The notes under the pieces are model-generated. The model worked only from the letters and a program-made list of their open reading frames with translations. It ran no database searches and was not told the DNA's origin. A program made the position numbers and the translations under genes. 64,000 nt of DNA from an uncultured bacterium (GTDB lineage: Bacteria > Patescibacteriota > Minisyncoccia > UBA6257 > GWB1-50-10), in assembly GCA_963768835.1 (NCBI GenBank), contig CAVYJB010000002.1:208223-272222 (forward strand), read 5' to 3'. This document shows, one piece after another, positions 1 to 64,000 of the stretch (its first letter is position 1; every line of letters starts with the position of its first letter).

Positions 1-3
1 CAG

Positions 4-3000
4 TTGAATGGGGGTAACTCCGGATCGATGTCATCGTACAACTTCACCCGCAACCTCACTGTGGGCTCGAGGGGGGCCGATGTAACAGCGCTCCAGAACA
101 TCCTTATTTCAAAGGGATTTCTCCACATTACAGCCGCAACTGCCTACTTCGGTCCCGCGACCAAGGCAGCCGTTGCAGCATGGCAGGCGTCCGCTGGGAT
201 CTCCCCGGCAGTCGGTTACGTCGGTCCGTTGAGCCGCGCGGCCTTAAACGCGATGGCTTCTACGGGCGGTAACGGCGGTAATGGAGGTAACGGCGGCAAT
301 GGCGGGAATGGAGGCGTCGTGGCTCCGAGCTCGGGTTTGGCGGTCAGTTTGGCCTCCGATAACCCCGGGCAAGGCTCCTTCATCGGCGGCTCCACGCGCG
401 TCAAAGTGCTTGCTGTGAACTTCACGGCCGGCAACTCGGGCGCGGTGAACATCACCCAGCTCCAGTTCCACAAGTCCGGCGTCCTCTCGGACAGCCAGGT
501 TTCGAACGCCTACCTCATGCAGGGCGGGAAGGTAGTGGCTCAGTACCAATCGATTTCGCAGGGTGTCATCACCTTTGCGGGGTTGAACTTCTCGATTCCG
601 GCGGGGCAGACCTGGGAGTACACGTTGGGCATTGATCCGGCTACGGGCATCACAGCGGGGAACACAGTAAACTTCTCCCTGAATGCTCCGTCTGACGTCA
701 CGGCGACTGACGTGTCCAACAACCCGATTACCGCATCCGGTCCGCTTCCTCTGACGAGCAACATCTTCACCTCGGCAAGTGTCACGAGCCCGTCGCTCGC
801 TTCGCTCGGTTTCACGAACGCAGCGGTCGGCAACTCGGTCTACGCCGGGACGCAGAACGTCCTCGTCTCGCAGTGGACGACGAACGTGCAGAACAGCCCA
901 GTGAACCTTTCTTCGATCAACTTCCGGGTCGTGGGTTCCGCGAACAAGAGCGACATCAAAAATGTGAAGCTCTACATCAACGGCACCCAGGTGGGCAACA
1001 CCCTAACCTCGGTTGATCCGAGCGGGTTGGCTTACTTCGATCTCTCGGCAACGCCGGTGAAGATCTCGACAGGTTCCTCGAACGTGCAGGTCTACGCGGA
1101 CGTCATGGGTTCCCCGAGCTTCAACTTCCAGTTCGAGCTCCTGAACACCTATGACATCTACGCGATCGACACGCAGTACAACGTTCCGGTCGCAATCAGC
1201 ATCACGGGCGGCGCGGGCACAGTGGTGGCCATCAACCAGGGCCAGCTGACCGTCACGCAGTCCAGCGACTCGCCGACCTCGAACGTCGCGAAGGGCCAGA
1301 ACTCTGTAACCCTCGCGAAGTACAAGATCTACGCCGCGGGTGAAGCCGTGCGCGTGAAGTTCTTGACCTTCAACATCGTCTTCGCTACGACCGGCCTTGC
1401 TAATGGGCAGGTTCCTAGCCAGATTAAGAATGTCCAGATCGTAGACGATCAGGGACAGCAGGTAGGTAGCACCATCAACACACCTCCGACCTCCAACACC
1501 TGTGACACCAGCGGTGGGAGCAACAATGGAGCCACAGCAACAGCAGGCACCGGTGGTACCAACACCTACACCGATTGCTTCGGCAACTCGTCGTCCCCAA
1601 TCAACTACGTGATCCCGGCGAACACGACTCGTATCCTCTCCCTCAAAGCGGACATCCAGTCGGCCCCGATCTTCACGACTATCCAGGCCAACCTCAACGG
1701 GAACTACCAAAACCTGCAGGGCTTGACCTCGAGCCAGATTGCGAACACCTCGGCGGTTTCGGGTAACACCCTTACCCTCGCCGCGAACTCGCTCTCGGTC
1801 GGCATCAACACGGCTTATGGTAACCAGACGATGCCGAAGGGTTCTTCGGGACAGCACATTGGTTCCTACCTCCTCACCGCTTCGACAGCTGAGGGCGTGA
1901 ACGTGAGCAACCTGACGATTACGTTGGGTGGCCCCGCTTCTACCTCGACCGCGAACCTCGTGGTGAAGGTGAACGGAACGCAGTTCGGAAGCCAGTACGG
2001 GACGGTGTCGGCCACCGGCTACACCTTCTCGGGCACGCCGTTTATGGTCCCGGCAGGTGGCAGCGTGACGGTAGACGTCTACGCGGACATCCTGTCCTCG
2101 GCGAACGGCGCGTTGGGCACCATCACCACCCTCACGTCCTGTCAGGGCACGGGTGCGGTGTCCTTCTCGGCGGTCTCCTGTAACCCGGCTGGCGTCGGTG
2201 GCCAGGCCCTCACGATTGGCGCAGCGGCTTCGCTCGTCATCGCGGCGGACTCCAACACCCCGGCGGCAAACCAGGTTGTGATGGGTGCGACGCAGGTTCC
2301 GCTTGCGTCTTACCGCTTCACAGAGACCTCGAACGTTGAGTCGGTAAAGATCACGGACTTGCACGTCTTCCAGATGGTGGCGACTTCCACGGCGTCGACC
2401 CAGTCGGCGTTTGGTAACCTCACCTTCTACGACGCGTCGAACAACAACCTCGGCGTGGCAGGTTCCGCAGTCGTCTCGACGAACCCGGCGGCGACCACAA
2501 CCAACCCGTCCGGTCCCGGATACCTCTACTCGTTCCACTTTGTGAACCCTGTAGTGGTGCCGGCCGGCAACTCGGCTGTGATCACCCTGAAGGGCGATGT
2601 GTCGACGTACGGATCGCACGGTGCGACCGACAACACGACCTCAACCTTTATCGTCGCGACCTCGACCGACGTGGGCAACCAGACCGTGGCGCAGATGATC
2701 ACGGCGCTGGGACAGACCTCGAATGCGACGGCGAACACCTCGTTCTCGTCGGGTAACCAGGCGAACGGTAACGTGATGACCGTCCTCCGCAGCAACCTCG
2801 CGGTTACGGCGGCAGCGATGGGCGCAAGCGTGAACCGCTCCAAGGCGACCAACGACGACATCGGGTCCCTCACCTTCACGGCAAACGCGAAGGGTTCAGT
2901 GGCCCTGAACAAGGTGACTGTCACCTTCGGTGGTTCCGCTCCGTCCTCGACGAACTTCACGGCGGCGGCGGGCAACTTGATTCTCTTCGACCCCTCGACG

Positions 3001-3336
3001 GGCCTTGCGGCGGCGGGCTACACGCTTGCCACCTCGACGGCTTGTAACTCTGCGAACACCTGTTCGGCTGTGTTTACCTTCGGTAGCAGCACGAATGGGT
3101 ACCAGATCTCGGCGGGTACGGCGAAGACCTTCACGGTGCGTATTGCCAACGAGAACTCGAACATGCTGACGGGTGCCAATGGTGTGACGGAATCTCTCTC
3201 CGCGACCATCCAGAACGTGGGTGATGTAACATTCACCGACGGCTTGGATTCGACCGCGGTAGCGAACATTGCCGTCCCCGTGACCAACCCGGTTCCGCTG
3301 ACGATCAACTCGATCGGCTTCACGCAGGGTCAGTAG
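4..3336 (+). CDS. Giant Ser/Thr/Asn-rich surface protein with N-terminal peptidoglycan-binding (PG_binding_1-like) domain and a (GGN)n linker; 5' end probably lies upstream of the window
   Basis: The ORF runs in frame from position 1 (frame 1 is open from the first base); the track ORF begins at a TTG. The N-terminus 'RGADVTALQNILISKGFL...YFGPATKAAVAAWQ' matches the PG_binding_1 pattern. It is followed by a GGNGGNGGNGGNGG run and about 1000 aa of low-complexity T/S/N/G/V-rich sequence typical of beta-rich cell-surface proteins. The antisense 538-aa Arg-rich ORF is a GC artefact. Confidence 0.6.
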   Translation: MNGGNSGSMSSYNFTRNLTVGSRGADVTALQNILISKGFLHITAATAYFGPATKAAVAAWQASAGISPAVGYVGPLSRAALNAMASTGGNGGNGGNGGNGGNGGVVAPSSGLAVSLASDNPGQGSFIGGSTRVKVLAVNFTAGNSGAVNITQLQFHKSGVLSDSQVSNAYLMQGGKVVAQYQSISQGVITFAGLNFSIPAGQTWEYTLGIDPATGITAGNTVNFSLNAPSDVTATDVSNNPITASGPLPLTSNIFTSASVTSPSLASLGFTNAAVGNSVYAGTQNVLVSQWTTNVQNSPVNLSSINFRVVGSANKSDIKNVKLYINGTQVGNTLTSVDPSGLAYFDLSATPVKISTGSSNVQVYADVMGSPSFNFQFELLNTYDIYAIDTQYNVPVAISITGGAGTVVAINQGQLTVTQSSDSPTSNVAKGQNSVTLAKYKIYAAGEAVRVKFLTFNIVFATTGLANGQVPSQIKNVQIVDDQGQQVGSTINTPPTSNTCDTSGGSNNGATATAGTGGTNTYTDCFGNSSSPINYVIPANTTRILSLKADIQSAPIFTTIQANLNGNYQNLQGLTSSQIANTSAVSGNTLTLAANSLSVGINTAYGNQTMPKGSSGQHIGSYLLTASTAEGVNVSNLTITLGGPASTSTANLVVKVNGTQFGSQYGTVSATGYTFSGTPFMVPAGGSVTVDVYADILSSANGALGTITTLTSCQGTGAVSFSAVSCNPAGVGGQALTIGAAASLVIAADSNTPAANQVVMGATQVPLASYRFTETSNVESVKITDLHVFQMVATSTASTQSAFGNLTFYDASNNNLGVAGSAVVSTNPAATTTNPSGPGYLYSFHFVNPVVVPAGNSAVITLKGDVSTYGSHGATDNTTSTFIVATSTDVGNQTVAQMITALGQTSNATANTSFSSGNQANGNVMTVLRSNLAVTAAAMGASVNRSKATNDDIGSLTFTANAKGSVALNKVTVTFGGSAPSSTNFTAAAGNLILFDPSTGLAAAGYTLATSTACNSANTCSAVFTFGSSTNGYQISAGTAKTFTVRIANENSNMLTGANGVTESLSATIQNVGDVTFTDGLDSTAVANIAVPVTNPVPLTINSIGFTQGQ

Positions 3337-3381
3337 TCCGGACCGATTGTCCTAGGTTTTCTGGTAGCGTAAACCAGACTT

Positions 3382-3415
3382 CCAGCCCCTCCTTCGGGAG
3401 GGGCTGGTCGTTTTT
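3382..3415 (+). terminator. Rho-independent terminator after the giant surface protein gene
   Basis: Stem ccagcccctcc / ggaggggctgg with ttcg loop, followed by tcgttttt. Confidence 0.6.
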
Positions 3416-3458
3416 AGAGGGAGGAGGCCCTGCCTGGAGCGAGAATTGAGTTTTTAAA

Positions 3459-4853
3459 ATGGGTAGGGTACACTGGAGGAGCGTTTTTCTTATGCCCCAC
3501 TGGTTCAAGCTTTCGAAATTTTTCCTCATTGTAGCAATCGTGAACGTGGTCATCGTCACGACCTCGACGCTCTTCCCGTTCATTGTCGGGAAGTATGCGT
3601 GGTTTCGGACGAGCGTGGACCTCGCTCTCATCACATTTCTCCTCGGGGTTCTCATGGGGGGCGTAGAGGCCACCGATATTCTCGCGCGGCTGAAGCGCAT
3701 TGCGCGCTCGCCCCTCGCTATCGCCGTCACGGTCTTCGTGGCGATGTTTTTGCTTGCTTGCCTCTTCGGCGTCGACCCCCACAACTCTTTCTGGTCCAAC
3801 TTTGAACGGGGCGAGGGTGGATTCCAGGTGCTCCACCTATGGATTTTCTTTGCGCTTCTTGTGGCGCTTTTCCGCACGGACCGCGATTGGTGGAAAGCGT
3901 TCGGGTGGTTCATGGGGGCCGGGATCGTAATGGCGCTCTATGGCATTGGGGCGGGGTTCCAGTGGCAAGGGTTTATCGGTATTCCATTCACGCAGCCTTC
4001 CTACCGCCTCCAAGGCACTATAGGAAACCCAGCTTATGTGGCAACTTACCTTCTCTTTCTCCTGGCATACACTATCTATTTTTTCCTTGATGCGTACCGC
4101 AAACGCCCTCGCGCCGGCGGCGCCATTGCCATCATCGCGTCTTTTGTCGTTCTTCTCGCAGCCTTCTATTTTGCGGCGACTCGTGGGGCTTTCGTAGGAC
4201 TTATCGTGGCGGCCCTCGCATTCCTTGCATACTTTGCATACAGCCATAAAGCATGGCGCAAGTGGCTTATCGCTATCGGCGTGGCCATGGTGGCACTTGT
4301 GATACTCGGGGTGAGCCTCAAAAACAATCCGATAATGCAGAAGATTCCTGGCTCGCGCATCTTCGACCTCTCGTTCACCACGCAGACGTTCCATGATCGC
4401 ACTGTGATTTGGAAGATGGCGTGGGACGGTTTCCTGGCGCGCCCCGTCTTCGGCTGGGGTCCCGAGAACTTTATCAAGGTCTTCGACACGCATTTCAATA
4501 TTGTTTACTTCACGCCCCCGGGTGCGTTCGGGGCCTGGTTCGATCGGGCGCACAGCCTTATCTTTGATTACCTCGCAGAAACAGGCATTATCGGGTTCTT
4601 GAGCTTCGCAGCCGTCTTTGTTGTCTTTTTCCTTGCATTTATCAAGGCGCGGCGACCTGGCTCCGGGGCAGTCCTCGCAGAGAAACCAATCGTTCTCCAA
4701 GCGCTCGTTTTTGCAGTCCCGTTCGCGTACCTCACGCAGGGGCTCGTACTTTTCGATGTGCTGCCCACCTACACAAATGTCTTTTTCTTCCTCGCTCTCG
4801 CGACCTATCTTTTCGCGCGCGGAAACCACACGGAGCATAAACCCCAGTCATGA
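3459..4853 (+). CDS. Wzy_C-family polytopic membrane protein (O-antigen ligase/polymerase or O-oligosaccharyltransferase-like)
   Basis: About 10 or more predicted TM helices. Contains the Wzy_C signature 'AHSLIFDYLAETGIIGF' (H-x-x-x-x-x-YL-x-ETG-x-x-G), which is conserved in WaaL, Wzy and PglL-type enzymes. Confidence 0.6.
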   Translation: MGRVHWRSVFLMPHWFKLSKFFLIVAIVNVVIVTTSTLFPFIVGKYAWFRTSVDLALITFLLGVLMGGVEATDILARLKRIARSPLAIAVTVFVAMFLLACLFGVDPHNSFWSNFERGEGGFQVLHLWIFFALLVALFRTDRDWWKAFGWFMGAGIVMALYGIGAGFQWQGFIGIPFTQPSYRLQGTIGNPAYVATYLLFLLAYTIYFFLDAYRKRPRAGGAIAIIASFVVLLAAFYFAATRGAFVGLIVAALAFLAYFAYSHKAWRKWLIAIGVAMVALVILGVSLKNNPIMQKIPGSRIFDLSFTTQTFHDRTVIWKMAWDGFLARPVFGWGPENFIKVFDTHFNIVYFTPPGAFGAWFDRAHSLIFDYLAETGIIGFLSFAAVFVVFFLAFIKARRPGSGAVLAEKPIVLQALVFAVPFAYLTQGLVLFDVLPTYTNVFFFLALATYLFARGNHTEHKPQS

Positions 4854-5515
4854 CGCAGGAGACCACGACAAACGACAAACACCCGCTTCTCCGGTACTTC
4901 GTCTGTACCGCGGGCATCATTCTCGCGTTCCTTGGCATCGTCTACGGTTCCTTCCTGCCGTTCACGCGATCACAGCGTTTCATTCAGGCCTTGAATGCTT
5001 TGGGTGGTGGACAGATCAAGTCGTTCCAGGATTTCCAAACCACCTTCGATGGAGTCTTCAACTATTATGCTCCGGTGGGCAATGAAGAGGTGGCAAAGTT
5101 TCTCGCAGGTGACGTGATGCAGCTCGTAAGTCAACCTGGGCAGCCGGAGGCCATCGCGCGCATGGTGGTGCAATATATCGAACCGCACATGTTCAAGAAC
5201 GATGTGCGACACCTCCTCTCCCTCGGACAGATGTATTACACGCTCTGGAAGAACTATGGGAAATCCTCAGATTATGTCACGGCGGAAGGATACTACCTTA
5301 AAGCTCTCGCAATCGGCCCCAAACTCCCACCAGTTCTCTACAGCCTCCTTTCGATCTATGCCGAAGCAGGACAAATCGCAAAGGTGAAAGCGGTGGCCGA
5401 AACCATTCTCACGTACTGGCCGCAAGATACGAGTGTGCAGCAAGCGCTCGCTGCCGCGAACGTGGCACTGGCGAGTTCCACAGCTACCTCAACGTCCGCT
5501 CAAAAGCACAAGTAA
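4850..5515 (+). CDS. Hypothetical membrane-anchored protein (N-terminal TM, helical/TPR-like C-terminal part)
   Basis: ATGA start/stop overlap with the upstream gene suggests translational coupling. There is a single N-terminal hydrophobic helix. No recognisable catalytic motif. Confidence 0.4.
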   Translation: MTQETTTNDKHPLLRYFVCTAGIILAFLGIVYGSFLPFTRSQRFIQALNALGGGQIKSFQDFQTTFDGVFNYYAPVGNEEVAKFLAGDVMQLVSQPGQPEAIARMVVQYIEPHMFKNDVRHLLSLGQMYYTLWKNYGKSSDYVTAEGYYLKALAIGPKLPPVLYSLLSIYAEAGQIAKVKAVAETILTYWPQDTSVQQALAAANVALASSTATSTSAQKHK

Positions 5516-5528
5516 GGGGCAAGTAGGA

Positions 5529-5568
5529 ATAGCGCGTTTGCCAACGGACGGCAAACGCGCTATTTTTA
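5529..5568 (+). terminator. Rho-independent terminator
   Basis: Perfect 12-bp stem agcgcgtttgcc / ggcaaacgcgct with aacggac loop, followed by atttttatt. Confidence 0.6.
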
Positions 5569-5621
5569 TTCGAGTATTTTCATATAAAAAAACATCCATT
5601 CACGAATAAGAGAGGGACGAT

Positions 5622-7397
5622 ATGGCGGCGAAAAAGCGGGTGATTCTCGTGGGTCGCTACCACATCATCGAGCCCTTGGGGATTCTGTATCTTCTAGGGG
5701 TCGCAAAGCGGTTGGATTGGGATACGCAGGTGGTGCTTGTGAGCGCGTTTGATTTCGGACCTTTGTTCGAGGAGATCCGTCGCGCAAAACCGGACATCGT
5801 TGGGTTCTCGATCTGGACAGGGTATCATCTGCCCATGTTCGAGGCTTGCGATAAGGTTCGCGCGCTCGGAATCTCCGTTATCATCGGAGGTCCGCACGCG
5901 ACATTCGCCACCGAGCAGTGCGCGGAACATGCCACATGGGTCGTAAAAGGGGAGGGGTTCCGGAATTTCAGGAGGATTCTTGAGGGCGAACTTGAGCCGG
6001 GGGTCCATTTCGACGACGTGCGTATGGCAGAAGGCTTCCCGATGCCGGACCGCGCGCTCGTGTATCGCACCTACCCCGCACTGGGGTTGAATCCCATCAA
6101 GAGCATCATCGCTTCTGTGGGATGCCCCTTCAAGTGCAGCTACTGCTACGCTCCGCACTACAACGATTTGTACGGCGGATTTCTTCTCACGCTCCGGCCC
6201 ATCGACCAGATCATCGAAGAAGCCATCATTATGCGAGACCGTTGGGCGCCTCGGATGGTCTATTTCCAGGACGATATCTTCGGCTTTAACATTCCGTGGC
6301 TTCGAGAGTTCTCGAAGCGGTGGAGAGACGAAGTCGGGATTCCCTGGCATTGCCAAATACGCCTGGAGCTTACCCGCGACGAGGAACGGTTAGACCTGTT
6401 CCGTGAAGCGGGTTGTACCGGCATCACACTTGCCATTGAGTCTGGGAACGCATTCCTCCGGGAGTTCGTCCTTCTCCGGCCGATGCCCGACAACCTTATT
6501 GTGGAGGGTATCCAGCGGATTCGGGCCCGCGGTTTCACGCTGCGGACCGAGCAGATCCTGCAGGTGCCCTTCAGCAATCGTCGGACGGATCTTCAGACGC
6601 TCGAGCTCAATAATCGATTGAATCCCGAGATCGCCTGGACCTCCATCCTTTCGCCGTACGGAGGGACGAATATGGGACGCATCGCGAAGCAGTTCGGATT
6701 CTTTGACGCGAACAATGACGCGTTGCAGGATACGTTCTTCAACCGAAGCGTTCTGCGTCACGTTCGGGACGGCATCGAGACTTTGGAGCCGGTAGTCGCG
6801 AAGGCGCTCCAGGGGAAGGGTGACAACCCATTGCTCCGAATGCGCGTGGAGCCTAACGGTCGGAACAAGGCGCAGGTGTATCTTATGCGCCACGACCCCA
6901 CGGCCCGCGAGGAGCCGGTATGCGAGCTCAAATTCCTTTCTCAAAAAGAGAACGAGCGTTATCGGGATGAGGGAGTCGTGCTCCAACGGCTTTTCGACTG
7001 GTTCTCCCGCGTTCCCAAAGGTTCTGAACTTGCGGAACGGTTCCTTGAGCTTCCTTCGGAAGCGTGGAGCTGGGAGAGGCTGGGGCGGATGACCGAGAAG
7101 CATCTCGGGGACCTCGGCTATGGGGAGCGGATGCGGGATTGGAAGCTTCAACTCGCGCATGAGCTCGGGGTCACACCCGATGCGTTGCCGCGGGGGGTTG
7201 CTGAGAATCCCTTCTACTTCTGCTTTTTCCCATCGGCGGCGGGGTTTGCGCGGACGGTCATCGCGCGGCACGCCTTCGAGCAATCGTCGTTCGAAGCGGA
7301 ACTCTCCATTCTCGGGCGGGAAGTTCGGTACTGGCTCTATGATCATGCGCTCTATCGGATTGAGGGCGCGGAGGAACCTATCACCGTGGATGCATGA
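5622..7397 (+). CDS. B12-binding radical SAM protein (class B radical SAM, methyltransferase-like)
   Basis: CxxxCxxC motif 'CPFKCSYC' preceded by an N-terminal Rossmann-like region of the kind seen in B12-binding radical SAM enzymes. RBS agagggA lies upstream of the ATG, and an AT-rich promoter-like stretch precedes it. Confidence 0.65.
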   Translation: MAAKKRVILVGRYHIIEPLGILYLLGVAKRLDWDTQVVLVSAFDFGPLFEEIRRAKPDIVGFSIWTGYHLPMFEACDKVRALGISVIIGGPHATFATEQCAEHATWVVKGEGFRNFRRILEGELEPGVHFDDVRMAEGFPMPDRALVYRTYPALGLNPIKSIIASVGCPFKCSYCYAPHYNDLYGGFLLTLRPIDQIIEEAIIMRDRWAPRMVYFQDDIFGFNIPWLREFSKRWRDEVGIPWHCQIRLELTRDEERLDLFREAGCTGITLAIESGNAFLREFVLLRPMPDNLIVEGIQRIRARGFTLRTEQILQVPFSNRRTDLQTLELNNRLNPEIAWTSILSPYGGTNMGRIAKQFGFFDANNDALQDTFFNRSVLRHVRDGIETLEPVVAKALQGKGDNPLLRMRVEPNGRNKAQVYLMRHDPTAREEPVCELKFLSQKENERYRDEGVVLQRLFDWFSRVPKGSELAERFLELPSEAWSWERLGRMTEKHLGDLGYGERMRDWKLQLAHELGVTPDALPRGVAENPFYFCFFPSAAGFARTVIARHAFEQSSFEAELSILGREVRYWLYDHALYRIEGAEEPITVDA

Positions 7398-7410
7398 TGG
7401 ATCGGATACC

Positions 7411-7445
7411 AAGTGGCCTGCAGGATATTCTGCAGGCCACTTTTT
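7411..7445 (+). terminator. Rho-independent terminator after the radical SAM gene
   Basis: Perfect 13-bp inverted repeat aagtggcctgcag ... ctgcaggccactt with a 6-nt loop, followed by ttttt. It lies inside the 5' extension of track ORF 7413..8711, so the downstream gene must start later. Confidence 0.7.
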
Positions 7446-7484
7446 GTAATACCATCGACCACTTGGTATAGTTGGAGGAACGAT

Positions 7485-8711
7485 ATGCGGCCGAATGCGC
7501 TCCAACGGATTGAGTTGGCGGTGGTCCGCGGTTACACCGCGTTTCTGAACGCGCTCCTCTCCGCGCTCGAGAAACTGCTTTTTAGACCCCTTACCGCGGA
7601 ACCCAAGAATATCCTCATCTTTAAGGGGGGGAATATTGGGGATATCGTTTGTGCTATCCCGCTTTTCATCGCTATCCGGCGGACCTATCCCAAAGCGCAC
7701 ATCACGCTTATGACCTCGCCGGGCATGCGCGGTATCCCCGGCGCACCCGAACTTCTTACGGGCGCATGGTTTTTGGATGCCATCGAGGTCTACGATTCTA
7801 AGGACATCGATTCATGGGTGAAGCTTCGGCGGTTTGGGGAACGTATCCAGAAGAGGGGATACGACCTCTTCATCCATGTTCCTGTCCATGACTGGATGAA
7901 GTTTCGTACGTTCGTGCGGAACATGCTTTTCATTCGTCTCATGGGCTTCCGGCACGCATTCGGGTTCCGCGTCCGCACCGTCATTCGTCTTTTTCGCAAG
8001 ACACAACTTGATTACACATTCGAAACCAAAGAAGTGGAATCGCTCCTCGAGCTTTTTCGGAAGAACGGCATCCGCGCGGACCGCGTTGAGTTTGATTTTC
8101 CAGTTTCTGCTGCGGATGAAATTCAGGTAGAAGAACTCTTGAAAAAACAATGGCCAGACTTCGAGAAATGGAGTGCGGCCGGTGGGTTGCTCGTCGGTCT
8201 CCACGACGGGAGCAAACGGAAAGAAAAACAGTGGCCGCCAGAACGATTCGGGGAGATGGGGCGCTACCTAGAAAACGCCCACCACGCACGGTTTGTTATT
8301 CTCGGAGGTCCGGCAGATCGAGTGGAAGCGGCGGCTATAAAAGGTTTTCTTGCTTCTCCGGAAGATGCTCTGATCGTGGCAGGCGAACTTTCCATTCTCG
8401 AGGTGGTAGCTCTCCTGCGTCGCGTAAGCTTCCTCCTTTGTATTGACAGCGGAATGATGCACATCGCGGGAGCTCTCGGGAAGCCGACGGTGGGGCTTTT
8501 CTCCATCCTCGGCGTCCTTGGAAGATGGCATCCATATGGTGATAATCACGAAGGGCTTTTCCATCGTTTTTTGAAGTGTAATTACCATACTGTGGAATGC
8601 GTGCGAGAGAGTATGGAGGCCATTACGGTTCCTGAGGTTAAGGCTGCTTGCGACCGCGTGATCCGGCGGCTGCACGAAAACAAAGGACGGACGAAGAAGA
8701 ACCATGAATAG
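7485..8711 (+). CDS. Glycosyltransferase family 9 (ADP-heptose:LPS heptosyltransferase-like)
   Basis: GT9 pattern 'ILIFKGGNIGDIVCAIPLF' and C-terminal 'GGPADR...IDSGMMHIAGALGKPTVGLF'. Start chosen at ATG 7485, which has GGAGG 7 nt upstream and lies downstream of the terminator. Confidence 0.6.
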   Translation: MRPNALQRIELAVVRGYTAFLNALLSALEKLLFRPLTAEPKNILIFKGGNIGDIVCAIPLFIAIRRTYPKAHITLMTSPGMRGIPGAPELLTGAWFLDAIEVYDSKDIDSWVKLRRFGERIQKRGYDLFIHVPVHDWMKFRTFVRNMLFIRLMGFRHAFGFRVRTVIRLFRKTQLDYTFETKEVESLLELFRKNGIRADRVEFDFPVSAADEIQVEELLKKQWPDFEKWSAAGGLLVGLHDGSKRKEKQWPPERFGEMGRYLENAHHARFVILGGPADRVEAAAIKGFLASPEDALIVAGELSILEVVALLRRVSFLLCIDSGMMHIAGALGKPTVGLFSILGVLGRWHPYGDNHEGLFHRFLKCNYHTVECVRESMEAITVPEVKAACDRVIRRLHENKGRTKKNHE

Positions 8712-9630
8712 TTTTAAAGATAACATTCCGGAACCGTTCACAGGTCCTGCGACAGTTCCCGATTCGGAGGCAGAGCGACACATGCTCCAGGAAGCCAATC
8801 GAAGTTTCTGGGAGAAACACCCAATGCGTTATGACTGGAAGGAGCGTGTTGCCTATCCCGAATTCAGCCGAAAGTTCTTTGAGGAGATTGATCGACGTTT
8901 CTTTGAGGACTCGCGCGAGTACGCGCCATGGAGGGAGGTTCCATTCGAACGATTTATCGATTTCGCGGCACTCCCTCACATGGATGTTCTCGAGATTGGG
9001 GTCGGGAATGGGAGCCACGCGGGGCTTCTCGCCGCGCGCGCGAAGTCTTTTACCGGTATCGATCTTACTGGCTACTCCGTGCGGGCCGTCACGGAGCGGT
9101 TCAAGGTTTTCGGTCTGCGCGGGAAGATTCTTCAGATGGACGCCGAAAGGTTGGAATTCCCGGATGCGAGCTTCGATTTTGTCTGGAGCTGGGGCGTCAT
9201 TCACCATTCCTCGAACACGCCCCGGATTCTCCGGGAAATCCGCCGCGTGCTTCGGCCAGGCGGCACCGCCGCTATCATGGTTTATCACCGCGGATGGTGG
9301 AACTACTATGTGGTTGGGTTCCTCCGAGGCATTGTATCAGGGACGCTCTTGCAGACGAGGTCGCTTCACACGAGCATCCAGCTCCAGACTGACGGTGCCA
9401 TTGCGCGTTACTACTCGAAGCGTGACTGGCGGGCGCTCGCGCAATCAATAGGTTTTGGGTGTCGGCAGACAGGCATTTTCGGTCCTAAATCCGATGTGCT
9501 ACCACTTCCAGCTAGCGCTTTTAAGAACGTATTGCGGAGGGTTCTACCAGACTTCTTCTCGCGCTTTCTTACACACACCCTTAGCATGGGAGGCTTTCTT
9601 GTATCCGAGCTCTCCACCCCTCTTCGCTAA
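8704..9630 (+). CDS. Class I SAM-dependent methyltransferase (Methyltransf_11-like)
   Basis: Motif I 'VLEIGVGNGSHAG' and post-motif 'DASFDFVWSWGVIHH'. Paralogous to 28041..28823. Confidence 0.65.
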   Translation: MNSFKDNIPEPFTGPATVPDSEAERHMLQEANRSFWEKHPMRYDWKERVAYPEFSRKFFEEIDRRFFEDSREYAPWREVPFERFIDFAALPHMDVLEIGVGNGSHAGLLAARAKSFTGIDLTGYSVRAVTERFKVFGLRGKILQMDAERLEFPDASFDFVWSWGVIHHSSNTPRILREIRRVLRPGGTAAIMVYHRGWWNYYVVGFLRGIVSGTLLQTRSLHTSIQLQTDGAIARYYSKRDWRALAQSIGFGCRQTGIFGPKSDVLPLPASAFKNVLRRVLPDFFSRFLTHTLSMGGFLVSELSTPLR

Positions 9631-9637
9631 CCATTCC

Positions 9638-10573
9638 ATGACAATCGCGAGAAAAAAACGGAGCGTTCGTGAGGCAATTCGAGATACATTCGTGAAGACG
9701 GTGCGGTTTTTGCAGCGGGGGCACGGGTGGGGGCGGTTCAAGATCGTCAACATCCTATGGAACTTCGGTTATTCCACCGTAAAGGGTCTAATGAAAAACC
9801 CGAATGGGACCGTACCCGTCGGTCGGTTCCAGATGCGTCTGGATCCGGAGGATTCACTCGGCCTCTCGGTCTTTGGCGTCTACGAGCCCTTCTCGACAGA
9901 AGTGGTAAAACAACGGGTGGAACACGGCCAGGTGGCCGTGGATGTGGGAGCGAACATTGGATACTATACGTTACTGCTAAGCGACCTCGTCGGGACCACT
10001 GGAAAGGTGTTTGCGTTTGAGCCGGACCTGGGCAACTTTTCTATTCTGAAAGGGAACCTCGACGCGAATCATTGCCTGAATGTCATCCCGGAACAGGAAG
10101 CTCTCTCTGACGAAACAGGGAACGGGAAGCTCTACCTAAACCGTGAAAACCGAGGCGATCACCGTATCTTCGCCTCGGAGAAAAAACAGAAATCTGTGGC
10201 CGTGCGGACCGTATGCCTCGACGACTACCTTGAGAGGTTTCAGCAAAGGATTGATTTTGTGAAGATCGACGTTCAGGGCGCCGAGTACCGAGTACTCCGA
10301 GGCATGGAGAAGACGCTTCGCCGGAGCCCGAACGTAAAGATCCTTATGGAATATTGGCCGTACGCGCTGCGGGCAGCTGGTGCGGAGCCCCGCACGACTC
10401 TCGAGTTCCTCTCTCGAATGGGATTCGATTTGTGGAATGCCGACGAGCATCGAAAAGCGCTCATGCCTCTCACTGATCTGAGTGCGTTCCTCGCAGCATT
10501 CCCTCCCGAGAACACTGATTCGGTGAATCTCTTTGCTGCGAAGCGCGAAGCGGGCTCTTTTGTCGCGGTTTGA
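9638..10573 (+). CDS. FkbM-family methyltransferase
   Basis: 'VAVDVGANIGYYTLLL...KVFAFEPD' and 'DFVKIDVQGAEYRVLRGM' are characteristic of the FkbM domain. Start moved to ATG 9638 to avoid overlap with the upstream gene; the track ORF starts at 9455. Confidence 0.65.
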   Translation: MTIARKKRSVREAIRDTFVKTVRFLQRGHGWGRFKIVNILWNFGYSTVKGLMKNPNGTVPVGRFQMRLDPEDSLGLSVFGVYEPFSTEVVKQRVEHGQVAVDVGANIGYYTLLLSDLVGTTGKVFAFEPDLGNFSILKGNLDANHCLNVIPEQEALSDETGNGKLYLNRENRGDHRIFASEKKQKSVAVRTVCLDDYLERFQQRIDFVKIDVQGAEYRVLRGMEKTLRRSPNVKILMEYWPYALRAAGAEPRTTLEFLSRMGFDLWNADEHRKALMPLTDLSAFLAAFPPENTDSVNLFAAKREAGSFVAV

Positions 10574-10604
10574 CGGAGATATCCTTTCTCGCTAGCATAA
10601 CCCT

Positions 10605-11651
10605 ATGAAGTACGCGCTCGTGACCGGCGTGACGGGGCAAGACGGCTCCTATATGGCGGAGCTCCTGCTTTCTAAGGGATACACTGTGTACGGGGTCGTA
10701 CGTCGGTCCTCTGTTTTTAACACCGAGCGCATCGATCATCTTATCCACGACCGGCACGAGAAAGGCGTGAAGTTTTTCCGCCTGCATGCCGACCTCTCCG
10801 ATGCGGGGAGCCTCTACAAAATCATTCGCGAGGTCCAGCCTGACGAGGTATACCATCTCGGGGCACAGTCGCATGTGCGGCTAAGCTTCGATATGCCGGA
10901 GTATACCGCCGATGTCACAGGCGTGGGGACTCTTCGGCTCCTCGAAGCGGTCCGAAACTTCGAGGCCACAAATCCCAGCAAGAAGATCAAGTTCTACCAG
11001 GCTTCGAGCTCCGAGATGTTCGGCTCCTCCCCCCCTCCTCAAAACGAGCGGACCCGTTTCGAACCCCAAAGCCCCTACGGCGTCGCCAAGGTTTTCGCGT
11101 ACCAGTCGACGGTGAACTATCGGCGGGGGTTCCAGATGTTCGCGGTGAACGGTATCCTCTTCAACCATGAATCGCCGCGGCGGGGCGGCACCTTTGTTAC
11201 ACGCAAGATTACTCGTGGGGTCGCCGCCATCGCGGCGGGGAAAATCGAGAAGCTTTTCCTCGGGAACCTCGAGGCCAAGCGCGACTGGGGGTATGCACCG
11301 GAGTTTGTGGAGGCGATGTGGCGGATGCTCCAAGAGCCCGAGCCCGACGACTATGTCGTCGCGACGGGGGAGAGCCACACGGTGCGGGAGTTCGCGGAAC
11401 GGGCATTTGGGCACGCCGGTATGGATCTTATCTGGGATGGCGAAGGTTTGAATGAAAAAGGCATAAACCGGAAGACCGGCCGGATTGTGGTGGAGATCGA
11501 CCCCTCCTACTTCCGTCCCACGGAGGTGGACGATCTTCGTGGGGACGCCTCGAAGGCGCGTGAGCGGCTCGGCTGGAAACCCACCGTCACCTTCGATGAG
11601 CTCGTGCGCATCATGGTGGAGAGTGACCGGGAGGGGACCGGCACTCGATAG
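10605..11651 (+). CDS. gmd: GDP-mannose 4,6-dehydratase
   Basis: N-terminus '[35 protein letters not shown]' plus '[17 protein letters not shown]' (YxxxK) and '[10 protein letters not shown]' are near-canonical Gmd sequence. Confidence 0.85.
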
Positions 11652-11690
11652 GCTGTTCGCATTCCCGCAATCAGTATCACGCATCGAACA

Positions 11691-12896
11691 ATGAAGAAGT
11701 ACCGACTTGCGATCGTCACGTCGCACCCTATTCAGTATCAGATCCCGTTCTTCCGGAAGCTCGCCGCGCACCCCGCGATCGACCTCACGGTCTATTTCTC
11801 GTGGGATTTCGGCATCCGGAAGCCGGAGTTCGATGCCGGTTTCGGACAGAAGATTCAGTGGGACGTCCCGCTCCTCGAAGGATACCACTACAAGTTCCTA
11901 AAGAACCTCTCGTGGAAGCCCTCGACTGCGAGCCTTTGGGGCCAGGTGAACCCCGGTATCCTTCCGGAGCTGCTTCGGAACCGCTACGACGCCGTCTGGG
12001 TCCAGGGCTATCGGTTCCTTACCGATTGGTTCGCATTTTTCGCCGCCAAACTTTCTGGAACCCCCATCTTCTTCCGAGGTGAATCTAATCTTTTAAACCA
12101 GAGTAAGGACTGGAAGAAGCTCCTCATAAAGAAAGCCACCGTCGGGAATCTTTTCAAAATTATCTCAGCGTTCCTTTCGATCGGTACACTGAACCGCGAG
12201 TACTATCTTTCCTACAAGGTCCCACCGGAGCGGATCTTCCTTCTTCCGTTCTCGGTGGACGGTGAGTTTTTCGAGCGAGAACGCGGGCGCTGGTCCACTC
12301 GTGTTGCGGAAACGAGGGCGGAGATTGGAGCCACGAAGGACACCGTGGTCATCCTCTATTCCGGCAAGATATACGGGGACAAAGGACCAGGCGCCCTCGA
12401 CCTTCTGAAGGCATTCGAAAAACTAGGTCCCAACCCCGGGGCAGCATTGCTTTTCGTGGGAGACGGGAAAGACAAACCGACGCTTGAGGCTTATGTGCAG
12501 GAGCATAAGCTATCGCACGTCGCCTTCGTCGGTTTTAAGAACCAGACGGAGCTCTCGAGGTACTACAGTATCACCAATATCATGGTGCTTCCGTCCCATA
12601 CCGAGACCTGGGGGCTCGTCGTGAACGAGCTCATGTACTTCGGAGCCGCCATCATCGCATCCGACCGCGTGGGATCGGCGTACGACCTGGTCCGCGACGG
12701 AGTAAACGGCTATCGATTCCCCGTTGGCGATATTAACGCGCTTCGGCACTGTCTGGAGCGGCTGATCAAGAATCCGACGCTTCGAGCTACCATGGGCACT
12801 GCGTCGCGGGAGATCATCGGTACCTGGGGACTCGACGAGATCGTCGAAGGTGCGCTCAAAGCGCTCGAACAGTTCGGGCGACACAGGCAGAGTTGA
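11691..12896 (+). CDS. Glycosyltransferase family 1 (GT4-type, Glycos_transf_1 domain)
   Basis: C-terminal 'VLPSHTETWGLVVNELMYFGAAIIASDRVGS' resembles the EX7E-type retaining GT-B motif. Confidence 0.6.
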   Translation: MKKYRLAIVTSHPIQYQIPFFRKLAAHPAIDLTVYFSWDFGIRKPEFDAGFGQKIQWDVPLLEGYHYKFLKNLSWKPSTASLWGQVNPGILPELLRNRYDAVWVQGYRFLTDWFAFFAAKLSGTPIFFRGESNLLNQSKDWKKLLIKKATVGNLFKIISAFLSIGTLNREYYLSYKVPPERIFLLPFSVDGEFFERERGRWSTRVAETRAEIGATKDTVVILYSGKIYGDKGPGALDLLKAFEKLGPNPGAALLFVGDGKDKPTLEAYVQEHKLSHVAFVGFKNQTELSRYYSITNIMVLPSHTETWGLVVNELMYFGAAIIASDRVGSAYDLVRDGVNGYRFPVGDINALRHCLERLIKNPTLRATMGTASREIIGTWGLDEIVEGALKALEQFGRHRQS

Positions 12897-12931
12897 CGCT
12901 CCGCGCCTTTGGACGCTAGAATTGTTAAACA

Positions 12932-13831
12932 ATGGCTACTTTGGAGGGTAGGGTGGTGCTTATCACCGGCGGCACCGGAAGCCTAGGCCGCGAACTTACA
13001 AAGAAGATACTCCCTCTTGCGAAAGAGGTACGGATCTTCTCGCGCGACGAGGATCGACAGGTAGCGATGCGCAGGAAATTCCTAACGTGCCGCTACATTT
13101 TGGGCGACATTAAGGATTATTTTTCTATTCGGGATGCAGTACGTAACGTCGATGTCGTCATTCATACTGCCGCCTTTAAACATATCGATCTTGGTGAGGA
13201 GCAGCCGACCGAGTGTGTGGAAATCAACGTGGTAGGCTCCCTGAATGTTATCCGCGCCTCCAAGGAAGAAGGCGTTGGAATGGTTGTGGGCATCTCGACG
13301 GATAAGGTGACCCATCCTCAGAGTGTCTACGGATGCTCGAAGCACATCATGGAAAAGCTCTTTGCGGAAGCGGGGCGATCCGGTGCGAAGACAAAATTCA
13401 TCGTTTGCCGCTTCGGGAATCTTATTGGGAGCGCCGGCTCTGTCATCCCGCACTGGATCAAGCTTGCGGAGCAGGGGAAAGACTTGATGGTTACGAACCG
13501 CAGCATGACACGCATCTTTATCTCTCTTCCGGACGCCGCAAACCTCATTCTTGAAGCCATTCAACAGGAGAAGCCTTTCGTATTCAAGCAGACAAAAGCC
13601 GCGAAGATGTGGCGCGTCGCGGAGATCATCGCCGATGGTCGGGTGAAGGTTGTGGAGGGTAAACCACGTCCTGGTGAAAAAATCCACGAAGACCTCATCG
13701 CAGATTACGAAAGCTACAACGGCGGGAAACCTTTCGGTTCACAGAATGCGGAGCTTATGACGGACACCGAGATCCGCGGGATGGTAGAAATGGCGAAAAT
13801 CTCGAACGGCCAGAAGGTGGAGGTCTCATAA
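12932..13831 (+). CDS. Polysacc_synt_2 (CapD/PseB-like) nucleotide-sugar 4,6-dehydratase/epimerase, short form
   Basis: 'VLITGGTGSLGRELTKKIL...RIFSRDEDRQ' matches PseB/CapD 'TGGTGSFGK...SRDE.KQ'. Confidence 0.6.
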   Translation: MATLEGRVVLITGGTGSLGRELTKKILPLAKEVRIFSRDEDRQVAMRRKFLTCRYILGDIKDYFSIRDAVRNVDVVIHTAAFKHIDLGEEQPTECVEINVVGSLNVIRASKEEGVGMVVGISTDKVTHPQSVYGCSKHIMEKLFAEAGRSGAKTKFIVCRFGNLIGSAGSVIPHWIKLAEQGKDLMVTNRSMTRIFISLPDAANLILEAIQQEKPFVFKQTKAAKMWRVAEIIADGRVKVVEGKPRPGEKIHEDLIADYESYNGGKPFGSQNAELMTDTEIRGMVEMAKISNGQKVEVS

Positions 13832-13839
13832 CTATTCCC

Positions 13840-14916
13840 TTGCCGACACCCGCCCTGAACCTCCTCTTCGTCGGCGACCTGAACGAAGAAGGCCGGAGCT
13901 TCCAGCGTTACCGCACGTTTCAGGATCTTGGACTCTGCGTCCGGGGTATTTCGTTTGTCCCAGTGCGTACAGACGGGAAGGATCCTTATCACATCTCGTA
14001 CCTTGCTCGTCTCTGCTCGAAAATTGGGTTCCCGCCGGACCTCACAGGCGCGAACCAAGCCATCCGTGACGCGCTGCAAAGGGGCTCCTTCGACGTCGTG
14101 TGGATTGAGAAAGGGAATGCGGTGCGCCCTTCGACGCTACGCTTCGTCCGCACGCAGCATCCTTGCCCGGTACTCGTCTCTTGTTCGGAGGACGACATGT
14201 ATGCGCGGCATAACCACTCCCTTTATTACCGATGGGGGCTCAAGTATTACGACGTCATTTTTACAACAAAAACATACAACCTTACTGAGCTCCCACGGTG
14301 GGGCGCGCAGCGAGTGGAACTATTCCTCGACGCGTATGATGAGAAGATACATCGCCCGTTGGAGCTTACCCCAGAGGATCGAGCAATGTACGGAGCGGAG
14401 GTCGGTTTCGTAGGGACCTTTGAACGCGATCGGGCTGAGACAATGCTCTATCTTGCGGAGCACAACATTCCCGTCGTGGTATGGGGAGATGGTTGGGGGG
14501 CATGGGCAGGGCGGCATCCGAACCTCACTATCCGCGCCCGCGCTGTCTACGGTGACGAATACGTGAAGGCGATTATAGCCACAAAAGTGAATCTCTGCTT
14601 CCTTCGGAAGGTGAACCGCGATGAAACCACGAGCCGAACAGTGGAGATTCCCGCATGTGGCGGTTTCATGGCCGCGGAACGGACAACCCGCCACCTCGAG
14701 TTCTTCGAAGAGGGGAAAGAGGCTGTATTTTTCGGTTCGCGAGAAGAACTTCTGGACCTCGTGCGGCGGTATCTTCCAGACGGGACGGGACGGGCACGTA
14801 TCGCCGTAGCGGGGCTTACTCGCTGTCTTCGGAGCGGCTATAGCCACCGAGCCCAGCTCACCAAAATGCTTTCGTTGACCCGCGGAGTCCCGGTTGCTAG
14901 GATGGAAAAGCAGTGA
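13840..14916 (+). CDS. CgeB-like protein (DUF3880 + Glyco_trans_1_2-like C-terminus), putative glycosyltransferase
   Basis: C-terminal 'RTVEIPACGGFMAAERT...FFEEGKEAVFF' resembles the CgeB / Glyco_trans_1_2 family. Recognition is weak. Confidence 0.4.
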   Translation: MPTPALNLLFVGDLNEEGRSFQRYRTFQDLGLCVRGISFVPVRTDGKDPYHISYLARLCSKIGFPPDLTGANQAIRDALQRGSFDVVWIEKGNAVRPSTLRFVRTQHPCPVLVSCSEDDMYARHNHSLYYRWGLKYYDVIFTTKTYNLTELPRWGAQRVELFLDAYDEKIHRPLELTPEDRAMYGAEVGFVGTFERDRAETMLYLAEHNIPVVVWGDGWGAWAGRHPNLTIRARAVYGDEYVKAIIATKVNLCFLRKVNRDETTSRTVEIPACGGFMAAERTTRHLEFFEEGKEAVFFGSREELLDLVRRYLPDGTGRARIAVAGLTRCLRSGYSHRAQLTKMLSLTRGVPVARMEKQ

Positions 14917-15032
14917 GCCTTATGCTGTGTTTAACACGCCATCCTGCGAAAAGCTCTCTCTCGGTATTTCCGGAGAAAAACCCTCGGAGAAAGTAAGTAG
15001 CTGTTTAGCAATAAATAGAGAAAAACAATAGC

Positions 15033-15929
15033 ATGTTGCCGAAACTAAGATTACTTTTTCATATTATAAGATCCACAAAAAACTGGATTTATGTAGCGAT
15101 TTCTCGTCTGAGAAATAAAAATTTCACTGCCCATTTCCGGAATGGCAAAACGATGAACGTGAACGCTGGAACGTGGTCGGATTACGCTAGCTACGTCTAC
15201 CTTTTTTCTTTAATAAATGGCGCAAAGATTGAGGGCGACATCCTCGAGTTTGTCTATGGGAAGCCATTGAAATTCACGTTCGGCAAGTGGGGATTTGGAA
15301 CGATCGCGGAGGTGTTTGGGAAGGATGAGTATAAAAAGGTATTCAATGTCAGAGGCAAGGTTGTTGTCGATGTCGGCGCAGCATTTGGAGACACAGCGAT
15401 ATATTTTTTAATGAACGGGGCAAAATACGTCCACGCATTTGAACCCATGCCTGGGTATTTCCGACTCGCTGAATCTAACATCCGACTGAATAAGCTTACG
15501 GAAAAATGTAATGTATCGCTTACTGCAGTGGGGGGGTTGCCAGGGAGTTTGCGTATCAACCCTGATTCTGACAATATGTTCGGCAAAGATCAGCAAGTGC
15601 CATCAAAAGGGAAGGTGAAAGAGGAAGTGGTGCCCGTGGTTACTCTCCAGCACATTGTCGAACAGCGCGGCATTCAGGACGGTTGTCTGAAGATAGACAC
15701 CGAGGGATTTGAGTATGAAATCATTCAGAACACGCCGCCAGAGATTCTACGAAAATTCTCCGACATATTTATTGAGTACCATTATGGATATGAAGGCATA
15801 GAGCCATATTTACGGAACGCTGGATTTAAGGTTTTTCACACAAAACCGATATATCACTATATGCCGGTATACAAGGAAGAAGCCGCCAAAACCATGTTCG
15901 TTGGATATGTGATAGCAAAAAGGCAATGA
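15033..15929 (+). CDS. FkbM-family methyltransferase, in a low-GC islet
   Basis: 'VVVDVGAAFGDTAIYF...YVHAFEP' and 'CLKIDTEGFEYEI'. The gene and its flanks are conspicuously AT-rich compared with neighbouring genes. Confidence 0.6.
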   Translation: MLPKLRLLFHIIRSTKNWIYVAISRLRNKNFTAHFRNGKTMNVNAGTWSDYASYVYLFSLINGAKIEGDILEFVYGKPLKFTFGKWGFGTIAEVFGKDEYKKVFNVRGKVVVDVGAAFGDTAIYFLMNGAKYVHAFEPMPGYFRLAESNIRLNKLTEKCNVSLTAVGGLPGSLRINPDSDNMFGKDQQVPSKGKVKEEVVPVVTLQHIVEQRGIQDGCLKIDTEGFEYEIIQNTPPEILRKFSDIFIEYHYGYEGIEPYLRNAGFKVFHTKPIYHYMPVYKEEAAKTMFVGYVIAKRQ

Positions 15930-16056
15930 GGGAGCGGAAGCGGTACTAAGGAAGGGAGGCATTCTAGAAGTAGCTATAGTAAAAAATTCTTGATTAGAAG
16001 ATATTTTCTTCGCAAAAACCTTCTTTCGTCTGATGGAATTACTATAGATTAAATTA

Positions 16057-17028
16057 ATGTCTGAAACCACTAAAACAAGAGATGATAGCATGCTGTTGAG
16101 TATCTGCATTCCCACTTATGATCGCCCTAAGCAGGTGGAACGACTCCTGAGGGAGCTCCCGCCCCAGCTCGTTCCCGGCGTGGAAGTCATAATCCGTGAC
16201 GATAGTTCCAACAACGAAACAGAGCGACTCATAGAGTCCCATCGGGCCGATCCCCGCATCCGATATTTTAGAGGTGAGCGCATGGGCGTTGATCGCGCTA
16301 TATTGTTTTTAGTAAAAGAGGCAAAGGGTGAATACGTTTGGCTTTTCGGTGATGATGAGATGGTCGATGGTGCAGCGGGCTACATCATATCCGTTCTCAA
16401 GCGATTCCCTAAGATTTCCTTTATGTACCTTAATGCCCGCAGTTCTAATTCAGAACAAGCAGCTTTTGATTTTGGAGAAGACAGATTTTTCCTCGACCGC
16501 AACGAGGTTATTGAGAAAATTGGTCATCTCTTAACCTTTATCTCAGCCCTCGTTTTTAAGAGAAGCGAAGCTCTGACTGGCGTTCGTCAGTCCGAAAAAT
16601 ATGCGGATAGCGCACTACTCGATTTTTATTTAGTGCTCCATATCCTGTCAGGTACTGGCCGATTTTACTTTATTAACAAACCCCTGATTATTACGGATCC
16701 CAAAATGCCCGACGAGCCTCTGTGGTATGACAGTTACCGGGTATTTATCGTCAACGTGTCGAACATACTTCACGAGTTTGATGGTAAGTTTCGTAAGGAA
16801 TCCATTAGACGATTATTGAAGGAGCACTTCGGGAGGATTTTGAAAGCGATTCTAGTGTATCGAGTCAAAAGCTACACCCATGATTGGGGGTCAGAATCCA
16901 TAAAAACAGGCAATCTCCTCAGATTCATGTGGAGCTTTCCAGAATTTTGGATGAGCCTACCGTTCCTCATGATGCCGCGGGCTGTCTTAAGACCGGTTTA
17001 TCGGGCGTACAAATCTTTCAAGCGGTAG
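16057..17028 (+). CDS. Glycosyltransferase family 2
   Basis: 'LSICIPTYDRPKQVERLL...VIIRDDSSNNETERL' and a DD motif 'LFGDDEM'. Paralogue of 20216..21208; they share the C-terminal 'WSFPEFW..LPFLMMPRAVL' motif. Confidence 0.6.
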   Translation: MSETTKTRDDSMLLSICIPTYDRPKQVERLLRELPPQLVPGVEVIIRDDSSNNETERLIESHRADPRIRYFRGERMGVDRAILFLVKEAKGEYVWLFGDDEMVDGAAGYIISVLKRFPKISFMYLNARSSNSEQAAFDFGEDRFFLDRNEVIEKIGHLLTFISALVFKRSEALTGVRQSEKYADSALLDFYLVLHILSGTGRFYFINKPLIITDPKMPDEPLWYDSYRVFIVNVSNILHEFDGKFRKESIRRLLKEHFGRILKAILVYRVKSYTHDWGSESIKTGNLLRFMWSFPEFWMSLPFLMMPRAVLRPVYRAYKSFKR

Positions 17029-17039
17029 TTCCAAGACGA

Positions 17040-17897
17040 TCAGTGTTCGCGTTCCACCAAGAAATTTCCTGAACTGAGAGCGAGTACCTCGTCGGGCGTC
17101 ATGGGTTCAAGTTTCTTTTTCTCTTCATTGACGTATCGGAAAGAAAAGCCCATTCGCGCGAGCGAGAGCACGCACTCGCGGGGGTCATCTCCCGCCGCGC
17201 GGACATCGGGCATTGAAAATTCAATGAGCATCGTCAAATTACTGCTGCGAGCGAGCACCTCGGGCATGCCGCGCAGTACCTTTGCCTCAGCTCCCTGCAC
17301 ATCGATTTTGACGAAGTCAACTTTCGAACCCTTCGGGATACATTCGTCAATCTTTACCGTCTTAACCTGGACCGACCTCCGTTCGCCACTTCCTTCTTTG
17401 TAGATTCGGTGATCTCCGGTATTTTCTTCTGAAAGATAAAGTTGCGTTGTTGCGGTAGTGTCCGCGGCTGCAGCGGGGATTACAACGATACGGTCCGACA
17501 TGTCATTTTTGCGAACGTTTTGGTTGAGGACGGAAAGGTTCTCAGGGTCTGGCTCCAAGGCGAATACCTTACCCCGTGGTCCCACGGCGCGCGCTGCCAG
17601 GATGGTGTAGTAGCCGATGTTTGCCCCCACGTCAACGACGATGGCGCCTTGGTGGAGCCGCTCTAGGAAAACACTCGATTCGAACGGTTCCCATGTACCT
17701 TTCAGGATCAAAGCGTCAGCGATGACGTGGTCCTGCGGGTTGAGCTGTATCTGCATTCCCGAAACCGATGCGCTTCGAGGCTTCAGCAAGCGATACAGAA
17801 AGTCGTGGAGCGCGCGGGCAACCGGAGAGCGCGTGATCCAGCTTCCGCGTGTCAACCCGGTCAATGACCGGTAGAGTCGGAACATCGCGCTTTTCAT
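17040..17897 (-). CDS. FkbM-family methyltransferase
   Basis: 'VVDVGANIGYYTILAARAVGPRGKVFALEPD' and 'DFVKIDVQGAEAKVLRGM'. Close paralogue of 9638..10573. Its start overlaps the stop of the upstream minus-strand gene. Confidence 0.65.
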   Translation of the reverse strand: MKSAMFRLYRSLTGLTRGSWITRSPVARALHDFLYRLLKPRSASVSGMQIQLNPQDHVIADALILKGTWEPFESSVFLERLHQGAIVVDVGANIGYYTILAARAVGPRGKVFALEPDPENLSVLNQNVRKNDMSDRIVVIPAAAADTTATTQLYLSEENTGDHRIYKEGSGERRSVQVKTVKIDECIPKGSKVDFVKIDVQGAEAKVLRGMPEVLARSSNLTMLIEFSMPDVRAAGDDPRECVLSLARMGFSFRYVNEEKKKLEPMTPDEVLALSSGNFLVEREH

Positions 17898-18670
17898 AGT
17901 CCTTGGAGCAGCTTTCCTATCACGCCTATAATGACGGCATTCGCGCTAGGGAATGGGTGCCCATAAATGCAATTTTCCACCTCGGAGAACGGAACCTCCT
18001 TCCATTGATTATCAGCCGTCATCCTTTTTAAAAAATAAACGCGGTCGAACAGCTTCCGCCCTTCACGAAACCACCGATCTACATGAGGATTGAACCCCCA
18101 TGGCATCGTAATAATCGCAGTCCCGTTCGGCGCGAGGCATCGTTCGCGAATCGTTACAAGTGTCCGCAAAATCTTTTCGGGATCCCGTGGGGTTTCGTCC
18201 CATCCCACATGCTCGAGCGTTGAAATGCTTACAACAAGATCGTATGGCTTTTCAGGGTGGAACGTAGCTATGTCCTCATGGATAATCCCAAAGCCGGGCT
18301 CGTATTTATCTAGTACCGTGTGGCGATATGCGTTCGAATAATTAAGTAACACGTTCCCGATTTCAAGTATGCGCTCAGCGTGGGAATCGCGGACCAGAGC
18401 TCCGATAATCGAAACCTCTACCGTCCGTTCGTTTTTCCACGAATGGTTGTACGTATGGCGCGTGTAAGAATACGGCTTTCCCTGGAAAGAGAATTTCTTA
18501 GGGGAGGAGAGACGGAAGAATGTATTAAGGAAAAAATCGCGCAATCCGCGGGCAGGCACCGCAATTACTTTTAAAAAAATGCCTCCTACTCCACTTTCCT
18601 GATATCGCAGGCGAACCCTTTCTATTGTTGAGCGAAGCGAGTTTCCCATAATTTCTCTTAAAACTAACAC
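17894..18670 (-). CDS. Hypothetical protein, possibly a degenerate class I methyltransferase fold
   Basis: 'ILEIGNVLLNY' could be a degenerate motif I, and 'DLVVSISTLEHV' resembles the post-motif II region. Weak call. It is co-oriented and overlapping with the downstream FkbM gene. Confidence 0.4.
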   Translation of the reverse strand: MLVLREIMGNSLRSTIERVRLRYQESGVGGIFLKVIAVPARGLRDFFLNTFFRLSSPKKFSFQGKPYSYTRHTYNHSWKNERTVEVSIIGALVRDSHAERILEIGNVLLNYSNAYRHTVLDKYEPGFGIIHEDIATFHPEKPYDLVVSISTLEHVGWDETPRDPEKILRTLVTIRERCLAPNGTAIITMPWGFNPHVDRWFREGRKLFDRVYFLKRMTADNQWKEVPFSEVENCIYGHPFPSANAVIIGVIGKLLQGL

Positions 18671-18808
18671 GGCTGATTTATCTCATCAAGCTCTTGGGTG
18701 GGGTTAGGGTATGATGGGCGATTGGCTCAACTTGAGGAGGTTCGCGTTCGTCCCTCTCCTCTCATCTCATAGACAAAATTCAGCTCATTTGCTATCTTAG
18801 AAAGTATT

Positions 18809-20122
18809 ATGAAAGCTGAGATTTTGCGGGAGATTAAAACTTGCCGCGCGTGCGGATCAAGCAATCTAAAACCGATTTTATCACTCGGGGATCTTTATGT
18901 TTCAGATTTTATGGATGTCAACGATAGCGCCAGCAACGCCAATAAGGTTCCTCTTGAGTTGGTGCTTTGTAGCGTCGCTGATGGAGGTTGCGGTCTCTTA
19001 CAGTCAAGACACACCGTTTCCCACGAAGCGATGTATCGGAATTATTGGTACCGATCCGGCATCAATAAAAGCATGACCGATGAACTAAATGGTATCGCAG
19101 CGAAAGCGGAATCCATCCTACCGCTTAAGTCGGGCGACTTCGTGATCGATATTGGTTCAAACGATGGGACGCTTCTCCGCGCCTACACAGTGGAAGGTCT
19201 CCGGCGGATTGGGTTCGAGCCTGCGCGGAACATCGTCGAGAAATACGGGCGAGAGGGGATTACCGACGTGATTACCGACTTCTTCGGCTACAAGGTATGG
19301 CGGGAGAAATTCGGTAACGCTCGCGCGAAAATCATCACAGCAATCGCGATGTTCTATGATCTGGACGACCCTAACGCTTTCGTGGCAGATCTGGCCAAGT
19401 GCCTAGATGATAATGGTGTCGCGATAATCCAGATGCTTTACCTGCCGTCCTTTTTGAAACGAAACGCATTCGATGGTATTTGCCACGAGCACCTAGAGTA
19501 TTATTCCTTACTTTCCGTAGAAAACCTTTTAAAGCGGCACGGCCTTGAAATAGTTGATGTTGAGATGCGGGAGCACATAAACGAAGGCAGTTTTCGGGTC
19601 TATGCGCGAAAAGTTGGTGGGGCGGGATCTCTGAACGTGGGGCCCGGGGCCAAGGAGCGACTGGAAAGAATGCGTGCCGAAGAACAAAAACTTGGATTGG
19701 GCAGCGAGGAAGTCTATAAGGATTTTGTCCGTCGCATCCTCGCGATTAAAGACAAGACCGTTTCCTTCATAAAAAAAGAAGTTGCGAGCGGGAAGAAGGT
19801 TTATGCCTATGCCGCATCCACTAAAGGCAACACTACCCTGCAATTCTTTGGTCTCGACTCCGGTCTTATAAAAGCTATTGCCGACAGGAATCCGGACAAA
19901 TGGGGCAAGAAGACTATTGGAACCATGATTCCTGTAATCTCCGAGGAGCAATTTCGCAAAGAAAGACCGGACTATACTCTCGTTCTGGCGTGGCACTTTC
20001 TTCCGGAATTTGTGAAGAGAGAATCAGATTATCTGAATAATGGGGGAAAGTTTATAGTTCCTCTCCCAGAATTTAAAATCATCGATAAAACGGTGTTGGC
20101 ATCGGTCTCGCGGAAACCTTGA
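18809..20122 (+). CDS. SAM-dependent sugar C-methyltransferase, TylC3/TcaB9 family (Methyltransf_13/14-like)
   Basis: The N-terminal zinc-ribbon 'CRACGSSNLKPILSLGDLYVSDF' matches the CxxCG...LxLGxxP...F signature of NDP-hexose C3-methyltransferases. A SAM-binding core 'VIDIGSNDGTLL' follows. Start ATG 18809 is preceded by an AT-rich divergent promoter region. Confidence 0.6.
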   Translation: MKAEILREIKTCRACGSSNLKPILSLGDLYVSDFMDVNDSASNANKVPLELVLCSVADGGCGLLQSRHTVSHEAMYRNYWYRSGINKSMTDELNGIAAKAESILPLKSGDFVIDIGSNDGTLLRAYTVEGLRRIGFEPARNIVEKYGREGITDVITDFFGYKVWREKFGNARAKIITAIAMFYDLDDPNAFVADLAKCLDDNGVAIIQMLYLPSFLKRNAFDGICHEHLEYYSLLSVENLLKRHGLEIVDVEMREHINEGSFRVYARKVGGAGSLNVGPGAKERLERMRAEEQKLGLGSEEVYKDFVRRILAIKDKTVSFIKKEVASGKKVYAYAASTKGNTTLQFFGLDSGLIKAIADRNPDKWGKKTIGTMIPVISEEQFRKERPDYTLVLAWHFLPEFVKRESDYLNNGGKFIVPLPEFKIIDKTVLASVSRKP

Positions 20123-20215
20123 TTGTCACACCGGTCGGGCAGAATCATCGTGTCTGCGGAACAACTGCGACGCATTCTGTCCGCACCCTCCTTACAAGAT
20201 TAACCCAATATCCAC

Positions 20216-21208
20216 GTGAATGATTCTAAGGATAGAAAATTCCTACTTACTGTTGCCATCCCAACCTACAATCGGCCAAGAGAGATCGATCGGCTTCTCC
20301 GTGGTCTTGTCCCGCAAATCACACCAGAAATTGAAGTATATATTCAAGACGATGGCACAAATGACGAGACCCAGGCAGTTGTTTTCAGACATTTTGAAGG
20401 GAAGGAGGGCGGCTTAACCTACGTTCGAGGCAAAAAGCTGGGCGTCGATAATGCCATTCTTCTCACGGTCGAGCATGCACATGGCGGGTATGTTTGGACC
20501 TTCGGCGATGACGACGAGATGGCGGCTGAAGCGCTTGAAAAAGTAACAAGCATTCTCAAGAAGCATCCCAACATCACATTTATTTGGGCTAATTTTCGGG
20601 CGGCTTACATGGATAAGCCCGTTATCGATCTTGGTGGCGACAAGTTTTTCAAAGACCGTAACGAGGTCCTAACCGACGTCAATAACAGGATTGGCCTGCT
20701 ATCCACCCTGATCTTTAAAAAAAGCGAGGCTATGTCTGCCATGCCGTTAGCTCGGAAGAATGTCGGTTCCTGGTGGTCACTTATCATGCTGGTACTGGAG
20801 GTTCTTTCAAAAGACGGGAAGTTCTATTTTCTGCAAGGCCCGTATGTAACCGCCCATCCGACACCCCCGGCCGAGCTTAAGGCGTATGGTTTCCACGACC
20901 TCGGTTTCCAGGGCTTCGCTGTCAATTTCTACAAAATTTTCGGACCCTTCCGCAAGAAATTTGATCGTAGGGCGATCAGAAGAGTTCTAAAGTTGAACTT
21001 TGGCAGTGCTTGGCGCGGTGTTATCATGGGGGAGTTGCGAGGATCAGAAACTACTCGTGGTAAGGTGGGTCAGATGATCAAGCTTTACTGGAGTTATCCG
21101 GAATGCTGGATTGCTGCGCCACTCTTCTTAATGCCGAGACCCGTGCTCGCAATTCTCTACAAGCTTTATAAAAAGGTGATCCGGCACGGATACCGGGAAG
21201 GCAATTAA
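20216..21208 (+). CDS. Glycosyltransferase family 2 (paralogue of 16057..17028)
   Basis: 'LTVAIPTYNRPREIDRLL...YIQDDGTNDETQ', DD motif 'FGDDDEM', and C-terminal 'WSYPECWIAAPLFLMPRPVL'. Starts at GTG 20216. Confidence 0.6.
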   Translation: MNDSKDRKFLLTVAIPTYNRPREIDRLLRGLVPQITPEIEVYIQDDGTNDETQAVVFRHFEGKEGGLTYVRGKKLGVDNAILLTVEHAHGGYVWTFGDDDEMAAEALEKVTSILKKHPNITFIWANFRAAYMDKPVIDLGGDKFFKDRNEVLTDVNNRIGLLSTLIFKKSEAMSAMPLARKNVGSWWSLIMLVLEVLSKDGKFYFLQGPYVTAHPTPPAELKAYGFHDLGFQGFAVNFYKIFGPFRKKFDRRAIRRVLKLNFGSAWRGVIMGELRGSETTRGKVGQMIKLYWSYPECWIAAPLFLMPRPVLAILYKLYKKVIRHGYREGN

Positions 21209-21212
21209 CGTT

Positions 21213-21971
21213 ATGGAGGATCTGCTTGTCCGTTTGGTGGGATACATCGCGACGGTGCTCCACGGTGATGCCGCCGTCTTCGACCGGTGGCTTTGGCTTC
21301 GGAAGCATATCTTGCGAGGGCCCCGGCGCACCCTCGACGCTGGGTGCGGTACTGGGGCGTTCGCGATGTACGCCGCAAAAGCAGGGAACGAAGTGGTTGG
21401 TATCTCCTTCCATCCGCGGGAGAACGAGGTGGCTGCGCGGCGGGCGCGTATCCTCGGTCTCACGAATATCCGATTTGTGACAGGTAACTTGGGGGAGCTG
21501 AGCGCTATGCGAGCGGCGCTCGGGTCCTTCGACCAGGTTATCTGTTTCGAGACCATGGAGCACATCATGGACGACCGAAAGTTGCTGCGCGATCTGGCTT
21601 CCATTCTCCGACCCGGCGGAAGACTGCTTCTTACAGTTCCCCACCTTCACTACCATCGAATGCCAGGGGATAGCATCTCGAAAGTGGAGGACGGCCGACA
21701 TGTCCGGTGGGGGTACACACCCGAACAGCTAAGGAAAATGTTTGAAGAGGTGGGGCTCAAGGTGCAGACCACAGAGTATCTCACTGGGTATGCCGTGCAG
21801 CATGCTATTCAAGCGGAACGCGCGGTCTTAAAGGTCTTAGGCCCCCGACTCGCCTGGCTTATTACCTTTCCACTCCGGCTCGGGAGGATTATAGACCCAC
21901 TTCTTATGCGCCTTACCTCCTATCCCGCGTTCACAGTCGGCGTGGTGGGTGAAAAGCCGATTAACGCCTGA
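21213..21971 (+). CDS. Class I SAM-dependent methyltransferase
   Basis: Motif I 'LDAGCGTGAFAMYAAKAGNEVVGIS' and 'GGRLLLTVP'. Confidence 0.6.
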   Translation: MEDLLVRLVGYIATVLHGDAAVFDRWLWLRKHILRGPRRTLDAGCGTGAFAMYAAKAGNEVVGISFHPRENEVAARRARILGLTNIRFVTGNLGELSAMRAALGSFDQVICFETMEHIMDDRKLLRDLASILRPGGRLLLTVPHLHYHRMPGDSISKVEDGRHVRWGYTPEQLRKMFEEVGLKVQTTEYLTGYAVQHAIQAERAVLKVLGPRLAWLITFPLRLGRIIDPLLMRLTSYPAFTVGVVGEKPINA

Positions 21972-22004
21972 TTATCTGGGCTTCGCCCTCAGGAGAAACT
22001 TTTA

Positions 22005-22718
22005 ATGGTGAACTTTGCGAGGAGATACTATCATCGGATTCGACTCACTCTCTGGTCGGTTTTCCATCTGCCAAAGAAATTATTTGTTGCTGATACAAAT
22101 CTGTTTTTTCCTGCATGGAATTGGCAGGTGGCGCTTCTTTGTAAGGTGCCCTCTACGATCATTCAGAACGGGCGCATGACCTATGAGCCCATCGAGCGCG
22201 AACACTTCCTGGGACTTTTGGAAAAGGGAGATATTTTCTTTGATGTGGGGGCAAACATCGGATATTATTCTCTCCTTGCGGCAGGGCACGGGGCCAAAAA
22301 AGTTTTTGCATTTGAAATACTTGATGAGTACGCCTCTATCGCAGAGAAAGCGTTTAAGCTTAACCATATCGATGGAGAGGTCATAAGATGCGGCGTTGGG
22401 AAAGGAGACACTCCCATTTCTTTCAATGATTCTCTCGCTGGCAAATCCGGGCGTACACCTCTCGCGCTTGATGATTTTTCGAAAAAGAGCGGCATGTATC
22501 CCGACGTAATCAAGATGGATATCGAAGGGTTTGAAGGCGAAGCCTTGCAATATGCAACGGAAATATTAAAGAGAAAGCCTTCAATCGACATCTCCGTCCA
22601 TTCAAAGTTTCTTGAAGAAAAAGGAACAAGTGGTGAGGCGGTACTTAGCCTCTTGGCGGGATTTGGGTATCGCGTTCAGTATGAATACGGAGGAACGCAT
22701 TTTATGAAGGCGAAGTAG
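22005..22718 (+). CDS. FkbM-family methyltransferase
   Basis: 'FFDVGANIGYYSLLAAGHGAKKVFAFE' and 'IKMDIEGFEGEAL'. Confidence 0.6.
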   Translation: MVNFARRYYHRIRLTLWSVFHLPKKLFVADTNLFFPAWNWQVALLCKVPSTIIQNGRMTYEPIEREHFLGLLEKGDIFFDVGANIGYYSLLAAGHGAKKVFAFEILDEYASIAEKAFKLNHIDGEVIRCGVGKGDTPISFNDSLAGKSGRTPLALDDFSKKSGMYPDVIKMDIEGFEGEALQYATEILKRKPSIDISVHSKFLEEKGTSGEAVLSLLAGFGYRVQYEYGGTHFMKAK

Positions 22719-22741
22719 GATGGGTTAGAGATGAAAAATCT

Positions 22742-23911
22742 ATGAAAACCATTGTTTCGGTCGGCGGGCGATTTCATGCGTTCAATCTTGCTGCGGAACT
22801 GGCGAAACAGGGACACCTCGAACGCCTCATCACTTCCTACCCCGCATTCGAGGTGGCGAAGTATGGTATCCCGCGAGGGTCTATATGTTCTATGCCAGCG
22901 AAAGAGGTGCTGGAGCGCGCTTGGGGTCGGCTGCCACGATTCCTCCGTGTGGCGTGGAACCCACAGTTCTTCTTTGCAGAATTCTTTGATGAAAGAGCGG
23001 CTCGGAGAGTTGTCCCCGCCGACATTTTCGTTGGATGGTCAAGCTTCTCGCTCCACACACTCCGAAAAGCTCGGACCTTAGGTGCTCGGATCATTGTAGA
23101 ACGGGGCAGCTCCCATATTGTTTATCAGCGGGATCTCATGCGGGATGAGTATGAGCGGTGGGGGGTTGCTCCTACGTCGCTCCAGCTACCTCACCCCGCG
23201 GTGGTCGAGAAGGAGCTAAAGGAGTACGAGGAAGCGGACGCGGTTGCAGTTCCCTCGCTCTTTGTGAAGCGAACTTTTCTTGAGAAGAAGATCCCAGAAC
23301 GAAAAATAATCCATATTCCTTACGGAGTCGACCTTTCCTCGTTCCGGAGGATTCCACGGAGCGATACGAAATTTCGTGCCATCTACACTGGAGGAATGAG
23401 TTTCCGGAAAGGAACACCCTATCTTCTCCAGGCATGGAGCGAACTTCGGCTCCCAGACGCTGAACTCGTGCTCATCGGATCGATGAGCGACGAGGTGCGG
23501 CCATTTTTCAGGAAATATGCGGGGACCTTCACTTATCTTGGGCATGTCCACCAATCGGAGCTCTATCGCCACTACTCGAACGCGTCGGTCTTCGTGATGC
23601 CGTCCATAGAAGAAGGTCTTGCGCTTGTGCAACTTCAGGCGATGGCTTGCGGTTTGCCGATCCTTGCAACGACGAACACGGGAGCAGAAGATGTTGTGCG
23701 TGACGGTACGGACGGGTTTATCGTACCTATCCGCGATACGGAGGCGCTCAAGAAGAAGCTGACGTATCTCTACGAGAATAGAGAAATCTGTGCGAAGATG
23801 GGAGAGTCAGCCGCGGCTCGAGTATCACAGAGCTTTACCTGGGATGACTATGGAGCGAAGATTGTGGTTGCTTACCAGCGGTTGCTCGACGGCCTCTCGG
23901 TACGGAACTAG
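22742..23911 (+). CDS. Glycosyltransferase family 1 (GT4)
   Basis: 'VFVMPSIEEGLALVQLQAMACGLPILATTNTGAEDVV' is a classic Glycos_transf_1 motif. Confidence 0.65.
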   Translation: MKTIVSVGGRFHAFNLAAELAKQGHLERLITSYPAFEVAKYGIPRGSICSMPAKEVLERAWGRLPRFLRVAWNPQFFFAEFFDERAARRVVPADIFVGWSSFSLHTLRKARTLGARIIVERGSSHIVYQRDLMRDEYERWGVAPTSLQLPHPAVVEKELKEYEEADAVAVPSLFVKRTFLEKKIPERKIIHIPYGVDLSSFRRIPRSDTKFRAIYTGGMSFRKGTPYLLQAWSELRLPDAELVLIGSMSDEVRPFFRKYAGTFTYLGHVHQSELYRHYSNASVFVMPSIEEGLALVQLQAMACGLPILATTNTGAEDVVRDGTDGFIVPIRDTEALKKKLTYLYENREICAKMGESAAARVSQSFTWDDYGAKIVVAYQRLLDGLSVRN

Positions 23912-23913
23912 AC

Positions 23914-25407
23914 ATGTCTATGATCGAAAAATTTAGAGCTATTCTGCTTAAGAAACGGGGTGCGCGGCAGACCGTTTTCAAGAATTTCCTCTGGCTCCTG
24001 ACCTCAAACGTGGGGACCCGCATACTCCGAGGAGCCGTCACGCTCTATGCGGCCCGGGTCCTCGGAGACGCCGGATACGGGGTTTTCGCGTACGCGTTTG
24101 GACTCGCCGGCCTCTTCGTGTTTGTAAAAGACATTGGGGTGGATGTGGTGTTGACGAGGGAGGTCGCGAAGAACCCTGAGGCGCGGCCGGCGTACCTTGC
24201 GACGTCATTCTGGATTGAGCTCGGGCTTCTCGCTATTACCCTTCCACTCCTTCTCTTCGTCGCGCCCCTTTTCAGCAAGAGCCCGGAAGCTACCACACTC
24301 ATCCCTCTCGTTGCGCTTAGCTTCATTTTGGACGATCTCCGAGACCTCTTCGTCGGGTTCTTCCGCGGCACAGAGCGGATGGAATTCGAGGCGTTTGTGG
24401 TTGTGGGCGGTAATCTCCTTCTTACCATCCTCGGTTTTGCCGCGCTCCTCCTCCGGCCCACCCCCCATACCCTTGTCCTCGCTTACGTGGGGTCCTCCGT
24501 TGCGGGGCTCCTTCTCGCTTGCGCGTTCCTCCGGGGTTCTTTCTGGGATCTTTTTACGCGTTTTCGGAAGGAGCTTATAAAACCTATCTTTGTGGCGGTC
24601 TGGCCGCTGGCCCTCTCGTCTCTTGCGGGCGTCCTCTTTCTCTTTGACGTCGACACGGTGATGCTCGGATGGTGGAAGAGCACTGCGGATATTGGGCTCT
24701 ACGGAGCCGCTCAGCGCTTCGTCGGCGTCGTGAGCGCGCTCTCGGTGCTCGTTGGCACAAGCGCATTCCCCGCTCTCTCGCGGTTCGTGCACCAAGGGGA
24801 TCGTGCGAAGGCGCGGGAGTTAATTGAACGTATCCTCGCGGTTCTCTACCTCATTTCGTTGCCGATTATTGTAGGAGGCGTACTTCTTCGGGGACCTCTC
24901 ATGGGGTTCGTGTTCGGTGCGAGCTACGCGCAGGGCGGTCTCGCCTTCGCAGTCCTTCTCCTCACAATGCTTGGGGGCAACGCTCTGGGGTTCTATTCGG
25001 GCATCATTTTCGCCCATAACCAGCAGAAGCGGACCGTCATATTCACGATTATCGCCGGCTTCCTGAATGTCGGGTTTAACTTCCTTCTCATCCCGGTCTA
25101 CGGTGCGGCGGGCTGCGCCGCTGCCACAGTCATCGCGGACACCGTCTACACAGGTGCCCTCTGGTGGCTCTCGAAGCGGTCCATTTCATTCACCGTGCTC
25201 CCGCACCTCGTGAAGATTGCCATCGCCTCCGCCCTGATGGGGGTTCTTGTCGCCATCCTTGCGGCTTTAGGCGTGCATGTTCTTATCTCCGTCGTGGCCG
25301 GAGCCGCGGTCTACTTCCTTCTCCTCCATCTCCTTAAGGAGCCGGTCCTGAAGGAAGTCCTAGGCCTCGCAGGGTTCCTTCGCAAGTCGGAATCCACACC
25401 AGCATGA
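23914..25407 (+). CDS. Wzx-type oligosaccharide flippase (Polysacc_synt / MATE-like family)
   Basis: Roughly 12-14 predicted TM helices. The N-terminus 'RQTVFKNFLWLLTSNVGTRILRGAVTLYAARVLGDAGYGVF' is typical of the PST family. Paralogue of 38980..40479. Confidence 0.65.
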   Translation: MSMIEKFRAILLKKRGARQTVFKNFLWLLTSNVGTRILRGAVTLYAARVLGDAGYGVFAYAFGLAGLFVFVKDIGVDVVLTREVAKNPEARPAYLATSFWIELGLLAITLPLLLFVAPLFSKSPEATTLIPLVALSFILDDLRDLFVGFFRGTERMEFEAFVVVGGNLLLTILGFAALLLRPTPHTLVLAYVGSSVAGLLLACAFLRGSFWDLFTRFRKELIKPIFVAVWPLALSSLAGVLFLFDVDTVMLGWWKSTADIGLYGAAQRFVGVVSALSVLVGTSAFPALSRFVHQGDRAKARELIERILAVLYLISLPIIVGGVLLRGPLMGFVFGASYAQGGLAFAVLLLTMLGGNALGFYSGIIFAHNQQKRTVIFTIIAGFLNVGFNFLLIPVYGAAGCAAATVIADTVYTGALWWLSKRSISFTVLPHLVKIAIASALMGVLVAILAALGVHVLISVVAGAAVYFLLLHLLKEPVLKEVLGLAGFLRKSESTPA

Positions 25408-26582
25408 AGGTTCTCCATGTCGTTCTGAGCTACCTGCCCGCCTACGCGCACGGCGGCCCCATCCTCTCGGTCCACTCCCTAAATAAGTCGCTTGTGAAGG
25501 AAGGGGCGGATGTGACAGTTTTCACGACGAACATCAATGGCCGAGGGCGCATCGACGTGCCGCTCGGGCAGGAGGTCACGGTGGATGGCGTGAAGGTCTG
25601 GTACTTCCCAGTTTCTTTCCCCGAGGCATGGGTCTATTCCAGAGATCTCCATCGAGCTCTCCGGGAACGGACCAAAGAGTTCGACCTTGTGCACATCACC
25701 TCTGTTTTCCTCGCCGCCTCAACCCTAGGTGCCCACTACGCAAAGAAGTTTGGGAAACCCTATATCATTTCTCCGCGTGGAAGCCTGATGCGGGAAACTT
25801 TAGGGAGGAAGAATATGTTGGTAAAGAAGGCCTACGTCGCCCTCGTTGAGAAGCAGAATCTTCGTGGTGCAGCCGCGATCCACTTCACGGCTCCAGCGGA
25901 AGAGGAAGAGTACCGGGCCGCGGGATTACCGCTCCGTCGTTCGTTCGTCATACCCAACGGCATTGATCCGGAGGGGTTCGACGAATCTCTCGGTGGGGAC
26001 ACGTTCCGAAAGCGGTGGGACATCCAACCGGATCAACGAGCCGTGCTCTCCATGGGCCGCATCAATTGGAAAAAGGGTTTCGACACGTTGATTCCCGCTT
26101 TTGCTATCGTGGCCAAAGAAGATCCACGTGCCGTGCTCGTTATCGACGGGACCGACGACGAGGGATACCGAGCGGTCGTAGAGCGGATGATCGCAGAGTA
26201 CCACCTGGAGACACGCGTGCGTTTCACTGGCGCTTTCCAAGGGCTCGACGTTCCTGCGCTCAAGGCCAGCGCGTGCTTCGTGCTCCCGTCCTATTCAGAA
26301 AACTTCGGTATGGCCGTCGTACAGGCAATGTATCTCAAGCTTCCAGTTGTGGTGACTCCGGGTGTCGCGCTTGCGAAGTCGGTGCAACAAGCGGGCGCCG
26401 GCAGAGTTGTAGAAAAAACCCCAGACGCGGTTGCGGGTGCTATTCTAGAAATACTCCGAAGCTCCGCGGAAGCACGCGCGATGGGGGCACGGGGCCGAAC
26501 GCTCGTAGAGAAAGAGTACCTAGCGGAGCAGGTCGCGAGAGCGTTCAAGGCGCAGTATAGTATTGTCATCCATGCCTGCTAG
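25404..26582 (+). CDS. Glycosyltransferase family 1 (GT4)
   Basis: N-terminal 'MKVLHVVLSYLPAYAHGGP' and C-terminal 'VLPSYSENFGMAVVQAMYLKLPVVVT'. Confidence 0.6.
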   Translation: MKVLHVVLSYLPAYAHGGPILSVHSLNKSLVKEGADVTVFTTNINGRGRIDVPLGQEVTVDGVKVWYFPVSFPEAWVYSRDLHRALRERTKEFDLVHITSVFLAASTLGAHYAKKFGKPYIISPRGSLMRETLGRKNMLVKKAYVALVEKQNLRGAAAIHFTAPAEEEEYRAAGLPLRRSFVIPNGIDPEGFDESLGGDTFRKRWDIQPDQRAVLSMGRINWKKGFDTLIPAFAIVAKEDPRAVLVIDGTDDEGYRAVVERMIAEYHLETRVRFTGAFQGLDVPALKASACFVLPSYSENFGMAVVQAMYLKLPVVVTPGVALAKSVQQAGAGRVVEKTPDAVAGAILEILRSSAEARAMGARGRTLVEKEYLAEQVARAFKAQYSIVIHAC

Positions 26583-27189
26583 CTTCTATGAACGTTATTG
26601 GGGGGAACGCGAAGGGGAGCACCTCACGGATTTCCTCGAGAAATGGCCGAAACTCCGTCCGCACATTCCACTTGCGGACGGTATCACCATTGTTGATTTT
26701 GGTTGCGGCGCCGGCGCGGTGCTTCAGGAGATTCGGAAACTGAACCCCCACGCTCGCCTCATTGGTCTCGATGTGTCGGAGCGCGCGTTGAAGAGGGCGA
26801 AAAACGCCTTACCCGGCGGGCAATTTCATCACATTGAGGATGGCGGCGCATTTCCCCTTCCAGACCGTTCCGTGGACTTTCTCTTTTCTTCTGAAGTCAT
26901 CGAGCACGTGTACGACACTGAGAATGCGTTTGCGGAGATGGCGCGCGTGGTGAAGAATGGAGGCAAGGTACTTCTCACAACGCCGTATCACGGGTTCGTG
27001 AAGAACCTCGCAATCGTCTTCTTCGGTTTCGACCGGCACTTCAGCCCCACGGGGCCCCATGTCAGGTTCTTTTCGAGAAAGAGCCTTATAGCCCTTTTCC
27101 AGAAGAACGGGTTCCAGGTACTCAAAGAGGGATACTACGGGCGCTTCTACCCGCTCTCGCACTCCATCTACATCCTTGCGGAAAAATAA
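26563..27189 (+). CDS. Class I SAM-dependent methyltransferase
   Basis: 'IVDFGCGAGAVLQEI' and 'GGKVLLTTPY'. Confidence 0.55.
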   Translation: MSSMPASFYERYWGEREGEHLTDFLEKWPKLRPHIPLADGITIVDFGCGAGAVLQEIRKLNPHARLIGLDVSERALKRAKNALPGGQFHHIEDGGAFPLPDRSVDFLFSSEVIEHVYDTENAFAEMARVVKNGGKVLLTTPYHGFVKNLAIVFFGFDRHFSPTGPHVRFFSRKSLIALFQKNGFQVLKEGYYGRFYPLSHSIYILAEK

Positions 27190-28054
27190 TCCTATGAAAC
27201 TTCCTGTCACCGTCATCATTTTGACGAATAACGAAGAAAAGAACCTGCCGCACGCGCTCCGGAGCGTCGTGGGCTTTGCTCACGAGATTGTGGTAGTAGA
27301 CTCCGGGAGCACCGACCGCACGGTGGAGATTGCCCGCACGAGCGGCGCACGCGTCATTGTGCACGTGCCATACGAGAACCAAGCCCGGCAGTTCAACTGG
27401 GCTTTGGACAACGCTGATATCAAAAGCGAGTGGATCTTTCGGCTGGATGCCGACGAGTGGCTCATGCTGGAGCTCGTGGCGGAACTGGAGAAGGAGCTCC
27501 CCCGTGCGGCGAAAGAGACCGGCGGCTTTCTCATGAAGCGGCGGGTGTATTTTATGGGGCGCTGGATCAGACATGGGGGTTACTACCCGACCTGGATCCT
27601 GCGTCTCTTCCGGAACGGGCAGGCGCGCTACGAAGACCGCGCGATGGATGAACATCTTGTGGTTTCGAAGGGGCGCGTAGAACGCCTGGAGAACGATTTT
27701 GTGGATGAGAACCGTAAAGGGCTCGCTAATTGGATTGCAAAACACAACGACTTCTCAACGCGAGAAGCATTGGAGCGGCTTCGGGAGCGTACGGAGATGC
27801 AGGGAAAAATGGCGGGATCTCTCGAAGGTGCACAAGCGGAACAGAAGCGCTGGGTCAAGAACAATCTCTATCTTAAGTTCCCGCTCTTCCTGCGCGCGTT
27901 TGGTTATTTTCTCTATCGCTACATAATCCGCCTCGGATTCTTAGACGGGCGCGAGGGTCTCATTTTCCACTTTCTCCAGGGTTGCTGGCACCAGTTCCTT
28001 ATCGACGCGAAGGAATTCGAACTGAAGAGAGCGGGGAGCCATGGCGGACACTAA
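27176..28054 (+). CDS. Glycosyltransferase family 2
   Basis: 'VTVIILTNNEEKNLPHALRSV...VVVDSGSTDRT' and 'RLDADEW' (DxD). Confidence 0.6.
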   Translation: MRKNNPMKLPVTVIILTNNEEKNLPHALRSVVGFAHEIVVVDSGSTDRTVEIARTSGARVIVHVPYENQARQFNWALDNADIKSEWIFRLDADEWLMLELVAELEKELPRAAKETGGFLMKRRVYFMGRWIRHGGYYPTWILRLFRNGQARYEDRAMDEHLVVSKGRVERLENDFVDENRKGLANWIAKHNDFSTREALERLRERTEMQGKMAGSLEGAQAEQKRWVKNNLYLKFPLFLRAFGYFLYRYIIRLGFLDGREGLIFHFLQGCWHQFLIDAKEFELKRAGSHGGH

Positions 28055-28823
28055 GACGGGCCTGAAAGAGCGCATCCGCGCGTATTGGGACGCCTCGCCC
28101 TGCGGAACGCTCGGAGACGTGCCGCAAGACCCGGACCGTGCCTATTTCGAGGGTGTGCGGGAGCGACGGTATCGTCTGGAGCCTTGGAGTGACCGAGGTA
28201 TATCGGGGGAGACGATCCGGGGTAAACGAGTGCTTGAGATCGGGTGCGGGTTGGGCACGGACGGGGGTGAGCTTGTACGTCGAGGCGCCACCTACACCGC
28301 CATTGACGCATCAGGGGAATCCTTGGAGCTTGCGCGACGCTTTTTCTCGCTCGAGGGGTTTGCGGGCACTTTCGTGCAGGCCGATGCCGAGCGCTTGCCT
28401 TTCCCTGATGCCAGCTTCGAGTTCGTATATTCGTGGGGCGTCTTGCATCACACGCCCGATATCCGGAAGGCCATCGCGGAAGTGCAACGGGTCCTTGTGC
28501 CAAACGGCAGTTTCTGCATCATGCTCTATAACCGGTGCTCACTCGTCGGCTTCCAGCTCTGGGCCCTCCATGGTCTCCTGCGTGGGAAACCATTCGTTTC
28601 CTGGCGAACGCTTTTTGCTGAACACCACGAAAGCCCTGGTACGCAGGCATTCACTAGACATGAGATGCGAGAACTTTTCCATGATTTTTCATCCGCGAAG
28701 CTTTGCACGGTTGTGACGCCCTATGACGCGCGCGTTGCCCATCGGCGATTTCTTCCGAAACCGCTGCGCGTGCTCATCCCCCGCTCGCTCGGATTCTTCC
28801 ATGTCATGAGCGGAACGAAGTAA
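28041..28823 (+). CDS. Class I SAM-dependent methyltransferase (paralogue of 8704..9630)
   Basis: 'VLEIGCGLGTDGGEL...YTAIDAS' and 'DASFEFVYSWGVLHH'. Confidence 0.6.
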   Translation: MADTKTGLKERIRAYWDASPCGTLGDVPQDPDRAYFEGVRERRYRLEPWSDRGISGETIRGKRVLEIGCGLGTDGGELVRRGATYTAIDASGESLELARRFFSLEGFAGTFVQADAERLPFPDASFEFVYSWGVLHHTPDIRKAIAEVQRVLVPNGSFCIMLYNRCSLVGFQLWALHGLLRGKPFVSWRTLFAEHHESPGTQAFTRHEMRELFHDFSSAKLCTVVTPYDARVAHRRFLPKPLRVLIPRSLGFFHVMSGTK

Positions 28824-28849
28824 GAAAAATACCGGCTTCTCGCCGGTTG

Positions 28850-30076
28850 TTATTTTCTAACCACCGAAGTGAGAAGTTCGTGGAGTTTCACCGCGATGAC
28901 CCGCCGGTCATAGTGTTTTTCCGCGTATAGTCTCCCGTTTTTCCCCAGCTCTTTCGCTTCCTTCGGGTCTCGGTATACGCGGAGTATGGTTTCCGCGAGT
29001 GCTTTGGGATCCTCCGGATGGATGACGAACCCGCATTCCGCCGCGCGGATGATTGCGGCGCCCTCGCCGTTGATGTTGATGACGACCGGGCGTTCGGCTC
29101 CCATGTAGTCGAACATCTTCGACGGGATAACATCCTTGAAGAGCGGCATGTTCTTGTAGGGGATGATCGCGAGCCCCGCGCGGGCAGCGAAGGCTGGCAT
29201 TTCTTCGCGCGGTCGTCCACCGGTGAAGATAACGTTCGAAAGGCCGTATTTCTTAGTAAGCGTCTCGCACCCCGCCTTCTTTGCGCCCTCTCCCACGATA
29301 AGGAAGACAATATCCCTTTCGTTCTTCAATATATTTGCGGCCTCGATGATTATTTCCGGAGCTTGCGCAAGCCCCAGGAGACCCGTATAAAGCGCGACGA
29401 ACTTCCCCGCGAGGTTATAGCGGGCATCCACGGTTGCGTGGTCCGCATCCGGCGTGAAAAGGTCGAGATCCGCGCCGTTCGTGATAAGCGCAAGCTTGTC
29501 CTCCGGCACGCCCTTCTCGGTGACAAGGCGGCGACCGATGCCTTCCGCGTTTACCGCGACCCGCGCGCTTGCGCGGTAGGCCTTCCGTTCGAACCGCTCC
29601 ATCAAACGAAAGAAAAGGTTTTTTCGGAGCATGCCGACCGCGAACGCGGACTCAGGCCAAATGTCGCGGATATCCGCGACAAGCGGCACGCGTCGGAGTT
29701 TCGCGATGACGTATCCGGCAAAGAGGACGGGTAGGGGTGGGGAGGAGGCAAAAATGACGTCGGGCTTCGGAACGCGCAGTCCCGCAAGCGTGGCCGACTT
29801 GAAGAACGAGCCGTACATCATGATGCGGTCCAGGAAACCTCTCCGTGGGGTGATCCAAACCCATGTACGCACGACCGTGACGCCATTCTCCTGCGTTTTT
29901 GAGAAAAGCCTATTTTTGTATCCGGGGAAAAGAACGCCCTTCGGGTAGTTCGGTGGCTCACAGATGACCGTGACCTCGTCGCCCAGCTCGGTGAGAAGCT
30001 TCGAAAAGGACCCGTGTCGGTGTGCCGGCGCGTTCGTTTCGGGGGGGAAGAATTGAGTGAGGAGGAGAACTTTCAT
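28850..30076 (-). CDS. Glycosyltransferase family 1 (GT4)
   Basis: 'MKVLLLTQFFPPETNAPAHR' is the canonical GT4 N-terminus. Start placed at that Met (30076) rather than at the 15-codon longer track start. Divergent from 30115 (+). Confidence 0.6.
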   Translation of the reverse strand: MKVLLLTQFFPPETNAPAHRHGSFSKLLTELGDEVTVICEPPNYPKGVLFPGYKNRLFSKTQENGVTVVRTWVWITPRRGFLDRIMMYGSFFKSATLAGLRVPKPDVIFASSPPLPVLFAGYVIAKLRRVPLVADIRDIWPESAFAVGMLRKNLFFRLMERFERKAYRASARVAVNAEGIGRRLVTEKGVPEDKLALITNGADLDLFTPDADHATVDARYNLAGKFVALYTGLLGLAQAPEIIIEAANILKNERDIVFLIVGEGAKKAGCETLTKKYGLSNVIFTGGRPREEMPAFAARAGLAIIPYKNMPLFKDVIPSKMFDYMGAERPVVININGEGAAIIRAAECGFVIHPEDPKALAETILRVYRDPKEAKELGKNGRLYAEKHYDRRVIAVKLHELLTSVVRK

Positions 30077-30114
30077 TTTTGCGCTTTCCCTTCTTTTAGT
30101 TATAATGCAGCTGC

Positions 30115-31359
30115 ATGTCAATCCGTAGGATTTCCGTCATCGGTCTCGGATATATGGGGCTTCCCATGGCTGCGCTTCTCGCGCAGGCAGGCTTTTCCGT
30201 TACGGGCGTGGATATTGATGCCAAGAGGGTACAGATGCTTCGGGAGGGAAAGGTGCCGTTTGACGAGCCGGGTTTCCCTGAACTTTTCAAACAAAGCTTC
30301 TCCCGGCTCGTATTTTCGAGGAAACCCGTTCCTTCGGACGCGTTCATTATAGCAGTGCCAACGCCCATCACGAAGCGGCGCACCATCGATCTCACTTTCG
30401 TCACGGCAGCGGTCCATTCCCTCGCACCCGTTCTCCGAAACGGGAACCTCGTGGTTATCGAATCCACTGTCGGTCCCGGTTCCTGCGCCGCAGCCGTAAA
30501 ACCCATCCTCGATCGGACCGGCAAACGCTATCTTCTTGCTTACTGCCCCGAACGCGCTTTTCCTGGGAAAACGCTCTATGAAATGGTCCACAATGACCGC
30601 ATTGTGGGCGGGATGAGCGCAACGTCCTCCGAAGCGGCCCGCGGTCTCTACAAGAAGTTCGTCAAGGGAAATATCTTTGTCACCGACATCGAAACTGCGG
30701 AGACGGTCAAGGTACTCGAGAATTCCTACCGCGACGTGAATATTGCTTTTGCGAACGAGGTTGCGAGGATGGCGCACACAATTGGCATCGATATCTGGGA
30801 GGTGATTCGGCTCGCGAACCGGCATCCACGCGTGGACATTATGCAGCCAGGTCCTGGCGTTGGCGGGCACTGCATCCCCATCGACCCGTGGTTCCTGGTG
30901 GAGAAAGGGAAGAAGGACGCAAAACTCATTCGTCGTTCTCTTCTTGTGAACGAAGGGATGCCGCACTTCGTGGTGGATCTTATGGAGCGGGCAGCGCGGA
31001 AGTATAAGTTAAAACCAAAGAATATTGCGATCCTGGGCGTCGCCTACAAAAAGAACGTGGATGATACCCGTGAAACTCCCGCGGAGCGAATCATCGAGAG
31101 ACTCCATGAGCTGCGGTACTCTGTCCGGTGTGCCGACCCTCTCGTGAAGCATTTCTATGAGCCGCTCTTTGGAGCGAAGGAGGCGCTTGCCTGGGCCGAC
31201 GCGGCCATTCTGGTCACTGACCACGACGCATTCCGGAAACTTTCCTTTACGCACCCAAAACTGAAGCTTGTGGTAGATACCCGCAACGCGCTAACTGAGG
31301 GGCAGCGGAAGCAACTCCGTCGCAAGAAAGTCGTCACGTTGGGGAAGGGTGTACAATAA
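30115..31359 (+). CDS. Nucleotide-sugar dehydrogenase, UDP-ManNAc / UDP-GlcNAc 6-dehydrogenase family (WecC/WbpA-like)
   Basis: 'ISVIGLGYMGLPMAALLAQAGFSVTGVDIDAKRV' Rossmann motif, and 'GGHCIPIDP' containing the catalytic Cys. Confidence 0.75.
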   Translation: MSIRRISVIGLGYMGLPMAALLAQAGFSVTGVDIDAKRVQMLREGKVPFDEPGFPELFKQSFSRLVFSRKPVPSDAFIIAVPTPITKRRTIDLTFVTAAVHSLAPVLRNGNLVVIESTVGPGSCAAAVKPILDRTGKRYLLAYCPERAFPGKTLYEMVHNDRIVGGMSATSSEAARGLYKKFVKGNIFVTDIETAETVKVLENSYRDVNIAFANEVARMAHTIGIDIWEVIRLANRHPRVDIMQPGPGVGGHCIPIDPWFLVEKGKKDAKLIRRSLLVNEGMPHFVVDLMERAARKYKLKPKNIAILGVAYKKNVDDTRETPAERIIERLHELRYSVRCADPLVKHFYEPLFGAKEALAWADAAILVTDHDAFRKLSFTHPKLKLVVDTRNALTEGQRKQLRRKKVVTLGKGVQ

Positions 31360-31365
31360 GTTGGT

Positions 31366-33534
31366 ATGAAGCAGGTATTCCAAAATCCGAAGTCCGGGAA
31401 GACGAACGTCGAGGATGTCGCAGCGCCCTCGGTGAGCCATGGCCGCGTGCTAGTCCGGAACCACTACTCCGTCATCTCCGCCGGAACCGAGCGGAGTATT
31501 ATCGAACTCTCGAAAAAGAGCGCGCTTGAGAAAGCCAAGGAGCGCCCGGACTACGTGCAGAAGTTCTTCCGCACGGTCCAGACCAAAGGGATCTTCGCTG
31601 CATGGCAAATGGTGCAGGCGAAGCTCTCGGTTCCTATCGCACTTGGCTACTCCTCCGCGGGTGAGGTGCTTGAGGCGGGGAGCGGCGTTGAAATGATAAA
31701 ACCCGGTGACCGCGTCGCGTGTGCAGGGCAGGACCACGCGTCGCACGCGGAGATAGTTTCGGTTCCGAAGAACTTAGTAGCGAAGATCCCGGAGGGTGTC
31801 GCGGATGATGAAGCGGCTTTTACCACACTTGGCGCCATTGCGCTTCAAGGTATCCGGCAGGCGGAGCTTACACCAGGGGAAAACGTAGCTGTGGTGGGGC
31901 TGGGGCTCCTAGGCCAGATTGGTGTTCGCATGCTCAAGTCTTACGGTCACCCCGTGCTAGGAATCGACGTGAACCCCGCGCAGGTGGCATTCGCGGAGAA
32001 GAACGGTCTTAACCAAGGATGCGTTCTGGGGCAGGACGACCCTGTGGCGGTTAGCCAGCGATTCACAGACGGCCGTGGGGTAGACGCTGTTATTATCTAT
32101 GCGAGCTCGAAAAGTGACGAACCCTTGAAGCTCGCGGTTTCCATTTCCCGCGAGAAGGGCCGCGTGGTGCAGGTGGGAAGCGTCCTCGCGAACATCCCCT
32201 GGCGTGATTTTTACCAGAAAGAGCTGGCGTTCTTTTCCTCCCGCTCCTACGGCCCGGGCCGTTATGACCGGCGCTACGAGGAAGGCGGGGAGGATTATCC
32301 CGTGGGCTATGTACGGTGGACGGAGCAGCGGAACATGGAGGAGTTCCTGCGCCTTCTTGCGGAAAAGCGCGTGAATGTCCGCGATCTTGTGACGAAAACT
32401 TTCCCCATTGCGGAGGCGGAGGCGGGGTATCGCTTTATCTTCGAATCGCAGCAACTGGTGCACGGCGTTCTTCTCTCGTACCCGGAGGGGCGACTTGCAG
32501 AAACAACCCTTCGCATTACGGAGCCTGTGCAGGGGGCGCTCGTGCCGCAGCAAAGCGTGCGAGTCGGGATCGTGGGTGTTGGGGCTTTTATGACGGGGAC
32601 CGTAGTGCCGCTCCTCAAGAAGATGAAGGACGTCTCCGTGCGCGCCGTCTGCGATTCACGCGGGCTTATTGCGAAGAATTTTGCTACCGCACTCGGCGCG
32701 GAGTACACCACCTCGGATTACCACAAGGTCCTCGAGGACCGCGCGGTGGATCTTATCGTCTGCGCGACGCGTCACAGTTCGCACGCAGCCATCGCGGAGG
32801 CGGCGCTCGCGGCGGGCAAAAGCATCTATGTCGAGAAGCCGCTCGCGCTGAACTCCGAGGAGCTTGAGAATGTGCTTCAGGTTGCGGCGTCGTCGAAGGG
32901 GCGACTCCTTGTTGGGTTTAACCGCAGATTCTCGCTGCATGTCCGAAAAACCCGCGAGGCGTTCTTGAAACGAACCACCCCGGTCCAGATGCTCTACCGC
33001 GTGAACGCGGGGCCGCTCGACAAGGATTTCTGGGGTTATGATCCTAAGGAGGGTGGCCGTATCCTTGGTGAAGGTTGCCACTTTGTGGATACGCTCCAGT
33101 ACATCGTCGGCGCGCCGGCGGTGCGAGTAAGCGCAACTGCGGTGCCGGTCCAGGGCGCGGTCACTCATGAAGAGAACTTCACTGTGACCATTGAGTATGC
33201 GGATGGGTCCCAAGGAACTATCGTCTACACCGCGCTCGGGAACTTCCGGGCGCCGAAGGAGTACTTCGAAGTTTATGGCGGGGGGACCGTCTGCAAAGTA
33301 GACGATTTCAAAACGGGAAGCATCATGCGACCCTCGGGTACGGAGAAACTAAACCTCTGGAAGCAGGACAAGGGCTATGCCGCGGAACTCTCCGCGTTCC
33401 TAGACGCGCTCCGGAGCGGCGCGCGCTCACCGATGCCGCTTGAGGACATCCGCACGGTCCACGAAACCACCTTCGCCATCCTTGAGTCCCTCCGAACCGG
33501 AAAGCCGGTCACCGTCCATGGGCGGGCGGCTTGA
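31366..33534 (+). CDS. Bi-domain oxidoreductase: N-terminal MDR/zinc-type alcohol dehydrogenase fold fused to a C-terminal Gfo/Idh/MocA-family oxidoreductase
   Basis: N-terminal 'VISAGTERS' and 'VVGLGLLGQIGVRM' indicate the MDR fold. C-terminal 'VRVGIVGVGAFMTGTVVP' and 'VDLIVCATRHSSHAAIAEAALAAGKSIYVEKPLA' are GFO_IDH_MocA hallmarks. Confidence 0.6.
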   Translation: MKQVFQNPKSGKTNVEDVAAPSVSHGRVLVRNHYSVISAGTERSIIELSKKSALEKAKERPDYVQKFFRTVQTKGIFAAWQMVQAKLSVPIALGYSSAGEVLEAGSGVEMIKPGDRVACAGQDHASHAEIVSVPKNLVAKIPEGVADDEAAFTTLGAIALQGIRQAELTPGENVAVVGLGLLGQIGVRMLKSYGHPVLGIDVNPAQVAFAEKNGLNQGCVLGQDDPVAVSQRFTDGRGVDAVIIYASSKSDEPLKLAVSISREKGRVVQVGSVLANIPWRDFYQKELAFFSSRSYGPGRYDRRYEEGGEDYPVGYVRWTEQRNMEEFLRLLAEKRVNVRDLVTKTFPIAEAEAGYRFIFESQQLVHGVLLSYPEGRLAETTLRITEPVQGALVPQQSVRVGIVGVGAFMTGTVVPLLKKMKDVSVRAVCDSRGLIAKNFATALGAEYTTSDYHKVLEDRAVDLIVCATRHSSHAAIAEAALAAGKSIYVEKPLALNSEELENVLQVAASSKGRLLVGFNRRFSLHVRKTREAFLKRTTPVQMLYRVNAGPLDKDFWGYDPKEGGRILGEGCHFVDTLQYIVGAPAVRVSATAVPVQGAVTHEENFTVTIEYADGSQGTIVYTALGNFRAPKEYFEVYGGGTVCKVDDFKTGSIMRPSGTEKLNLWKQDKGYAAELSAFLDALRSGARSPMPLEDIRTVHETTFAILESLRTGKPVTVHGRAA

Positions 33535-34492
33535 TTACTGGAGGCGTATCGCTTCGGTCTACCTCTTAGGGGCGCCGAGCGCGGTCACATTTTGGCACGA
33601 AAAACCTGCCGTGTCGGAGGGCGTGGATATGCATTCTCTCGGGGCCTATTACATGACCTTCGCGGATAAAGCGCGCTATACGGGGCCACGCGACGAGAAA
33701 GGCGTTATCAAGTTGGATTATCACGGATCTATCGGTGTGCGGTACAACCCTATCGCCGTTGCGCAGTACGGCCTCGCGCATTGGAATCTTTTCTTGAAAA
33801 CAAAAGATCACAGGCATTTAACCGAGGCGACGGCACAAGCGGATTGGTTGGTGGGGAATCTCGAGGAGAACGAAAAAGGCGTGCCGGTCTGGAAACATCG
33901 CTTCGCGTGGCGGTATGCGCAAGAACTCAAGCCCGGGTGGTACTCAGGACTCGCCCAAGGGAGTGGCATCTCGCTTCTCTCGCGCATCTACACCGCGACA
34001 AAGGATGAAAAGTACCGCGCGGCTGCGCAACGTGCCTTCCGAGCGTTCGTCACCAATGTGAAGGATGGGGGAGTGCAGGTGAAGGATGAGGAAGGCAACC
34101 TCTGGCTCGAAGAGTACATCGTTAAGCCACCGACCCATATCCTGAATGGTTTTCTCTGGACGCTCTGGGGTGTCTGGGATTACTGGCTTTTGACCGGTGA
34201 CAAGGTTGCGCACGATCTTTTTGACCGCTGCATCGCGACGCTCAAAACGAATCTCCCGCGCTACGATATCGGATTTTGGTCTCTCTATGATCTCTCGGAG
34301 CAGAATCTCAAGATGGTCGCCAGCCCTTTCTACCACCATCTGCATGTAGTCCAGCTTGGTGTCACACACATTCTAACCAGCGAGGAGGTGTTCGGGTTAT
34401 ACGCCAAGCGCTGGAGTCGTTATGCGCTAAATCCTCTCTACTTTGGCCTCGCGGTTGCCTACAAAGCGTTCTTTAAGATTTTTTATTTCTAA
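33518..34492 (+). CDS. D-glucuronyl C5-epimerase C-terminal-domain-like protein
   Basis: 'PGWYSGLAQGSGISLLSRIYTAT' resembles the 'WYSAMAQGQAIS' core of the C5-epimerase C-terminal domain. Start chosen at ATG 33518, which overlaps the upstream stop by 17 nt. An alternative start is Met at 33623. Confidence 0.45.
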   Translation: MGGRLDYWRRIASVYLLGAPSAVTFWHEKPAVSEGVDMHSLGAYYMTFADKARYTGPRDEKGVIKLDYHGSIGVRYNPIAVAQYGLAHWNLFLKTKDHRHLTEATAQADWLVGNLEENEKGVPVWKHRFAWRYAQELKPGWYSGLAQGSGISLLSRIYTATKDEKYRAAAQRAFRAFVTNVKDGGVQVKDEEGNLWLEEYIVKPPTHILNGFLWTLWGVWDYWLLTGDKVAHDLFDRCIATLKTNLPRYDIGFWSLYDLSEQNLKMVASPFYHHLHVVQLGVTHILTSEEVFGLYAKRWSRYALNPLYFGLAVAYKAFFKIFYF

Positions 34493-34503
34493 CCCCCGCT
34501 CAT

Positions 34504-35055
34504 ATGCCGAAGAAGAATATTGAAATAGAGTATCGCGCGCGTTTTGACGAGAAGAAACACATTGAGCTTCAAAAATTCTTGAGCGCAAAAGCGCAGGATT
34601 TAGGGCAGGACGACAAGGATGTCTATTTCTTTCTATTTCCGGACAAGCTCGTGAAGACGGTGAATAATATATCAAAGAAGACCGCGAAGATCGTTCTAAA
34701 ACTGAATAAGATTGGCAAGGGAAGCATTTTCGAGGAAATTGAGATTCCCATCAATTCAGGAGACTTCGATAAAGCGACAAGGCTTTTTGTCGCGCTTGAG
34801 ACGGGCGAGTATATGCACTCGTTCCAGAAACGGCACAACTATCTCTATAAAGGCGTTGAACTAGCGCTGAAGTGGAGCGAGACGTGGGGCTATCATCTGG
34901 AACTCGAAATTGTCATGGATGATGCCGAGGGGAAAGGAGATGCCGAAAGAAAGATATCCGCAGTTGCAGAAGAGTTAGGGATTAAAACCATGACAGACCA
35001 AGAGCTTTCGGAGTTTACGCAGGCTGCGGAGGCGGAATACAAGAAGCAGAAATGA
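34504..35055 (+). CDS. CYTH-domain protein (triphosphate tunnel metalloenzyme / CyaB-like)
   Basis: N-terminal 'NIEIEYRARF' matches the ExExK/R opening beta-strand signature of CYTH. Basic/acidic residues alternate along predicted beta-strands. The gene is low-GC. Confidence 0.4.
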   Translation: MPKKNIEIEYRARFDEKKHIELQKFLSAKAQDLGQDDKDVYFFLFPDKLVKTVNNISKKTAKIVLKLNKIGKGSIFEEIEIPINSGDFDKATRLFVALETGEYMHSFQKRHNYLYKGVELALKWSETWGYHLELEIVMDDAEGKGDAERKISAVAEELGIKTMTDQELSEFTQAAEAEYKKQK

Positions 35056-36005
35056 ACAAGATTTTGGACTCTACGAACTTTGTCGTTCAGGACTCCCGTT
35101 CTGTGAAAATCAACAGAATAAAGGTCTCTGAATTCTCGAAGATTTTCAAGCAGGAGGAAACTAATGACTTACTGAGCCAGGCCCCATTCGATTTTTCGGG
35201 ATTCAGTGACGATGAAAGGTTTAGATTTACACTCATCTTCCAGTCGATCAATTTCTGTTATTGGGGTGACCCCAAGTGGACAATTGAGCACGATGGGAAA
35301 CTCTACGATGGTGCTTGGGGCATGGTCGTCGCGCTGGGGCAAGGTATCCGAGATGGGTTTCCACTTCTCGACTTTAGGTATTGCTCGAAGATAACCAAAG
35401 ACGACCTTGGAAGAATTTTGCGGGCGAACACCGAGATTCCGCTGTTCGAAGAACGCTGGCGAATCCTCCAAGAGATTGGGTTGGTGATGTTAAGTAAATA
35501 CGAAGAGGGGTTAACCTCGCTTGTCGCTAATTCAAACTCCGATGCCGCAAGACTACTCGATGTGATCGTGCGGGATTTTCCTTCATTTAGAGATAGCTCA
35601 AGCTATCGGGGGCGAGAGGTGTTTTTCCAGAAGAGGGCTCAGCTGCTTATTACGGATCTTTGTCAGATGTTGAAGAGACAGGGTGTTATGCTCAAAAACA
35701 TTGATCAACTTACTGCTTGTGCAGACTACAAGCTCCCGCAGATTATACGACGACTCGGGATACTGGAATATGCCGACCAGCTCGCGAAAACAATCGACAG
35801 TAAGATCGAGCTCCCGCATGGGTCGGATGAGGAGGTCGAGATACGCGCTAACACCATTTGGGCAGTGGAGTATATGAAAGAAGAGATACAGAGACAAAGT
35901 CCAGATGTCACTTCAATGGAGATCGACGGTTATCTGTGGCAAGCCAGCCAGGAAAAGCCGGTTGACGAGAAGCCTTATCATCGAACAAGGACAACGGCAT
36001 ATTAG
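35052..36005 (+). CDS. Queuosine-salvage family (DUF2419/Qng1-like) protein
   Basis: 'FQSINFCYWGDPKWTIEHDGKLYDGAWGMVVAL' resembles the conserved core of the Q_salvage family. Low-GC gene that overlaps the stop of the upstream CYTH gene. Confidence 0.4.
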   Translation: MNKILDSTNFVVQDSRSVKINRIKVSEFSKIFKQEETNDLLSQAPFDFSGFSDDERFRFTLIFQSINFCYWGDPKWTIEHDGKLYDGAWGMVVALGQGIRDGFPLLDFRYCSKITKDDLGRILRANTEIPLFEERWRILQEIGLVMLSKYEEGLTSLVANSNSDAARLLDVIVRDFPSFRDSSSYRGREVFFQKRAQLLITDLCQMLKRQGVMLKNIDQLTACADYKLPQIIRRLGILEYADQLAKTIDSKIELPHGSDEEVEIRANTIWAVEYMKEEIQRQSPDVTSMEIDGYLWQASQEKPVDEKPYHRTRTTAY

Positions 36006-36029
36006 GCCCGTGGTATCCTTCCTCTAGAC

Positions 36030-36542
36030 ATGACCAATCCTTCCACAACCTGTCCCGGCTGTGGAATTGTGCTACCCGCCGGTTCAATACGAGCGAACGG
36101 GCTCGGCAACCGATCTCCTGAATGCCAGGAACTTTTCCACGAGTTGTCTTTCTACACGCTCGCGCATCCCAAGCCCTCCTTCTTTATCCATCAGTACGCC
36201 GTGGATGCCTACGCGGCGCAGCATGCGGGGCCAAAGACAAAGCCCATAACCGTGGCCTTCGCCCTGACGGGTCTCCATCTTTTCATAACGTATGGGTACT
36301 CGGGCCGAGAGGTCCAGAAGGCGCATATGTACATGGCGAAGCAAAGGAAGGAGTGGCCGACGTTCGCCATCCCGAAAACCAAGGGAGCACTCACGGTTCG
36401 GGATGTGATACAAGCTCCGGCCGGTCCGGAACGTGATAAGGCGATAAAGAACTGGGCTCGGTCGGTCTGGGCCGTATGGAGCGGTGAGCACAAGGCCGTT
36501 GCAGACCTCCTCGTGTCGCTGAACCTCCCGCCCGCTCGTTGA
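36030..36542 (+). CDS. Hypothetical Cys-containing protein (possibly DUF5946-like, zinc-ribbon N-terminus)
   Basis: 'CPGCG...SPEC' is a putative Zn-binding N-terminus. High GC, unlike the two upstream genes. No functional motif recognised. Confidence 0.4.
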   Translation: MTNPSTTCPGCGIVLPAGSIRANGLGNRSPECQELFHELSFYTLAHPKPSFFIHQYAVDAYAAQHAGPKTKPITVAFALTGLHLFITYGYSGREVQKAHMYMAKQRKEWPTFAIPKTKGALTVRDVIQAPAGPERDKAIKNWARSVWAVWSGEHKAVADLLVSLNLPPAR

Positions 36543-36670
36543 CTCCCTATCGGCTAATACGTGCGAATAAGAAAATAAGGGAATCGCTTCGTGATGCAAC
36601 GTTCTTGAAATCAGGATTTCCAGCCTCTACCATTTAGGTAGAGACCTTTCATATTCGGAGGGAAACAGAT

Positions 36671-37255
36671 ATGGGACTCTTATTACTTCTGCTTCTCGTG
36701 GTGCTCTACGCGCGATACTTGTTTGAAGACCTCCCGGAGCATAGAAGAATTCTGAGGTTGCAGGAGGCCGGGCTCAGGGCTACCAATGAGGACTGCGACG
36801 CGAGTGATGCAATGGACAACTGGCGTCTTGCGAATCCCACCATAGGGTTCGGCGACTCTGCGTATGCCCAAGAACTGGTATGGAGACGTATTGCCGCTTG
36901 GCGACGATTCATGGAGACCCACCCGCACGTGCAAGACCGCGGCTTCACCGCTTTTCTCTATTCTCTCCTCGACCAGCGCGGGTCACCGCCACCCGCCCAT
37001 CACTTACCGCTTTCTAAACGGCCTCCTACGGAGGCCGTTCTTTTTATACCTAGCCGAACCACTCGTCGTACCAGAGCGAAAGCGTTACGAGATTCCAGAT
37101 GCGGAAGTTATGCTCCACACCCCGTTCTTGGTGCGCATGGACAAGCGTGTTCACATAGTCGTAGTCGAGGATACCGCGCTCGCGGAGCTTGGAGTTCAGG
37201 ATGGCGTCCACGAAGAGTGGCGCCATTTTTGATTCTGGCTTCAGCCACTCACTAA
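36671..37255 (+). CDS. Hypothetical protein with a hydrophobic N-terminus; the 3' end is doubtful
   Basis: GGAGGG lies 7 nt upstream of the ATG, and the N-terminus 'MGLLLLLLLVVLYARYLF' looks like a signal/TM segment. The first ~110 aa look protein-like. The distal part is R/S/P-rich and overlaps the asnB-like 3' end on the other strand, so a frameshift or artefactual extension is possible. Confidence 0.25.
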   Translation: MGLLLLLLLVVLYARYLFEDLPEHRRILRLQEAGLRATNEDCDASDAMDNWRLANPTIGFGDSAYAQELVWRRIAAWRRFMETHPHVQDRGFTAFLYSLLDQRGSPPPAHHLPLSKRPPTEAVLFIPSRTTRRTRAKALRDSRCGSYAPHPVLGAHGQACSHSRSRGYRARGAWSSGWRPRRVAPFLILASATH

Positions 37256-38969
37256 GGGATGTCCCGAAGCCCTGTTTTTTACGCCAGATGATCTCGTGAG
37301 GGATGATGTCCTCGACGGCTTTTTTGAGGATGTACTTTGGCTCGTTATCCTTGAGTTTGATGTCCGCGGGGATTTGGAAGGCGAGCTCCACGAGACGGGT
37401 ATCAAGGAACGGCACCCGGCCCTCGAGGGAGTGCGCCATTGTCATCCGGTCCGCGCGCGCGAGGAGGAGCTCTGGCAGACGCTGTTTCACTTCAAGATAA
37501 GTGAGTTGCTTCAGGAAATCGGCTTTGTTGTCGATGCCCTCAAGCTCTTTATAGAAGCGTTCAATGTAGGGATAGCTCGAGGCATGGCGGATCCGCTCTT
37601 GGTAGCTTGGTGTGAGGAGCTTCTGTTTCTGGAAGTCCGAGAAGGCAATCGCGTTTCCCCAGTAGGGTTCCTGGTGATCCTTGAGGCGCCGGAAATACTC
37701 CTTATAGAAGTCGAACTTCGGGTGCGCGAGGAGCTTCGCAGCGCTCCAGGCGCCGTGCCGCGCGAAACCTGGGGTTTTCTCAAGCCAGTGCCACCAGCTC
37801 TCGTAGAGCCGGACAGCTTTAACGTAGGTGTCATACCCTGTGAAAAGCTCGTCCGAGCCTTCGCCGATCTGGATGACGATGACGCCTGCGTCGCGCGTGA
37901 GTTTGGAGAGCCAGTAGAGCGGGAAGCAGACCTGGTCGCCGTTCGGATCGTCGAAGTAGTGGGAGAACTTCGGGAGGAATTCGCGCATGTGCGCTTCGGT
38001 CGTCAGGATTTCGTGGGGTTTCGTGCCGATGCGCTCCGCGATGAGGCGGGAGTACTGGAACTCGTTGTACTTCGCGAACTCCTTCGAACCCACCGAGAAG
38101 GTTTCGACGGGCTTGCCGAGCGCCTCGCTCATCAAGGTTGCGTTCGTCGAGGAGTCGATGCCGCCTGAGAGGAAGCAGCCGAAGGGCACGTCTGAGACCA
38201 TCTGGAGTTTAATGGAATCACGCAGAAGCCGGCGAATTTCCGAGACGTAGAATTCCTCGCCCCGGCCCTCGGCGCCTTTGGCACGCGCGGGGTTCCAGTA
38301 CTCTCGCTCGGAGATAGCTCCGCCTGCGTCGATAGAGAGGAGATGCGCCGGGGGGAGCTTGCGCACATTTCGGAAGAGCGTGAGCGGCGAAGGGAGCGAG
38401 GAGAAGGTGAGGTAGTGAGAAACATTCGGTTCGTCGAGCTCCTTCTTGAAATCAGGATGGGCGAGGATTGCTTTGATTTCCGAGCCGAAATAGAAGGTCC
38501 CGTCCACGATCGCATAGTAGAACGGCTTGATGCCCATGTGGTCGCGCGCCGCAAGGAGGACTTTCTTCCGCTCATCCCAGATGACGAATGCGAACATGCC
38601 ATTCAGGCGCCCCACGAACTCCGGGCCGTACTCCTCGTACATATTGAGGATGACTTCAGTGTCCGAGCGTGACTTGAATGCGTGCCCCTTCTCCTCCAGC
38701 TCGCGCCGGAGCTCCATAAAGTTGTAGATCTCACCGTTGAAGGTGATCCAGGTGCCGCCACAGGCAGTCGTCATCGGCATATGGCCGGCCGGTGAGAGAT
38801 CAATGATCTTCAGCCTTCGGGTACCGAGCCCCACCTTCTTGTCTTGGGAGAAATAAGCCCCCGCGTCGTCGGGCCCGCGGTGCACCAAGGTATCGCGCAT
38901 GCGGACGAGATCGTCCTCACGGACAGTTTTCGAGTTCTTAAAATGGTAGAGACCAGCGATGCCGCACAT
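37050..38969 (-). CDS. asnB: Asparagine synthase (glutamine-hydrolysing) family amidotransferase
   Basis: 'MCGIAGLYHFK' gives the N-terminal Cys2 of the class II glutamine amidotransferase domain. 'GCFLSGGIDSS' is the PP-loop (SGGxDS). Confidence 0.8.
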   Translation of the reverse strand: MCGIAGLYHFKNSKTVREDDLVRMRDTLVHRGPDDAGAYFSQDKKVGLGTRRLKIIDLSPAGHMPMTTACGGTWITFNGEIYNFMELRRELEEKGHAFKSRSDTEVILNMYEEYGPEFVGRLNGMFAFVIWDERKKVLLAARDHMGIKPFYYAIVDGTFYFGSEIKAILAHPDFKKELDEPNVSHYLTFSSLPSPLTLFRNVRKLPPAHLLSIDAGGAISEREYWNPARAKGAEGRGEEFYVSEIRRLLRDSIKLQMVSDVPFGCFLSGGIDSSTNATLMSEALGKPVETFSVGSKEFAKYNEFQYSRLIAERIGTKPHEILTTEAHMREFLPKFSHYFDDPNGDQVCFPLYWLSKLTRDAGVIVIQIGEGSDELFTGYDTYVKAVRLYESWWHWLEKTPGFARHGAWSAAKLLAHPKFDFYKEYFRRLKDHQEPYWGNAIAFSDFQKQKLLTPSYQERIRHASSYPYIERFYKELEGIDNKADFLKQLTYLEVKQRLPELLLARADRMTMAHSLEGRVPFLDTRLVELAFQIPADIKLKDNEPKYILKKAVEDIIPHEIIWRKKQGFGTSLSEWLKPESKMAPLFVDAILNSKLRERGILDYDYVNTLVHAHQERGVEHNFRIWNLVTLSLWYDEWFG

Positions 38970-38979
38970 AGGTTAAGGG

Positions 38980-40479
38980 TTAGGGCAAGGGGTGCTCCGC
39001 GAGTCCTTCGCGACCCCGGAGAGCTTGGAGAATGGTACGGAGCTCGTGCACTAGAGGTTCCCGGAGGAGAAAGAGCGCCCCAACATAGACCGCGACGGAG
39101 GTGAAAAGGGTCAGCACCACCGATATCCCTCGGGCGTTCAAGACCCACGCCACGACCGCCATAATCACGGTTGCGATGGCGATGCGCGGAAGGTTTCGGA
39201 GGGTCGGGAAACGTATCATGCGCTGGCGCACGATACGCCACATAAGACCGTTGTTAAAGATGAGCGCGACGATGGTGGCGGCCGAGCAGCCAGCAATCCC
39301 GAAGGGTGGGATGAGGAGGATGTCGAAGAGGATGTTCGCAACACTTCCGAGGATCACAGGCACCGCGAGCCGTAGTTGCTGGTTGTACGCGATGGAGAGG
39401 TTCCCGAGGAGGGTCCCAGGAAAGACGAGGAGGACGGTGACGACGAGGAATCGGAAAGCCGCGGCCGCGGGGGCGTACTCCACTCCGTAGAGCAGCACCA
39501 TGAGCGGCTTTGCAAGAACGACGCCGCCGACTGCCATGGGTACTGCGACGAAGAGCACCGCGCGCATAGCCTGCTCCATCAATTCCTTGATTTTCGCCTC
39601 ACGCGCCTGCCGCACGAACCGGGACATCGCGGGGAAAATAGCGGCGGCGAGGATGGCAGGCAGAATGTAGAGGAGTTGGAGCACCTTCTGCGCGGCGGAG
39701 TAGTACCCGAGCTCCGTAGCGGTGCGCCACCACCCGAGCATCACAAAGTCGGTATTCAGCATGAAGGTGCCGAGAAGGCCAATGACGGCGATGGGGACGG
39801 CGGCTCGGAGAACGGGGCGCACGAGGCTCCGCTCGAACTTAGAGAAAATCTGCGACACCTGCTTGCGGACGATAATGAGTACGACAAGCGTGCCGAGGCC
39901 GGAGCTCGCGACGTAGGCGACGGTGAGAGCTCCGGCGGTGTGGGAAAGGGTTAGGATGACGAAGCCCGCGACCGTGATAGCGAGGTTTGTGAAGGTATTG
40001 ATGAACGCCTCAATCTCCATCTTTTCGAGGGCGCGCAGGTAGGATAGGCAAAAATCCCGCATGCCATCGAAAATAGTAAGAAGTGCCATGAAGGGGATGA
40101 GGACCCGGGCGGCGGGGATGTTCGAGAGCGACGGAGCCACGAAGATCATAATGAGGGCTGTGGCGGTCAGAAGCACCGCCTTGATCCAGAAGGTGGTGGC
40201 GAAGATTTGTAGGCGACGCTCGGGGTTTTGGCTCGCCTCGCGCGTAAGGATGTTGCTCACACCGATGTCGGCAAAGATGGTGAAAAACCCGGCGACCCCC
40301 AGCACGTAGGAGAAAACGCCGTAGTCTGCGGCTCCCAGAAGTCGCGCGGCGTAGATGATGATGGCGGCGCGGATTACACGGCCCGCAATCTGTCCGAACG
40401 AGAGCCAGAACACGTTTTTCACGATGGTCTGGCGCGTTCCGCGATTGTGGAGGAAGAACTCCCGAAGACGTGCAAACAT
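38980..40479 (-). CDS. Wzx-type oligosaccharide flippase (second copy)
   Basis: The polytopic N-terminus 'RQTIVKNVFWLSFGQIAGRVIRAAIIIYAARLLGAADYGVF' is clearly homologous to 23914..25407. Confidence 0.6.
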   Translation of the reverse strand: MFARLREFFLHNRGTRQTIVKNVFWLSFGQIAGRVIRAAIIIYAARLLGAADYGVFSYVLGVAGFFTIFADIGVSNILTREASQNPERRLQIFATTFWIKAVLLTATALIMIFVAPSLSNIPAARVLIPFMALLTIFDGMRDFCLSYLRALEKMEIEAFINTFTNLAITVAGFVILTLSHTAGALTVAYVASSGLGTLVVLIIVRKQVSQIFSKFERSLVRPVLRAAVPIAVIGLLGTFMLNTDFVMLGWWRTATELGYYSAAQKVLQLLYILPAILAAAIFPAMSRFVRQAREAKIKELMEQAMRAVLFVAVPMAVGGVVLAKPLMVLLYGVEYAPAAAAFRFLVVTVLLVFPGTLLGNLSIAYNQQLRLAVPVILGSVANILFDILLIPPFGIAGCSAATIVALIFNNGLMWRIVRQRMIRFPTLRNLPRIAIATVIMAVVAWVLNARGISVVLTLFTSVAVYVGALFLLREPLVHELRTILQALRGREGLAEHPLP

Positions 40480-40484
40480 GGGGT

Positions 40485-41795
40485 TCAGCCGTGCGAGGCG
40501 AAGAGATACCGGACGGTTTTCAGGATGATGAGGAGATCGAGAACGAGGGAACGGTTCTTGATGTAATAGATGTCATACCGCAGTTTCTCATAGGCTTCTT
40601 CAGGGGACGCGCTCGGTTTGTAGTTAATCTGCGCCCATCCCGTGAGGCCCGGTTTCACCATGTGCCGCATCCCGTAGTAGGGGAGCCGCTCGTATTGCCG
40701 CACGAGTTCCACCCGTTCGGCGCGCGGGCCCGTGAGGGAAAGATCGCCGCGGAAGACATTCAAAAGTTGGGGGAACTCATCGAGGTGGGTAAAGCGAAGA
40801 ACTCGACCGACAGGGGTGAGGCGCGGATCATGCGCTTCCGTCCAGAGCGGTCCGTGATTCTCGCGCATTGTGCGGAACTTAAAGAGTGTGAAAGGGATAC
40901 CATTCTTCCCAACCCGTTCCTGTCGAAAGATGACGGGGCCGCGAGAGGAGAGCGCAATAAGGATCGCCGAGAGAAGCATAAAAGGGGAAAATATCACAGT
41001 TGTGAGAGTCGAGATGGCGATATCGACTAAGCGTTTCAGGGCGTCGTAGAAAGGACGTCGGGTAGTGATGTTCTCCAGAAACCACGCCTCCGCGAGTTCG
41101 TCGAGGGGGATCTTCTCAAAAACGAGTTCATAAAAATCCCAAAAATTAAGGATACCAACCTCGAGAGGAAGGAGACGGTATACCGCAGAGAGCACGTCCA
41201 GGTTGCTCGCGAAGTGCGGCTGAACTACGACGAGATGAACTCGCCGATTCTCGATCGCTGTTCGTAGGATGCGAAAATCCTCCGGGTGGGGGTCCGAGAT
41301 ACGAAGCTCAATCCGATACCCCGCAGTCGGATTCTCTTTGAGGAAGTGAGCTGTTTCCTCCGCGAGAGGCGAGGTTCCTAAAAAGGCCACCCCAAGCGCG
41401 CCTGAAGCGAAGAGACGCAGGAAAAGGGAACGAATGAAGAAGTCGAGCCCAAGGAAGAGAACGCTGAAAATGAGGAGATTCGTCTTCGGCGTCAGCCGGA
41501 AAAAATCTCCGAAAAGATAGAGCGCTACTGTCGAAAGTAGGGCCGCGACAACAACGGTTGCCGTGAGAGTCGAAAGAAGCGCCGCACGGTTTGGGGCCCT
41601 CCGGTGCCGGTAGAGGTCCGCGAGGTAAAACACAAAGAGCCACAAGATAAAAAGAGCTGAGAACGGCACAAGGTGGCTCTGCCAGCTTTGGGGGAAGGCC
41701 GAAAAGCCATAACGCACAAGAAGCGCCAGGACAAGGGCGGCGTAGAGGGCGGCGAGGTCGCCGGCTAAGAGAACCAGCTTCTTCCAGGTAGACAT
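40485..41795 (-). CDS. Polyprenyl-phosphate hexose-1-phosphate transferase (WbaP/WcaJ-like initiating phosphoglycosyltransferase, Bac_transf domain)
   Basis: The C-terminal 'RPGLTGWAQINY' / 'DELPQLLNVFRGDLSLTGPRAE' block is characteristic of the Bac_transf family. It is preceded by several TM helices. Confidence 0.75.
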   Translation of the reverse strand: MSTWKKLVLLAGDLAALYAALVLALLVRYGFSAFPQSWQSHLVPFSALFILWLFVFYLADLYRHRRAPNRAALLSTLTATVVVAALLSTVALYLFGDFFRLTPKTNLLIFSVLFLGLDFFIRSLFLRLFASGALGVAFLGTSPLAEETAHFLKENPTAGYRIELRISDPHPEDFRILRTAIENRRVHLVVVQPHFASNLDVLSAVYRLLPLEVGILNFWDFYELVFEKIPLDELAEAWFLENITTRRPFYDALKRLVDIAISTLTTVIFSPFMLLSAILIALSSRGPVIFRQERVGKNGIPFTLFKFRTMRENHGPLWTEAHDPRLTPVGRVLRFTHLDEFPQLLNVFRGDLSLTGPRAERVELVRQYERLPYYGMRHMVKPGLTGWAQINYKPSASPEEAYEKLRYDIYYIKNRSLVLDLLIILKTVRYLFASHG

Positions 41796-41885
41796 ACGCT
41801 TTCCTACATCCTACCACCGTCCGGCGCCCTCGGTAAACGGCATCGGCTATTTGACGGCCTTGCTATCGCTCCGTAGAATGGTTGC

Positions 41886-42632
41886 ATGGAAACCACACCA
41901 ATCACCGAAGAGAAGCGGAAGCGCGACTACTTAATGCCGGGGAGCATCCTGGTTGCAGCCCTCCTTGTCTCCATCTCACTCGTGTACAACGCGGGGGTGA
42001 AAACCGCAACGCCGCAGGCGGCCAACCTTGGGAATGCCGCTGCTCCAAATGCTGCCGCACCGGCGGTAGCAACTGTCGGACAGCCGAAACCAATTGGGCC
42101 GACAGACCACATCATGGGAAATCCCGCAGCGCCCGTGAAGGTGATTGAATACTCGGATCTTGAATGCCCCTTCTGTAAGGAGTTCCAGCCCACAATGCAG
42201 AAGATCGTCTCTGACTATGCGGGCCAAGTCGCATGGGTTTTTAGAGAATTTCCCCTAGCGCAGCTTCATCCGAAGGCTCCGCATGAAGCGGAAGCTGCCG
42301 AGTGCGCAGCAGAGGTCGGCGGGAACGACGGATTCTGGGCTTTTATCAACCGTCTCTATGCGGTGACGCCCTCTAACAACGGGCTCGACCCCGCGCAGTT
42401 GCCACAGATTGCTGCCGATGTGAATCTCGACGCTTCAAAGTTCGCAACTTGCCTTTCGAGCGGCAAGTACGCGTCCGTGGTCGCCGCAAGTGCGGCAGAA
42501 GCCCAGTCCATCGGAGCCCAGGGGACGCCCTTCTCCGTCGTGATCACGAAGAGCGGCAAACTTTCGGTTCTGAATGGTGCGTATCCTTATGCGCAGGTGA
42601 AGGCGGTGATTGACCAAGCTCTCCAGAGCTAG
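41886..42632 (+). CDS. DsbA-family thiol:disulfide oxidoreductase (thioredoxin fold, membrane-anchored)
   Basis: Active site 'CPFCKEF' (CxxC) within a DsbA-like context, after an N-terminal TM segment. Confidence 0.65.
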   Translation: METTPITEEKRKRDYLMPGSILVAALLVSISLVYNAGVKTATPQAANLGNAAAPNAAAPAVATVGQPKPIGPTDHIMGNPAAPVKVIEYSDLECPFCKEFQPTMQKIVSDYAGQVAWVFREFPLAQLHPKAPHEAEAAECAAEVGGNDGFWAFINRLYAVTPSNNGLDPAQLPQIAADVNLDASKFATCLSSGKYASVVAASAAEAQSIGAQGTPFSVVITKSGKLSVLNGAYPYAQVKAVIDQALQS

Positions 42633-42645
42633 CGGTAACAGTCGG

Positions 42646-42673
42646 GATCCCCGCCCCGGCGGGGATCTTTTTT
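42646..42673 (+). terminator. Rho-independent terminator
   Basis: gatccccgcc / ggcggggatc hairpin with ccgg loop, followed by tttttt. Confidence 0.6.
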
Positions 42674-42679
42674 GAGATC

Positions 42680-42698
42680 TTGACGCTAGGTGTATAAT
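42680..42698 (+). promoter_or_regulatory. Putative extended -10 promoter (TGTATAAT) immediately upstream of the SPW micro-ORF; the transcript may be leaderless
   Basis: TGnTATAAT element at 42691-42698, only about 7 nt upstream of ATG 42706. The TTGACG at 42680 is too close to serve as a canonical -35. Confidence 0.3.
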
Positions 42699-42705
42699 AG
42701 AAACA

Positions 42706-42873
42706 ATGCGATGGCACCAATGGGTCTTGGTTGGGCTTGGACTCTGGCTTACCCTCGCGCCGTGGATTCTTGGGTTTTCAGATCTGAATCTTGCGACGTG
42801 GGACAGCGTGATGGTGGGAGGCCTCGTGATCGTCTTCGCGCTCTGGAACCTTTCCCCGCCGATGGTCCCCTAG
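42706..42873 (+). CDS. SPW-repeat small membrane protein (55 aa); not in the ORF track
   Basis: Hand translation gives MRWHQWVLVGLGLWLTLAPWILGFSDLNLATWDSVMVGGLVIVFALWNLSPPMVP. The repeated 'W..L.L.PW' unit and a trailing SP... element are typical of SPW-repeat proteins. Two hydrophobic helices are predicted. Confidence 0.4.
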   Translation: MRWHQWVLVGLGLWLTLAPWILGFSDLNLATWDSVMVGGLVIVFALWNLSPPMVP

Positions 42874-42915
42874 GTCCCACATCGCTTGCGCCCCAATTTA
42901 ACCATTTTATTATCT

Positions 42916-43146
42916 ATGTCAATCACAATTTATAGCACTCCCTCCTGCGTCTACTGCAAAATGCTGAAAGATTATCTCGCGCAGCGGAACATCGCCTTCC
43001 AAGAGAAAGATGTTCTCACGGATCTTAAGGCTCGCGAAGAGATGGTTGAGAAATCTCACCAGCTTGGTGTCCCAGTCGTCGATATCGACGGGCAAGTCTT
43101 CGTCGGTTTCAACCGAACGGCTATCGCGAAGGCGCTCGGTCTCTAG
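42916..43146 (+). CDS. Glutaredoxin-like protein (NrdH/Grx family)
   Basis: 'ITIYSTPSCVYCKMLKDYL' is the CxxC redox motif in a glutaredoxin context. Start chosen at the Met of MSITIYS. Confidence 0.6.
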   Translation: MSITIYSTPSCVYCKMLKDYLAQRNIAFQEKDVLTDLKAREEMVEKSHQLGVPVVDIDGQVFVGFNRTAIAKALGL

Positions 43147-43153
43147 TTCTACC

Positions 43154-44077
43154 ATGTACGACCTTACCATCGTGGGTGGTGGCCCGGCAGGGGTCGCCGC
43201 TGGCGTCTATGCGGCGCGGAAGAAAATGAACTCCATCCTCGTGACGGACGCGTTCGGAGGCCAGTCGGTTGTTTCTGCGGACGTCCAAAATTGGATTGGC
43301 ATCAAATCCGTTTCCGGCCTAGACCTCGCGCATCAGATGGAGGAGCACCTCCGCGCCCAGGAGGGGATTGAAGTGCGGGATGCGGACCGAGTGACAACTC
43401 TTACGAAGATTCCCGAGGGTTTTCATGTCACGACCGAGCGTGGGGAGCAGTGGGATACAAGAACCGTGCTCCTTACAACCGGCAGCGGACGACGGAAACT
43501 TGGTGTGCCTGGGGAAAAAGAATTTGAGGGACGTGGCGTCGCCTACTGCTCCACCTGCGACGCGCCGCTTTTTGGAGGGAAACGTGTGGCGGTGGTGGGC
43601 GGAGGGAATTCGGGTTTGGAGTCCGTCCTTGATCTAGTCCCATACGCTGCGGCTGTCTATCTCGTGCACCACAGCGTGGCCCTGAAAGGGGACCCGGTGA
43701 CTCGAGAAAAGGTGCGTGCGCATCCTAAAGTCACCGTGCTTTTGCAGGCGGAGACCAAGGAAATCGTGGGGGCGGGAGGAATGGTTACCGGGCTCCGGTA
43801 CACAGACAAGACGACGGGCGAGGAGCGGACGCTTCTGGTAGACGGCGTCTTCGTTGAGATCGGTTCGATCCCGAGCAGTGAGGTCGTGAAGGGGCTCGTC
43901 AACCTGAACGAGAGGGGCCAAGTTATCGTGGACCACCAGACCCAGCAATCGTCTGCCCCGGGTATCTGGGCGGCCGGGGATGTCACCGACGGTCTTTACA
44001 AGCAGAATAATATTTCAATGGGTGAGGCCATCACGGCAACCCTGAACATCTACGATTTCCTCCGGTCTTCCTCCTGA
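43154..44077 (+). CDS. trxB: Thioredoxin-disulfide reductase
   Basis: FAD motif 'YDLTIVGGGPAGVAAGVYAAR', redox-active 'CSTCDAPLF', and NAD(P) motif 'RVAVVGGGNSGLE'. Start taken at the Met of MYDL (43154). Confidence 0.75.
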   Translation: MYDLTIVGGGPAGVAAGVYAARKKMNSILVTDAFGGQSVVSADVQNWIGIKSVSGLDLAHQMEEHLRAQEGIEVRDADRVTTLTKIPEGFHVTTERGEQWDTRTVLLTTGSGRRKLGVPGEKEFEGRGVAYCSTCDAPLFGGKRVAVVGGGNSGLESVLDLVPYAAAVYLVHHSVALKGDPVTREKVRAHPKVTVLLQAETKEIVGAGGMVTGLRYTDKTTGEERTLLVDGVFVEIGSIPSSEVVKGLVNLNERGQVIVDHQTQQSSAPGIWAAGDVTDGLYKQNNISMGEAITATLNIYDFLRSSS

Positions 44078-44118
44078 GCCTAGTTGCCTCGTATAACAAA
44101 TGTGGTATACTACCCGTC

Positions 44119-44550
44119 ATGAGTACTATGAATAAAATCCTTCTTACCCTTGTTATTGTGCTCTTTCTCGTGTTGGTAGGCCTTTTCTTTGGGAGAGGGC
44201 TCTTCACCTCGTCGTGGACCGCCGTGTATCTCCAGAGTGGCGACCTCTACTTCGGGAGGCTCATACATTTCCCTCACTACGGTCTTACGCACGTGTATCT
44301 CTTCCAGGTAGACAAGAACAGCACACAGACCCCAGTGAGCGTGCAAAAGTTCACGAAAGTTTTCTGGGGTCCGCAGGATTTCCTATCTCTGAACCGGAAT
44401 CAGGTAGTCTGGACGACCACGCTTGACCCCCAGGGTCAGCTCGCAAAACTTCTTGATACAAACCCTGATCTCACGTCGGGAGCAAGCGCTCCAACACCCG
44501 TTCCGGGCCTTCCCACGTCTCCGGTCACGACTACGACGCCGCTCCAATAG
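44119..44550 (+). CDS. Hypothetical membrane-anchored/secreted protein
   Basis: N-terminal TM/signal segment 'ILLTLVIVLFLVLVGLFF' and a Pro/Thr-rich C-terminus. Confidence 0.35.
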   Translation: MSTMNKILLTLVIVLFLVLVGLFFGRGLFTSSWTAVYLQSGDLYFGRLIHFPHYGLTHVYLFQVDKNSTQTPVSVQKFTKVFWGPQDFLSLNRNQVVWTTTLDPQGQLAKLLDTNPDLTSGASAPTPVPGLPTSPVTTTTPLQ

Positions 44551-44603
44551 TATTTCTCGATATAACGCCAAAACCCCGCTCGCCCGCCGAGCGGGGTTTT
44601 GTT

Positions 44604-45119
44604 ATGATAAGGGAGCCTATGGAACCGGAGGCCGTCCCGTATCACGTTCGTGCCCGACGTTCTTTTGCTAGGACGAACTTAAGGCGCCGCAGAATTCGTG
44701 AGCCCAATAAAGGACAGGCCACGCTCTCCTTCGTTCTCATCGTGAGCGGCATCATTATCGAGATCGCCATTGCGGGGTCCTTCATCGCTTACTTCCTTTC
44801 GAATGCGGGGCTAGGGGAGCGGCTCTCGGCCCGCGCGCTTGCGGCTTCGGAGGCTGGCCTCCGTGACGCGGCGGAGAGAGTTGCCCGCAATAAAGATTCC
44901 TGCGCCAGCACCTGCCTCTACAATTTCGCCGTAGGGAGCGACGCGGCGGCTATCACCGTGACACGTACCGACGATCCCACCGATAACATCTACTTTTTCT
45001 CTATTACCTCTCTTGGCACCGCAGGGACACGAGAGCGGCAATTCGTCGAGACTCTTTCAGTAAACAAAACCACAGGTGTCGTCGGGCTAAGCACCATTAC
45101 TGAGCAACCTCTCCCATGA
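44604..45119 (+). CDS. Putative pilin/pseudopilin-like protein with an atypical long basic leader
   Basis: A basic leader 'RRRRIREPNKGQ' precedes the hydrophobic segment 'ATLSFVLIVSGIIIEIAIAGSFIAY'. This resembles a class III (prepilin) signal but lacks the canonical G/FTLIE. It lies directly upstream of a PilM/N-like gene. Confidence 0.3.
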   Translation: MIREPMEPEAVPYHVRARRSFARTNLRRRRIREPNKGQATLSFVLIVSGIIIEIAIAGSFIAYFLSNAGLGERLSARALAASEAGLRDAAERVARNKDSCASTCLYNFAVGSDAAAITVTRTDDPTDNIYFFSITSLGTAGTRERQFVETLSVNKTTGVVGLSTITEQPLP

Positions 45120-46630
45120 AACCGATTCTCCAAGATCTCCTCGCGCGGTTACATTCTCTCGTCGAACGCCTTACCTCGCCTCCCCGGATTGCGGGTCTTG
45201 AGATCACCGACTCTGGTCTCCAGTATCTCCGGGTTGGGAAGGACATACAGGCCTTATCGCTTCGGTTCCTCCCCGGTGTCCTGCGGGATGGAAAGATTCT
45301 TGACGAAGCGCGCATGGAAGAGACGCTTCGGCAGCTTCATGATATGGCGGAGCCAGGCAAGCTTCGCCAAATGCTCCCTGTGGTGGTCGCGCTTCCGCCT
45401 TCTCTCATCTATACGCAGTCTTTAAGTATCCCAAACGCGGGGCGCGAGCACCTCGAGGAGTCCGCTGATCTCAACCTCCAGATGATAGCGCCCATGCAGC
45501 GGGATCAGGCGTACGCAAGCTGGCAGCTCATTGCGGAGTCGCCTGACCGGTTTGAGCTCCTCGGCGCCTTTGCGGAGCGGGTGATCGTAGACCGTTTCCG
45601 TGCAATTCTTGCCCGGTGCGGCTTCGCTCCCGTGGCGCTCGAGTTTCCAAGTCTCGCCCTCTCGCGCGTTATCGTGGAGGCCGCGGGAACCTTCCCCGCC
45701 GCAGTTCTTGGGTTTCAGGTATCAAGCGACGGCCTGGAACTTTTCATCGTCCGTAGCGGTGCGCTCGTCTTCGACTACTTTCATTCTTGGCAAGCCATCC
45801 AAGGGGACCGTAGGGAAATCCCCCGCGAGCTTTTTGAACAAGTAATGGCGCAGGAAGTGCAGCGTGTCATGAATTTTGCCTTAAGCAAATTCAAGGAAAC
45901 CCTCACGCAAGTATTTCTTGTAGCGCCGGGTTTCGAGGGAGAGATAACCGAATTCCTCGTAAAACGTTTCGGTCTTCGCGTGGTCCCCTTGGAGCTCAAG
46001 TCATGGAATCTAGATTCCACGTGGTATGTCGCCCTCGGTTCCGCGCTTCGCGGTGGGATGGATCGAAGCACTGATCAATTTATCAGTCTCGCGCCCGTCC
46101 GGGCGGCCGACCTCTATTACCACGAACAAGTGCTCAGTTTTGTAGCCCTGTGGAGGAAAGTCCTTGTGGGTACGCTTGCGCTTTTTCTTCTGCTTTTCGG
46201 TGGCATCGCGTATGTTTTTTCCCGATACAATCAAGTACTCGAGGGCCAGCTTGTCTCCATTCCTATCGCATCACGACAGGGTGATTTTCTACAGCTTCAA
46301 GCCGAGGCCGCAGAGTTTAACCGTCTCGCTACGGCCGCTGCTACCGTTCAGGCTGGCGCCCAGCCTTTCGAAGCTCTTCTCACGAGCCTTCAGGGTCTCA
46401 CGGCTGCAAACCACGTATCAATCGAACGCTTGGACGTGACCTCTTTTCAGGATCCTGTGCAGCTTACCGCCGCAGCACCGGACGAAACGACCGTGATTCA
46501 GTTTAAGAACGTTCTCATCCAGGACCCCCATTTCTTTGATGTGAACTTCAGTATTGCCAACATCGTTAGGAACTCAAGCGGCTCCTACGAGTTCAGTATC
46601 GCATTTCGCTTCCGACCCCAGACGCCCTAG
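45116..46630 (+). CDS. Type IV pilus assembly PilM-like (actin-like ATPase fold) fused to a PilN/PilO-like TM + periplasmic region
   Basis: 'IAGLEITDSGLQYLRV' resembles the PilM N-terminal 'GLDIGxxSIKxVxL', and 'VVVALPPSLIYTQSLSIP' follows it. An internal TM segment 'VLVGTLALFLLLFGGIAYVF' is followed by a coiled C-terminal part. Confidence 0.4.
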   Translation: MKPILQDLLARLHSLVERLTSPPRIAGLEITDSGLQYLRVGKDIQALSLRFLPGVLRDGKILDEARMEETLRQLHDMAEPGKLRQMLPVVVALPPSLIYTQSLSIPNAGREHLEESADLNLQMIAPMQRDQAYASWQLIAESPDRFELLGAFAERVIVDRFRAILARCGFAPVALEFPSLALSRVIVEAAGTFPAAVLGFQVSSDGLELFIVRSGALVFDYFHSWQAIQGDRREIPRELFEQVMAQEVQRVMNFALSKFKETLTQVFLVAPGFEGEITEFLVKRFGLRVVPLELKSWNLDSTWYVALGSALRGGMDRSTDQFISLAPVRAADLYYHEQVLSFVALWRKVLVGTLALFLLLFGGIAYVFSRYNQVLEGQLVSIPIASRQGDFLQLQAEAAEFNRLATAAATVQAGAQPFEALLTSLQGLTAANHVSIERLDVTSFQDPVQLTAAAPDETTVIQFKNVLIQDPHFFDVNFSIANIVRNSSGSYEFSIAFRFRPQTP

Positions 46631-46644
46631 CGGGCAATGGCGAG

Positions 46645-47199
46645 CTACTCCTTATCGGGAGAGCGGAGGAGCTTCTCGAGTCCTCGAAACGCGGGCTCGA
46701 GAGTAGCTTCGTCGTAGATTTTCGAGAGGACAAAATCGCCCGCGGGGATTCGGGGTGCGCCCTGGGGGAGTTCCCGCCGAATGCCGATACGAAAACGTGG
46801 AAACGCATCGGTGCCGAGGGTAGCGATGACCGACTGGACGCCACGGTGTCCCGCGTCTCCGCGCCCAAGAGCGATACGGGTTTCCCCGAGCGGAAGGTCC
46901 GCGTCGTCGTGAACCAGTAATAGATTTTCTGGGGACACCTTATAGTATTTTATCGCTGCGCCAACCGCGCGGCCTGACTCGTTCATAAAGATGGTAGGGT
47001 ATGCGAGGGTGAAAGTTCCCGCCCGAGTCGCTTCAATCGGTAGTTTCGAAACGGAAGTAAACGCCGGCGCCCCTAAAATCTTCGCAAAATGTTCCACCGC
47101 GAGCCGTCCGGCGTTGTGGTAGGTGTGCTCATACTCCGGTCCTGGGTTCCCAAGACCCACGATGAGTCGGATGCGCGCGGGGTTGAAATCGTGCTCCAT
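46645..47199 (-). CDS. pth: Peptidyl-tRNA hydrolase
   Basis: 'LIVGLGNPGPEYEHTYHNAGRLAVEHFAK' is canonical Pth. Confidence 0.85.
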   Translation of the reverse strand: MEHDFNPARIRLIVGLGNPGPEYEHTYHNAGRLAVEHFAKILGAPAFTSVSKLPIEATRAGTFTLAYPTIFMNESGRAVGAAIKYYKVSPENLLLVHDDADLPLGETRIALGRGDAGHRGVQSVIATLGTDAFPRFRIGIRRELPQGAPRIPAGDFVLSKIYDEATLEPAFRGLEKLLRSPDKE

Positions 47200-47231
47200 T
47201 GTCCCTACAATGATGCCATACGAAAATTCGT

Positions 47232-47771
47232 ATGCGCAAACTGCTTTGGTCGTTCATCGAAGTCGTCGAAACCATCATTATCGCCGTGGTGGCGGTATTT
47301 CTCGTCCGTTCCTTCGTGGCGCAGCCCTTCCTCGTGAGCGGTTCCAGCATGGAGCCAAACTTCCAGAACGGAGATTATCTCCTGATCGACGAGCTGTCAT
47401 ATCGCTTCCGGCCGCCGGAGCGGGGCGAGGTTATTGTTTTCAGATATCCCGGGGACCACAAATCCTTTTACATCAAGCGGGTCATCGGGCTCCCCGGCGA
47501 ACGGGTGGTGGTCAACAACGACCAGGTGGCGGTCTACGACAGCGGTGCCCAGAAGGTTCTTGATGAACCCTATCTCGATGGTAATCGCACCACGGGCTCC
47601 ACAGACACAACACTCGGGCCCGGACAGTATTTTGTGATGGGCGACAACCGACCTTTCAGTTCCGACTCGAGGAGCTGGGGTCCTGTCTCAACCAGCGATC
47701 TTGTGGGGCTCGTCCGTTTCCGCCTTTGGCCGGTGAACCGTGCGATGGCATTCACCGCCCCCGCCTACTAG
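47232..47771 (+). CDS. lepB: Signal peptidase I
   Basis: 'VSGSSMEPNF' contains the catalytic Ser box (SM/EPT). 'GDYLLIDELSY' and 'IKRVIGLPGE' are Lys-box regions. Confidence 0.75.
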   Translation: MRKLLWSFIEVVETIIIAVVAVFLVRSFVAQPFLVSGSSMEPNFQNGDYLLIDELSYRFRPPERGEVIVFRYPGDHKSFYIKRVIGLPGERVVVNNDQVAVYDSGAQKVLDEPYLDGNRTTGSTDTTLGPGQYFVMGDNRPFSSDSRSWGPVSTSDLVGLVRFRLWPVNRAMAFTAPAY

Positions 47772-47821
47772 CAGAGCTACCCCTCCCATCAACTCAGCGA
47801 TCCTCTGGGATCCACTATCCT

Positions 47822-49138
47822 ATGCCTACCCCACAACCCTCCAAAAACTCTAAAAAATCTAAACCGCCCACCCTCATTCTTCCCGCCACGGTGCGCGGGA
47901 TGTCCGACATCCTTCCGAAAGATGAGATGTGGTGGAAAGCGGTGACGCAAGCGGGGACGAACGTGGCAGAGCTCCACGATTTCCACCTCATCGAAACTCC
48001 CATCCTCGAGTCCGCGGATCTCTTTGAGCGTGGGGTGGGGGATACTACCGACATCGTGGAAAAGCAGATGTATACCTTCCGGACCCGCGGAGATGACCGT
48101 GTTGCCCTTAGGCCTGAAGGTACCGCCTCCGTGATGCGCAGCTATTTAGAGCACCACCTCGGATACTTCGCGTCGCCGCTTAAGGTGTACTATGTCGGTC
48201 CGATGTTCCGCTATGAGAGACCCCAAGCGGGGCGCGAGCGACAGTTCCACCAGTGGGGCTTCGAGGTCATCGGGGACGGGGACCCGCTTTATGATGCGGA
48301 GGTTATTATGGCGACGATGGATCTTTTGGGTGCGCTCCGGCTCAAAAACCTAATCCTGAAAATTAATAGCATTGGATGCCGCGTGTGCCGGGGAAATTAT
48401 CGAGAGAAGCTCAAATCCTATTATGGTGGTCACCGCTCGAAGCTTTGCAAAGACTGTGAGCGTCGCCTCGAGCGGAACCCGCTCCGGCTTCTCGATTGCA
48501 CGGAACCGGACTGCGTGGCGCTACGGAAGGATGCGCCCATTATCCTTGACTACCTATGCCAAAACTGTAACAATCACCTGAAGACCGTGCTGGAAATCAT
48601 GGAGGATCAGGGGATCGTCTATGAGCCAGATCCTTACCTTGTTCGCGGCCTCGACTACTACAATCGTACGGTCTTTGAGGTATGGAGCCCTTCGTTCGGA
48701 TCGGCGCTCGGCGGCGGCGGCCGCTACGACTACCTTTCTGAAATCCTGAGCGGTCGCTCCGTGCCGGCCGTCGGGGTTGCGCTGGGGATTGAACGGATCA
48801 TTGAAACATTGAAAGCTCTGGAGATACCGCCGTACGTGAAGACGCGTCCTCGAATCTTCTTCGCCGCGGTGGGAGAGCAGGCGCGTAAGGCTGCCATGAA
48901 ACTGATCGGCGAACTACGGCGCAGCGGGATCCCCGTCGTGGAAGCGATTGGAAAGAAATCTCTCAAGGCGCAGCTGAAATCCGCGGACAAGATGGAGGCT
49001 CCTCTCGCGATCCTTCTCGGTCAAAAAGAAGTATTTGAAGGAAGCGTCATTCTCCGGGATATGCGGAGCGGTGCCCAAGAAACCGTCGTAGTGGCGAAAC
49101 TCACCGAAGAGGTGAAGCGGCGCCTGAAGGCTGTCTGA
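47822..49138 (+). CDS. hisS: Histidine--tRNA ligase
   Basis: Class II aaRS motifs: 'KVYYVGPMFRYERPQAGRERQFHQ' (motif 2) and 'GGGRYDYL' (motif 3 region). Start taken at the Met of MPTPQ. Confidence 0.8.
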   Translation: MPTPQPSKNSKKSKPPTLILPATVRGMSDILPKDEMWWKAVTQAGTNVAELHDFHLIETPILESADLFERGVGDTTDIVEKQMYTFRTRGDDRVALRPEGTASVMRSYLEHHLGYFASPLKVYYVGPMFRYERPQAGRERQFHQWGFEVIGDGDPLYDAEVIMATMDLLGALRLKNLILKINSIGCRVCRGNYREKLKSYYGGHRSKLCKDCERRLERNPLRLLDCTEPDCVALRKDAPIILDYLCQNCNNHLKTVLEIMEDQGIVYEPDPYLVRGLDYYNRTVFEVWSPSFGSALGGGGRYDYLSEILSGRSVPAVGVALGIERIIETLKALEIPPYVKTRPRIFFAAVGEQARKAAMKLIGELRRSGIPVVEAIGKKSLKAQLKSADKMEAPLAILLGQKEVFEGSVILRDMRSGAQETVVVAKLTEEVKRRLKAV

Positions 49139-49153
49139 CGGATTCCTCCGCGC

Positions 49154-49579
49154 ATGCCTACCTCGAAAGAGTGCCTCTTCTGTCGAATCATCCGGAAGGA
49201 GATTCCGGCCCAGATCATCTATGAGGATGCGGCGACGATGGCAGTTCTCGATGTGAACCCCCGCGCGCCGGGCCACACGATGATCCTCCCTCGCGATCAC
49301 GTGAACTCGATCTTGGAGCTCGACGACCAGCACCTAGGCCCCACCTTCCATACCGTGAAGCGGATTGTGAAAGCTCTCAAAGCCACGTTCGCGCCGGACG
49401 GCTTCACGATCGGCATCAACCACGGGCGGGCGGCGGGGCAGGCGATTGATCATCTCCATATTCATGTCATCCCGCGGTGGAGTACGGACGGAGGTGGCTC
49501 CATCCACTCCGTTGTTTCGAATCCGCCTCAGGAGTCCCTTGCTGTGCTCCGGTCGAAGATCGTCGAACACTTAACCTAA
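49154..49579 (+). CDS. HIT-family protein (histidine triad nucleotide-binding)
   Basis: 'HLHIHVIPR' is the histidine triad motif. Confidence 0.75.
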   Translation: MPTSKECLFCRIIRKEIPAQIIYEDAATMAVLDVNPRAPGHTMILPRDHVNSILELDDQHLGPTFHTVKRIVKALKATFAPDGFTIGINHGRAAGQAIDHLHIHVIPRWSTDGGGSIHSVVSNPPQESLAVLRSKIVEHLT

Positions 49580-49597
49580 CCAAATAATTTAATCGCA

Positions 49598-49813
49598 ATG
49601 GCTATTGAGATACGCAAGCGAGAGGGAGAGACCACGGGGTCGTTCCTCTACCGTTTCAACAAGAAGGTCCAACACAGCGGCCTTATTAAGGAAGTGCGGA
49701 AGCGCCAGTTCCGCGGCCGCACCGCGAACCAGCGGAAGCGTCGGCTCTCGGCGCTCTATCGCCTGGGCCGCCAACAGGATCTCACGCGTGCTCGGAAGTA
49801 CGGCAATGCCTAA
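49598..49813 (+). CDS. rpsU: 30S ribosomal protein bS21
   Basis: Short basic protein. 'FLYRFNKKVQHSGLIKEVRKRQFRGRTANQRKR' has the pattern of S21 '..ALRRFKR...G...E.RRR.FYEKP...RKR'. Confidence 0.55.
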   Translation: MAIEIRKREGETTGSFLYRFNKKVQHSGLIKEVRKRQFRGRTANQRKRRLSALYRLGRQQDLTRARKYGNA

Positions 49814-50297
49814 ACCGCTCAAGGAAGCGACGGAACCAACGCTTGCGCGACGCATCGACGCTGACACGGTCGCGGCTCTAAAGAGTGGCGACGCGGTGCG
49901 GGTCGGGACTCTTCGACTGCTTCGGACCGTTCTCCACAACCGCGAAATCGAAAAGCATGGGAAGGGGGACGACGCTCCGCTTTCGGATGCCGAGGTTCTG
50001 GATCTTATCGGGCGGGAAATTAAGAAGCGACGCGAAGCTATCGAGCTTTATGGAAAGGCGGGACGCACTGAATTGGTGACGAAGGAACAGGGTGAGCTCA
50101 AGATTCTCGAGGTGTATCTTCCTCCGCAGATGGGGGAGGCGGAGGTTCGGAACGCGGTCGAGGCGGCGGTCCTCGAGACGGGAGCCGCGGGACCCAAGGA
50201 TTTTGGGCGCGCCATGGGAGTCCTTGCGGGGCGCTTGAAAGGAAAAACGGATGCCACGCTGATCGCGCGGATCTTGAAAAATCGGCTCGGGGGGTAA
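49806..50297 (+). CDS. GatB/YqeY-domain protein
   Basis: The rpsU-yqeY adjacency is conserved in many bacteria. The sequence 'ALKSGDAVRVGTLRLL...EVYLPPQMGEAEV...GAAGPKDFGRAMG' fits the YqeY family. Confidence 0.55.
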   Translation: MPKPLKEATEPTLARRIDADTVAALKSGDAVRVGTLRLLRTVLHNREIEKHGKGDDAPLSDAEVLDLIGREIKKRREAIELYGKAGRTELVTKEQGELKILEVYLPPQMGEAEVRNAVEAAVLETGAAGPKDFGRAMGVLAGRLKGKTDATLIARILKNRLGG

Positions 50298-50300
50298 GGC

Positions 50301-50741
50301 ATGAACCGTATTATTCTGGAAGTTTCAGATAAGCGATGGGGGTCCGTCGAGAAGGCCGTTTGTGCGGCGCTCCGGCGGGCCCTTCTTCTTTTAAAGGAGT
50401 CGGGGGTCGCTCTCGAGGTCCACCTCGTAACCGATGCCGAGATGAAAAAGCTCTCGGGGGCCTACCACGGTCGTCGGGCGCCCGTGAATGTTCTAAGTTT
50501 CCCCGCCCATGCGTTCCCACATCCGACGGTGGGGCGCCGGACGCGCTATCTCGGAGAGATCTATGTGGCGCCGCAGTATGCGCGCGCGCACCATTTTGAC
50601 CCTCGCTTCCTCGTGGTGCACGGTCTCCTACATCTCCTGGGGTATACGCACCAGGGCGCTCGTGATACTATAAAAATGGAACAGCTCGAGGACCGTCTCT
50701 TGGCACGCTCCGAGCGGAAATCGGGTCCCTCTTTTGCATGA
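50301..50741 (+). CDS. ybeY: rRNA maturation endoribonuclease YbeY
   Basis: 'HGLLHLLGYTH' is the H-x-x-x-H-x-x-G-Y-x-H zinc-binding motif of YbeY. Confidence 0.75.
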   Translation: MNRIILEVSDKRWGSVEKAVCAALRRALLLLKESGVALEVHLVTDAEMKKLSGAYHGRRAPVNVLSFPAHAFPHPTVGRRTRYLGEIYVAPQYARAHHFDPRFLVVHGLLHLLGYTHQGARDTIKMEQLEDRLLARSERKSGPSFA

Positions 50742-51946
50742 TCACCAGTCTCGACATCGGTTCATCGCATATTAAAGGCATCGTCGCAGAGACGAGGAAA
50801 GGCGGCGGGCTCGGCGTGCTCGCGGCTTTCAAACATCCGTCCGCCGGCATCCGAAAAGGAACGATCGTGGATGTGGAAGAGGCGGGAGCGGTCCTCCGTG
50901 ATCTTGTGTTGGACCTCCAAAAACTTTCCAAGCACGCGACGCAGAATATTTTCGTGAATCTCCAGAGCGAGCACGTGCGCTCGCGTATATCTCAAGGCAT
51001 GGTAGCCGTCGCCCGCGCGGATCAAGAGATCCAATCGGACGACATCGACCGCGTGATGGACGCATCGCGCGCCGTGAAGCTGCCGTCGAATTACATGGTG
51101 CTTCACAATGTCACCCGGGAATACTACGTGGACGACATCGGGGACATCTCCGATCCCCTCGGTATGAGCGGAAACCGCCTAGGCGTGAGCACGCTCATCG
51201 TCGAAGCTTTCGCGCCGCAGTTCACCCAGCTCACCAAGCTTCTCGAACGCGTCGGAGCTCGGGTCGGCGGAGTGGTCTTCGGCCCGCTCGCGTCCTCGCG
51301 CGCCGTTCTTACGAAACGTCTCCGGGATCTCGGGGTTCTCATGATTGACCTCGGGTTCGGGACCACCTCTATCGCAATCTACGAGGAGAATAAGCCCTTA
51401 CACACGAAGTGTATCCCTATCGGATCGGGCCACGTGACGAACGACATCGCGATTGGCCTCAAGACCTCGATTGACGCGGCCGAGAAGCTGAAGACGACCT
51501 ACGGGTGTGCGGTGGCCAAAGATATCTCCCGCAAGGAATCCCTCCGGCTCGCGGAAGTAGACCCCTCGCTACCAGGAGAAGTCTCGCGCCGACTCCTCGC
51601 CGAGATTATCGAGGTGCGTCTTGCGGAAATTCTGGACCTCGTGGATAATGAGCTCAAATCGTTGGGGCGGAGCGTCCAACTGCCCGGCGGTGTGATCCTG
51701 ACCGGCGGGGGAGTGAAGCTGCCCGGCATGGTGGAGCTGGTGAGAAGCGAGATGAAGCTCCCGGTGCAGATCGGTTTCCCGAACCTCGGAGGGCTCGAGG
51801 TTACAAATCCCACCCACGAAGAGCTCCTCGACGATCCGGAGTTCGCGACCGCGGTGGGGCTCATCCTCTCGGCGGAAGAGCATGACCGGAAGGCGCCGCG
51901 GACTGCAGGCGGTATCCGAACCTTCTTCAAAAACTTTATTCCCTAG
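50738..51946 (+). CDS. ftsA: Cell division protein FtsA
   Basis: 'ITSLDIGSSHIKGIVAE' is the actin-fold phosphate-1 motif at the N-terminus. It is positioned immediately upstream of ftsZ. Confidence 0.8.
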   Translation: MITSLDIGSSHIKGIVAETRKGGGLGVLAAFKHPSAGIRKGTIVDVEEAGAVLRDLVLDLQKLSKHATQNIFVNLQSEHVRSRISQGMVAVARADQEIQSDDIDRVMDASRAVKLPSNYMVLHNVTREYYVDDIGDISDPLGMSGNRLGVSTLIVEAFAPQFTQLTKLLERVGARVGGVVFGPLASSRAVLTKRLRDLGVLMIDLGFGTTSIAIYEENKPLHTKCIPIGSGHVTNDIAIGLKTSIDAAEKLKTTYGCAVAKDISRKESLRLAEVDPSLPGEVSRRLLAEIIEVRLAEILDLVDNELKSLGRSVQLPGGVILTGGGVKLPGMVELVRSEMKLPVQIGFPNLGGLEVTNPTHEELLDDPEFATAVGLILSAEEHDRKAPRTAGGIRTFFKNFIP

Positions 51947-51952
51947 ATTTCC

Positions 51953-53158
51953 ATGAAACGAGTCAGAAAAAATTTAAAAGCGCAGCTTGCGGGTCCCGCG
52001 AGGGCGACTCCGAAGCGTCTCTTGGCGCGCATCAAAGTGGTGGGTGTCGGCGGTGGTGGCAGTAACGCGGTGACGCGAATGATGGAAGGCGACCGCATCA
52101 AAGGTGTGGAGTTTATCGCGATCAACACCGACGCCCAGGATCTTGATTACGCCGCGGCGCATCGGAAGATTTATATCGGGAAAGCCCTGACACACGGGCT
52201 CGGCACCGGCATGAACCCGGAGCTCGGGAAGCAGGCCGCGGAGGAGAACCGCTCCGAGATTGGAGAAGCGGTGGAAGGAGCCGACATCGTCTTCGTAACA
52301 GTCGGGCTGGGTGGCGGGACCGGTTCGGGTGCGGGCCCCATCGTAGCCGAGATCGCCCGTGAAAAGGGCATTCTCACCATCGGCATCGTCACGAAGCCGT
52401 TCGCGTTCGAAGGTACTCAGCGCGCGACCATCGCGCAGGACGCAGTGAACCGACTGAAAGATAAGGTGGACGCGCTCGTCGTTATCCCGAACGACCGGAT
52501 CTTCAGTCTTATTAGCAAGGATACGCCCCTCGTGCGCGCGTTCGGTTTTATCGACGATGTCCTGAAGAACGGCGTGCAAGCCATCGCGGAGCTTATCAAC
52601 GTGCCCGGCATCATCAACGTGGATTTTGCGGACATTCGGACGACTCTCAAGGACGCCGGCTCGACCCTTATCGGCATCGGAATAGCCTCGGGCGGGGATC
52701 GGAGCGTCAAGGCGGTGGACCAAGCCATCAACTCACCCCTTCTCGAAGTTTCTATTGAAGGAGCGAAAGGAGTGCTCTTTTCCATCGCAGGAGGACGAGA
52801 CCTCAAAATGTCCGAAATCCATGATATCGCAAAGACAATTGCCGGGAATCTTGACCCGGCTGCCCGGGTTATCTTCGGCGCGTACCACGACCGGAGCCTG
52901 CGGGATAAAAGCATTAAAGTCACGGTTATCGCGACCGGTTTCAATGGAGTGCTTCGGGAAAAACTCTCGACCTTACCCTCCCTCTTTGTGGATGAAGGTT
53001 TCCCGGGGAAGCGGGAGGTAGGGAAATCCCCCATGCCCCCCCGGAACGAAGAGGAACGGGAGAGGGAGAAGGAGAAAGGCGAGAAATCGGACGCTCCCAA
53101 GGTTTCGAAGGCTGACCAGTGGGAAATTCCGGCCTTCATGCGGAAGAAGAAACGCTAA
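51953..53158 (+). CDS. ftsZ: Cell division protein FtsZ
   Basis: Tubulin signature 'GGGTGSGAGP', 'VGVGGGGSNAV', and a C-terminal basic tail ending 'IPAFMRKKKR'. Confidence 0.9.
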   Translation: MKRVRKNLKAQLAGPARATPKRLLARIKVVGVGGGGSNAVTRMMEGDRIKGVEFIAINTDAQDLDYAAAHRKIYIGKALTHGLGTGMNPELGKQAAEENRSEIGEAVEGADIVFVTVGLGGGTGSGAGPIVAEIAREKGILTIGIVTKPFAFEGTQRATIAQDAVNRLKDKVDALVVIPNDRIFSLISKDTPLVRAFGFIDDVLKNGVQAIAELINVPGIINVDFADIRTTLKDAGSTLIGIGIASGGDRSVKAVDQAINSPLLEVSIEGAKGVLFSIAGGRDLKMSEIHDIAKTIAGNLDPAARVIFGAYHDRSLRDKSIKVTVIATGFNGVLREKLSTLPSLFVDEGFPGKREVGKSPMPPRNEEEREREKEKGEKSDAPKVSKADQWEIPAFMRKKKR

Positions 53159-53173
53159 GAGATTCTCTCTAGA

Positions 53174-53196
53174 GACCGCCTGCGGGCGGTTTTTTG
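53174..53196 (+). terminator. Probable rho-independent terminator after ftsZ
   Basis: Short hairpin gaccgcc-tgcg-ggcggt followed by ttttt. Confidence 0.4.
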
Positions 53197-53423
53197 TCGG
53201 GAAGGAAGCCGGATCCTCTCGGGCCCCACCCCTTTTGCTCAGAAATTTGACCGACTTCGGTCAGGACCCACCGTATACCCTTTCCGAGGTTCCGTGTCTT
53301 GACGGCGGAGCTCCTTTCCGTCGTTTTCAAAAATGGGGAGAGTTATCCACACCTCGTAAATGGAAAAAGCGTGACCTAGAATGTCTGAGTCGTTCTGAGC
53401 ACCAAACTATTTTCAAAAGTCCC

Positions 53424-55664
53424 ATGCCATTCAAGTCGGTACGGAAGCGAGACGGGAGTATTGTTTCTTTCGATGCGTCGCGGATCACGGCAGCTATCCT
53501 CAAGGCCATGCTCGTCACGAAAGAAGGCGCTGAGGAGGAGGCAAAAAAGATCGCGGAGAAGGTTGTGAAAGAGCTCTCAACGCTGTACCGGTCGGACCAC
53601 ATACTTGGCATTGAGGAAATCCAGGATACCGTGGAGCGGGAACTTATTCTTGCGGATTACGCGGGCACCGCGAAAGCTTACATTCTCTACCGGCAAGAAC
53701 GCTCGCGGCTTCGAGAGCAACGCCGACAGATTCCCGAGCGCGTGAAGCAGCTCGCGGAGGAGAGTAAGCGATATTTTCGAAACGCGCTCGGCGAGTTTGT
53801 CTACTACCGTTCGTACTCGCGCTGGATCGAAGAAGAAGGACGGCGCGAGACCTGGATCGAAACCGTGGACCGCTACATCGCGTTCATGCGCGAGAAGCTT
53901 GGCACGAAACTCACTGACGACGAGTACGCCGAAGCGCGCGTCGCGATCCTCCGACAGGAGACGATGCCCTCAATGCGGCTTCTCTGGAGTGCGGGGGAGG
54001 CAGCACGCAAGACGAATGTCTCGGCTTACAACTGTTCCTTCATCGCGCCGACGAAGCCTCGTGATTTCGCGGAGATTATGTACCTCTCGATGTGCGGTAC
54101 GGGCGTCGGGTTTTCTGTAGAACAGCAGACGGTTCAGATGCTCCCACAGATTTCACGACAAACCGGCGAACGACTGCCGACGCACGTGGTCGGTGACAGC
54201 AAGGAGGGCTGGGCCGACGCGCTTACCCTCGGTCTCACCTCGTGGTTTGAAGGAAAGGATATTGATTTTGATTTCTCGCAGCTTCGTCCGCAAGGTGCGC
54301 GCCTCAAAACGATGGGTGGCAAGAGCTCAGGCCCCGAGCCGCTCCGCGCCGTCCTTGATTTTTCGCGACGCAAGATTCTTGCGAAACAGGGTCGGCGCCT
54401 CACGCCGATTGACGTGCACGATATCGTTTGCAAGGTTGGCGAGGTCGTGGTGATGGGAGGTGTGCGGCGCACTGCGCTCATCTCGCTCTCGGATCTCGAC
54501 GACCCCGAGATGCGTTTCGCGAAGACCGGGCAGTTCTATCTCACAGAGCCCCAGCGCGCCATGGCGAACAACTCCGCGGTCTATCTTGAGAAGCCTCCGG
54601 CGAGCGTCTTCCTCGACGAGTGGATCGCACTCGCGAAGAGTGGGACGGGGGAACGGGGCATCTTCAACCGCGGAGGTCTCCGCACGCAGATACCCGCGCG
54701 CCGCTGGGATCTTATCAAAGACCGCGCTGCCACGACTGGGACGAATCCGTGCGGAGAGATCAACCTGCTTTCAAAGGAGTTCTGCAACCTCACGGAGGTG
54801 GTGGCGCGCGCCGAGGATACTGAGGAGGATTTGATGAAGAAAATGCGGGTTGCGACCATCCTAGGGACCTACCAATCCACCCTCACTCAGTTCCCATATC
54901 TTTCGAAGGAATGGACGGAAAACTGTGAACAGGAGCGGCTTCTCGGGGTTTCCATCACCGGCCAGTGGGATTGCCCTGCGCTCCGTGACCCTGGGGTGCT
55001 CCGCCGGCTGCGTGACCACGCGCTTGAGGTGAATCGCACATATGCGAAGCGCTTTGGTATCAATGCGTCAGCAGCTATTACGTGCGTGAAACCATCCGGA
55101 ACTGTCTCGCAGCTTGTCGATGCCGCCTCTGGTCTCCACCCGCGGCACGCTCCGTACTACATCCGCCGTATCCGTGTCGCGGCGTCGGACGGTCTCTTCC
55201 AGATGTTGCGTGACCAGAAGGTGCCATACTACCCCGAGGTGGGACAGTACGTGGGGAACGCCTCGACCTATGTTTTCGAGTTCCCTGTGAAAGCGCCGGA
55301 AGGTTCCACGTTTAAGAACGACATCTCCGCAATCGAGCAGCTTGAGTGGTGGCGGATGGTGAAGGAAAACTACACCGAGCATAACCCGTCGGTGACCATC
55401 TCAGTGGGGGAGAATGAATGGATCGAGGTCGCAAATTGGCTCTACCATCACTGGGATATTCTGGGCGGCCTCTCCTTCCTTCCGCGCGAAGACCATGTCT
55501 ATGCACTAGCCCCCTATGAAGAGATTACTGAGGAGCGTTATCGCGAGATGGTCGCGAGTCTCCCGGACGTGGACTTCTCTCAGATCCTTCTCTACGAAAA
55601 GATGGACGAGACGCAAGGTGCGAAGGAGCTCGCCTGCGTGGGCGGGGTCTGCGAGATACAGTAG
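53424..55664 (+). CDS. Ribonucleotide reductase with N-terminal ATP-cone, probably class II (adenosylcobalamin-dependent, NrdJ-like)
   Basis: ATP-cone N-terminus 'VRKRDGSIVSFDASRITAAILKAM'. Catalytic region 'NPCGEINLLSKEFCNLTEV' has the thiyl-radical Cys loop. No separate small-subunit gene is adjacent, and the length of about 750 aa fits monomeric class II. Start taken at the Met of MPFKS (53424) rather than the longer track ORF. Confidence 0.65.
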   Translation: MPFKSVRKRDGSIVSFDASRITAAILKAMLVTKEGAEEEAKKIAEKVVKELSTLYRSDHILGIEEIQDTVERELILADYAGTAKAYILYRQERSRLREQRRQIPERVKQLAEESKRYFRNALGEFVYYRSYSRWIEEEGRRETWIETVDRYIAFMREKLGTKLTDDEYAEARVAILRQETMPSMRLLWSAGEAARKTNVSAYNCSFIAPTKPRDFAEIMYLSMCGTGVGFSVEQQTVQMLPQISRQTGERLPTHVVGDSKEGWADALTLGLTSWFEGKDIDFDFSQLRPQGARLKTMGGKSSGPEPLRAVLDFSRRKILAKQGRRLTPIDVHDIVCKVGEVVVMGGVRRTALISLSDLDDPEMRFAKTGQFYLTEPQRAMANNSAVYLEKPPASVFLDEWIALAKSGTGERGIFNRGGLRTQIPARRWDLIKDRAATTGTNPCGEINLLSKEFCNLTEVVARAEDTEEDLMKKMRVATILGTYQSTLTQFPYLSKEWTENCEQERLLGVSITGQWDCPALRDPGVLRRLRDHALEVNRTYAKRFGINASAAITCVKPSGTVSQLVDAASGLHPRHAPYYIRRIRVAASDGLFQMLRDQKVPYYPEVGQYVGNASTYVFEFPVKAPEGSTFKNDISAIEQLEWWRMVKENYTEHNPSVTISVGENEWIEVANWLYHHWDILGGLSFLPREDHVYALAPYEEITEERYREMVASLPDVDFSQILLYEKMDETQGAKELACVGGVCEIQ

Positions 55665-55704
55665 CGACTAGGAGAGAACGACTCCCGATAAAATAAGGAC
55701 AAGA

Positions 55705-55730
55705 AAGCCCGTCGCGAGACGGGCCTTTCG
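55705..55730. terminator. Bidirectional hairpin terminator between the RNR gene (+) and tRNA-Lys (-)
   Basis: gcccgtc-gcga-gacgggc hairpin, flanked by a short T tract on the + strand (ctttcg) and, on the - strand, by gctttctt. Confidence 0.5.
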
Positions 55731-55739
55731 TTAACGTTG

Positions 55740-55812
55740 TCCCCCCACTAGGAATCGAACCTAGAACCTTCTCCTTAAAAGGGAGCTGCTCTACCAATTG
55801 AGCTATGGGGGG
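55740..55812 (-). tRNA. tRNA-Lys (anticodon UUU)
   Basis: The reverse complement folds as a canonical 73-nt cloverleaf. D-arm TAGCTCAATTGGTAGAGC. Anticodon loop CTTTTAA with a GCTCC/GGAGA stem. Variable loop AGGTT. T-arm CTAGG-TTCGATT-CCTAG. Acceptor CCCCCCA/TGGGGGG with discriminator A. CCA is not encoded. It resembles E. coli tRNA-Lys except for the C1:G72 acceptor. Confidence 0.7.
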
Positions 55813-55935
55813 TTCGGGGGCAGTTAGATTCTAAGAGGGTTCGAGCCTTTAGGCAACCCGGTCGAGACGCGATGAATTCTCGAAGAGTGTATAATATACC
55901 CAGTCAATCAAAAGGTCTCCTTTTTTAACCCAACC

Positions 55936-58900
55936 ATGAAGAAGTTTTCCATTCTCCTGTTCGTGTGCGCGGTAGTCGTCGGTTCGGTAGGAGCGGCAAC
56001 GGTTCTGCCGCCGGTCGAGGTACATGCGGCGTCCCAGTGGTACGTATCCCCGAACGGAAGTTCGGGAGGCAGCGGCTCGCAGTCGAGTCCGTGGGATCTC
56101 CAGACGGCGCTGAACGGCGGTCCGTCCGGACAAGTGCAGCCCGGCGACACCGTCTGGCTCTTGGGTGGGACGTACAACGGCACGTACACCGTGAACATCT
56201 CGGGAAGCTCCGGCAACTACATCACCATCCGTAACTGGAACGGCCAGCGAGCGACCATCAACCAGAACATGTGGAACAACCAGAGCGCCATCCTCAGCGT
56301 GAACGGGTCGTACCTGCAGATTTGGGGGCTCGAGATTGAGAGCACCGCTCCAACCAATAATCCTTGGATGAGTGACGGCATCGGTTTCTCGCCCAACGTG
56401 ACCGAGACCGACGACCGCATCATCAACTGCGTCGTTCACGATGCCGGGGGCATCGGCATCTCGAACCTCAACGGAGTCGAGCGCACGGAAGTGAACGGCA
56501 CGCTCATGTACTACAACGGGCGCAGCCCCATCAGCGACCAAAACGGGAACGGGGCGTACGGGACGTATACGCAGAACGTCGGCTCGAACGGGCAGAAACT
56601 CTATCAGGATAACTTCGTCTTCTCGAACTGGTACTACGGAGCCCATGTCTACACACAGGATTCGAGCATCGACAACTTCAAATTCGACGGGAACACGATG
56701 TTCAACAACGCGTGGTTTCGGAGCTGGCGCGGGGGGCAACAGACAATAACTCCCGGCACCTACGACGCCAACTTCATTCTGGGCGGCGTGACGGCACATA
56801 ACCTCGTTTTCACGAACAACTATATGTATTTCCCCGGAGCATCCACTGTATCCATCCCTACCGATGATGTTGGGCGGGAGACCATTGGGTTCAACGGCAC
56901 CGTGCCGCCGTCTCCGGACATTGAAGGCAACTATTTTATCCGCGGGAAGATCAACGTCAGCATGTCGACTCCCGTATTCAAGAACAATCACTTCTACGAT
57001 AATGTCTCTTTTGGTGATGCGGGGGGGACGCTCGCGAGTGGCTACGACACAGCGGACGGGAACACCTACAGCACTCCGCCGAATACGGTTATCGTCCGGA
57101 AGAATAAGTACGAGACAGGGCGGGCGAACATCATTGCCTACAACTTCAATCTGAGCCCGACAGTCACGGCGGATGTCTCGAGCGTGCTCCAACCCGGCGA
57201 TAGCTATGTTGTAAAGGATGTGCAGGACTTCTATGGAACGACGGTCGCGGCAGGTACTTACACCGGCGGCTCGATTACGATTCCGATGGACCCGGCGCAC
57301 CACACTATTTCGACCGCTGTGGACCAGCCTATTGCACCAGTCCAATCCGCCCCCGAGTTCGCGGCGATGGTGCTCATGCGAACCTCCGGCGGCGGGGGAG
57401 GTAGCACTCCCTCCCTTTCTATTTCCCCCTCTTCTCTCTCCTTCTCTGCCCAACAAAACGGCTCAACACCGGCAGCTCAATCGGTTTCCCTCTCGAACAC
57501 GGGTGGAGGTACGCTCCCTTCGTGGGGCGCCTCAGGAAATCAGTCTTGGCTTTCTGTAAGTCCCTCCTCGGGTTCGGGGAATGGGAGCATTTCCGTTTCC
57601 GCGAACCCCTCAAGCCTCGCTGCGGGGACGTACGCCGGTACCGTGACCGTTACCGCGTCAGGCGCCTCGGGGAGTCCTCAGAATATCTCAGTCTCTTTCA
57701 CTATCTCGGGTGGCGGAGGTGACACCACTTCGCCCACTGTCTCCCTCACGGCTCCCGCGGCGAACGCGACCCTCACCGGCACCGCAACTCTCTCTGCGTC
57801 CGCCGCCGACAATGTGGGAGTCACGAAAGTGGAGTTTTATGTGGACGGTTCTCTTCTCTCGACCGACACCTCTTCCCCGTACGCCGCGTCCTGGAACACG
57901 GCCAATGTTTCGAACGGCTCTCACGCTCTCCAAGCTAAAGCGTATGACGCGGCAGGGAACGTGGGCACCTCGGCAGCGGTTGGCGTTACCGTCTCCAACG
58001 TCACGACCGATACCACCGCCCCCACCATCACCCCGACCGCGCCTGCCGTGGGAGCGACCCTCTCTGGAGTCGCGACCCTCTCCGCCACGGCCTCCGACCC
58101 CGATGATGCGGTCTCCTCCCTCTCCTTCTATGTGGACGGCTCCCTCCTCTCGACCGACACCACGAGTCCCTATACCGCCTCCTGGGATACCACCAGTGTT
58201 TCGAACGGTTCTCACACCATCTCCGAGAAAGCCTGTGACACCCACAGCAACTGTGCGACGACGCAGGGCTATACGGTCACAGTTTCGAATGGCGGAGGAG
58301 GTGGCGGTGGTGGAAGCGGCGTCTTCTCCCTCGGCGATACGGTCCGCGTGGTTCTCACGACAGATTGTGTGAACGCCCGCGACAGCGCCTCCCTCTCTTC
58401 GAACATCTACAAATGTGAGGTGGCGGGTACCCAAGGCACGGTCCTCGCGGGTCCCACTCCCGATTCTGCCTCCGGCTACACCTTCTGGAAGATCGCGTAT
58501 ACCGATGGCGTGACGGGATGGTCGGCCGACAAGTACCTTGAGAAAGTGAGTGGTGGCGGAGGCGGAGGAGGTGGCGGTGGTGGAAGCGGCGTCTTCTCCC
58601 TCGGCGATACGGTCCGCGTGGTTCTCACGACAGATTGTGTGAACGCCCGCGACAGCGCCTCCCTCTCTTCGAACATCTACAAATGTGAGGTGGCGGGTAC
58701 CCAAGGCACGGTCCTCGCGGGTCCCACTCCCGATTCTGCCTCCGGCTACACCTTCTGGAAGATCGCGTATACCGATGGCGTGACGGGATGGTCGGCCGAC
58801 AAGTACCTTGAGAAAGTGAGTGGGAGCAGTGCTCTTCCTGTCCTTTCAGCCTCTCCCTCCTCCCTCTCATTCTCCGCTTCGCAGGGCGGCAACGCTCCCG

Positions 58901-61176
58901 CTCCGCAATCGATCGGTGTCTCCAACGCAGGTGGCGGCACGCTCTCCTGGAGCGCGACCGGCAACGCCACCTGGTTCTCCGTTGCTCCCTCCTCGGGCAC
59001 GAACGGAGGCTCTATTGCGGTGAGCATGAGCCCCGCGGGTCTCGCCGCAGGCACGTACACGGGCGCCGTCACCGTCGCGGGCGCGGGCTCGGCGGGGAAC
59101 AAGTCCATCCCAGTCTCCCTTGTTGTTGTGGGGGGCAACTGCAATCCTAATGCCAACCCTGGCGCCACTATCCCTCCCCCTTCTGGTTCTTCCCCCTCCC
59201 TCTCCGTCTACCAGGACTCGGTCCTTCCCCCCTGGCAGAAAGCCTCCTTCCGTGGCGTCTACACGTACAATTCCACGGCGCAGGTCCACTCCGGTTCCGC
59301 CTCCATCAAGGCAGTCTCCCAGCCCACAGGCTCCGTGAGCCTCCAGTCCTGGACCTCTCCTCAATCGATCTCCGGCTACACCACCTTCCAGTTCTGGGTG
59401 TACCCCACGACCCCTATCACGCTTCACACCACCCTCCAGGGTCCCTCCGGTGTCTACGGAGCCCCCGCCTCTGGCACGCTCCCCGCGAACCAGTGGAGTC
59501 AAATCACGATTCCTCTCGCGAACTACAAGCTCCCTGCAGGCTTCCAGCTCACCCGCATCTATATCGGGGGCATCGGCACCGCCACCACCTGGTATCTCGA
59601 TGACGTGGGGTTTGGGGGTGGGGGAGGAACCCCGGCCGCCAACACCTCCGGCGCTTCCAACCCTTCTTCCTGTGATACCACTCCGCCCACCGTCTCCCTC
59701 ACGGCTCCCGCGACAAACGCGACTGTCTCTGGCACCGTCTCTCTTACTGCCTCCGCCTCTGACAATGTGGGCGTCACCTCCGTCTCCTTCTATGTGGACG
59801 GCTCTCTCCTCTCGACCGACACCTCCTCCCCCTATATAGTATCCTGGGATACCACTAGTGCCTCGAACGGCTCCCACACGCTCACCGCCAAGGCTTATGA
59901 CGCGGCCAACAATGTGGGCACTTCGGCGTCCGTTACCATCACGGTTTCGAATGCTGTGGTGGCACCACCAAGCTCTCCCGTGTCCTCCTACGGTCCCGGT
60001 ATCGGTGCCGACTCCCTGAACAACCACCAAATCTCGAGCATTGACGTCGATTACCGCTTCCGTGCCGCAGTAACCGGCGCCGTGAAAAATATCATTTGGT
60101 ACGACATCTTCACGCCGGGCACTAGCGATTCGGGATATAGCAACGGAACGGGCGGGAGCGTCAGAATCTGCTTGCAGACCGATGATGGCACTGCCAGCCA
60201 CTTGGCGTCCGGCACCAACCTTGCTTGCGTCGATGACCTCGCGCCTAAGACCGGCTTCTTCCCGGTTGAAACCTTTTCCACGCCGCCGACCCTGACGGCG
60301 GGGCAGCTCTACCACATCCACTGGCACAATTTGGACCCGTCGCCCGACGCCAACCACGTCTCGGTGGATGGTATATTCGTCTGGGATGCCACGACGCCGC
60401 GACAACCGACCTACTCTGACACCGATCTCGCGGTTTTCCGCGGCACAACACTCCAACCTCGCGATACGCCCATCTTTCAAGCGACCTACACCAATGGCAC
60501 CGTGCAGGGCGTTGGCTACATGGAGTTCTGGGTGGCCACTGCGCCTGCGGTGTCCGGTGCGAACCAAGTACGCGAGCAATTCACCGTGACCGGCGGTGAC
60601 AAGGTCGTGTCGAGCCTTTCGCTCCGCATGATGCGGGACAGCACAAGCGCCGGCACGAGCCCGCTCACGGTCACGCTCGAAACCGTAGCGGGGACCATCA
60701 TCGAACGTGGCACCATTCCTGCCGTCACTTTCCCCCTCGGAACAACCAATGACACAGCAAGCAACCACAACGCGTGGGGGACCCTCACGTTCTCGACTCC
60801 GCATACGCTGACTTCCGGTCAAACTTATCAGTTCGTTCTCTCGGCTCCGGCGGACACCACATATCGGGTGCAGCCGATGGAACGCGGGAATAACTACAGC
60901 TTCATTGCGCCGACGTTCTTCGGGGACGGCTTCGGGCAATTCTCGGCCGATGGCGGCACCACCTGGTCGGGTTTCAACCAGCCCGGCGGCCGCACGAACA
61001 ACAACAACGCCGATGTGCAGTTCTATTTCAGTCTTGGGACGGTTGTTGCGGCTTGGTACAAACCGACGGCGACATCTCCGGCGATCGGCAAGGCAACCTC
61101 GCTGTCTCAGGTAACGGATGATTATTTCGGCAGCACGAGGGGAGCACCGCCCGATATGGGAGCAGTGAACCACTAA
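55936..61176 (+). CDS. Giant secreted multidomain surface protein: signal peptide, right-handed beta-helix (pectate-lyase-like) region, BACON-like domains, Ig-like (Big) repeats, two tandem SH3b-like modules with poly-Gly linkers, and a C-terminal beta-rich region
   Basis: Signal peptide 'MKKFSILLFVCAVVVGSVGAATV'. Asn/Gly-rich repeats periodic in 'NG..Y' suggest a beta-helix. 'PSLSISPSSLSFSA...GTYAGTVTVTASG' is BACON-like. 'TSPTVSLTAPAANATLTGTATLSASAADNVGVTKVEFYVDGSLLSTDTSSPY' are Ig-like repeats (4 or more). 'GDTVRVVLTTDCVNAR...GYTFWKIAYTDGVTGWSADKYLEKV' is SH3b-like. The long antisense ORFs here are GC artefacts. Confidence 0.7.
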   Translation: MKKFSILLFVCAVVVGSVGAATVLPPVEVHAASQWYVSPNGSSGGSGSQSSPWDLQTALNGGPSGQVQPGDTVWLLGGTYNGTYTVNISGSSGNYITIRNWNGQRATINQNMWNNQSAILSVNGSYLQIWGLEIESTAPTNNPWMSDGIGFSPNVTETDDRIINCVVHDAGGIGISNLNGVERTEVNGTLMYYNGRSPISDQNGNGAYGTYTQNVGSNGQKLYQDNFVFSNWYYGAHVYTQDSSIDNFKFDGNTMFNNAWFRSWRGGQQTITPGTYDANFILGGVTAHNLVFTNNYMYFPGASTVSIPTDDVGRETIGFNGTVPPSPDIEGNYFIRGKINVSMSTPVFKNNHFYDNVSFGDAGGTLASGYDTADGNTYSTPPNTVIVRKNKYETGRANIIAYNFNLSPTVTADVSSVLQPGDSYVVKDVQDFYGTTVAAGTYTGGSITIPMDPAHHTISTAVDQPIAPVQSAPEFAAMVLMRTSGGGGGSTPSLSISPSSLSFSAQQNGSTPAAQSVSLSNTGGGTLPSWGASGNQSWLSVSPSSGSGNGSISVSANPSSLAAGTYAGTVTVTASGASGSPQNISVSFTISGGGGDTTSPTVSLTAPAANATLTGTATLSASAADNVGVTKVEFYVDGSLLSTDTSSPYAASWNTANVSNGSHALQAKAYDAAGNVGTSAAVGVTVSNVTTDTTAPTITPTAPAVGATLSGVATLSATASDPDDAVSSLSFYVDGSLLSTDTTSPYTASWDTTSVSNGSHTISEKACDTHSNCATTQGYTVTVSNGGGGGGGGSGVFSLGDTVRVVLTTDCVNARDSASLSSNIYKCEVAGTQGTVLAGPTPDSASGYTFWKIAYTDGVTGWSADKYLEKVSGGGGGGGGGGGSGVFSLGDTVRVVLTTDCVNARDSASLSSNIYKCEVAGTQGTVLAGPTPDSASGYTFWKIAYTDGVTGWSADKYLEKVSGSSALPVLSASPSSLSFSASQGGNAPAPQSIGVSNAGGGTLSWSATGNATWFSVAPSSGTNGGSIAVSMSPAGLAAGTYTGAVTVAGAGSAGNKSIPVSLVVVGGNCNPNANPGATIPPPSGSSPSLSVYQDSVLPPWQKASFRGVYTYNSTAQVHSGSASIKAVSQPTGSVSLQSWTSPQSISGYTTFQFWVYPTTPITLHTTLQGPSGVYGAPASGTLPANQWSQITIPLANYKLPAGFQLTRIYIGGIGTATTWYLDDVGFGGGGGTPAANTSGASNPSSCDTTPPTVSLTAPATNATVSGTVSLTASASDNVGVTSVSFYVDGSLLSTDTSSPYIVSWDTTSASNGSHTLTAKAYDAANNVGTSASVTITVSNAVVAPPSSPVSSYGPGIGADSLNNHQISSIDVDYRFRAAVTGAVKNIIWYDIFTPGTSDSGYSNGTGGSVRICLQTDDGTASHLASGTNLACVDDLAPKTGFFPVETFSTPPTLTAGQLYHIHWHNLDPSPDANHVSVDGIFVWDATTPRQPTYSDTDLAVFRGTTLQPRDTPIFQATYTNGTVQGVGYMEFWVATAPAVSGANQVREQFTVTGGDKVVSSLSLRMMRDSTSAGTSPLTVTLETVAGTIIERGTIPAVTFPLGTTNDTASNHNAWGTLTFSTPHTLTSGQTYQFVLSAPADTTYRVQPMERGNNYSFIAPTFFGDGFGQFSADGGTTWSGFNQPGGRTNNNNADVQFYFSLGTVVAAWYKPTATSPAIGKATSLSQVTDDYFGSTRGAPPDMGAVNH
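58291..58823 (+). repeat. Perfect tandem direct duplication (2 x about 263 bp, 270-bp register) inside the giant protein gene, encoding an SH3b-like module plus poly-Gly linker
   Basis: 58291-58553 and 58561-58823 are identical base for base by visual alignment (ggcggaggaggtggcggtggtggaagcggcgtcttctccc ... aagtaccttgagaaagtgagtgg). The copies are separated by 7 bp of Gly-codon run. Confidence 0.9.
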
Positions 61177-61215
61177 TTACTCGACAGGAGTAAGTTCAGC
61201 TCGGTTTATACCCGC

Positions 61216-61250
61216 AAGTCCGCCCTTCGAGGGCGGACTTTCTGTTATTT
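61216..61250 (+). terminator. Rho-independent terminator after the giant protein gene
   Basis: aagtccgccc / gggcggactt hairpin with ttcga loop, then tctgttattt. It is followed by TTGTCA ... TGGTATAAT promoter-like elements upstream of the next gene. Confidence 0.55.
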
Positions 61251-61333
61251 GTCACCCGTGCATTCTGGTATAATAGAGCTAATAAACGGCGCCAGTCGGC
61301 GCTAAAGTCGAAGACATACAAAAGCAAATTCTT

Positions 61334-64000
61334 ATGCTTTATTCTTCTCCGTCGGTTCTTGGTCGATCGTCCCTTTGGCGCGTCGCCCTCTTCGGGGCGC
61401 TTGCTGTTTTTATACTAGTCGCCATGCCGCACCACGCGGCCGCGCAGACGAGTTCCGGGTTCTTCAACACGGTCTACTACGATAGCAGCAATGAAGAAGC
61501 TTTCGGCATGCAGTGGGGCGGCGTCGATACCGGTGTGCCGCCCGAGGACGTCGACTGGCAAAACCTCCACTTCACAGATGTCATCCAGTTCAACGGGAAC
61601 GACACCGTGCAGTCGGGCGCGCCCTACTCCAACGTGTACGTGACGAACGGTACCCCGTCGTCTATGGCAAACGTGCTCGTGTACGGTCCGAACTGCGACC
61701 CGACGACGCAGACGTGCCGTGATTATCTGCATGGCAGCAATGGTCTTATCACGCTCGCGCATGCGGCGGGGGCTCGTGTCATCTACAACATTCAGGCGGT
61801 TGATGGTTCGGCGCTTGGCAGCATCACGAGCGGGTCCAACGCCGCGGCGACGACCCAGACTTTTGTGAACTCGCTCATGACCTTTGTCACCGCAGAAGGA
61901 TATGATGGCGTTGAGATCGACTGGGAGTCGTACGATCCGACCGTGGCGCAGACCTCGCTTCTCACGAACACGCTCCGTACGGCGCTCGATGCCTCGGGCT
62001 CCGCGTTCAACGGGACGCGCAAAATGATCATCTGGGCCGCGGGCGGCGGGCAGGCAGACTTGTTCGACTCCTCACTCGACTCGAAAGTCGATCAGTACGA
62101 TCCGCAGTTCTATGGACTCTATGATTCGTCGCTGAACACGGGTACTCCTCCGTGGTATGTTGTGCCCCTTCACAACTCCTCGAATCCCAACTGCGTCAGC
62201 CAGAACACGCGGTCGCTCGACGGCGTCGGCGGGTCTCCGGAGGTGAGCGCCCTCTGGTGGGCGAGGTTGCACGACCCGAAGAAGATCGGCATCGGTCTTG
62301 CCTCGGCGGCGACCATCTTTGTGGGTTCGAACCAGCTCTGTGCGGGGAATGTGACCTCGATGCACTACGGGCACTATCAGCATGGGCTCAGTCTGGCCTC
62401 GAATGGGGGGACGGTCGGGTATGACACCCAGACCCAGAATGCGTATATCTCCGGGACGGCGATATCGACTCTTGCCGCGGATGACCAAGGTCTTGGGGTC
62501 GGCGCGAACCAGCCATTCTTCCTCTCTTACGAGAACGCCCAGAGCATTCAGGCAAAAGTGACGTGGGCAAAAGCGAACGGGCTCGGGGGAATTATGATGT
62601 TCGAGCTCCGCGATGATCTTGACTCCACGAAACCGAGCGGTGGGGGCAGGTTCCCGGTCGAGGAAGCGGTCGCGGCAGCCCTCGGCGGAAGCACTGGGGG
62701 TGGTGGTGACACCACGCCCCCCACCGTCTCCCTCACCGCCCCTTCAGGTGGGGCCACAGTCTCGGGTACCGTAACGGTCTCTGCTACCGCCTCCGATAAC
62801 GTGGGAGTCACACAGGTCAGCTTCTACGACGGTTCGACGCTCATCGGCAGCGATTCCTCCTCCCCCTACTCGGTTTCTTGGAATACCAGCGGTCTTTCTG
62901 GGACTCAGGTCCTTACCGCCAAGGCCTATGATGCGGCAGGGAACGTGGGTACCTCCGCCTCGGTCAGTGTGACGGTGTCGAGCGGTGGCGGCGGCGACAC
63001 CACGCCCCCCACCGTCACCCTCGCGAACCCCGGGAGCACCCTCTCCGGCACCATCTCCCTCTCCGCTACCGCCTCCGACAACGTGGGCGTCACGAAGGTG
63101 GAGTTCTATGTGGACGGCACGCTCCTCACCTCCGACACCACGAGCCCCTACACCGCAAGCTGGAACACGACCAATGTCTCGAACGGCTCCCACACCCTCC
63201 AGGCCAAGGCCTATGACGCGGCAGGGAACGTGGGAACCTCCGCCTCGGTCAGTGTGACGGTCTTGAACACGGCGGTTGACATCACTCCTCCCTCCGTCAC
63301 CCTGAACGGACCCCAGAATGGTACCTCGGTCTCCGGCTCCGTCTCCCTCTCCGCCACCGCCTCGGATGTCGATGACGCGGTCTCTGCGGTCACCTTCTAC
63401 GACGGCACGACTGTCATCTCAATCGACACCACCTCCCCGTACCAGGCCATCTGGAACACCACCTCCCTCGTGAACGGCAGCAGTCACACCCTCACGGCCA
63501 AGGCCTGCGATACCCACAAAAATTGTGCGACCACCCCAGGGATCACAGTCATGGTGAACAACACGGTCGTGAGCACCCCTCCCTCCATCTCCCTTACGGC
63601 TCCTGCCAATAACACCACTGTCCAGGGCACCGTGACCCTCTCCGCCTCCGCCTCGGCGAACGTGTCGGGCGCCACCATCGCAAGCGTCCAGTTCTACGTG
63701 GACGGCACCTCCATCGGCACGGACACCACCTCCCCCTACAGCATTTCCTGGAACACCTCCGGACTCTCTGCAGGATCCTCCCACACCTTGACCGCCAAGG
63801 CGACGGACTCCGCGGGCAACACCGCGACCTCTCAGCCGGTCACGGTTGCCCTTGCTAACGTAAACCCAGGTGCCGTGACAGTCGCGATCACGGCGCCTTC
63901 CGCGGGCTCGATCGTGAGTTGCTCCACAGGCGTTACCGCGACCGCCACAGGAGGCTCTATCACGGGAGTTCAGTTCCGGGTGGACAACCAGAACCTCGGT
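61334..64000 (+). CDS. Secreted glycoside hydrolase family 18 (chitinase-like) protein with five or more C-terminal Ig-like repeats; 3' end beyond the window. Not in the ORF track because no stop codon lies in the window
   Basis: Hand translation from ATG 61334 gives an uninterrupted ORF to the window end. Signal peptide 'MLYSSPSVLGRSSLWRVALFGALAVFILVAMPHHAAAQT'. GH18 catalytic motif 'GYDGVEIDWES' (DGxDxDWE). Repeats 'DTTPPTVSLTAPSGGATVSGTVTVSATASDNVGVTQVSFYDGS...' are homologous to the Ig-like repeats of the 55936..61176 protein. Confidence 0.65.
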   Translation, partial: MLYSSPSVLGRSSLWRVALFGALAVFILVAMPHHAAAQTSSGFFNTVYYDSSNEEAFGMQWGGVDTGVPPEDVDWQNLHFTDVIQFNGNDTVQSGAPYSNVYVTNGTPSSMANVLVYGPNCDPTTQTCRDYLHGSNGLITLAHAAGARVIYNIQAVDGSALGSITSGSNAAATTQTFVNSLMTFVTAEGYDGVEIDWESYDPTVAQTSLLTNTLRTALDASGSAFNGTRKMIIWAAGGGQADLFDSSLDSKVDQYDPQFYGLYDSSLNTGTPPWYVVPLHNSSNPNCVSQNTRSLDGVGGSPEVSALWWARLHDPKKIGIGLASAATIFVGSNQLCAGNVTSMHYGHYQHGLSLASNGGTVGYDTQTQNAYISGTAISTLAADDQGLGVGANQPFFLSYENAQSIQAKVTWAKANGLGGIMMFELRDDLDSTKPSGGGRFPVEEAVAAALGGSTGGGGDTTPPTVSLTAPSGGATVSGTVTVSATASDNVGVTQVSFYDGSTLIGSDSSSPYSVSWNTSGLSGTQVLTAKAYDAAGNVGTSASVSVTVSSGGGGDTTPPTVTLANPGSTLSGTISLSATASDNVGVTKVEFYVDGTLLTSDTTSPYTASWNTTNVSNGSHTLQAKAYDAAGNVGTSASVSVTVLNTAVDITPPSVTLNGPQNGTSVSGSVSLSATASDVDDAVSAVTFYDGTTVISIDTTSPYQAIWNTTSLVNGSSHTLTAKACDTHKNCATTPGITVMVNNTVVSTPPSISLTAPANNTTVQGTVTLSASASANVSGATIASVQFYVDGTSIGTDTTSPYSISWNTSGLSAGSSHTLTAKATDSAGNTATSQPVTVALANVNPGAVTVAITAPSAGSIVSCSTGVTATATGGSITGVQFRVDNQNLG

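Follow-up and report, generated by a model that had tools for sequence, protein, structure and literature searches.

Organisation of the locus

The window, i.e. the whole stretch of 64,000 nucleotides that was analysed, contains a gene coding for a secreted multi-domain protein of 1746 aa (Table 1). This protein is designated P0001 below, P0001 and the window protein being 100% identical over 100% of their length. Its gene neighbours encode HisRS, YqeY, YbeY, FtsA, FtsZ and a class II RNR, and the gene located downstream codes for a secreted protein combining GH18 and Big_7 domains. The best non-self match of the window FtsZ reaches 77%, and its relatives carry the taxon names Patescibacteria or Ca. 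Jorgensenbacteria. A Logan contig (L003, run ERR11594402) is 100% identical to positions 46676-55795 of the window and ends in the tRNA-Lys, before the gene. Run ERR11594402 contains the source population.

Using Pfam, three Big_7 and two BACON_2 domains were detected in the 1746-aa protein. No Pfam match was found for its N-terminal domain, whose single PDB sequence match is a PL6 polysaccharide lyase (E=0.07). Several full-length relatives, aligning over about 26% of the query, bear PF13229 (Beta_helix). The domain is thus probably, on weak support, a right-handed beta-helix, a fold of glycan-active enzymes. The beta-rich module at aa 1081-1229 matched neither Pfam nor PDB entries, and the C-terminal domain had no PDB match. 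No catalytic domain could be identified with confidence by the Pfam and PDB searches. Reading the translation by eye, neither an LPXTG-like motif nor a C-terminal hydrophobic segment was visible. The predicted signal peptide and the Big_7 and BACON_2 domains of this large secreted protein agree with the original prediction, in which the repeated module had been placed inside a giant surface gene. Two other candidate features were rejected. An antisense gene is not supported, as ORFs on that strand have no family matches, and neither is an RNA element, Rfam finding only the tRNA.

Table 1. Coordinates of the features at the locus, given as positions in the window
Feature	Position	Strand	Basis
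tRNA-Lys(UUU), immediately upstream of the 1746-aa gene	55739..55812	-	
CDS of the 1746-aa secreted multi-domain protein (P0001); stop codon within end coordinate	55936..61176	+	ORF list, translation
Predicted N-terminal signal peptide MKKFSILLFVCAVVVGSVGAATVLPPVEVHA	55936..56028	+	KK n-region, hydrophobic core, VHA-like c-region, by eye
N-terminal domain, probably right-handed beta-helix (weakly supported)	56029..57387	+	
BACON_2 no. 1, aa 494-582	57415..57681	+	Pfam PF19190, E=1.5e-13
Two Big_7 Ig-like domains, limits approximate	57719..58290	+	Pfam Big_7 E=2e-58 (3 stretches), DNA repeat families
Repeat copy 1 (263 nt): Gly8 linker, SH3b module and 2 leading nt of the following Gly codon	58291..58553	+	
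Linker 1, Gly8 (GGC GGA GGA GGT GGC GGT GGT GGA), 24 nt	58291..58314	+	
SH3b module copy 1, aa 794-872, 79 aa	58315..58551	+	Family HMM (58318-58548, i-E 1.2e-33), AF2, Foldseek
Junction linker, Gly11	58552..58584	+	
Repeat copy 2 (263 nt), 100% identical to copy 1	58561..58823	+	
SH3b module copy 2, aa 884-962	58585..58821	+	Family HMM (58588-58818, i-E 1.2e-33)
BACON_2 no. 2, limits approximate	58828..59115	+	Second Pfam BACON_2 stretch; SPSSLSFSA...GTYTG motif recurs
Beta-rich module, aa 1081-1229, ending at Gly5 linker	59176..59622	+	Ungapped BLASTP vs P0002
Big_7 no. 3	59672..59951	+	Pfam, DNA repeat families
C-terminal domain	59950..61173	+	Weak Pfam DUF4082 match, E=9.7e-5, below cutoff
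Intrinsic-terminator-like hairpin (11-bp stem, T tail), 3' of the gene	61216..61250	+	

Sequence of the tandem repeat and of its junction

Tandem Repeats Finder detected an array at 58291-58823 with a period of 270, 2.0 copies, 100% matches, 0 indels and a score of 1066. This array is the sole tandem repeat within the 50-64 kb region of the window. Consistently, the repeat search aligned 58291-58553 with 58561-58823 at a spacing of 270 with 263 identical nucleotides out of 263, and the self-comparison at lag 270 yielded one unbroken identity run of 263 nt. The base-perfect duplication of 263 bp in a 270-bp register, initially recognised by visual alignment, was thus recovered by all of these calculations. 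The period corresponds to 90 codons and is in frame. With no observed difference, the 95% upper bound on the pairwise divergence of the two copies is about 3/263, i.e. 1.1%, whereas the DNA identity between the Big_7 module repeats of the same gene is just 67-79%. The absence of any difference in 263 nt points to a recent duplication or to homogenisation of the copies. The claim of a very recent duplication therefore holds as far as the identity is concerned, but homogenisation would give the same identity.

The original prediction also described both copies as flanked by slippage-prone GGN runs, and this description had to be revised. The Gly8 run (58291-58314) lies inside the repeat unit and just one Gly codon is found after copy 2 (AGT GGG AGC AGT). 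Moreover, the GGN runs are weakly repetitive at the DNA level because synonymous codons are mixed within them.

The sequence across the junction of the copies is GAGAAAGTGAGTGGTGGCGGAGGCGGAGGAGG or GAGAAAGTGAGTGGTGGCGGAGGCGGAGGAGGTGGC, and a 36-mer covering the junction is unique within the window. The upstream flank enters the repeat as ...TTTCGAATGGCGGAGGAGG and the exit from the repeat reads ...GAGAAAGTGAGTGGGAGCAGTGC. Positions 58554-58560 (TGGCGGA) form the sole unrepeated part of the 270-nt period; the junction linker contains a 6-nt doublet, GGCGGA GGCGGA. As these 7 nt fall outside the identity tract, the junction linker is a Gly11 and the first linker a Gly8. A model of tandem duplication in one step fails, the identity at lag 270 extending over 263 nt, less than 270. 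With respect to any one-step model starting from the present flanks, the junction exhibits a surplus of 6 to 9 nt of GGN sequence, corresponding to the GGCGGA doublet. From the length of the identity run and this surplus we deduced that at least one further indel took place.

Assignment of the repeated module to the SH3b fold

A direct Pfam search of the module against SH3_3 (PF08239) gave an E-value of 0.68 and 10.6 bits for a cutoff of 27, the alignment covering just the C-terminal 27 residues. Nothing significant was found for the module in Pfam/NCBIfam at E<=0.01, and the 79-aa module yielded no candidate homologues in a word-indexed search. The module profile retrieved 1189 representative proteins, usually with 2 to 8 tandem copies apiece. 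Among 52 aligned instances of the family, 33 match Pfam SH3_3 (best E=1e-14) and 5 match SH3_4. The profile built from these 52 sequences matched the solved SH3b structures 2kt8, 2kyb, 4krt and 2kq8 with E-values from 7e-6 to 1e-4. It replaced a two-sequence profile whose HIV-protease matches in the PDB were discarded as spurious. Beyond the two copies, the family HMM detected no SH3b module elsewhere in the window.

The AF2 model of the module, calculated from the 52-sequence alignment, has seven strands with a pLDDT of 96.2 and a pTM of 0.86; that of the double module, calculated from a single sequence, was unusable (pLDDT 50.6). Comparing the single-module model with the PDB using Foldseek, the top matches were the SH3b domains of 4krt, 2kt8, 4r0k, 3npf and 8b2s (TMq 0.6-0.72, probability 1.00). 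They include the wall-binding domains of endolysin Psm (4krt), of CpAcp (2kt8) and of NlpC/P60 DPP VI (4r0k, 3npf). According to the family profile and the predicted structure, the 79-aa module is an SH3b fold. The earlier label of an SH3b and poly-Gly module is supported by this route, but not by the direct Pfam SH3_3 call.

Within the SH3b family the module belongs to a divergent subfamily, marked by a pair of conserved Cys and by a longer insertion that contains GP. Pure poly-Gly linkers account for 4 of the 209 linkers of the family. Pairs of modules at least 95% identical occur in 6 of 135 multi-module proteins and are always adjacent.

Comparison with the sister protein P0002

The sole close relative found was P0002, which contains two identical modules with a period of 87 aa. 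At the protein level, the P0002 modules are 75% identical to those of the window. In both P0001 and P0002 the tandem pair is located between a Big_7 array and a common C-terminal module, and the 3' boundary of the pair is homologous (…EKVS(S)G|). Other regions are much closer: in ungapped BLASTP the second Big_7 (aa 686-785) shares 94% identity with a P0002 Big_7 domain, the module at aa 1081-1229 is 88-96% identical to the P0002 C-terminus, tblastn of P0002 against the window gave 90% over 59206-59607, and patches of the two proteins outside the pair reach 94-100% identity. P0002 is probably a paralogue of P0001 from the same genome, no close second FtsZ having been found. Exact-protein look-ups with P0001 and P0002, two genome contig scans and one metagenome contig scan recovered neither a second assembly nor a close relative of the locus. 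The metagenome contig scan detected just distant modules at 55-59% identity. One contig, L001, encodes P0040, which is an S8 peptidase; the organism is unrelated and of low GC.

Identity within each gene may reflect either parallel recent duplications or concerted evolution; judged from sequence comparison, both would fit these two genes equally. Under concerted evolution, the pair would predate the split between P0001 and P0002 and would have been homogenised in each gene, either by frequent intragenic gene conversion or by cycles in which the pair contracts and expands again, possibly under selection for two identical binding sites. The presence of exactly two tandem copies at the same architectural position with a homologous 3' boundary, the contrast between identical copies inside each protein and 75% identity between proteins, and the recombination indicated by the 94-100% identical patches elsewhere in the two genes are in line with such a history. 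We nonetheless hold it possible rather than probable. It requires three events, one duplication and one homogenisation per gene, instead of two parallel duplications, and the G-run/GG microhomology provides a mechanistic reason for recurring breakpoints. In addition, the modules of distant members of the Cys-containing subfamily are single, or non-adjacent and diverged (P0040 at 71%, P0053, P0075).

Origin of the two copies

We consider it probable that the array is a genuine, very young in-frame tandem duplication, with two or more copies, of a cassette that combines a poly-Gly linker with one SH3b module. The cassette lies in the middle of a secreted, glycan-directed protein of an ultrasmall bacterium of the Patescibacteria (CPR; Parcubacteria/Jorgensenbacteria-like). 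The duplication may have arisen where short G-rich microhomology permitted illegitimate or unequal exchange; the unit begins with TGGCGGA and ends with AGTGG. One later indel in the GGN run, seen as the GGCGGA doublet, would then have extended the junction linker to Gly11. Two perfect direct repeats of 263 bp would lend themselves to unequal exchange by homologous recombination, and the copy number could then shift in frame. Such contraction or expansion (1, 2, 3 ... copies) would also maintain the identity of the copies.

Perfect identity is equally what an assembly artefact would produce, and the source is a metagenome-assembled genome. The true gene could then be single-copy, the second copy resulting from a mis-join or from an unrolled strain bubble. 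Yet the junction sequence occurs once in the window and leads into a Gly run longer than linker 1, the frame is kept for 2.3 kb more of domain-encoding sequence, and the site is deep within a long contig, not at a contig end. P0002 exhibits a like tandem arrangement with another sequence and another period. Since the junction is unique, in frame and distinguished from a simple loop by a GGN indel, and since P0002 also has two copies, the assembly expansion envisaged at the outset is very unlikely.

A true array of at least three identical units, reduced in the assembly to the minimal two-copy loop path, was also considered. For any array of at least two identical units, two copies would be the expected output of a short-read graph assembler. 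The 270-nt unit exceeds typical short reads and k-mers, so that counting needs spanning reads, and long reads are required for dependable repeat numbers (PMC8201768). P0001 and P0002 both show exactly two copies, and in an independent Logan assembly of run ERR11594402 the sequence breaks off immediately before the gene, giving no full-length product. Against this, we have no positive evidence for additional units, the 552-kb contig may reflect long-read or well-resolved data, and most family members with identical pairs have few such copies. We therefore regard a collapsed array as rather unlikely. Even with the genuine duplication that we favour, spanning reads are needed before the copy number here and at the equivalent site of P0002 can be relied upon.

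Possible role of the duplicated module

By analogy with known SH3b domains, the modules may be non-catalytic binders of peptidoglycan or of another wall polymer. A pair of identical modules, each held on a long and flexible Gly tether, would raise valency (avidity, wall retention or target capture) and would not build a rigid stalk. The original prediction had suggested that module number varies the length or reach of the protein. This is less well supported: given the flexible Gly8 and Gly11 tethers and the wall-binding domains found as structural neighbours, the duplication more plausibly affects binding avidity or wall anchoring than reach.

The reach hypothesis would make the duplicated modules spacers whose number sets the projection of distal domains from the cell, as in Periscope proteins. 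The hallmark of this class, folded domains repeated in tandem at high identity within a surface-type protein, is present here in its minimal form, with two copies identical at 263/263 nt; SH3_3 repeats were included in the Periscope survey (PMC8201768). High DNA identity among tandem domain repeats favours intragenic recombination and variation in repeat number (PMC8201768). However, only two copies are present, the linkers are flexible Gly8 and Gly11 and not short or rigid, no C-terminal wall anchor was found in the translation, and the structural neighbours are domains that bind ligands and target the wall. The survey itself treats SH3_3 and LysM as flexible-linker exceptions, SH3_3 arrays departing from the rod-like rule by longer, flexible linkers (PMC8201768). 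A stalk is thus improbable, and we retain binding avidity as the better guess.

A broader proposal, which we find rather doubtful, is that the SH3b pair is an actively homogenised, selectable cassette. In a small family of giant secreted paralogues of this CPR bacterium, whole modules would be swapped from gene to gene, and duplicated or collapsed inside each gene, at (GGN)n joints, so that recombination would diversify the host- or wall-binding specificity of an episymbiont. Each paralogue would then have its own bivalent, sequence-distinct SH3b specificity, the flanking modules staying 94-100% identical. Still more speculatively, the unusually long poly-Gly tethers might act as intra- or intermolecular pseudo-ligands for SH3b modules binding oligoglycine.

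Significance and comparison with known systems

The duplication is real but of an ordinary kind: surface proteins with identical tandem domains are known already, as are tandem SH3b arrays that bind the wall. If the pair is real and its copy number variable, a CPR bacterium could tune the grip of a secreted glycan-directed protein on a wall, its own or that of its host; attachment lies at the heart of the epibiotic lifestyle and is poorly understood. Identity within genes, divergence between genes and the mosaic of 94-100% patches make a small, clean case, in a reduced genome, of recombination shaping surface-protein paralogues, a process already well known from other bacteria.

Among the closest known systems are the tandem wall-binding SH3b arrays of peptidoglycan hydrolases, such as CpAcp, an autolysin of Clostridium perfringens that has ten SH3b domains (2kt8), and the phage endolysin Psm (4krt). 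The fold is alike and profile homology is detectable. CpAcp is held to the wall by tandem SH3b arrays with flexible linkers, and arrays of this type share with the window protein tandem modules, disordered linkers and a secreted glycan-directed host protein (PMC8470621). The window module differs in being divergent and below the Pfam SH3_3 cutoff, with its conserved Cys pair and GP-containing insertion. Its linkers are pure poly-Gly, rare in the family, and its copies are base-identical, not diverged. Finally, the window protein has no recognised peptidoglycan hydrolase domain and contains instead beta-helix-like, BACON, Big_7 and unassigned modules.

With Periscope and other repeat surface proteins (SasG/Aap, Rib/alpha C, Esp, Sgo_0707), the locus shares the in-frame duplication of whole folded domains with near-100% DNA identity. 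Near-identical tandem domains are expected to permit recombination-driven change in repeat number (PMC8201768). In contrast to these proteins, the window protein has two copies, flexible Gly linkers and no LPXTG-type anchor visible in its translation, and it comes from an uncultivated CPR bacterium. As in the concerted evolution of tandem repeats, copies are identical within the gene (100%) and diverged between the paralogues P0001 and P0002 (75%). Here, the comparison involves two genes, with P0002 compared as protein, and parallel recent duplication fits it equally.

The SH3b repeat

Tandem Repeats Finder detected at positions 58291-58823 an array of period 270 with 2.0 copies, 100% matches, no indels and a score of 1066, the sole tandem array in 50-64 kb. 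The repeat search aligned two 263-nt copies at 100% identity, and a scan at lag 270 yielded a single unbroken run of 263 nt. The base-perfect tandem duplication proposed in the original prediction was thus confirmed at 263 of 263 positions, and its interpretation was partly supported. Chance is no concern for an identity of this length. With 0 differences over 263 sites, divergence between the copies is below about 1.1% (3/263, 95% bound). The other repeated modules, namely the three Big_7 Ig-like modules of the same gene and the modules of the next gene, served as internal control: their DNA identity is only 64-79%, except for 64 nt of the downstream gene that reach 94%, so that the SH3b pair stands out as an exception in its own gene.

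The repeat is in frame with the 1746-aa ORF, whose product is recorded in the public collection as P0001, and its period corresponds to 90 codons (Table). Both copies had been described as flanked by long Gly runs. Such runs do precede both modules, but the Gly8 belongs to the unit itself and none follows copy 2. The GGN runs are only mildly slippage-prone, because their codons are mixed synonyms. The present junction is unobtainable by any one-step duplication of the present flanks. Its simplest history would comprise an in-frame duplication of 261-264 nt via TGG/GG microhomology (the unit starts T-GGCGGA and ends AGTGG), then a 6-9-nt indel in the GGN run, seen as a GGCGGA GGCGGA doublet. 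Of all poly-Gly runs in the window, G11 and G8 have the greatest length, and G4-G5 runs occur at several further module boundaries of this gene and the next. Poly-Gly linkers appear to be the house style of both secreted-protein genes, with recombination joints as a candidate role only.

Table. Features of the repeat, its gene and the neighbourhood
Feature	Window position	Remark
Large ORF	4-3336 (+)	1110 aa; N-terminal PG_binding_1 (peptidoglycan-binding), otherwise without Pfam match
Low-G+C stretches	14001-24000, 34001-36000	G+C 0.48-0.52 vs 0.54-0.63 in remaining window
Upstream genes		HisRS, YqeY, YbeY, FtsA, FtsZ, class II ribonucleotide reductase, tRNA-Lys
P0001 gene	55936-61176 (+)	1746 aa
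Signal peptide		N-terminus; typical, by inspection
Signal peptide + start of N-terminal domain (aa 1-60)	55936-56115	100% identical to P0002
N-terminal domain, ~450 aa		After signal peptide; unassigned, probably beta-helix; remainder about 40% identical to P0002
Subsequent order		BACON_2 no. 1, two Big_7, SH3b pair, BACON_2 no. 2, beta-rich module without family match, third Big_7
Big_7 module	57991-58290	94% identical to P0002
5' flank of copy 1		AAT (Asn)
Copy 1	58291-58553	
Unit, part 1		Gly8 linker, 24 nt, GGC GGA GGA GGT GGC GGT GGT GGA
Unit, part 2		79-aa domain, SGVFSLGD...YLEKVS
Conserved Cys codons	58366-58368, 58414-58416	aa 811 and 827; both recur in copy 2
TGGCGGA (7 nt)	58554-58560	Outside identity tract
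Junction		AGT GGT GGC GGA + same 24 nt, giving Gly11
Copy 2	58561-58823	
3' flank of copy 2		AGT GGG AGC AGT (Ser-Gly-Ser-Ser)
Counterpart of C-terminal module of P0002	59176-59622	88-96% identical
C-terminal domain, ~400 aa		Unassigned; weak DUF4082 match
Gly4-Gly5 runs	57388-57402, 57709-57720, 59614-59628, 62696-62707, 62984-62995	Module boundaries
Downstream gene	61334-64000 (+), off window end	Secreted GH18 (chitinase-like), at least five Big_7; Gly4 linkers between modules
Two downstream Big_7 modules	62918-62981, 63203-63266	64 nt, 94% identity
P0002 layout		...AVV-G3-(AFTIGD...KLEKVSS)-G9-(AFTIGD...KLEKVSS)-GSAAPV

Possible assembly artefacts

A false duplication by assembly of a truly single-copy gene is argued against on four counts: the junction 36-mer is unique within the window, it links the module end to a Gly run unlike linker 1, the frame is kept over 2.3 kb of further domains, and the only close relative, P0002, shows the same two-copy arrangement. 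Conversely, a longer array may have been collapsed to two units, a perfect 270-nt unit being countable only with spanning reads (PMC8201768). The Logan assembly of run ERR11594402, an independent k-mer assembly, agrees with window positions 46676-55795 at all 9120 bp (contig ERR11594402_380146; 0 mismatches) but stops inside tRNA-Lys, just before the repeat-rich secreted-protein genes.

Assignment of the module to SH3b

The direct Pfam match of the module to SH3_3 was not significant (E=0.68), but the SH3b label is supported by indirect evidence. The module profile retrieved 1189 proteins (E<=1e-3) among 1.84 billion representative proteins, most with 2-8 tandem copies. SH3_3 was matched by 33 of the 52 aligned family instances (best 1e-14) and SH3_4 by 5, while among solved structures the family profile matched the SH3b domains 2kt8 (CpAcp SH3b6), 2kyb, 4krt and 2kq8 (E=7e-6 to 1e-4). 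The AlphaFold2 model built from the 52-sequence alignment reached a pLDDT of 96.2; in a Foldseek search of the PDB, SH3b wall-binding domains ranked first (4krt, 2kt8, 4r0k, 3npf, 8b2s; TM about 0.6-0.72), with SH3 domains of eukaryotes next. By its sequence, the module belongs to a divergent SH3b subfamily with two conserved Cys, TDC[VL]NAR...C, a possible disulfide pair. The subfamily is common to P0040, P0053, P0075, P0100, P0132, P0138, P0165 and others.

Host protein and neighbourhood

The N-terminal domain gave a PL6 lyase match at E=0.07, and PF13229 is present in relatives. Directly 3' of the gene lies a strong terminator-like hairpin. Antisense ORFs at the gene had no match in the family search, and Rfam detected no RNA other than tRNA. 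Elsewhere in the window, ORF 4-3336 is a putative second large wall-associated protein, and the low-G+C stretches may be islands of other origin or another gene class.

Relatives of FtsZ carry the names Patescibacteria, Ca. Jorgensenbacteria or Paceibacterota, the best non-self match being only 77% identical; the organism is therefore a CPR bacterium without close sequenced relative. The protein collection contains no second FtsZ above 77% identity, and the contigs encoding P0001 (551,795 bp, NCBI/ENA) and P0002 (353,519 bp) together amount to ~0.9 Mb, a typical genome size for CPR bacteria. P0002 is thus probably a paralogue from the same genome.

Origin of the identical pairs

P0002 (1118 aa) carries two SH3b copies identical over 82 aa, with a period of 87 aa, that share 75% identity with the window module. 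The two proteins read as mosaics of each other (Table), which points to recent exchange between the paralogous secreted-protein genes, by recombination or gene conversion. The copies are identical inside each gene and diverged between P0001 and P0002. This pattern would be explained with equal economy by recent duplications that occurred in parallel at the same G-rich microhomology and by an older pair that concerted evolution, including contraction and re-expansion, has homogenised in either gene; with two genes only, and the DNA of just one, the two are inseparable.

Within the family, module pairs with at least 95% identity were found in 6 of 135 multi-module proteins, always adjacent, so that young tandem duplication of the module is recurrent, yet a minority state. 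Adjacent modules are identical or 96-99% identical in P0042, P0115, P0120 and P0084; P0042 repeats a 91-aa unit about three times. As direct repeats of 263 bp without a mismatch, the two window copies offer a substrate for homologous unequal exchange, which would change copy number in steps of 90 codons, always in frame. Such exchange underlies repeat-number variation in Periscope-type proteins (PMC8201768).

Functional implications

The original prediction suggested for the repeat a role in varying "length or reach". This is less plausible than a role in valency or avidity, since with Gly8 and Gly11 tethers no rigid stalk will result. Linkers consisting solely of Gly are uncommon in the module family (4 of 209). 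The pair would either retain the secreted protein at the wall or capture a target wall: the structural neighbours found by Foldseek are non-catalytic cell-wall-binding domains, and wall hydrolases of the CpAcp type are anchored and guided by tandem SH3b arrays on flexible linkers (PMC8470621). It is rather unlikely that the genes form a recombination-based cassette system in which poly-Gly joints serve to diversify the bivalent SH3b specificities of paralogous secreted proteins.

The pair described here combines two known kinds of array, the identical tandem domain repeats of bacterial surface or secreted proteins and the wall-binding arrays of SH3b domains, and does so in an uncultivated CPR bacterium. 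A modest peculiarity is the sister protein P0002, which has an identical pair of its own.
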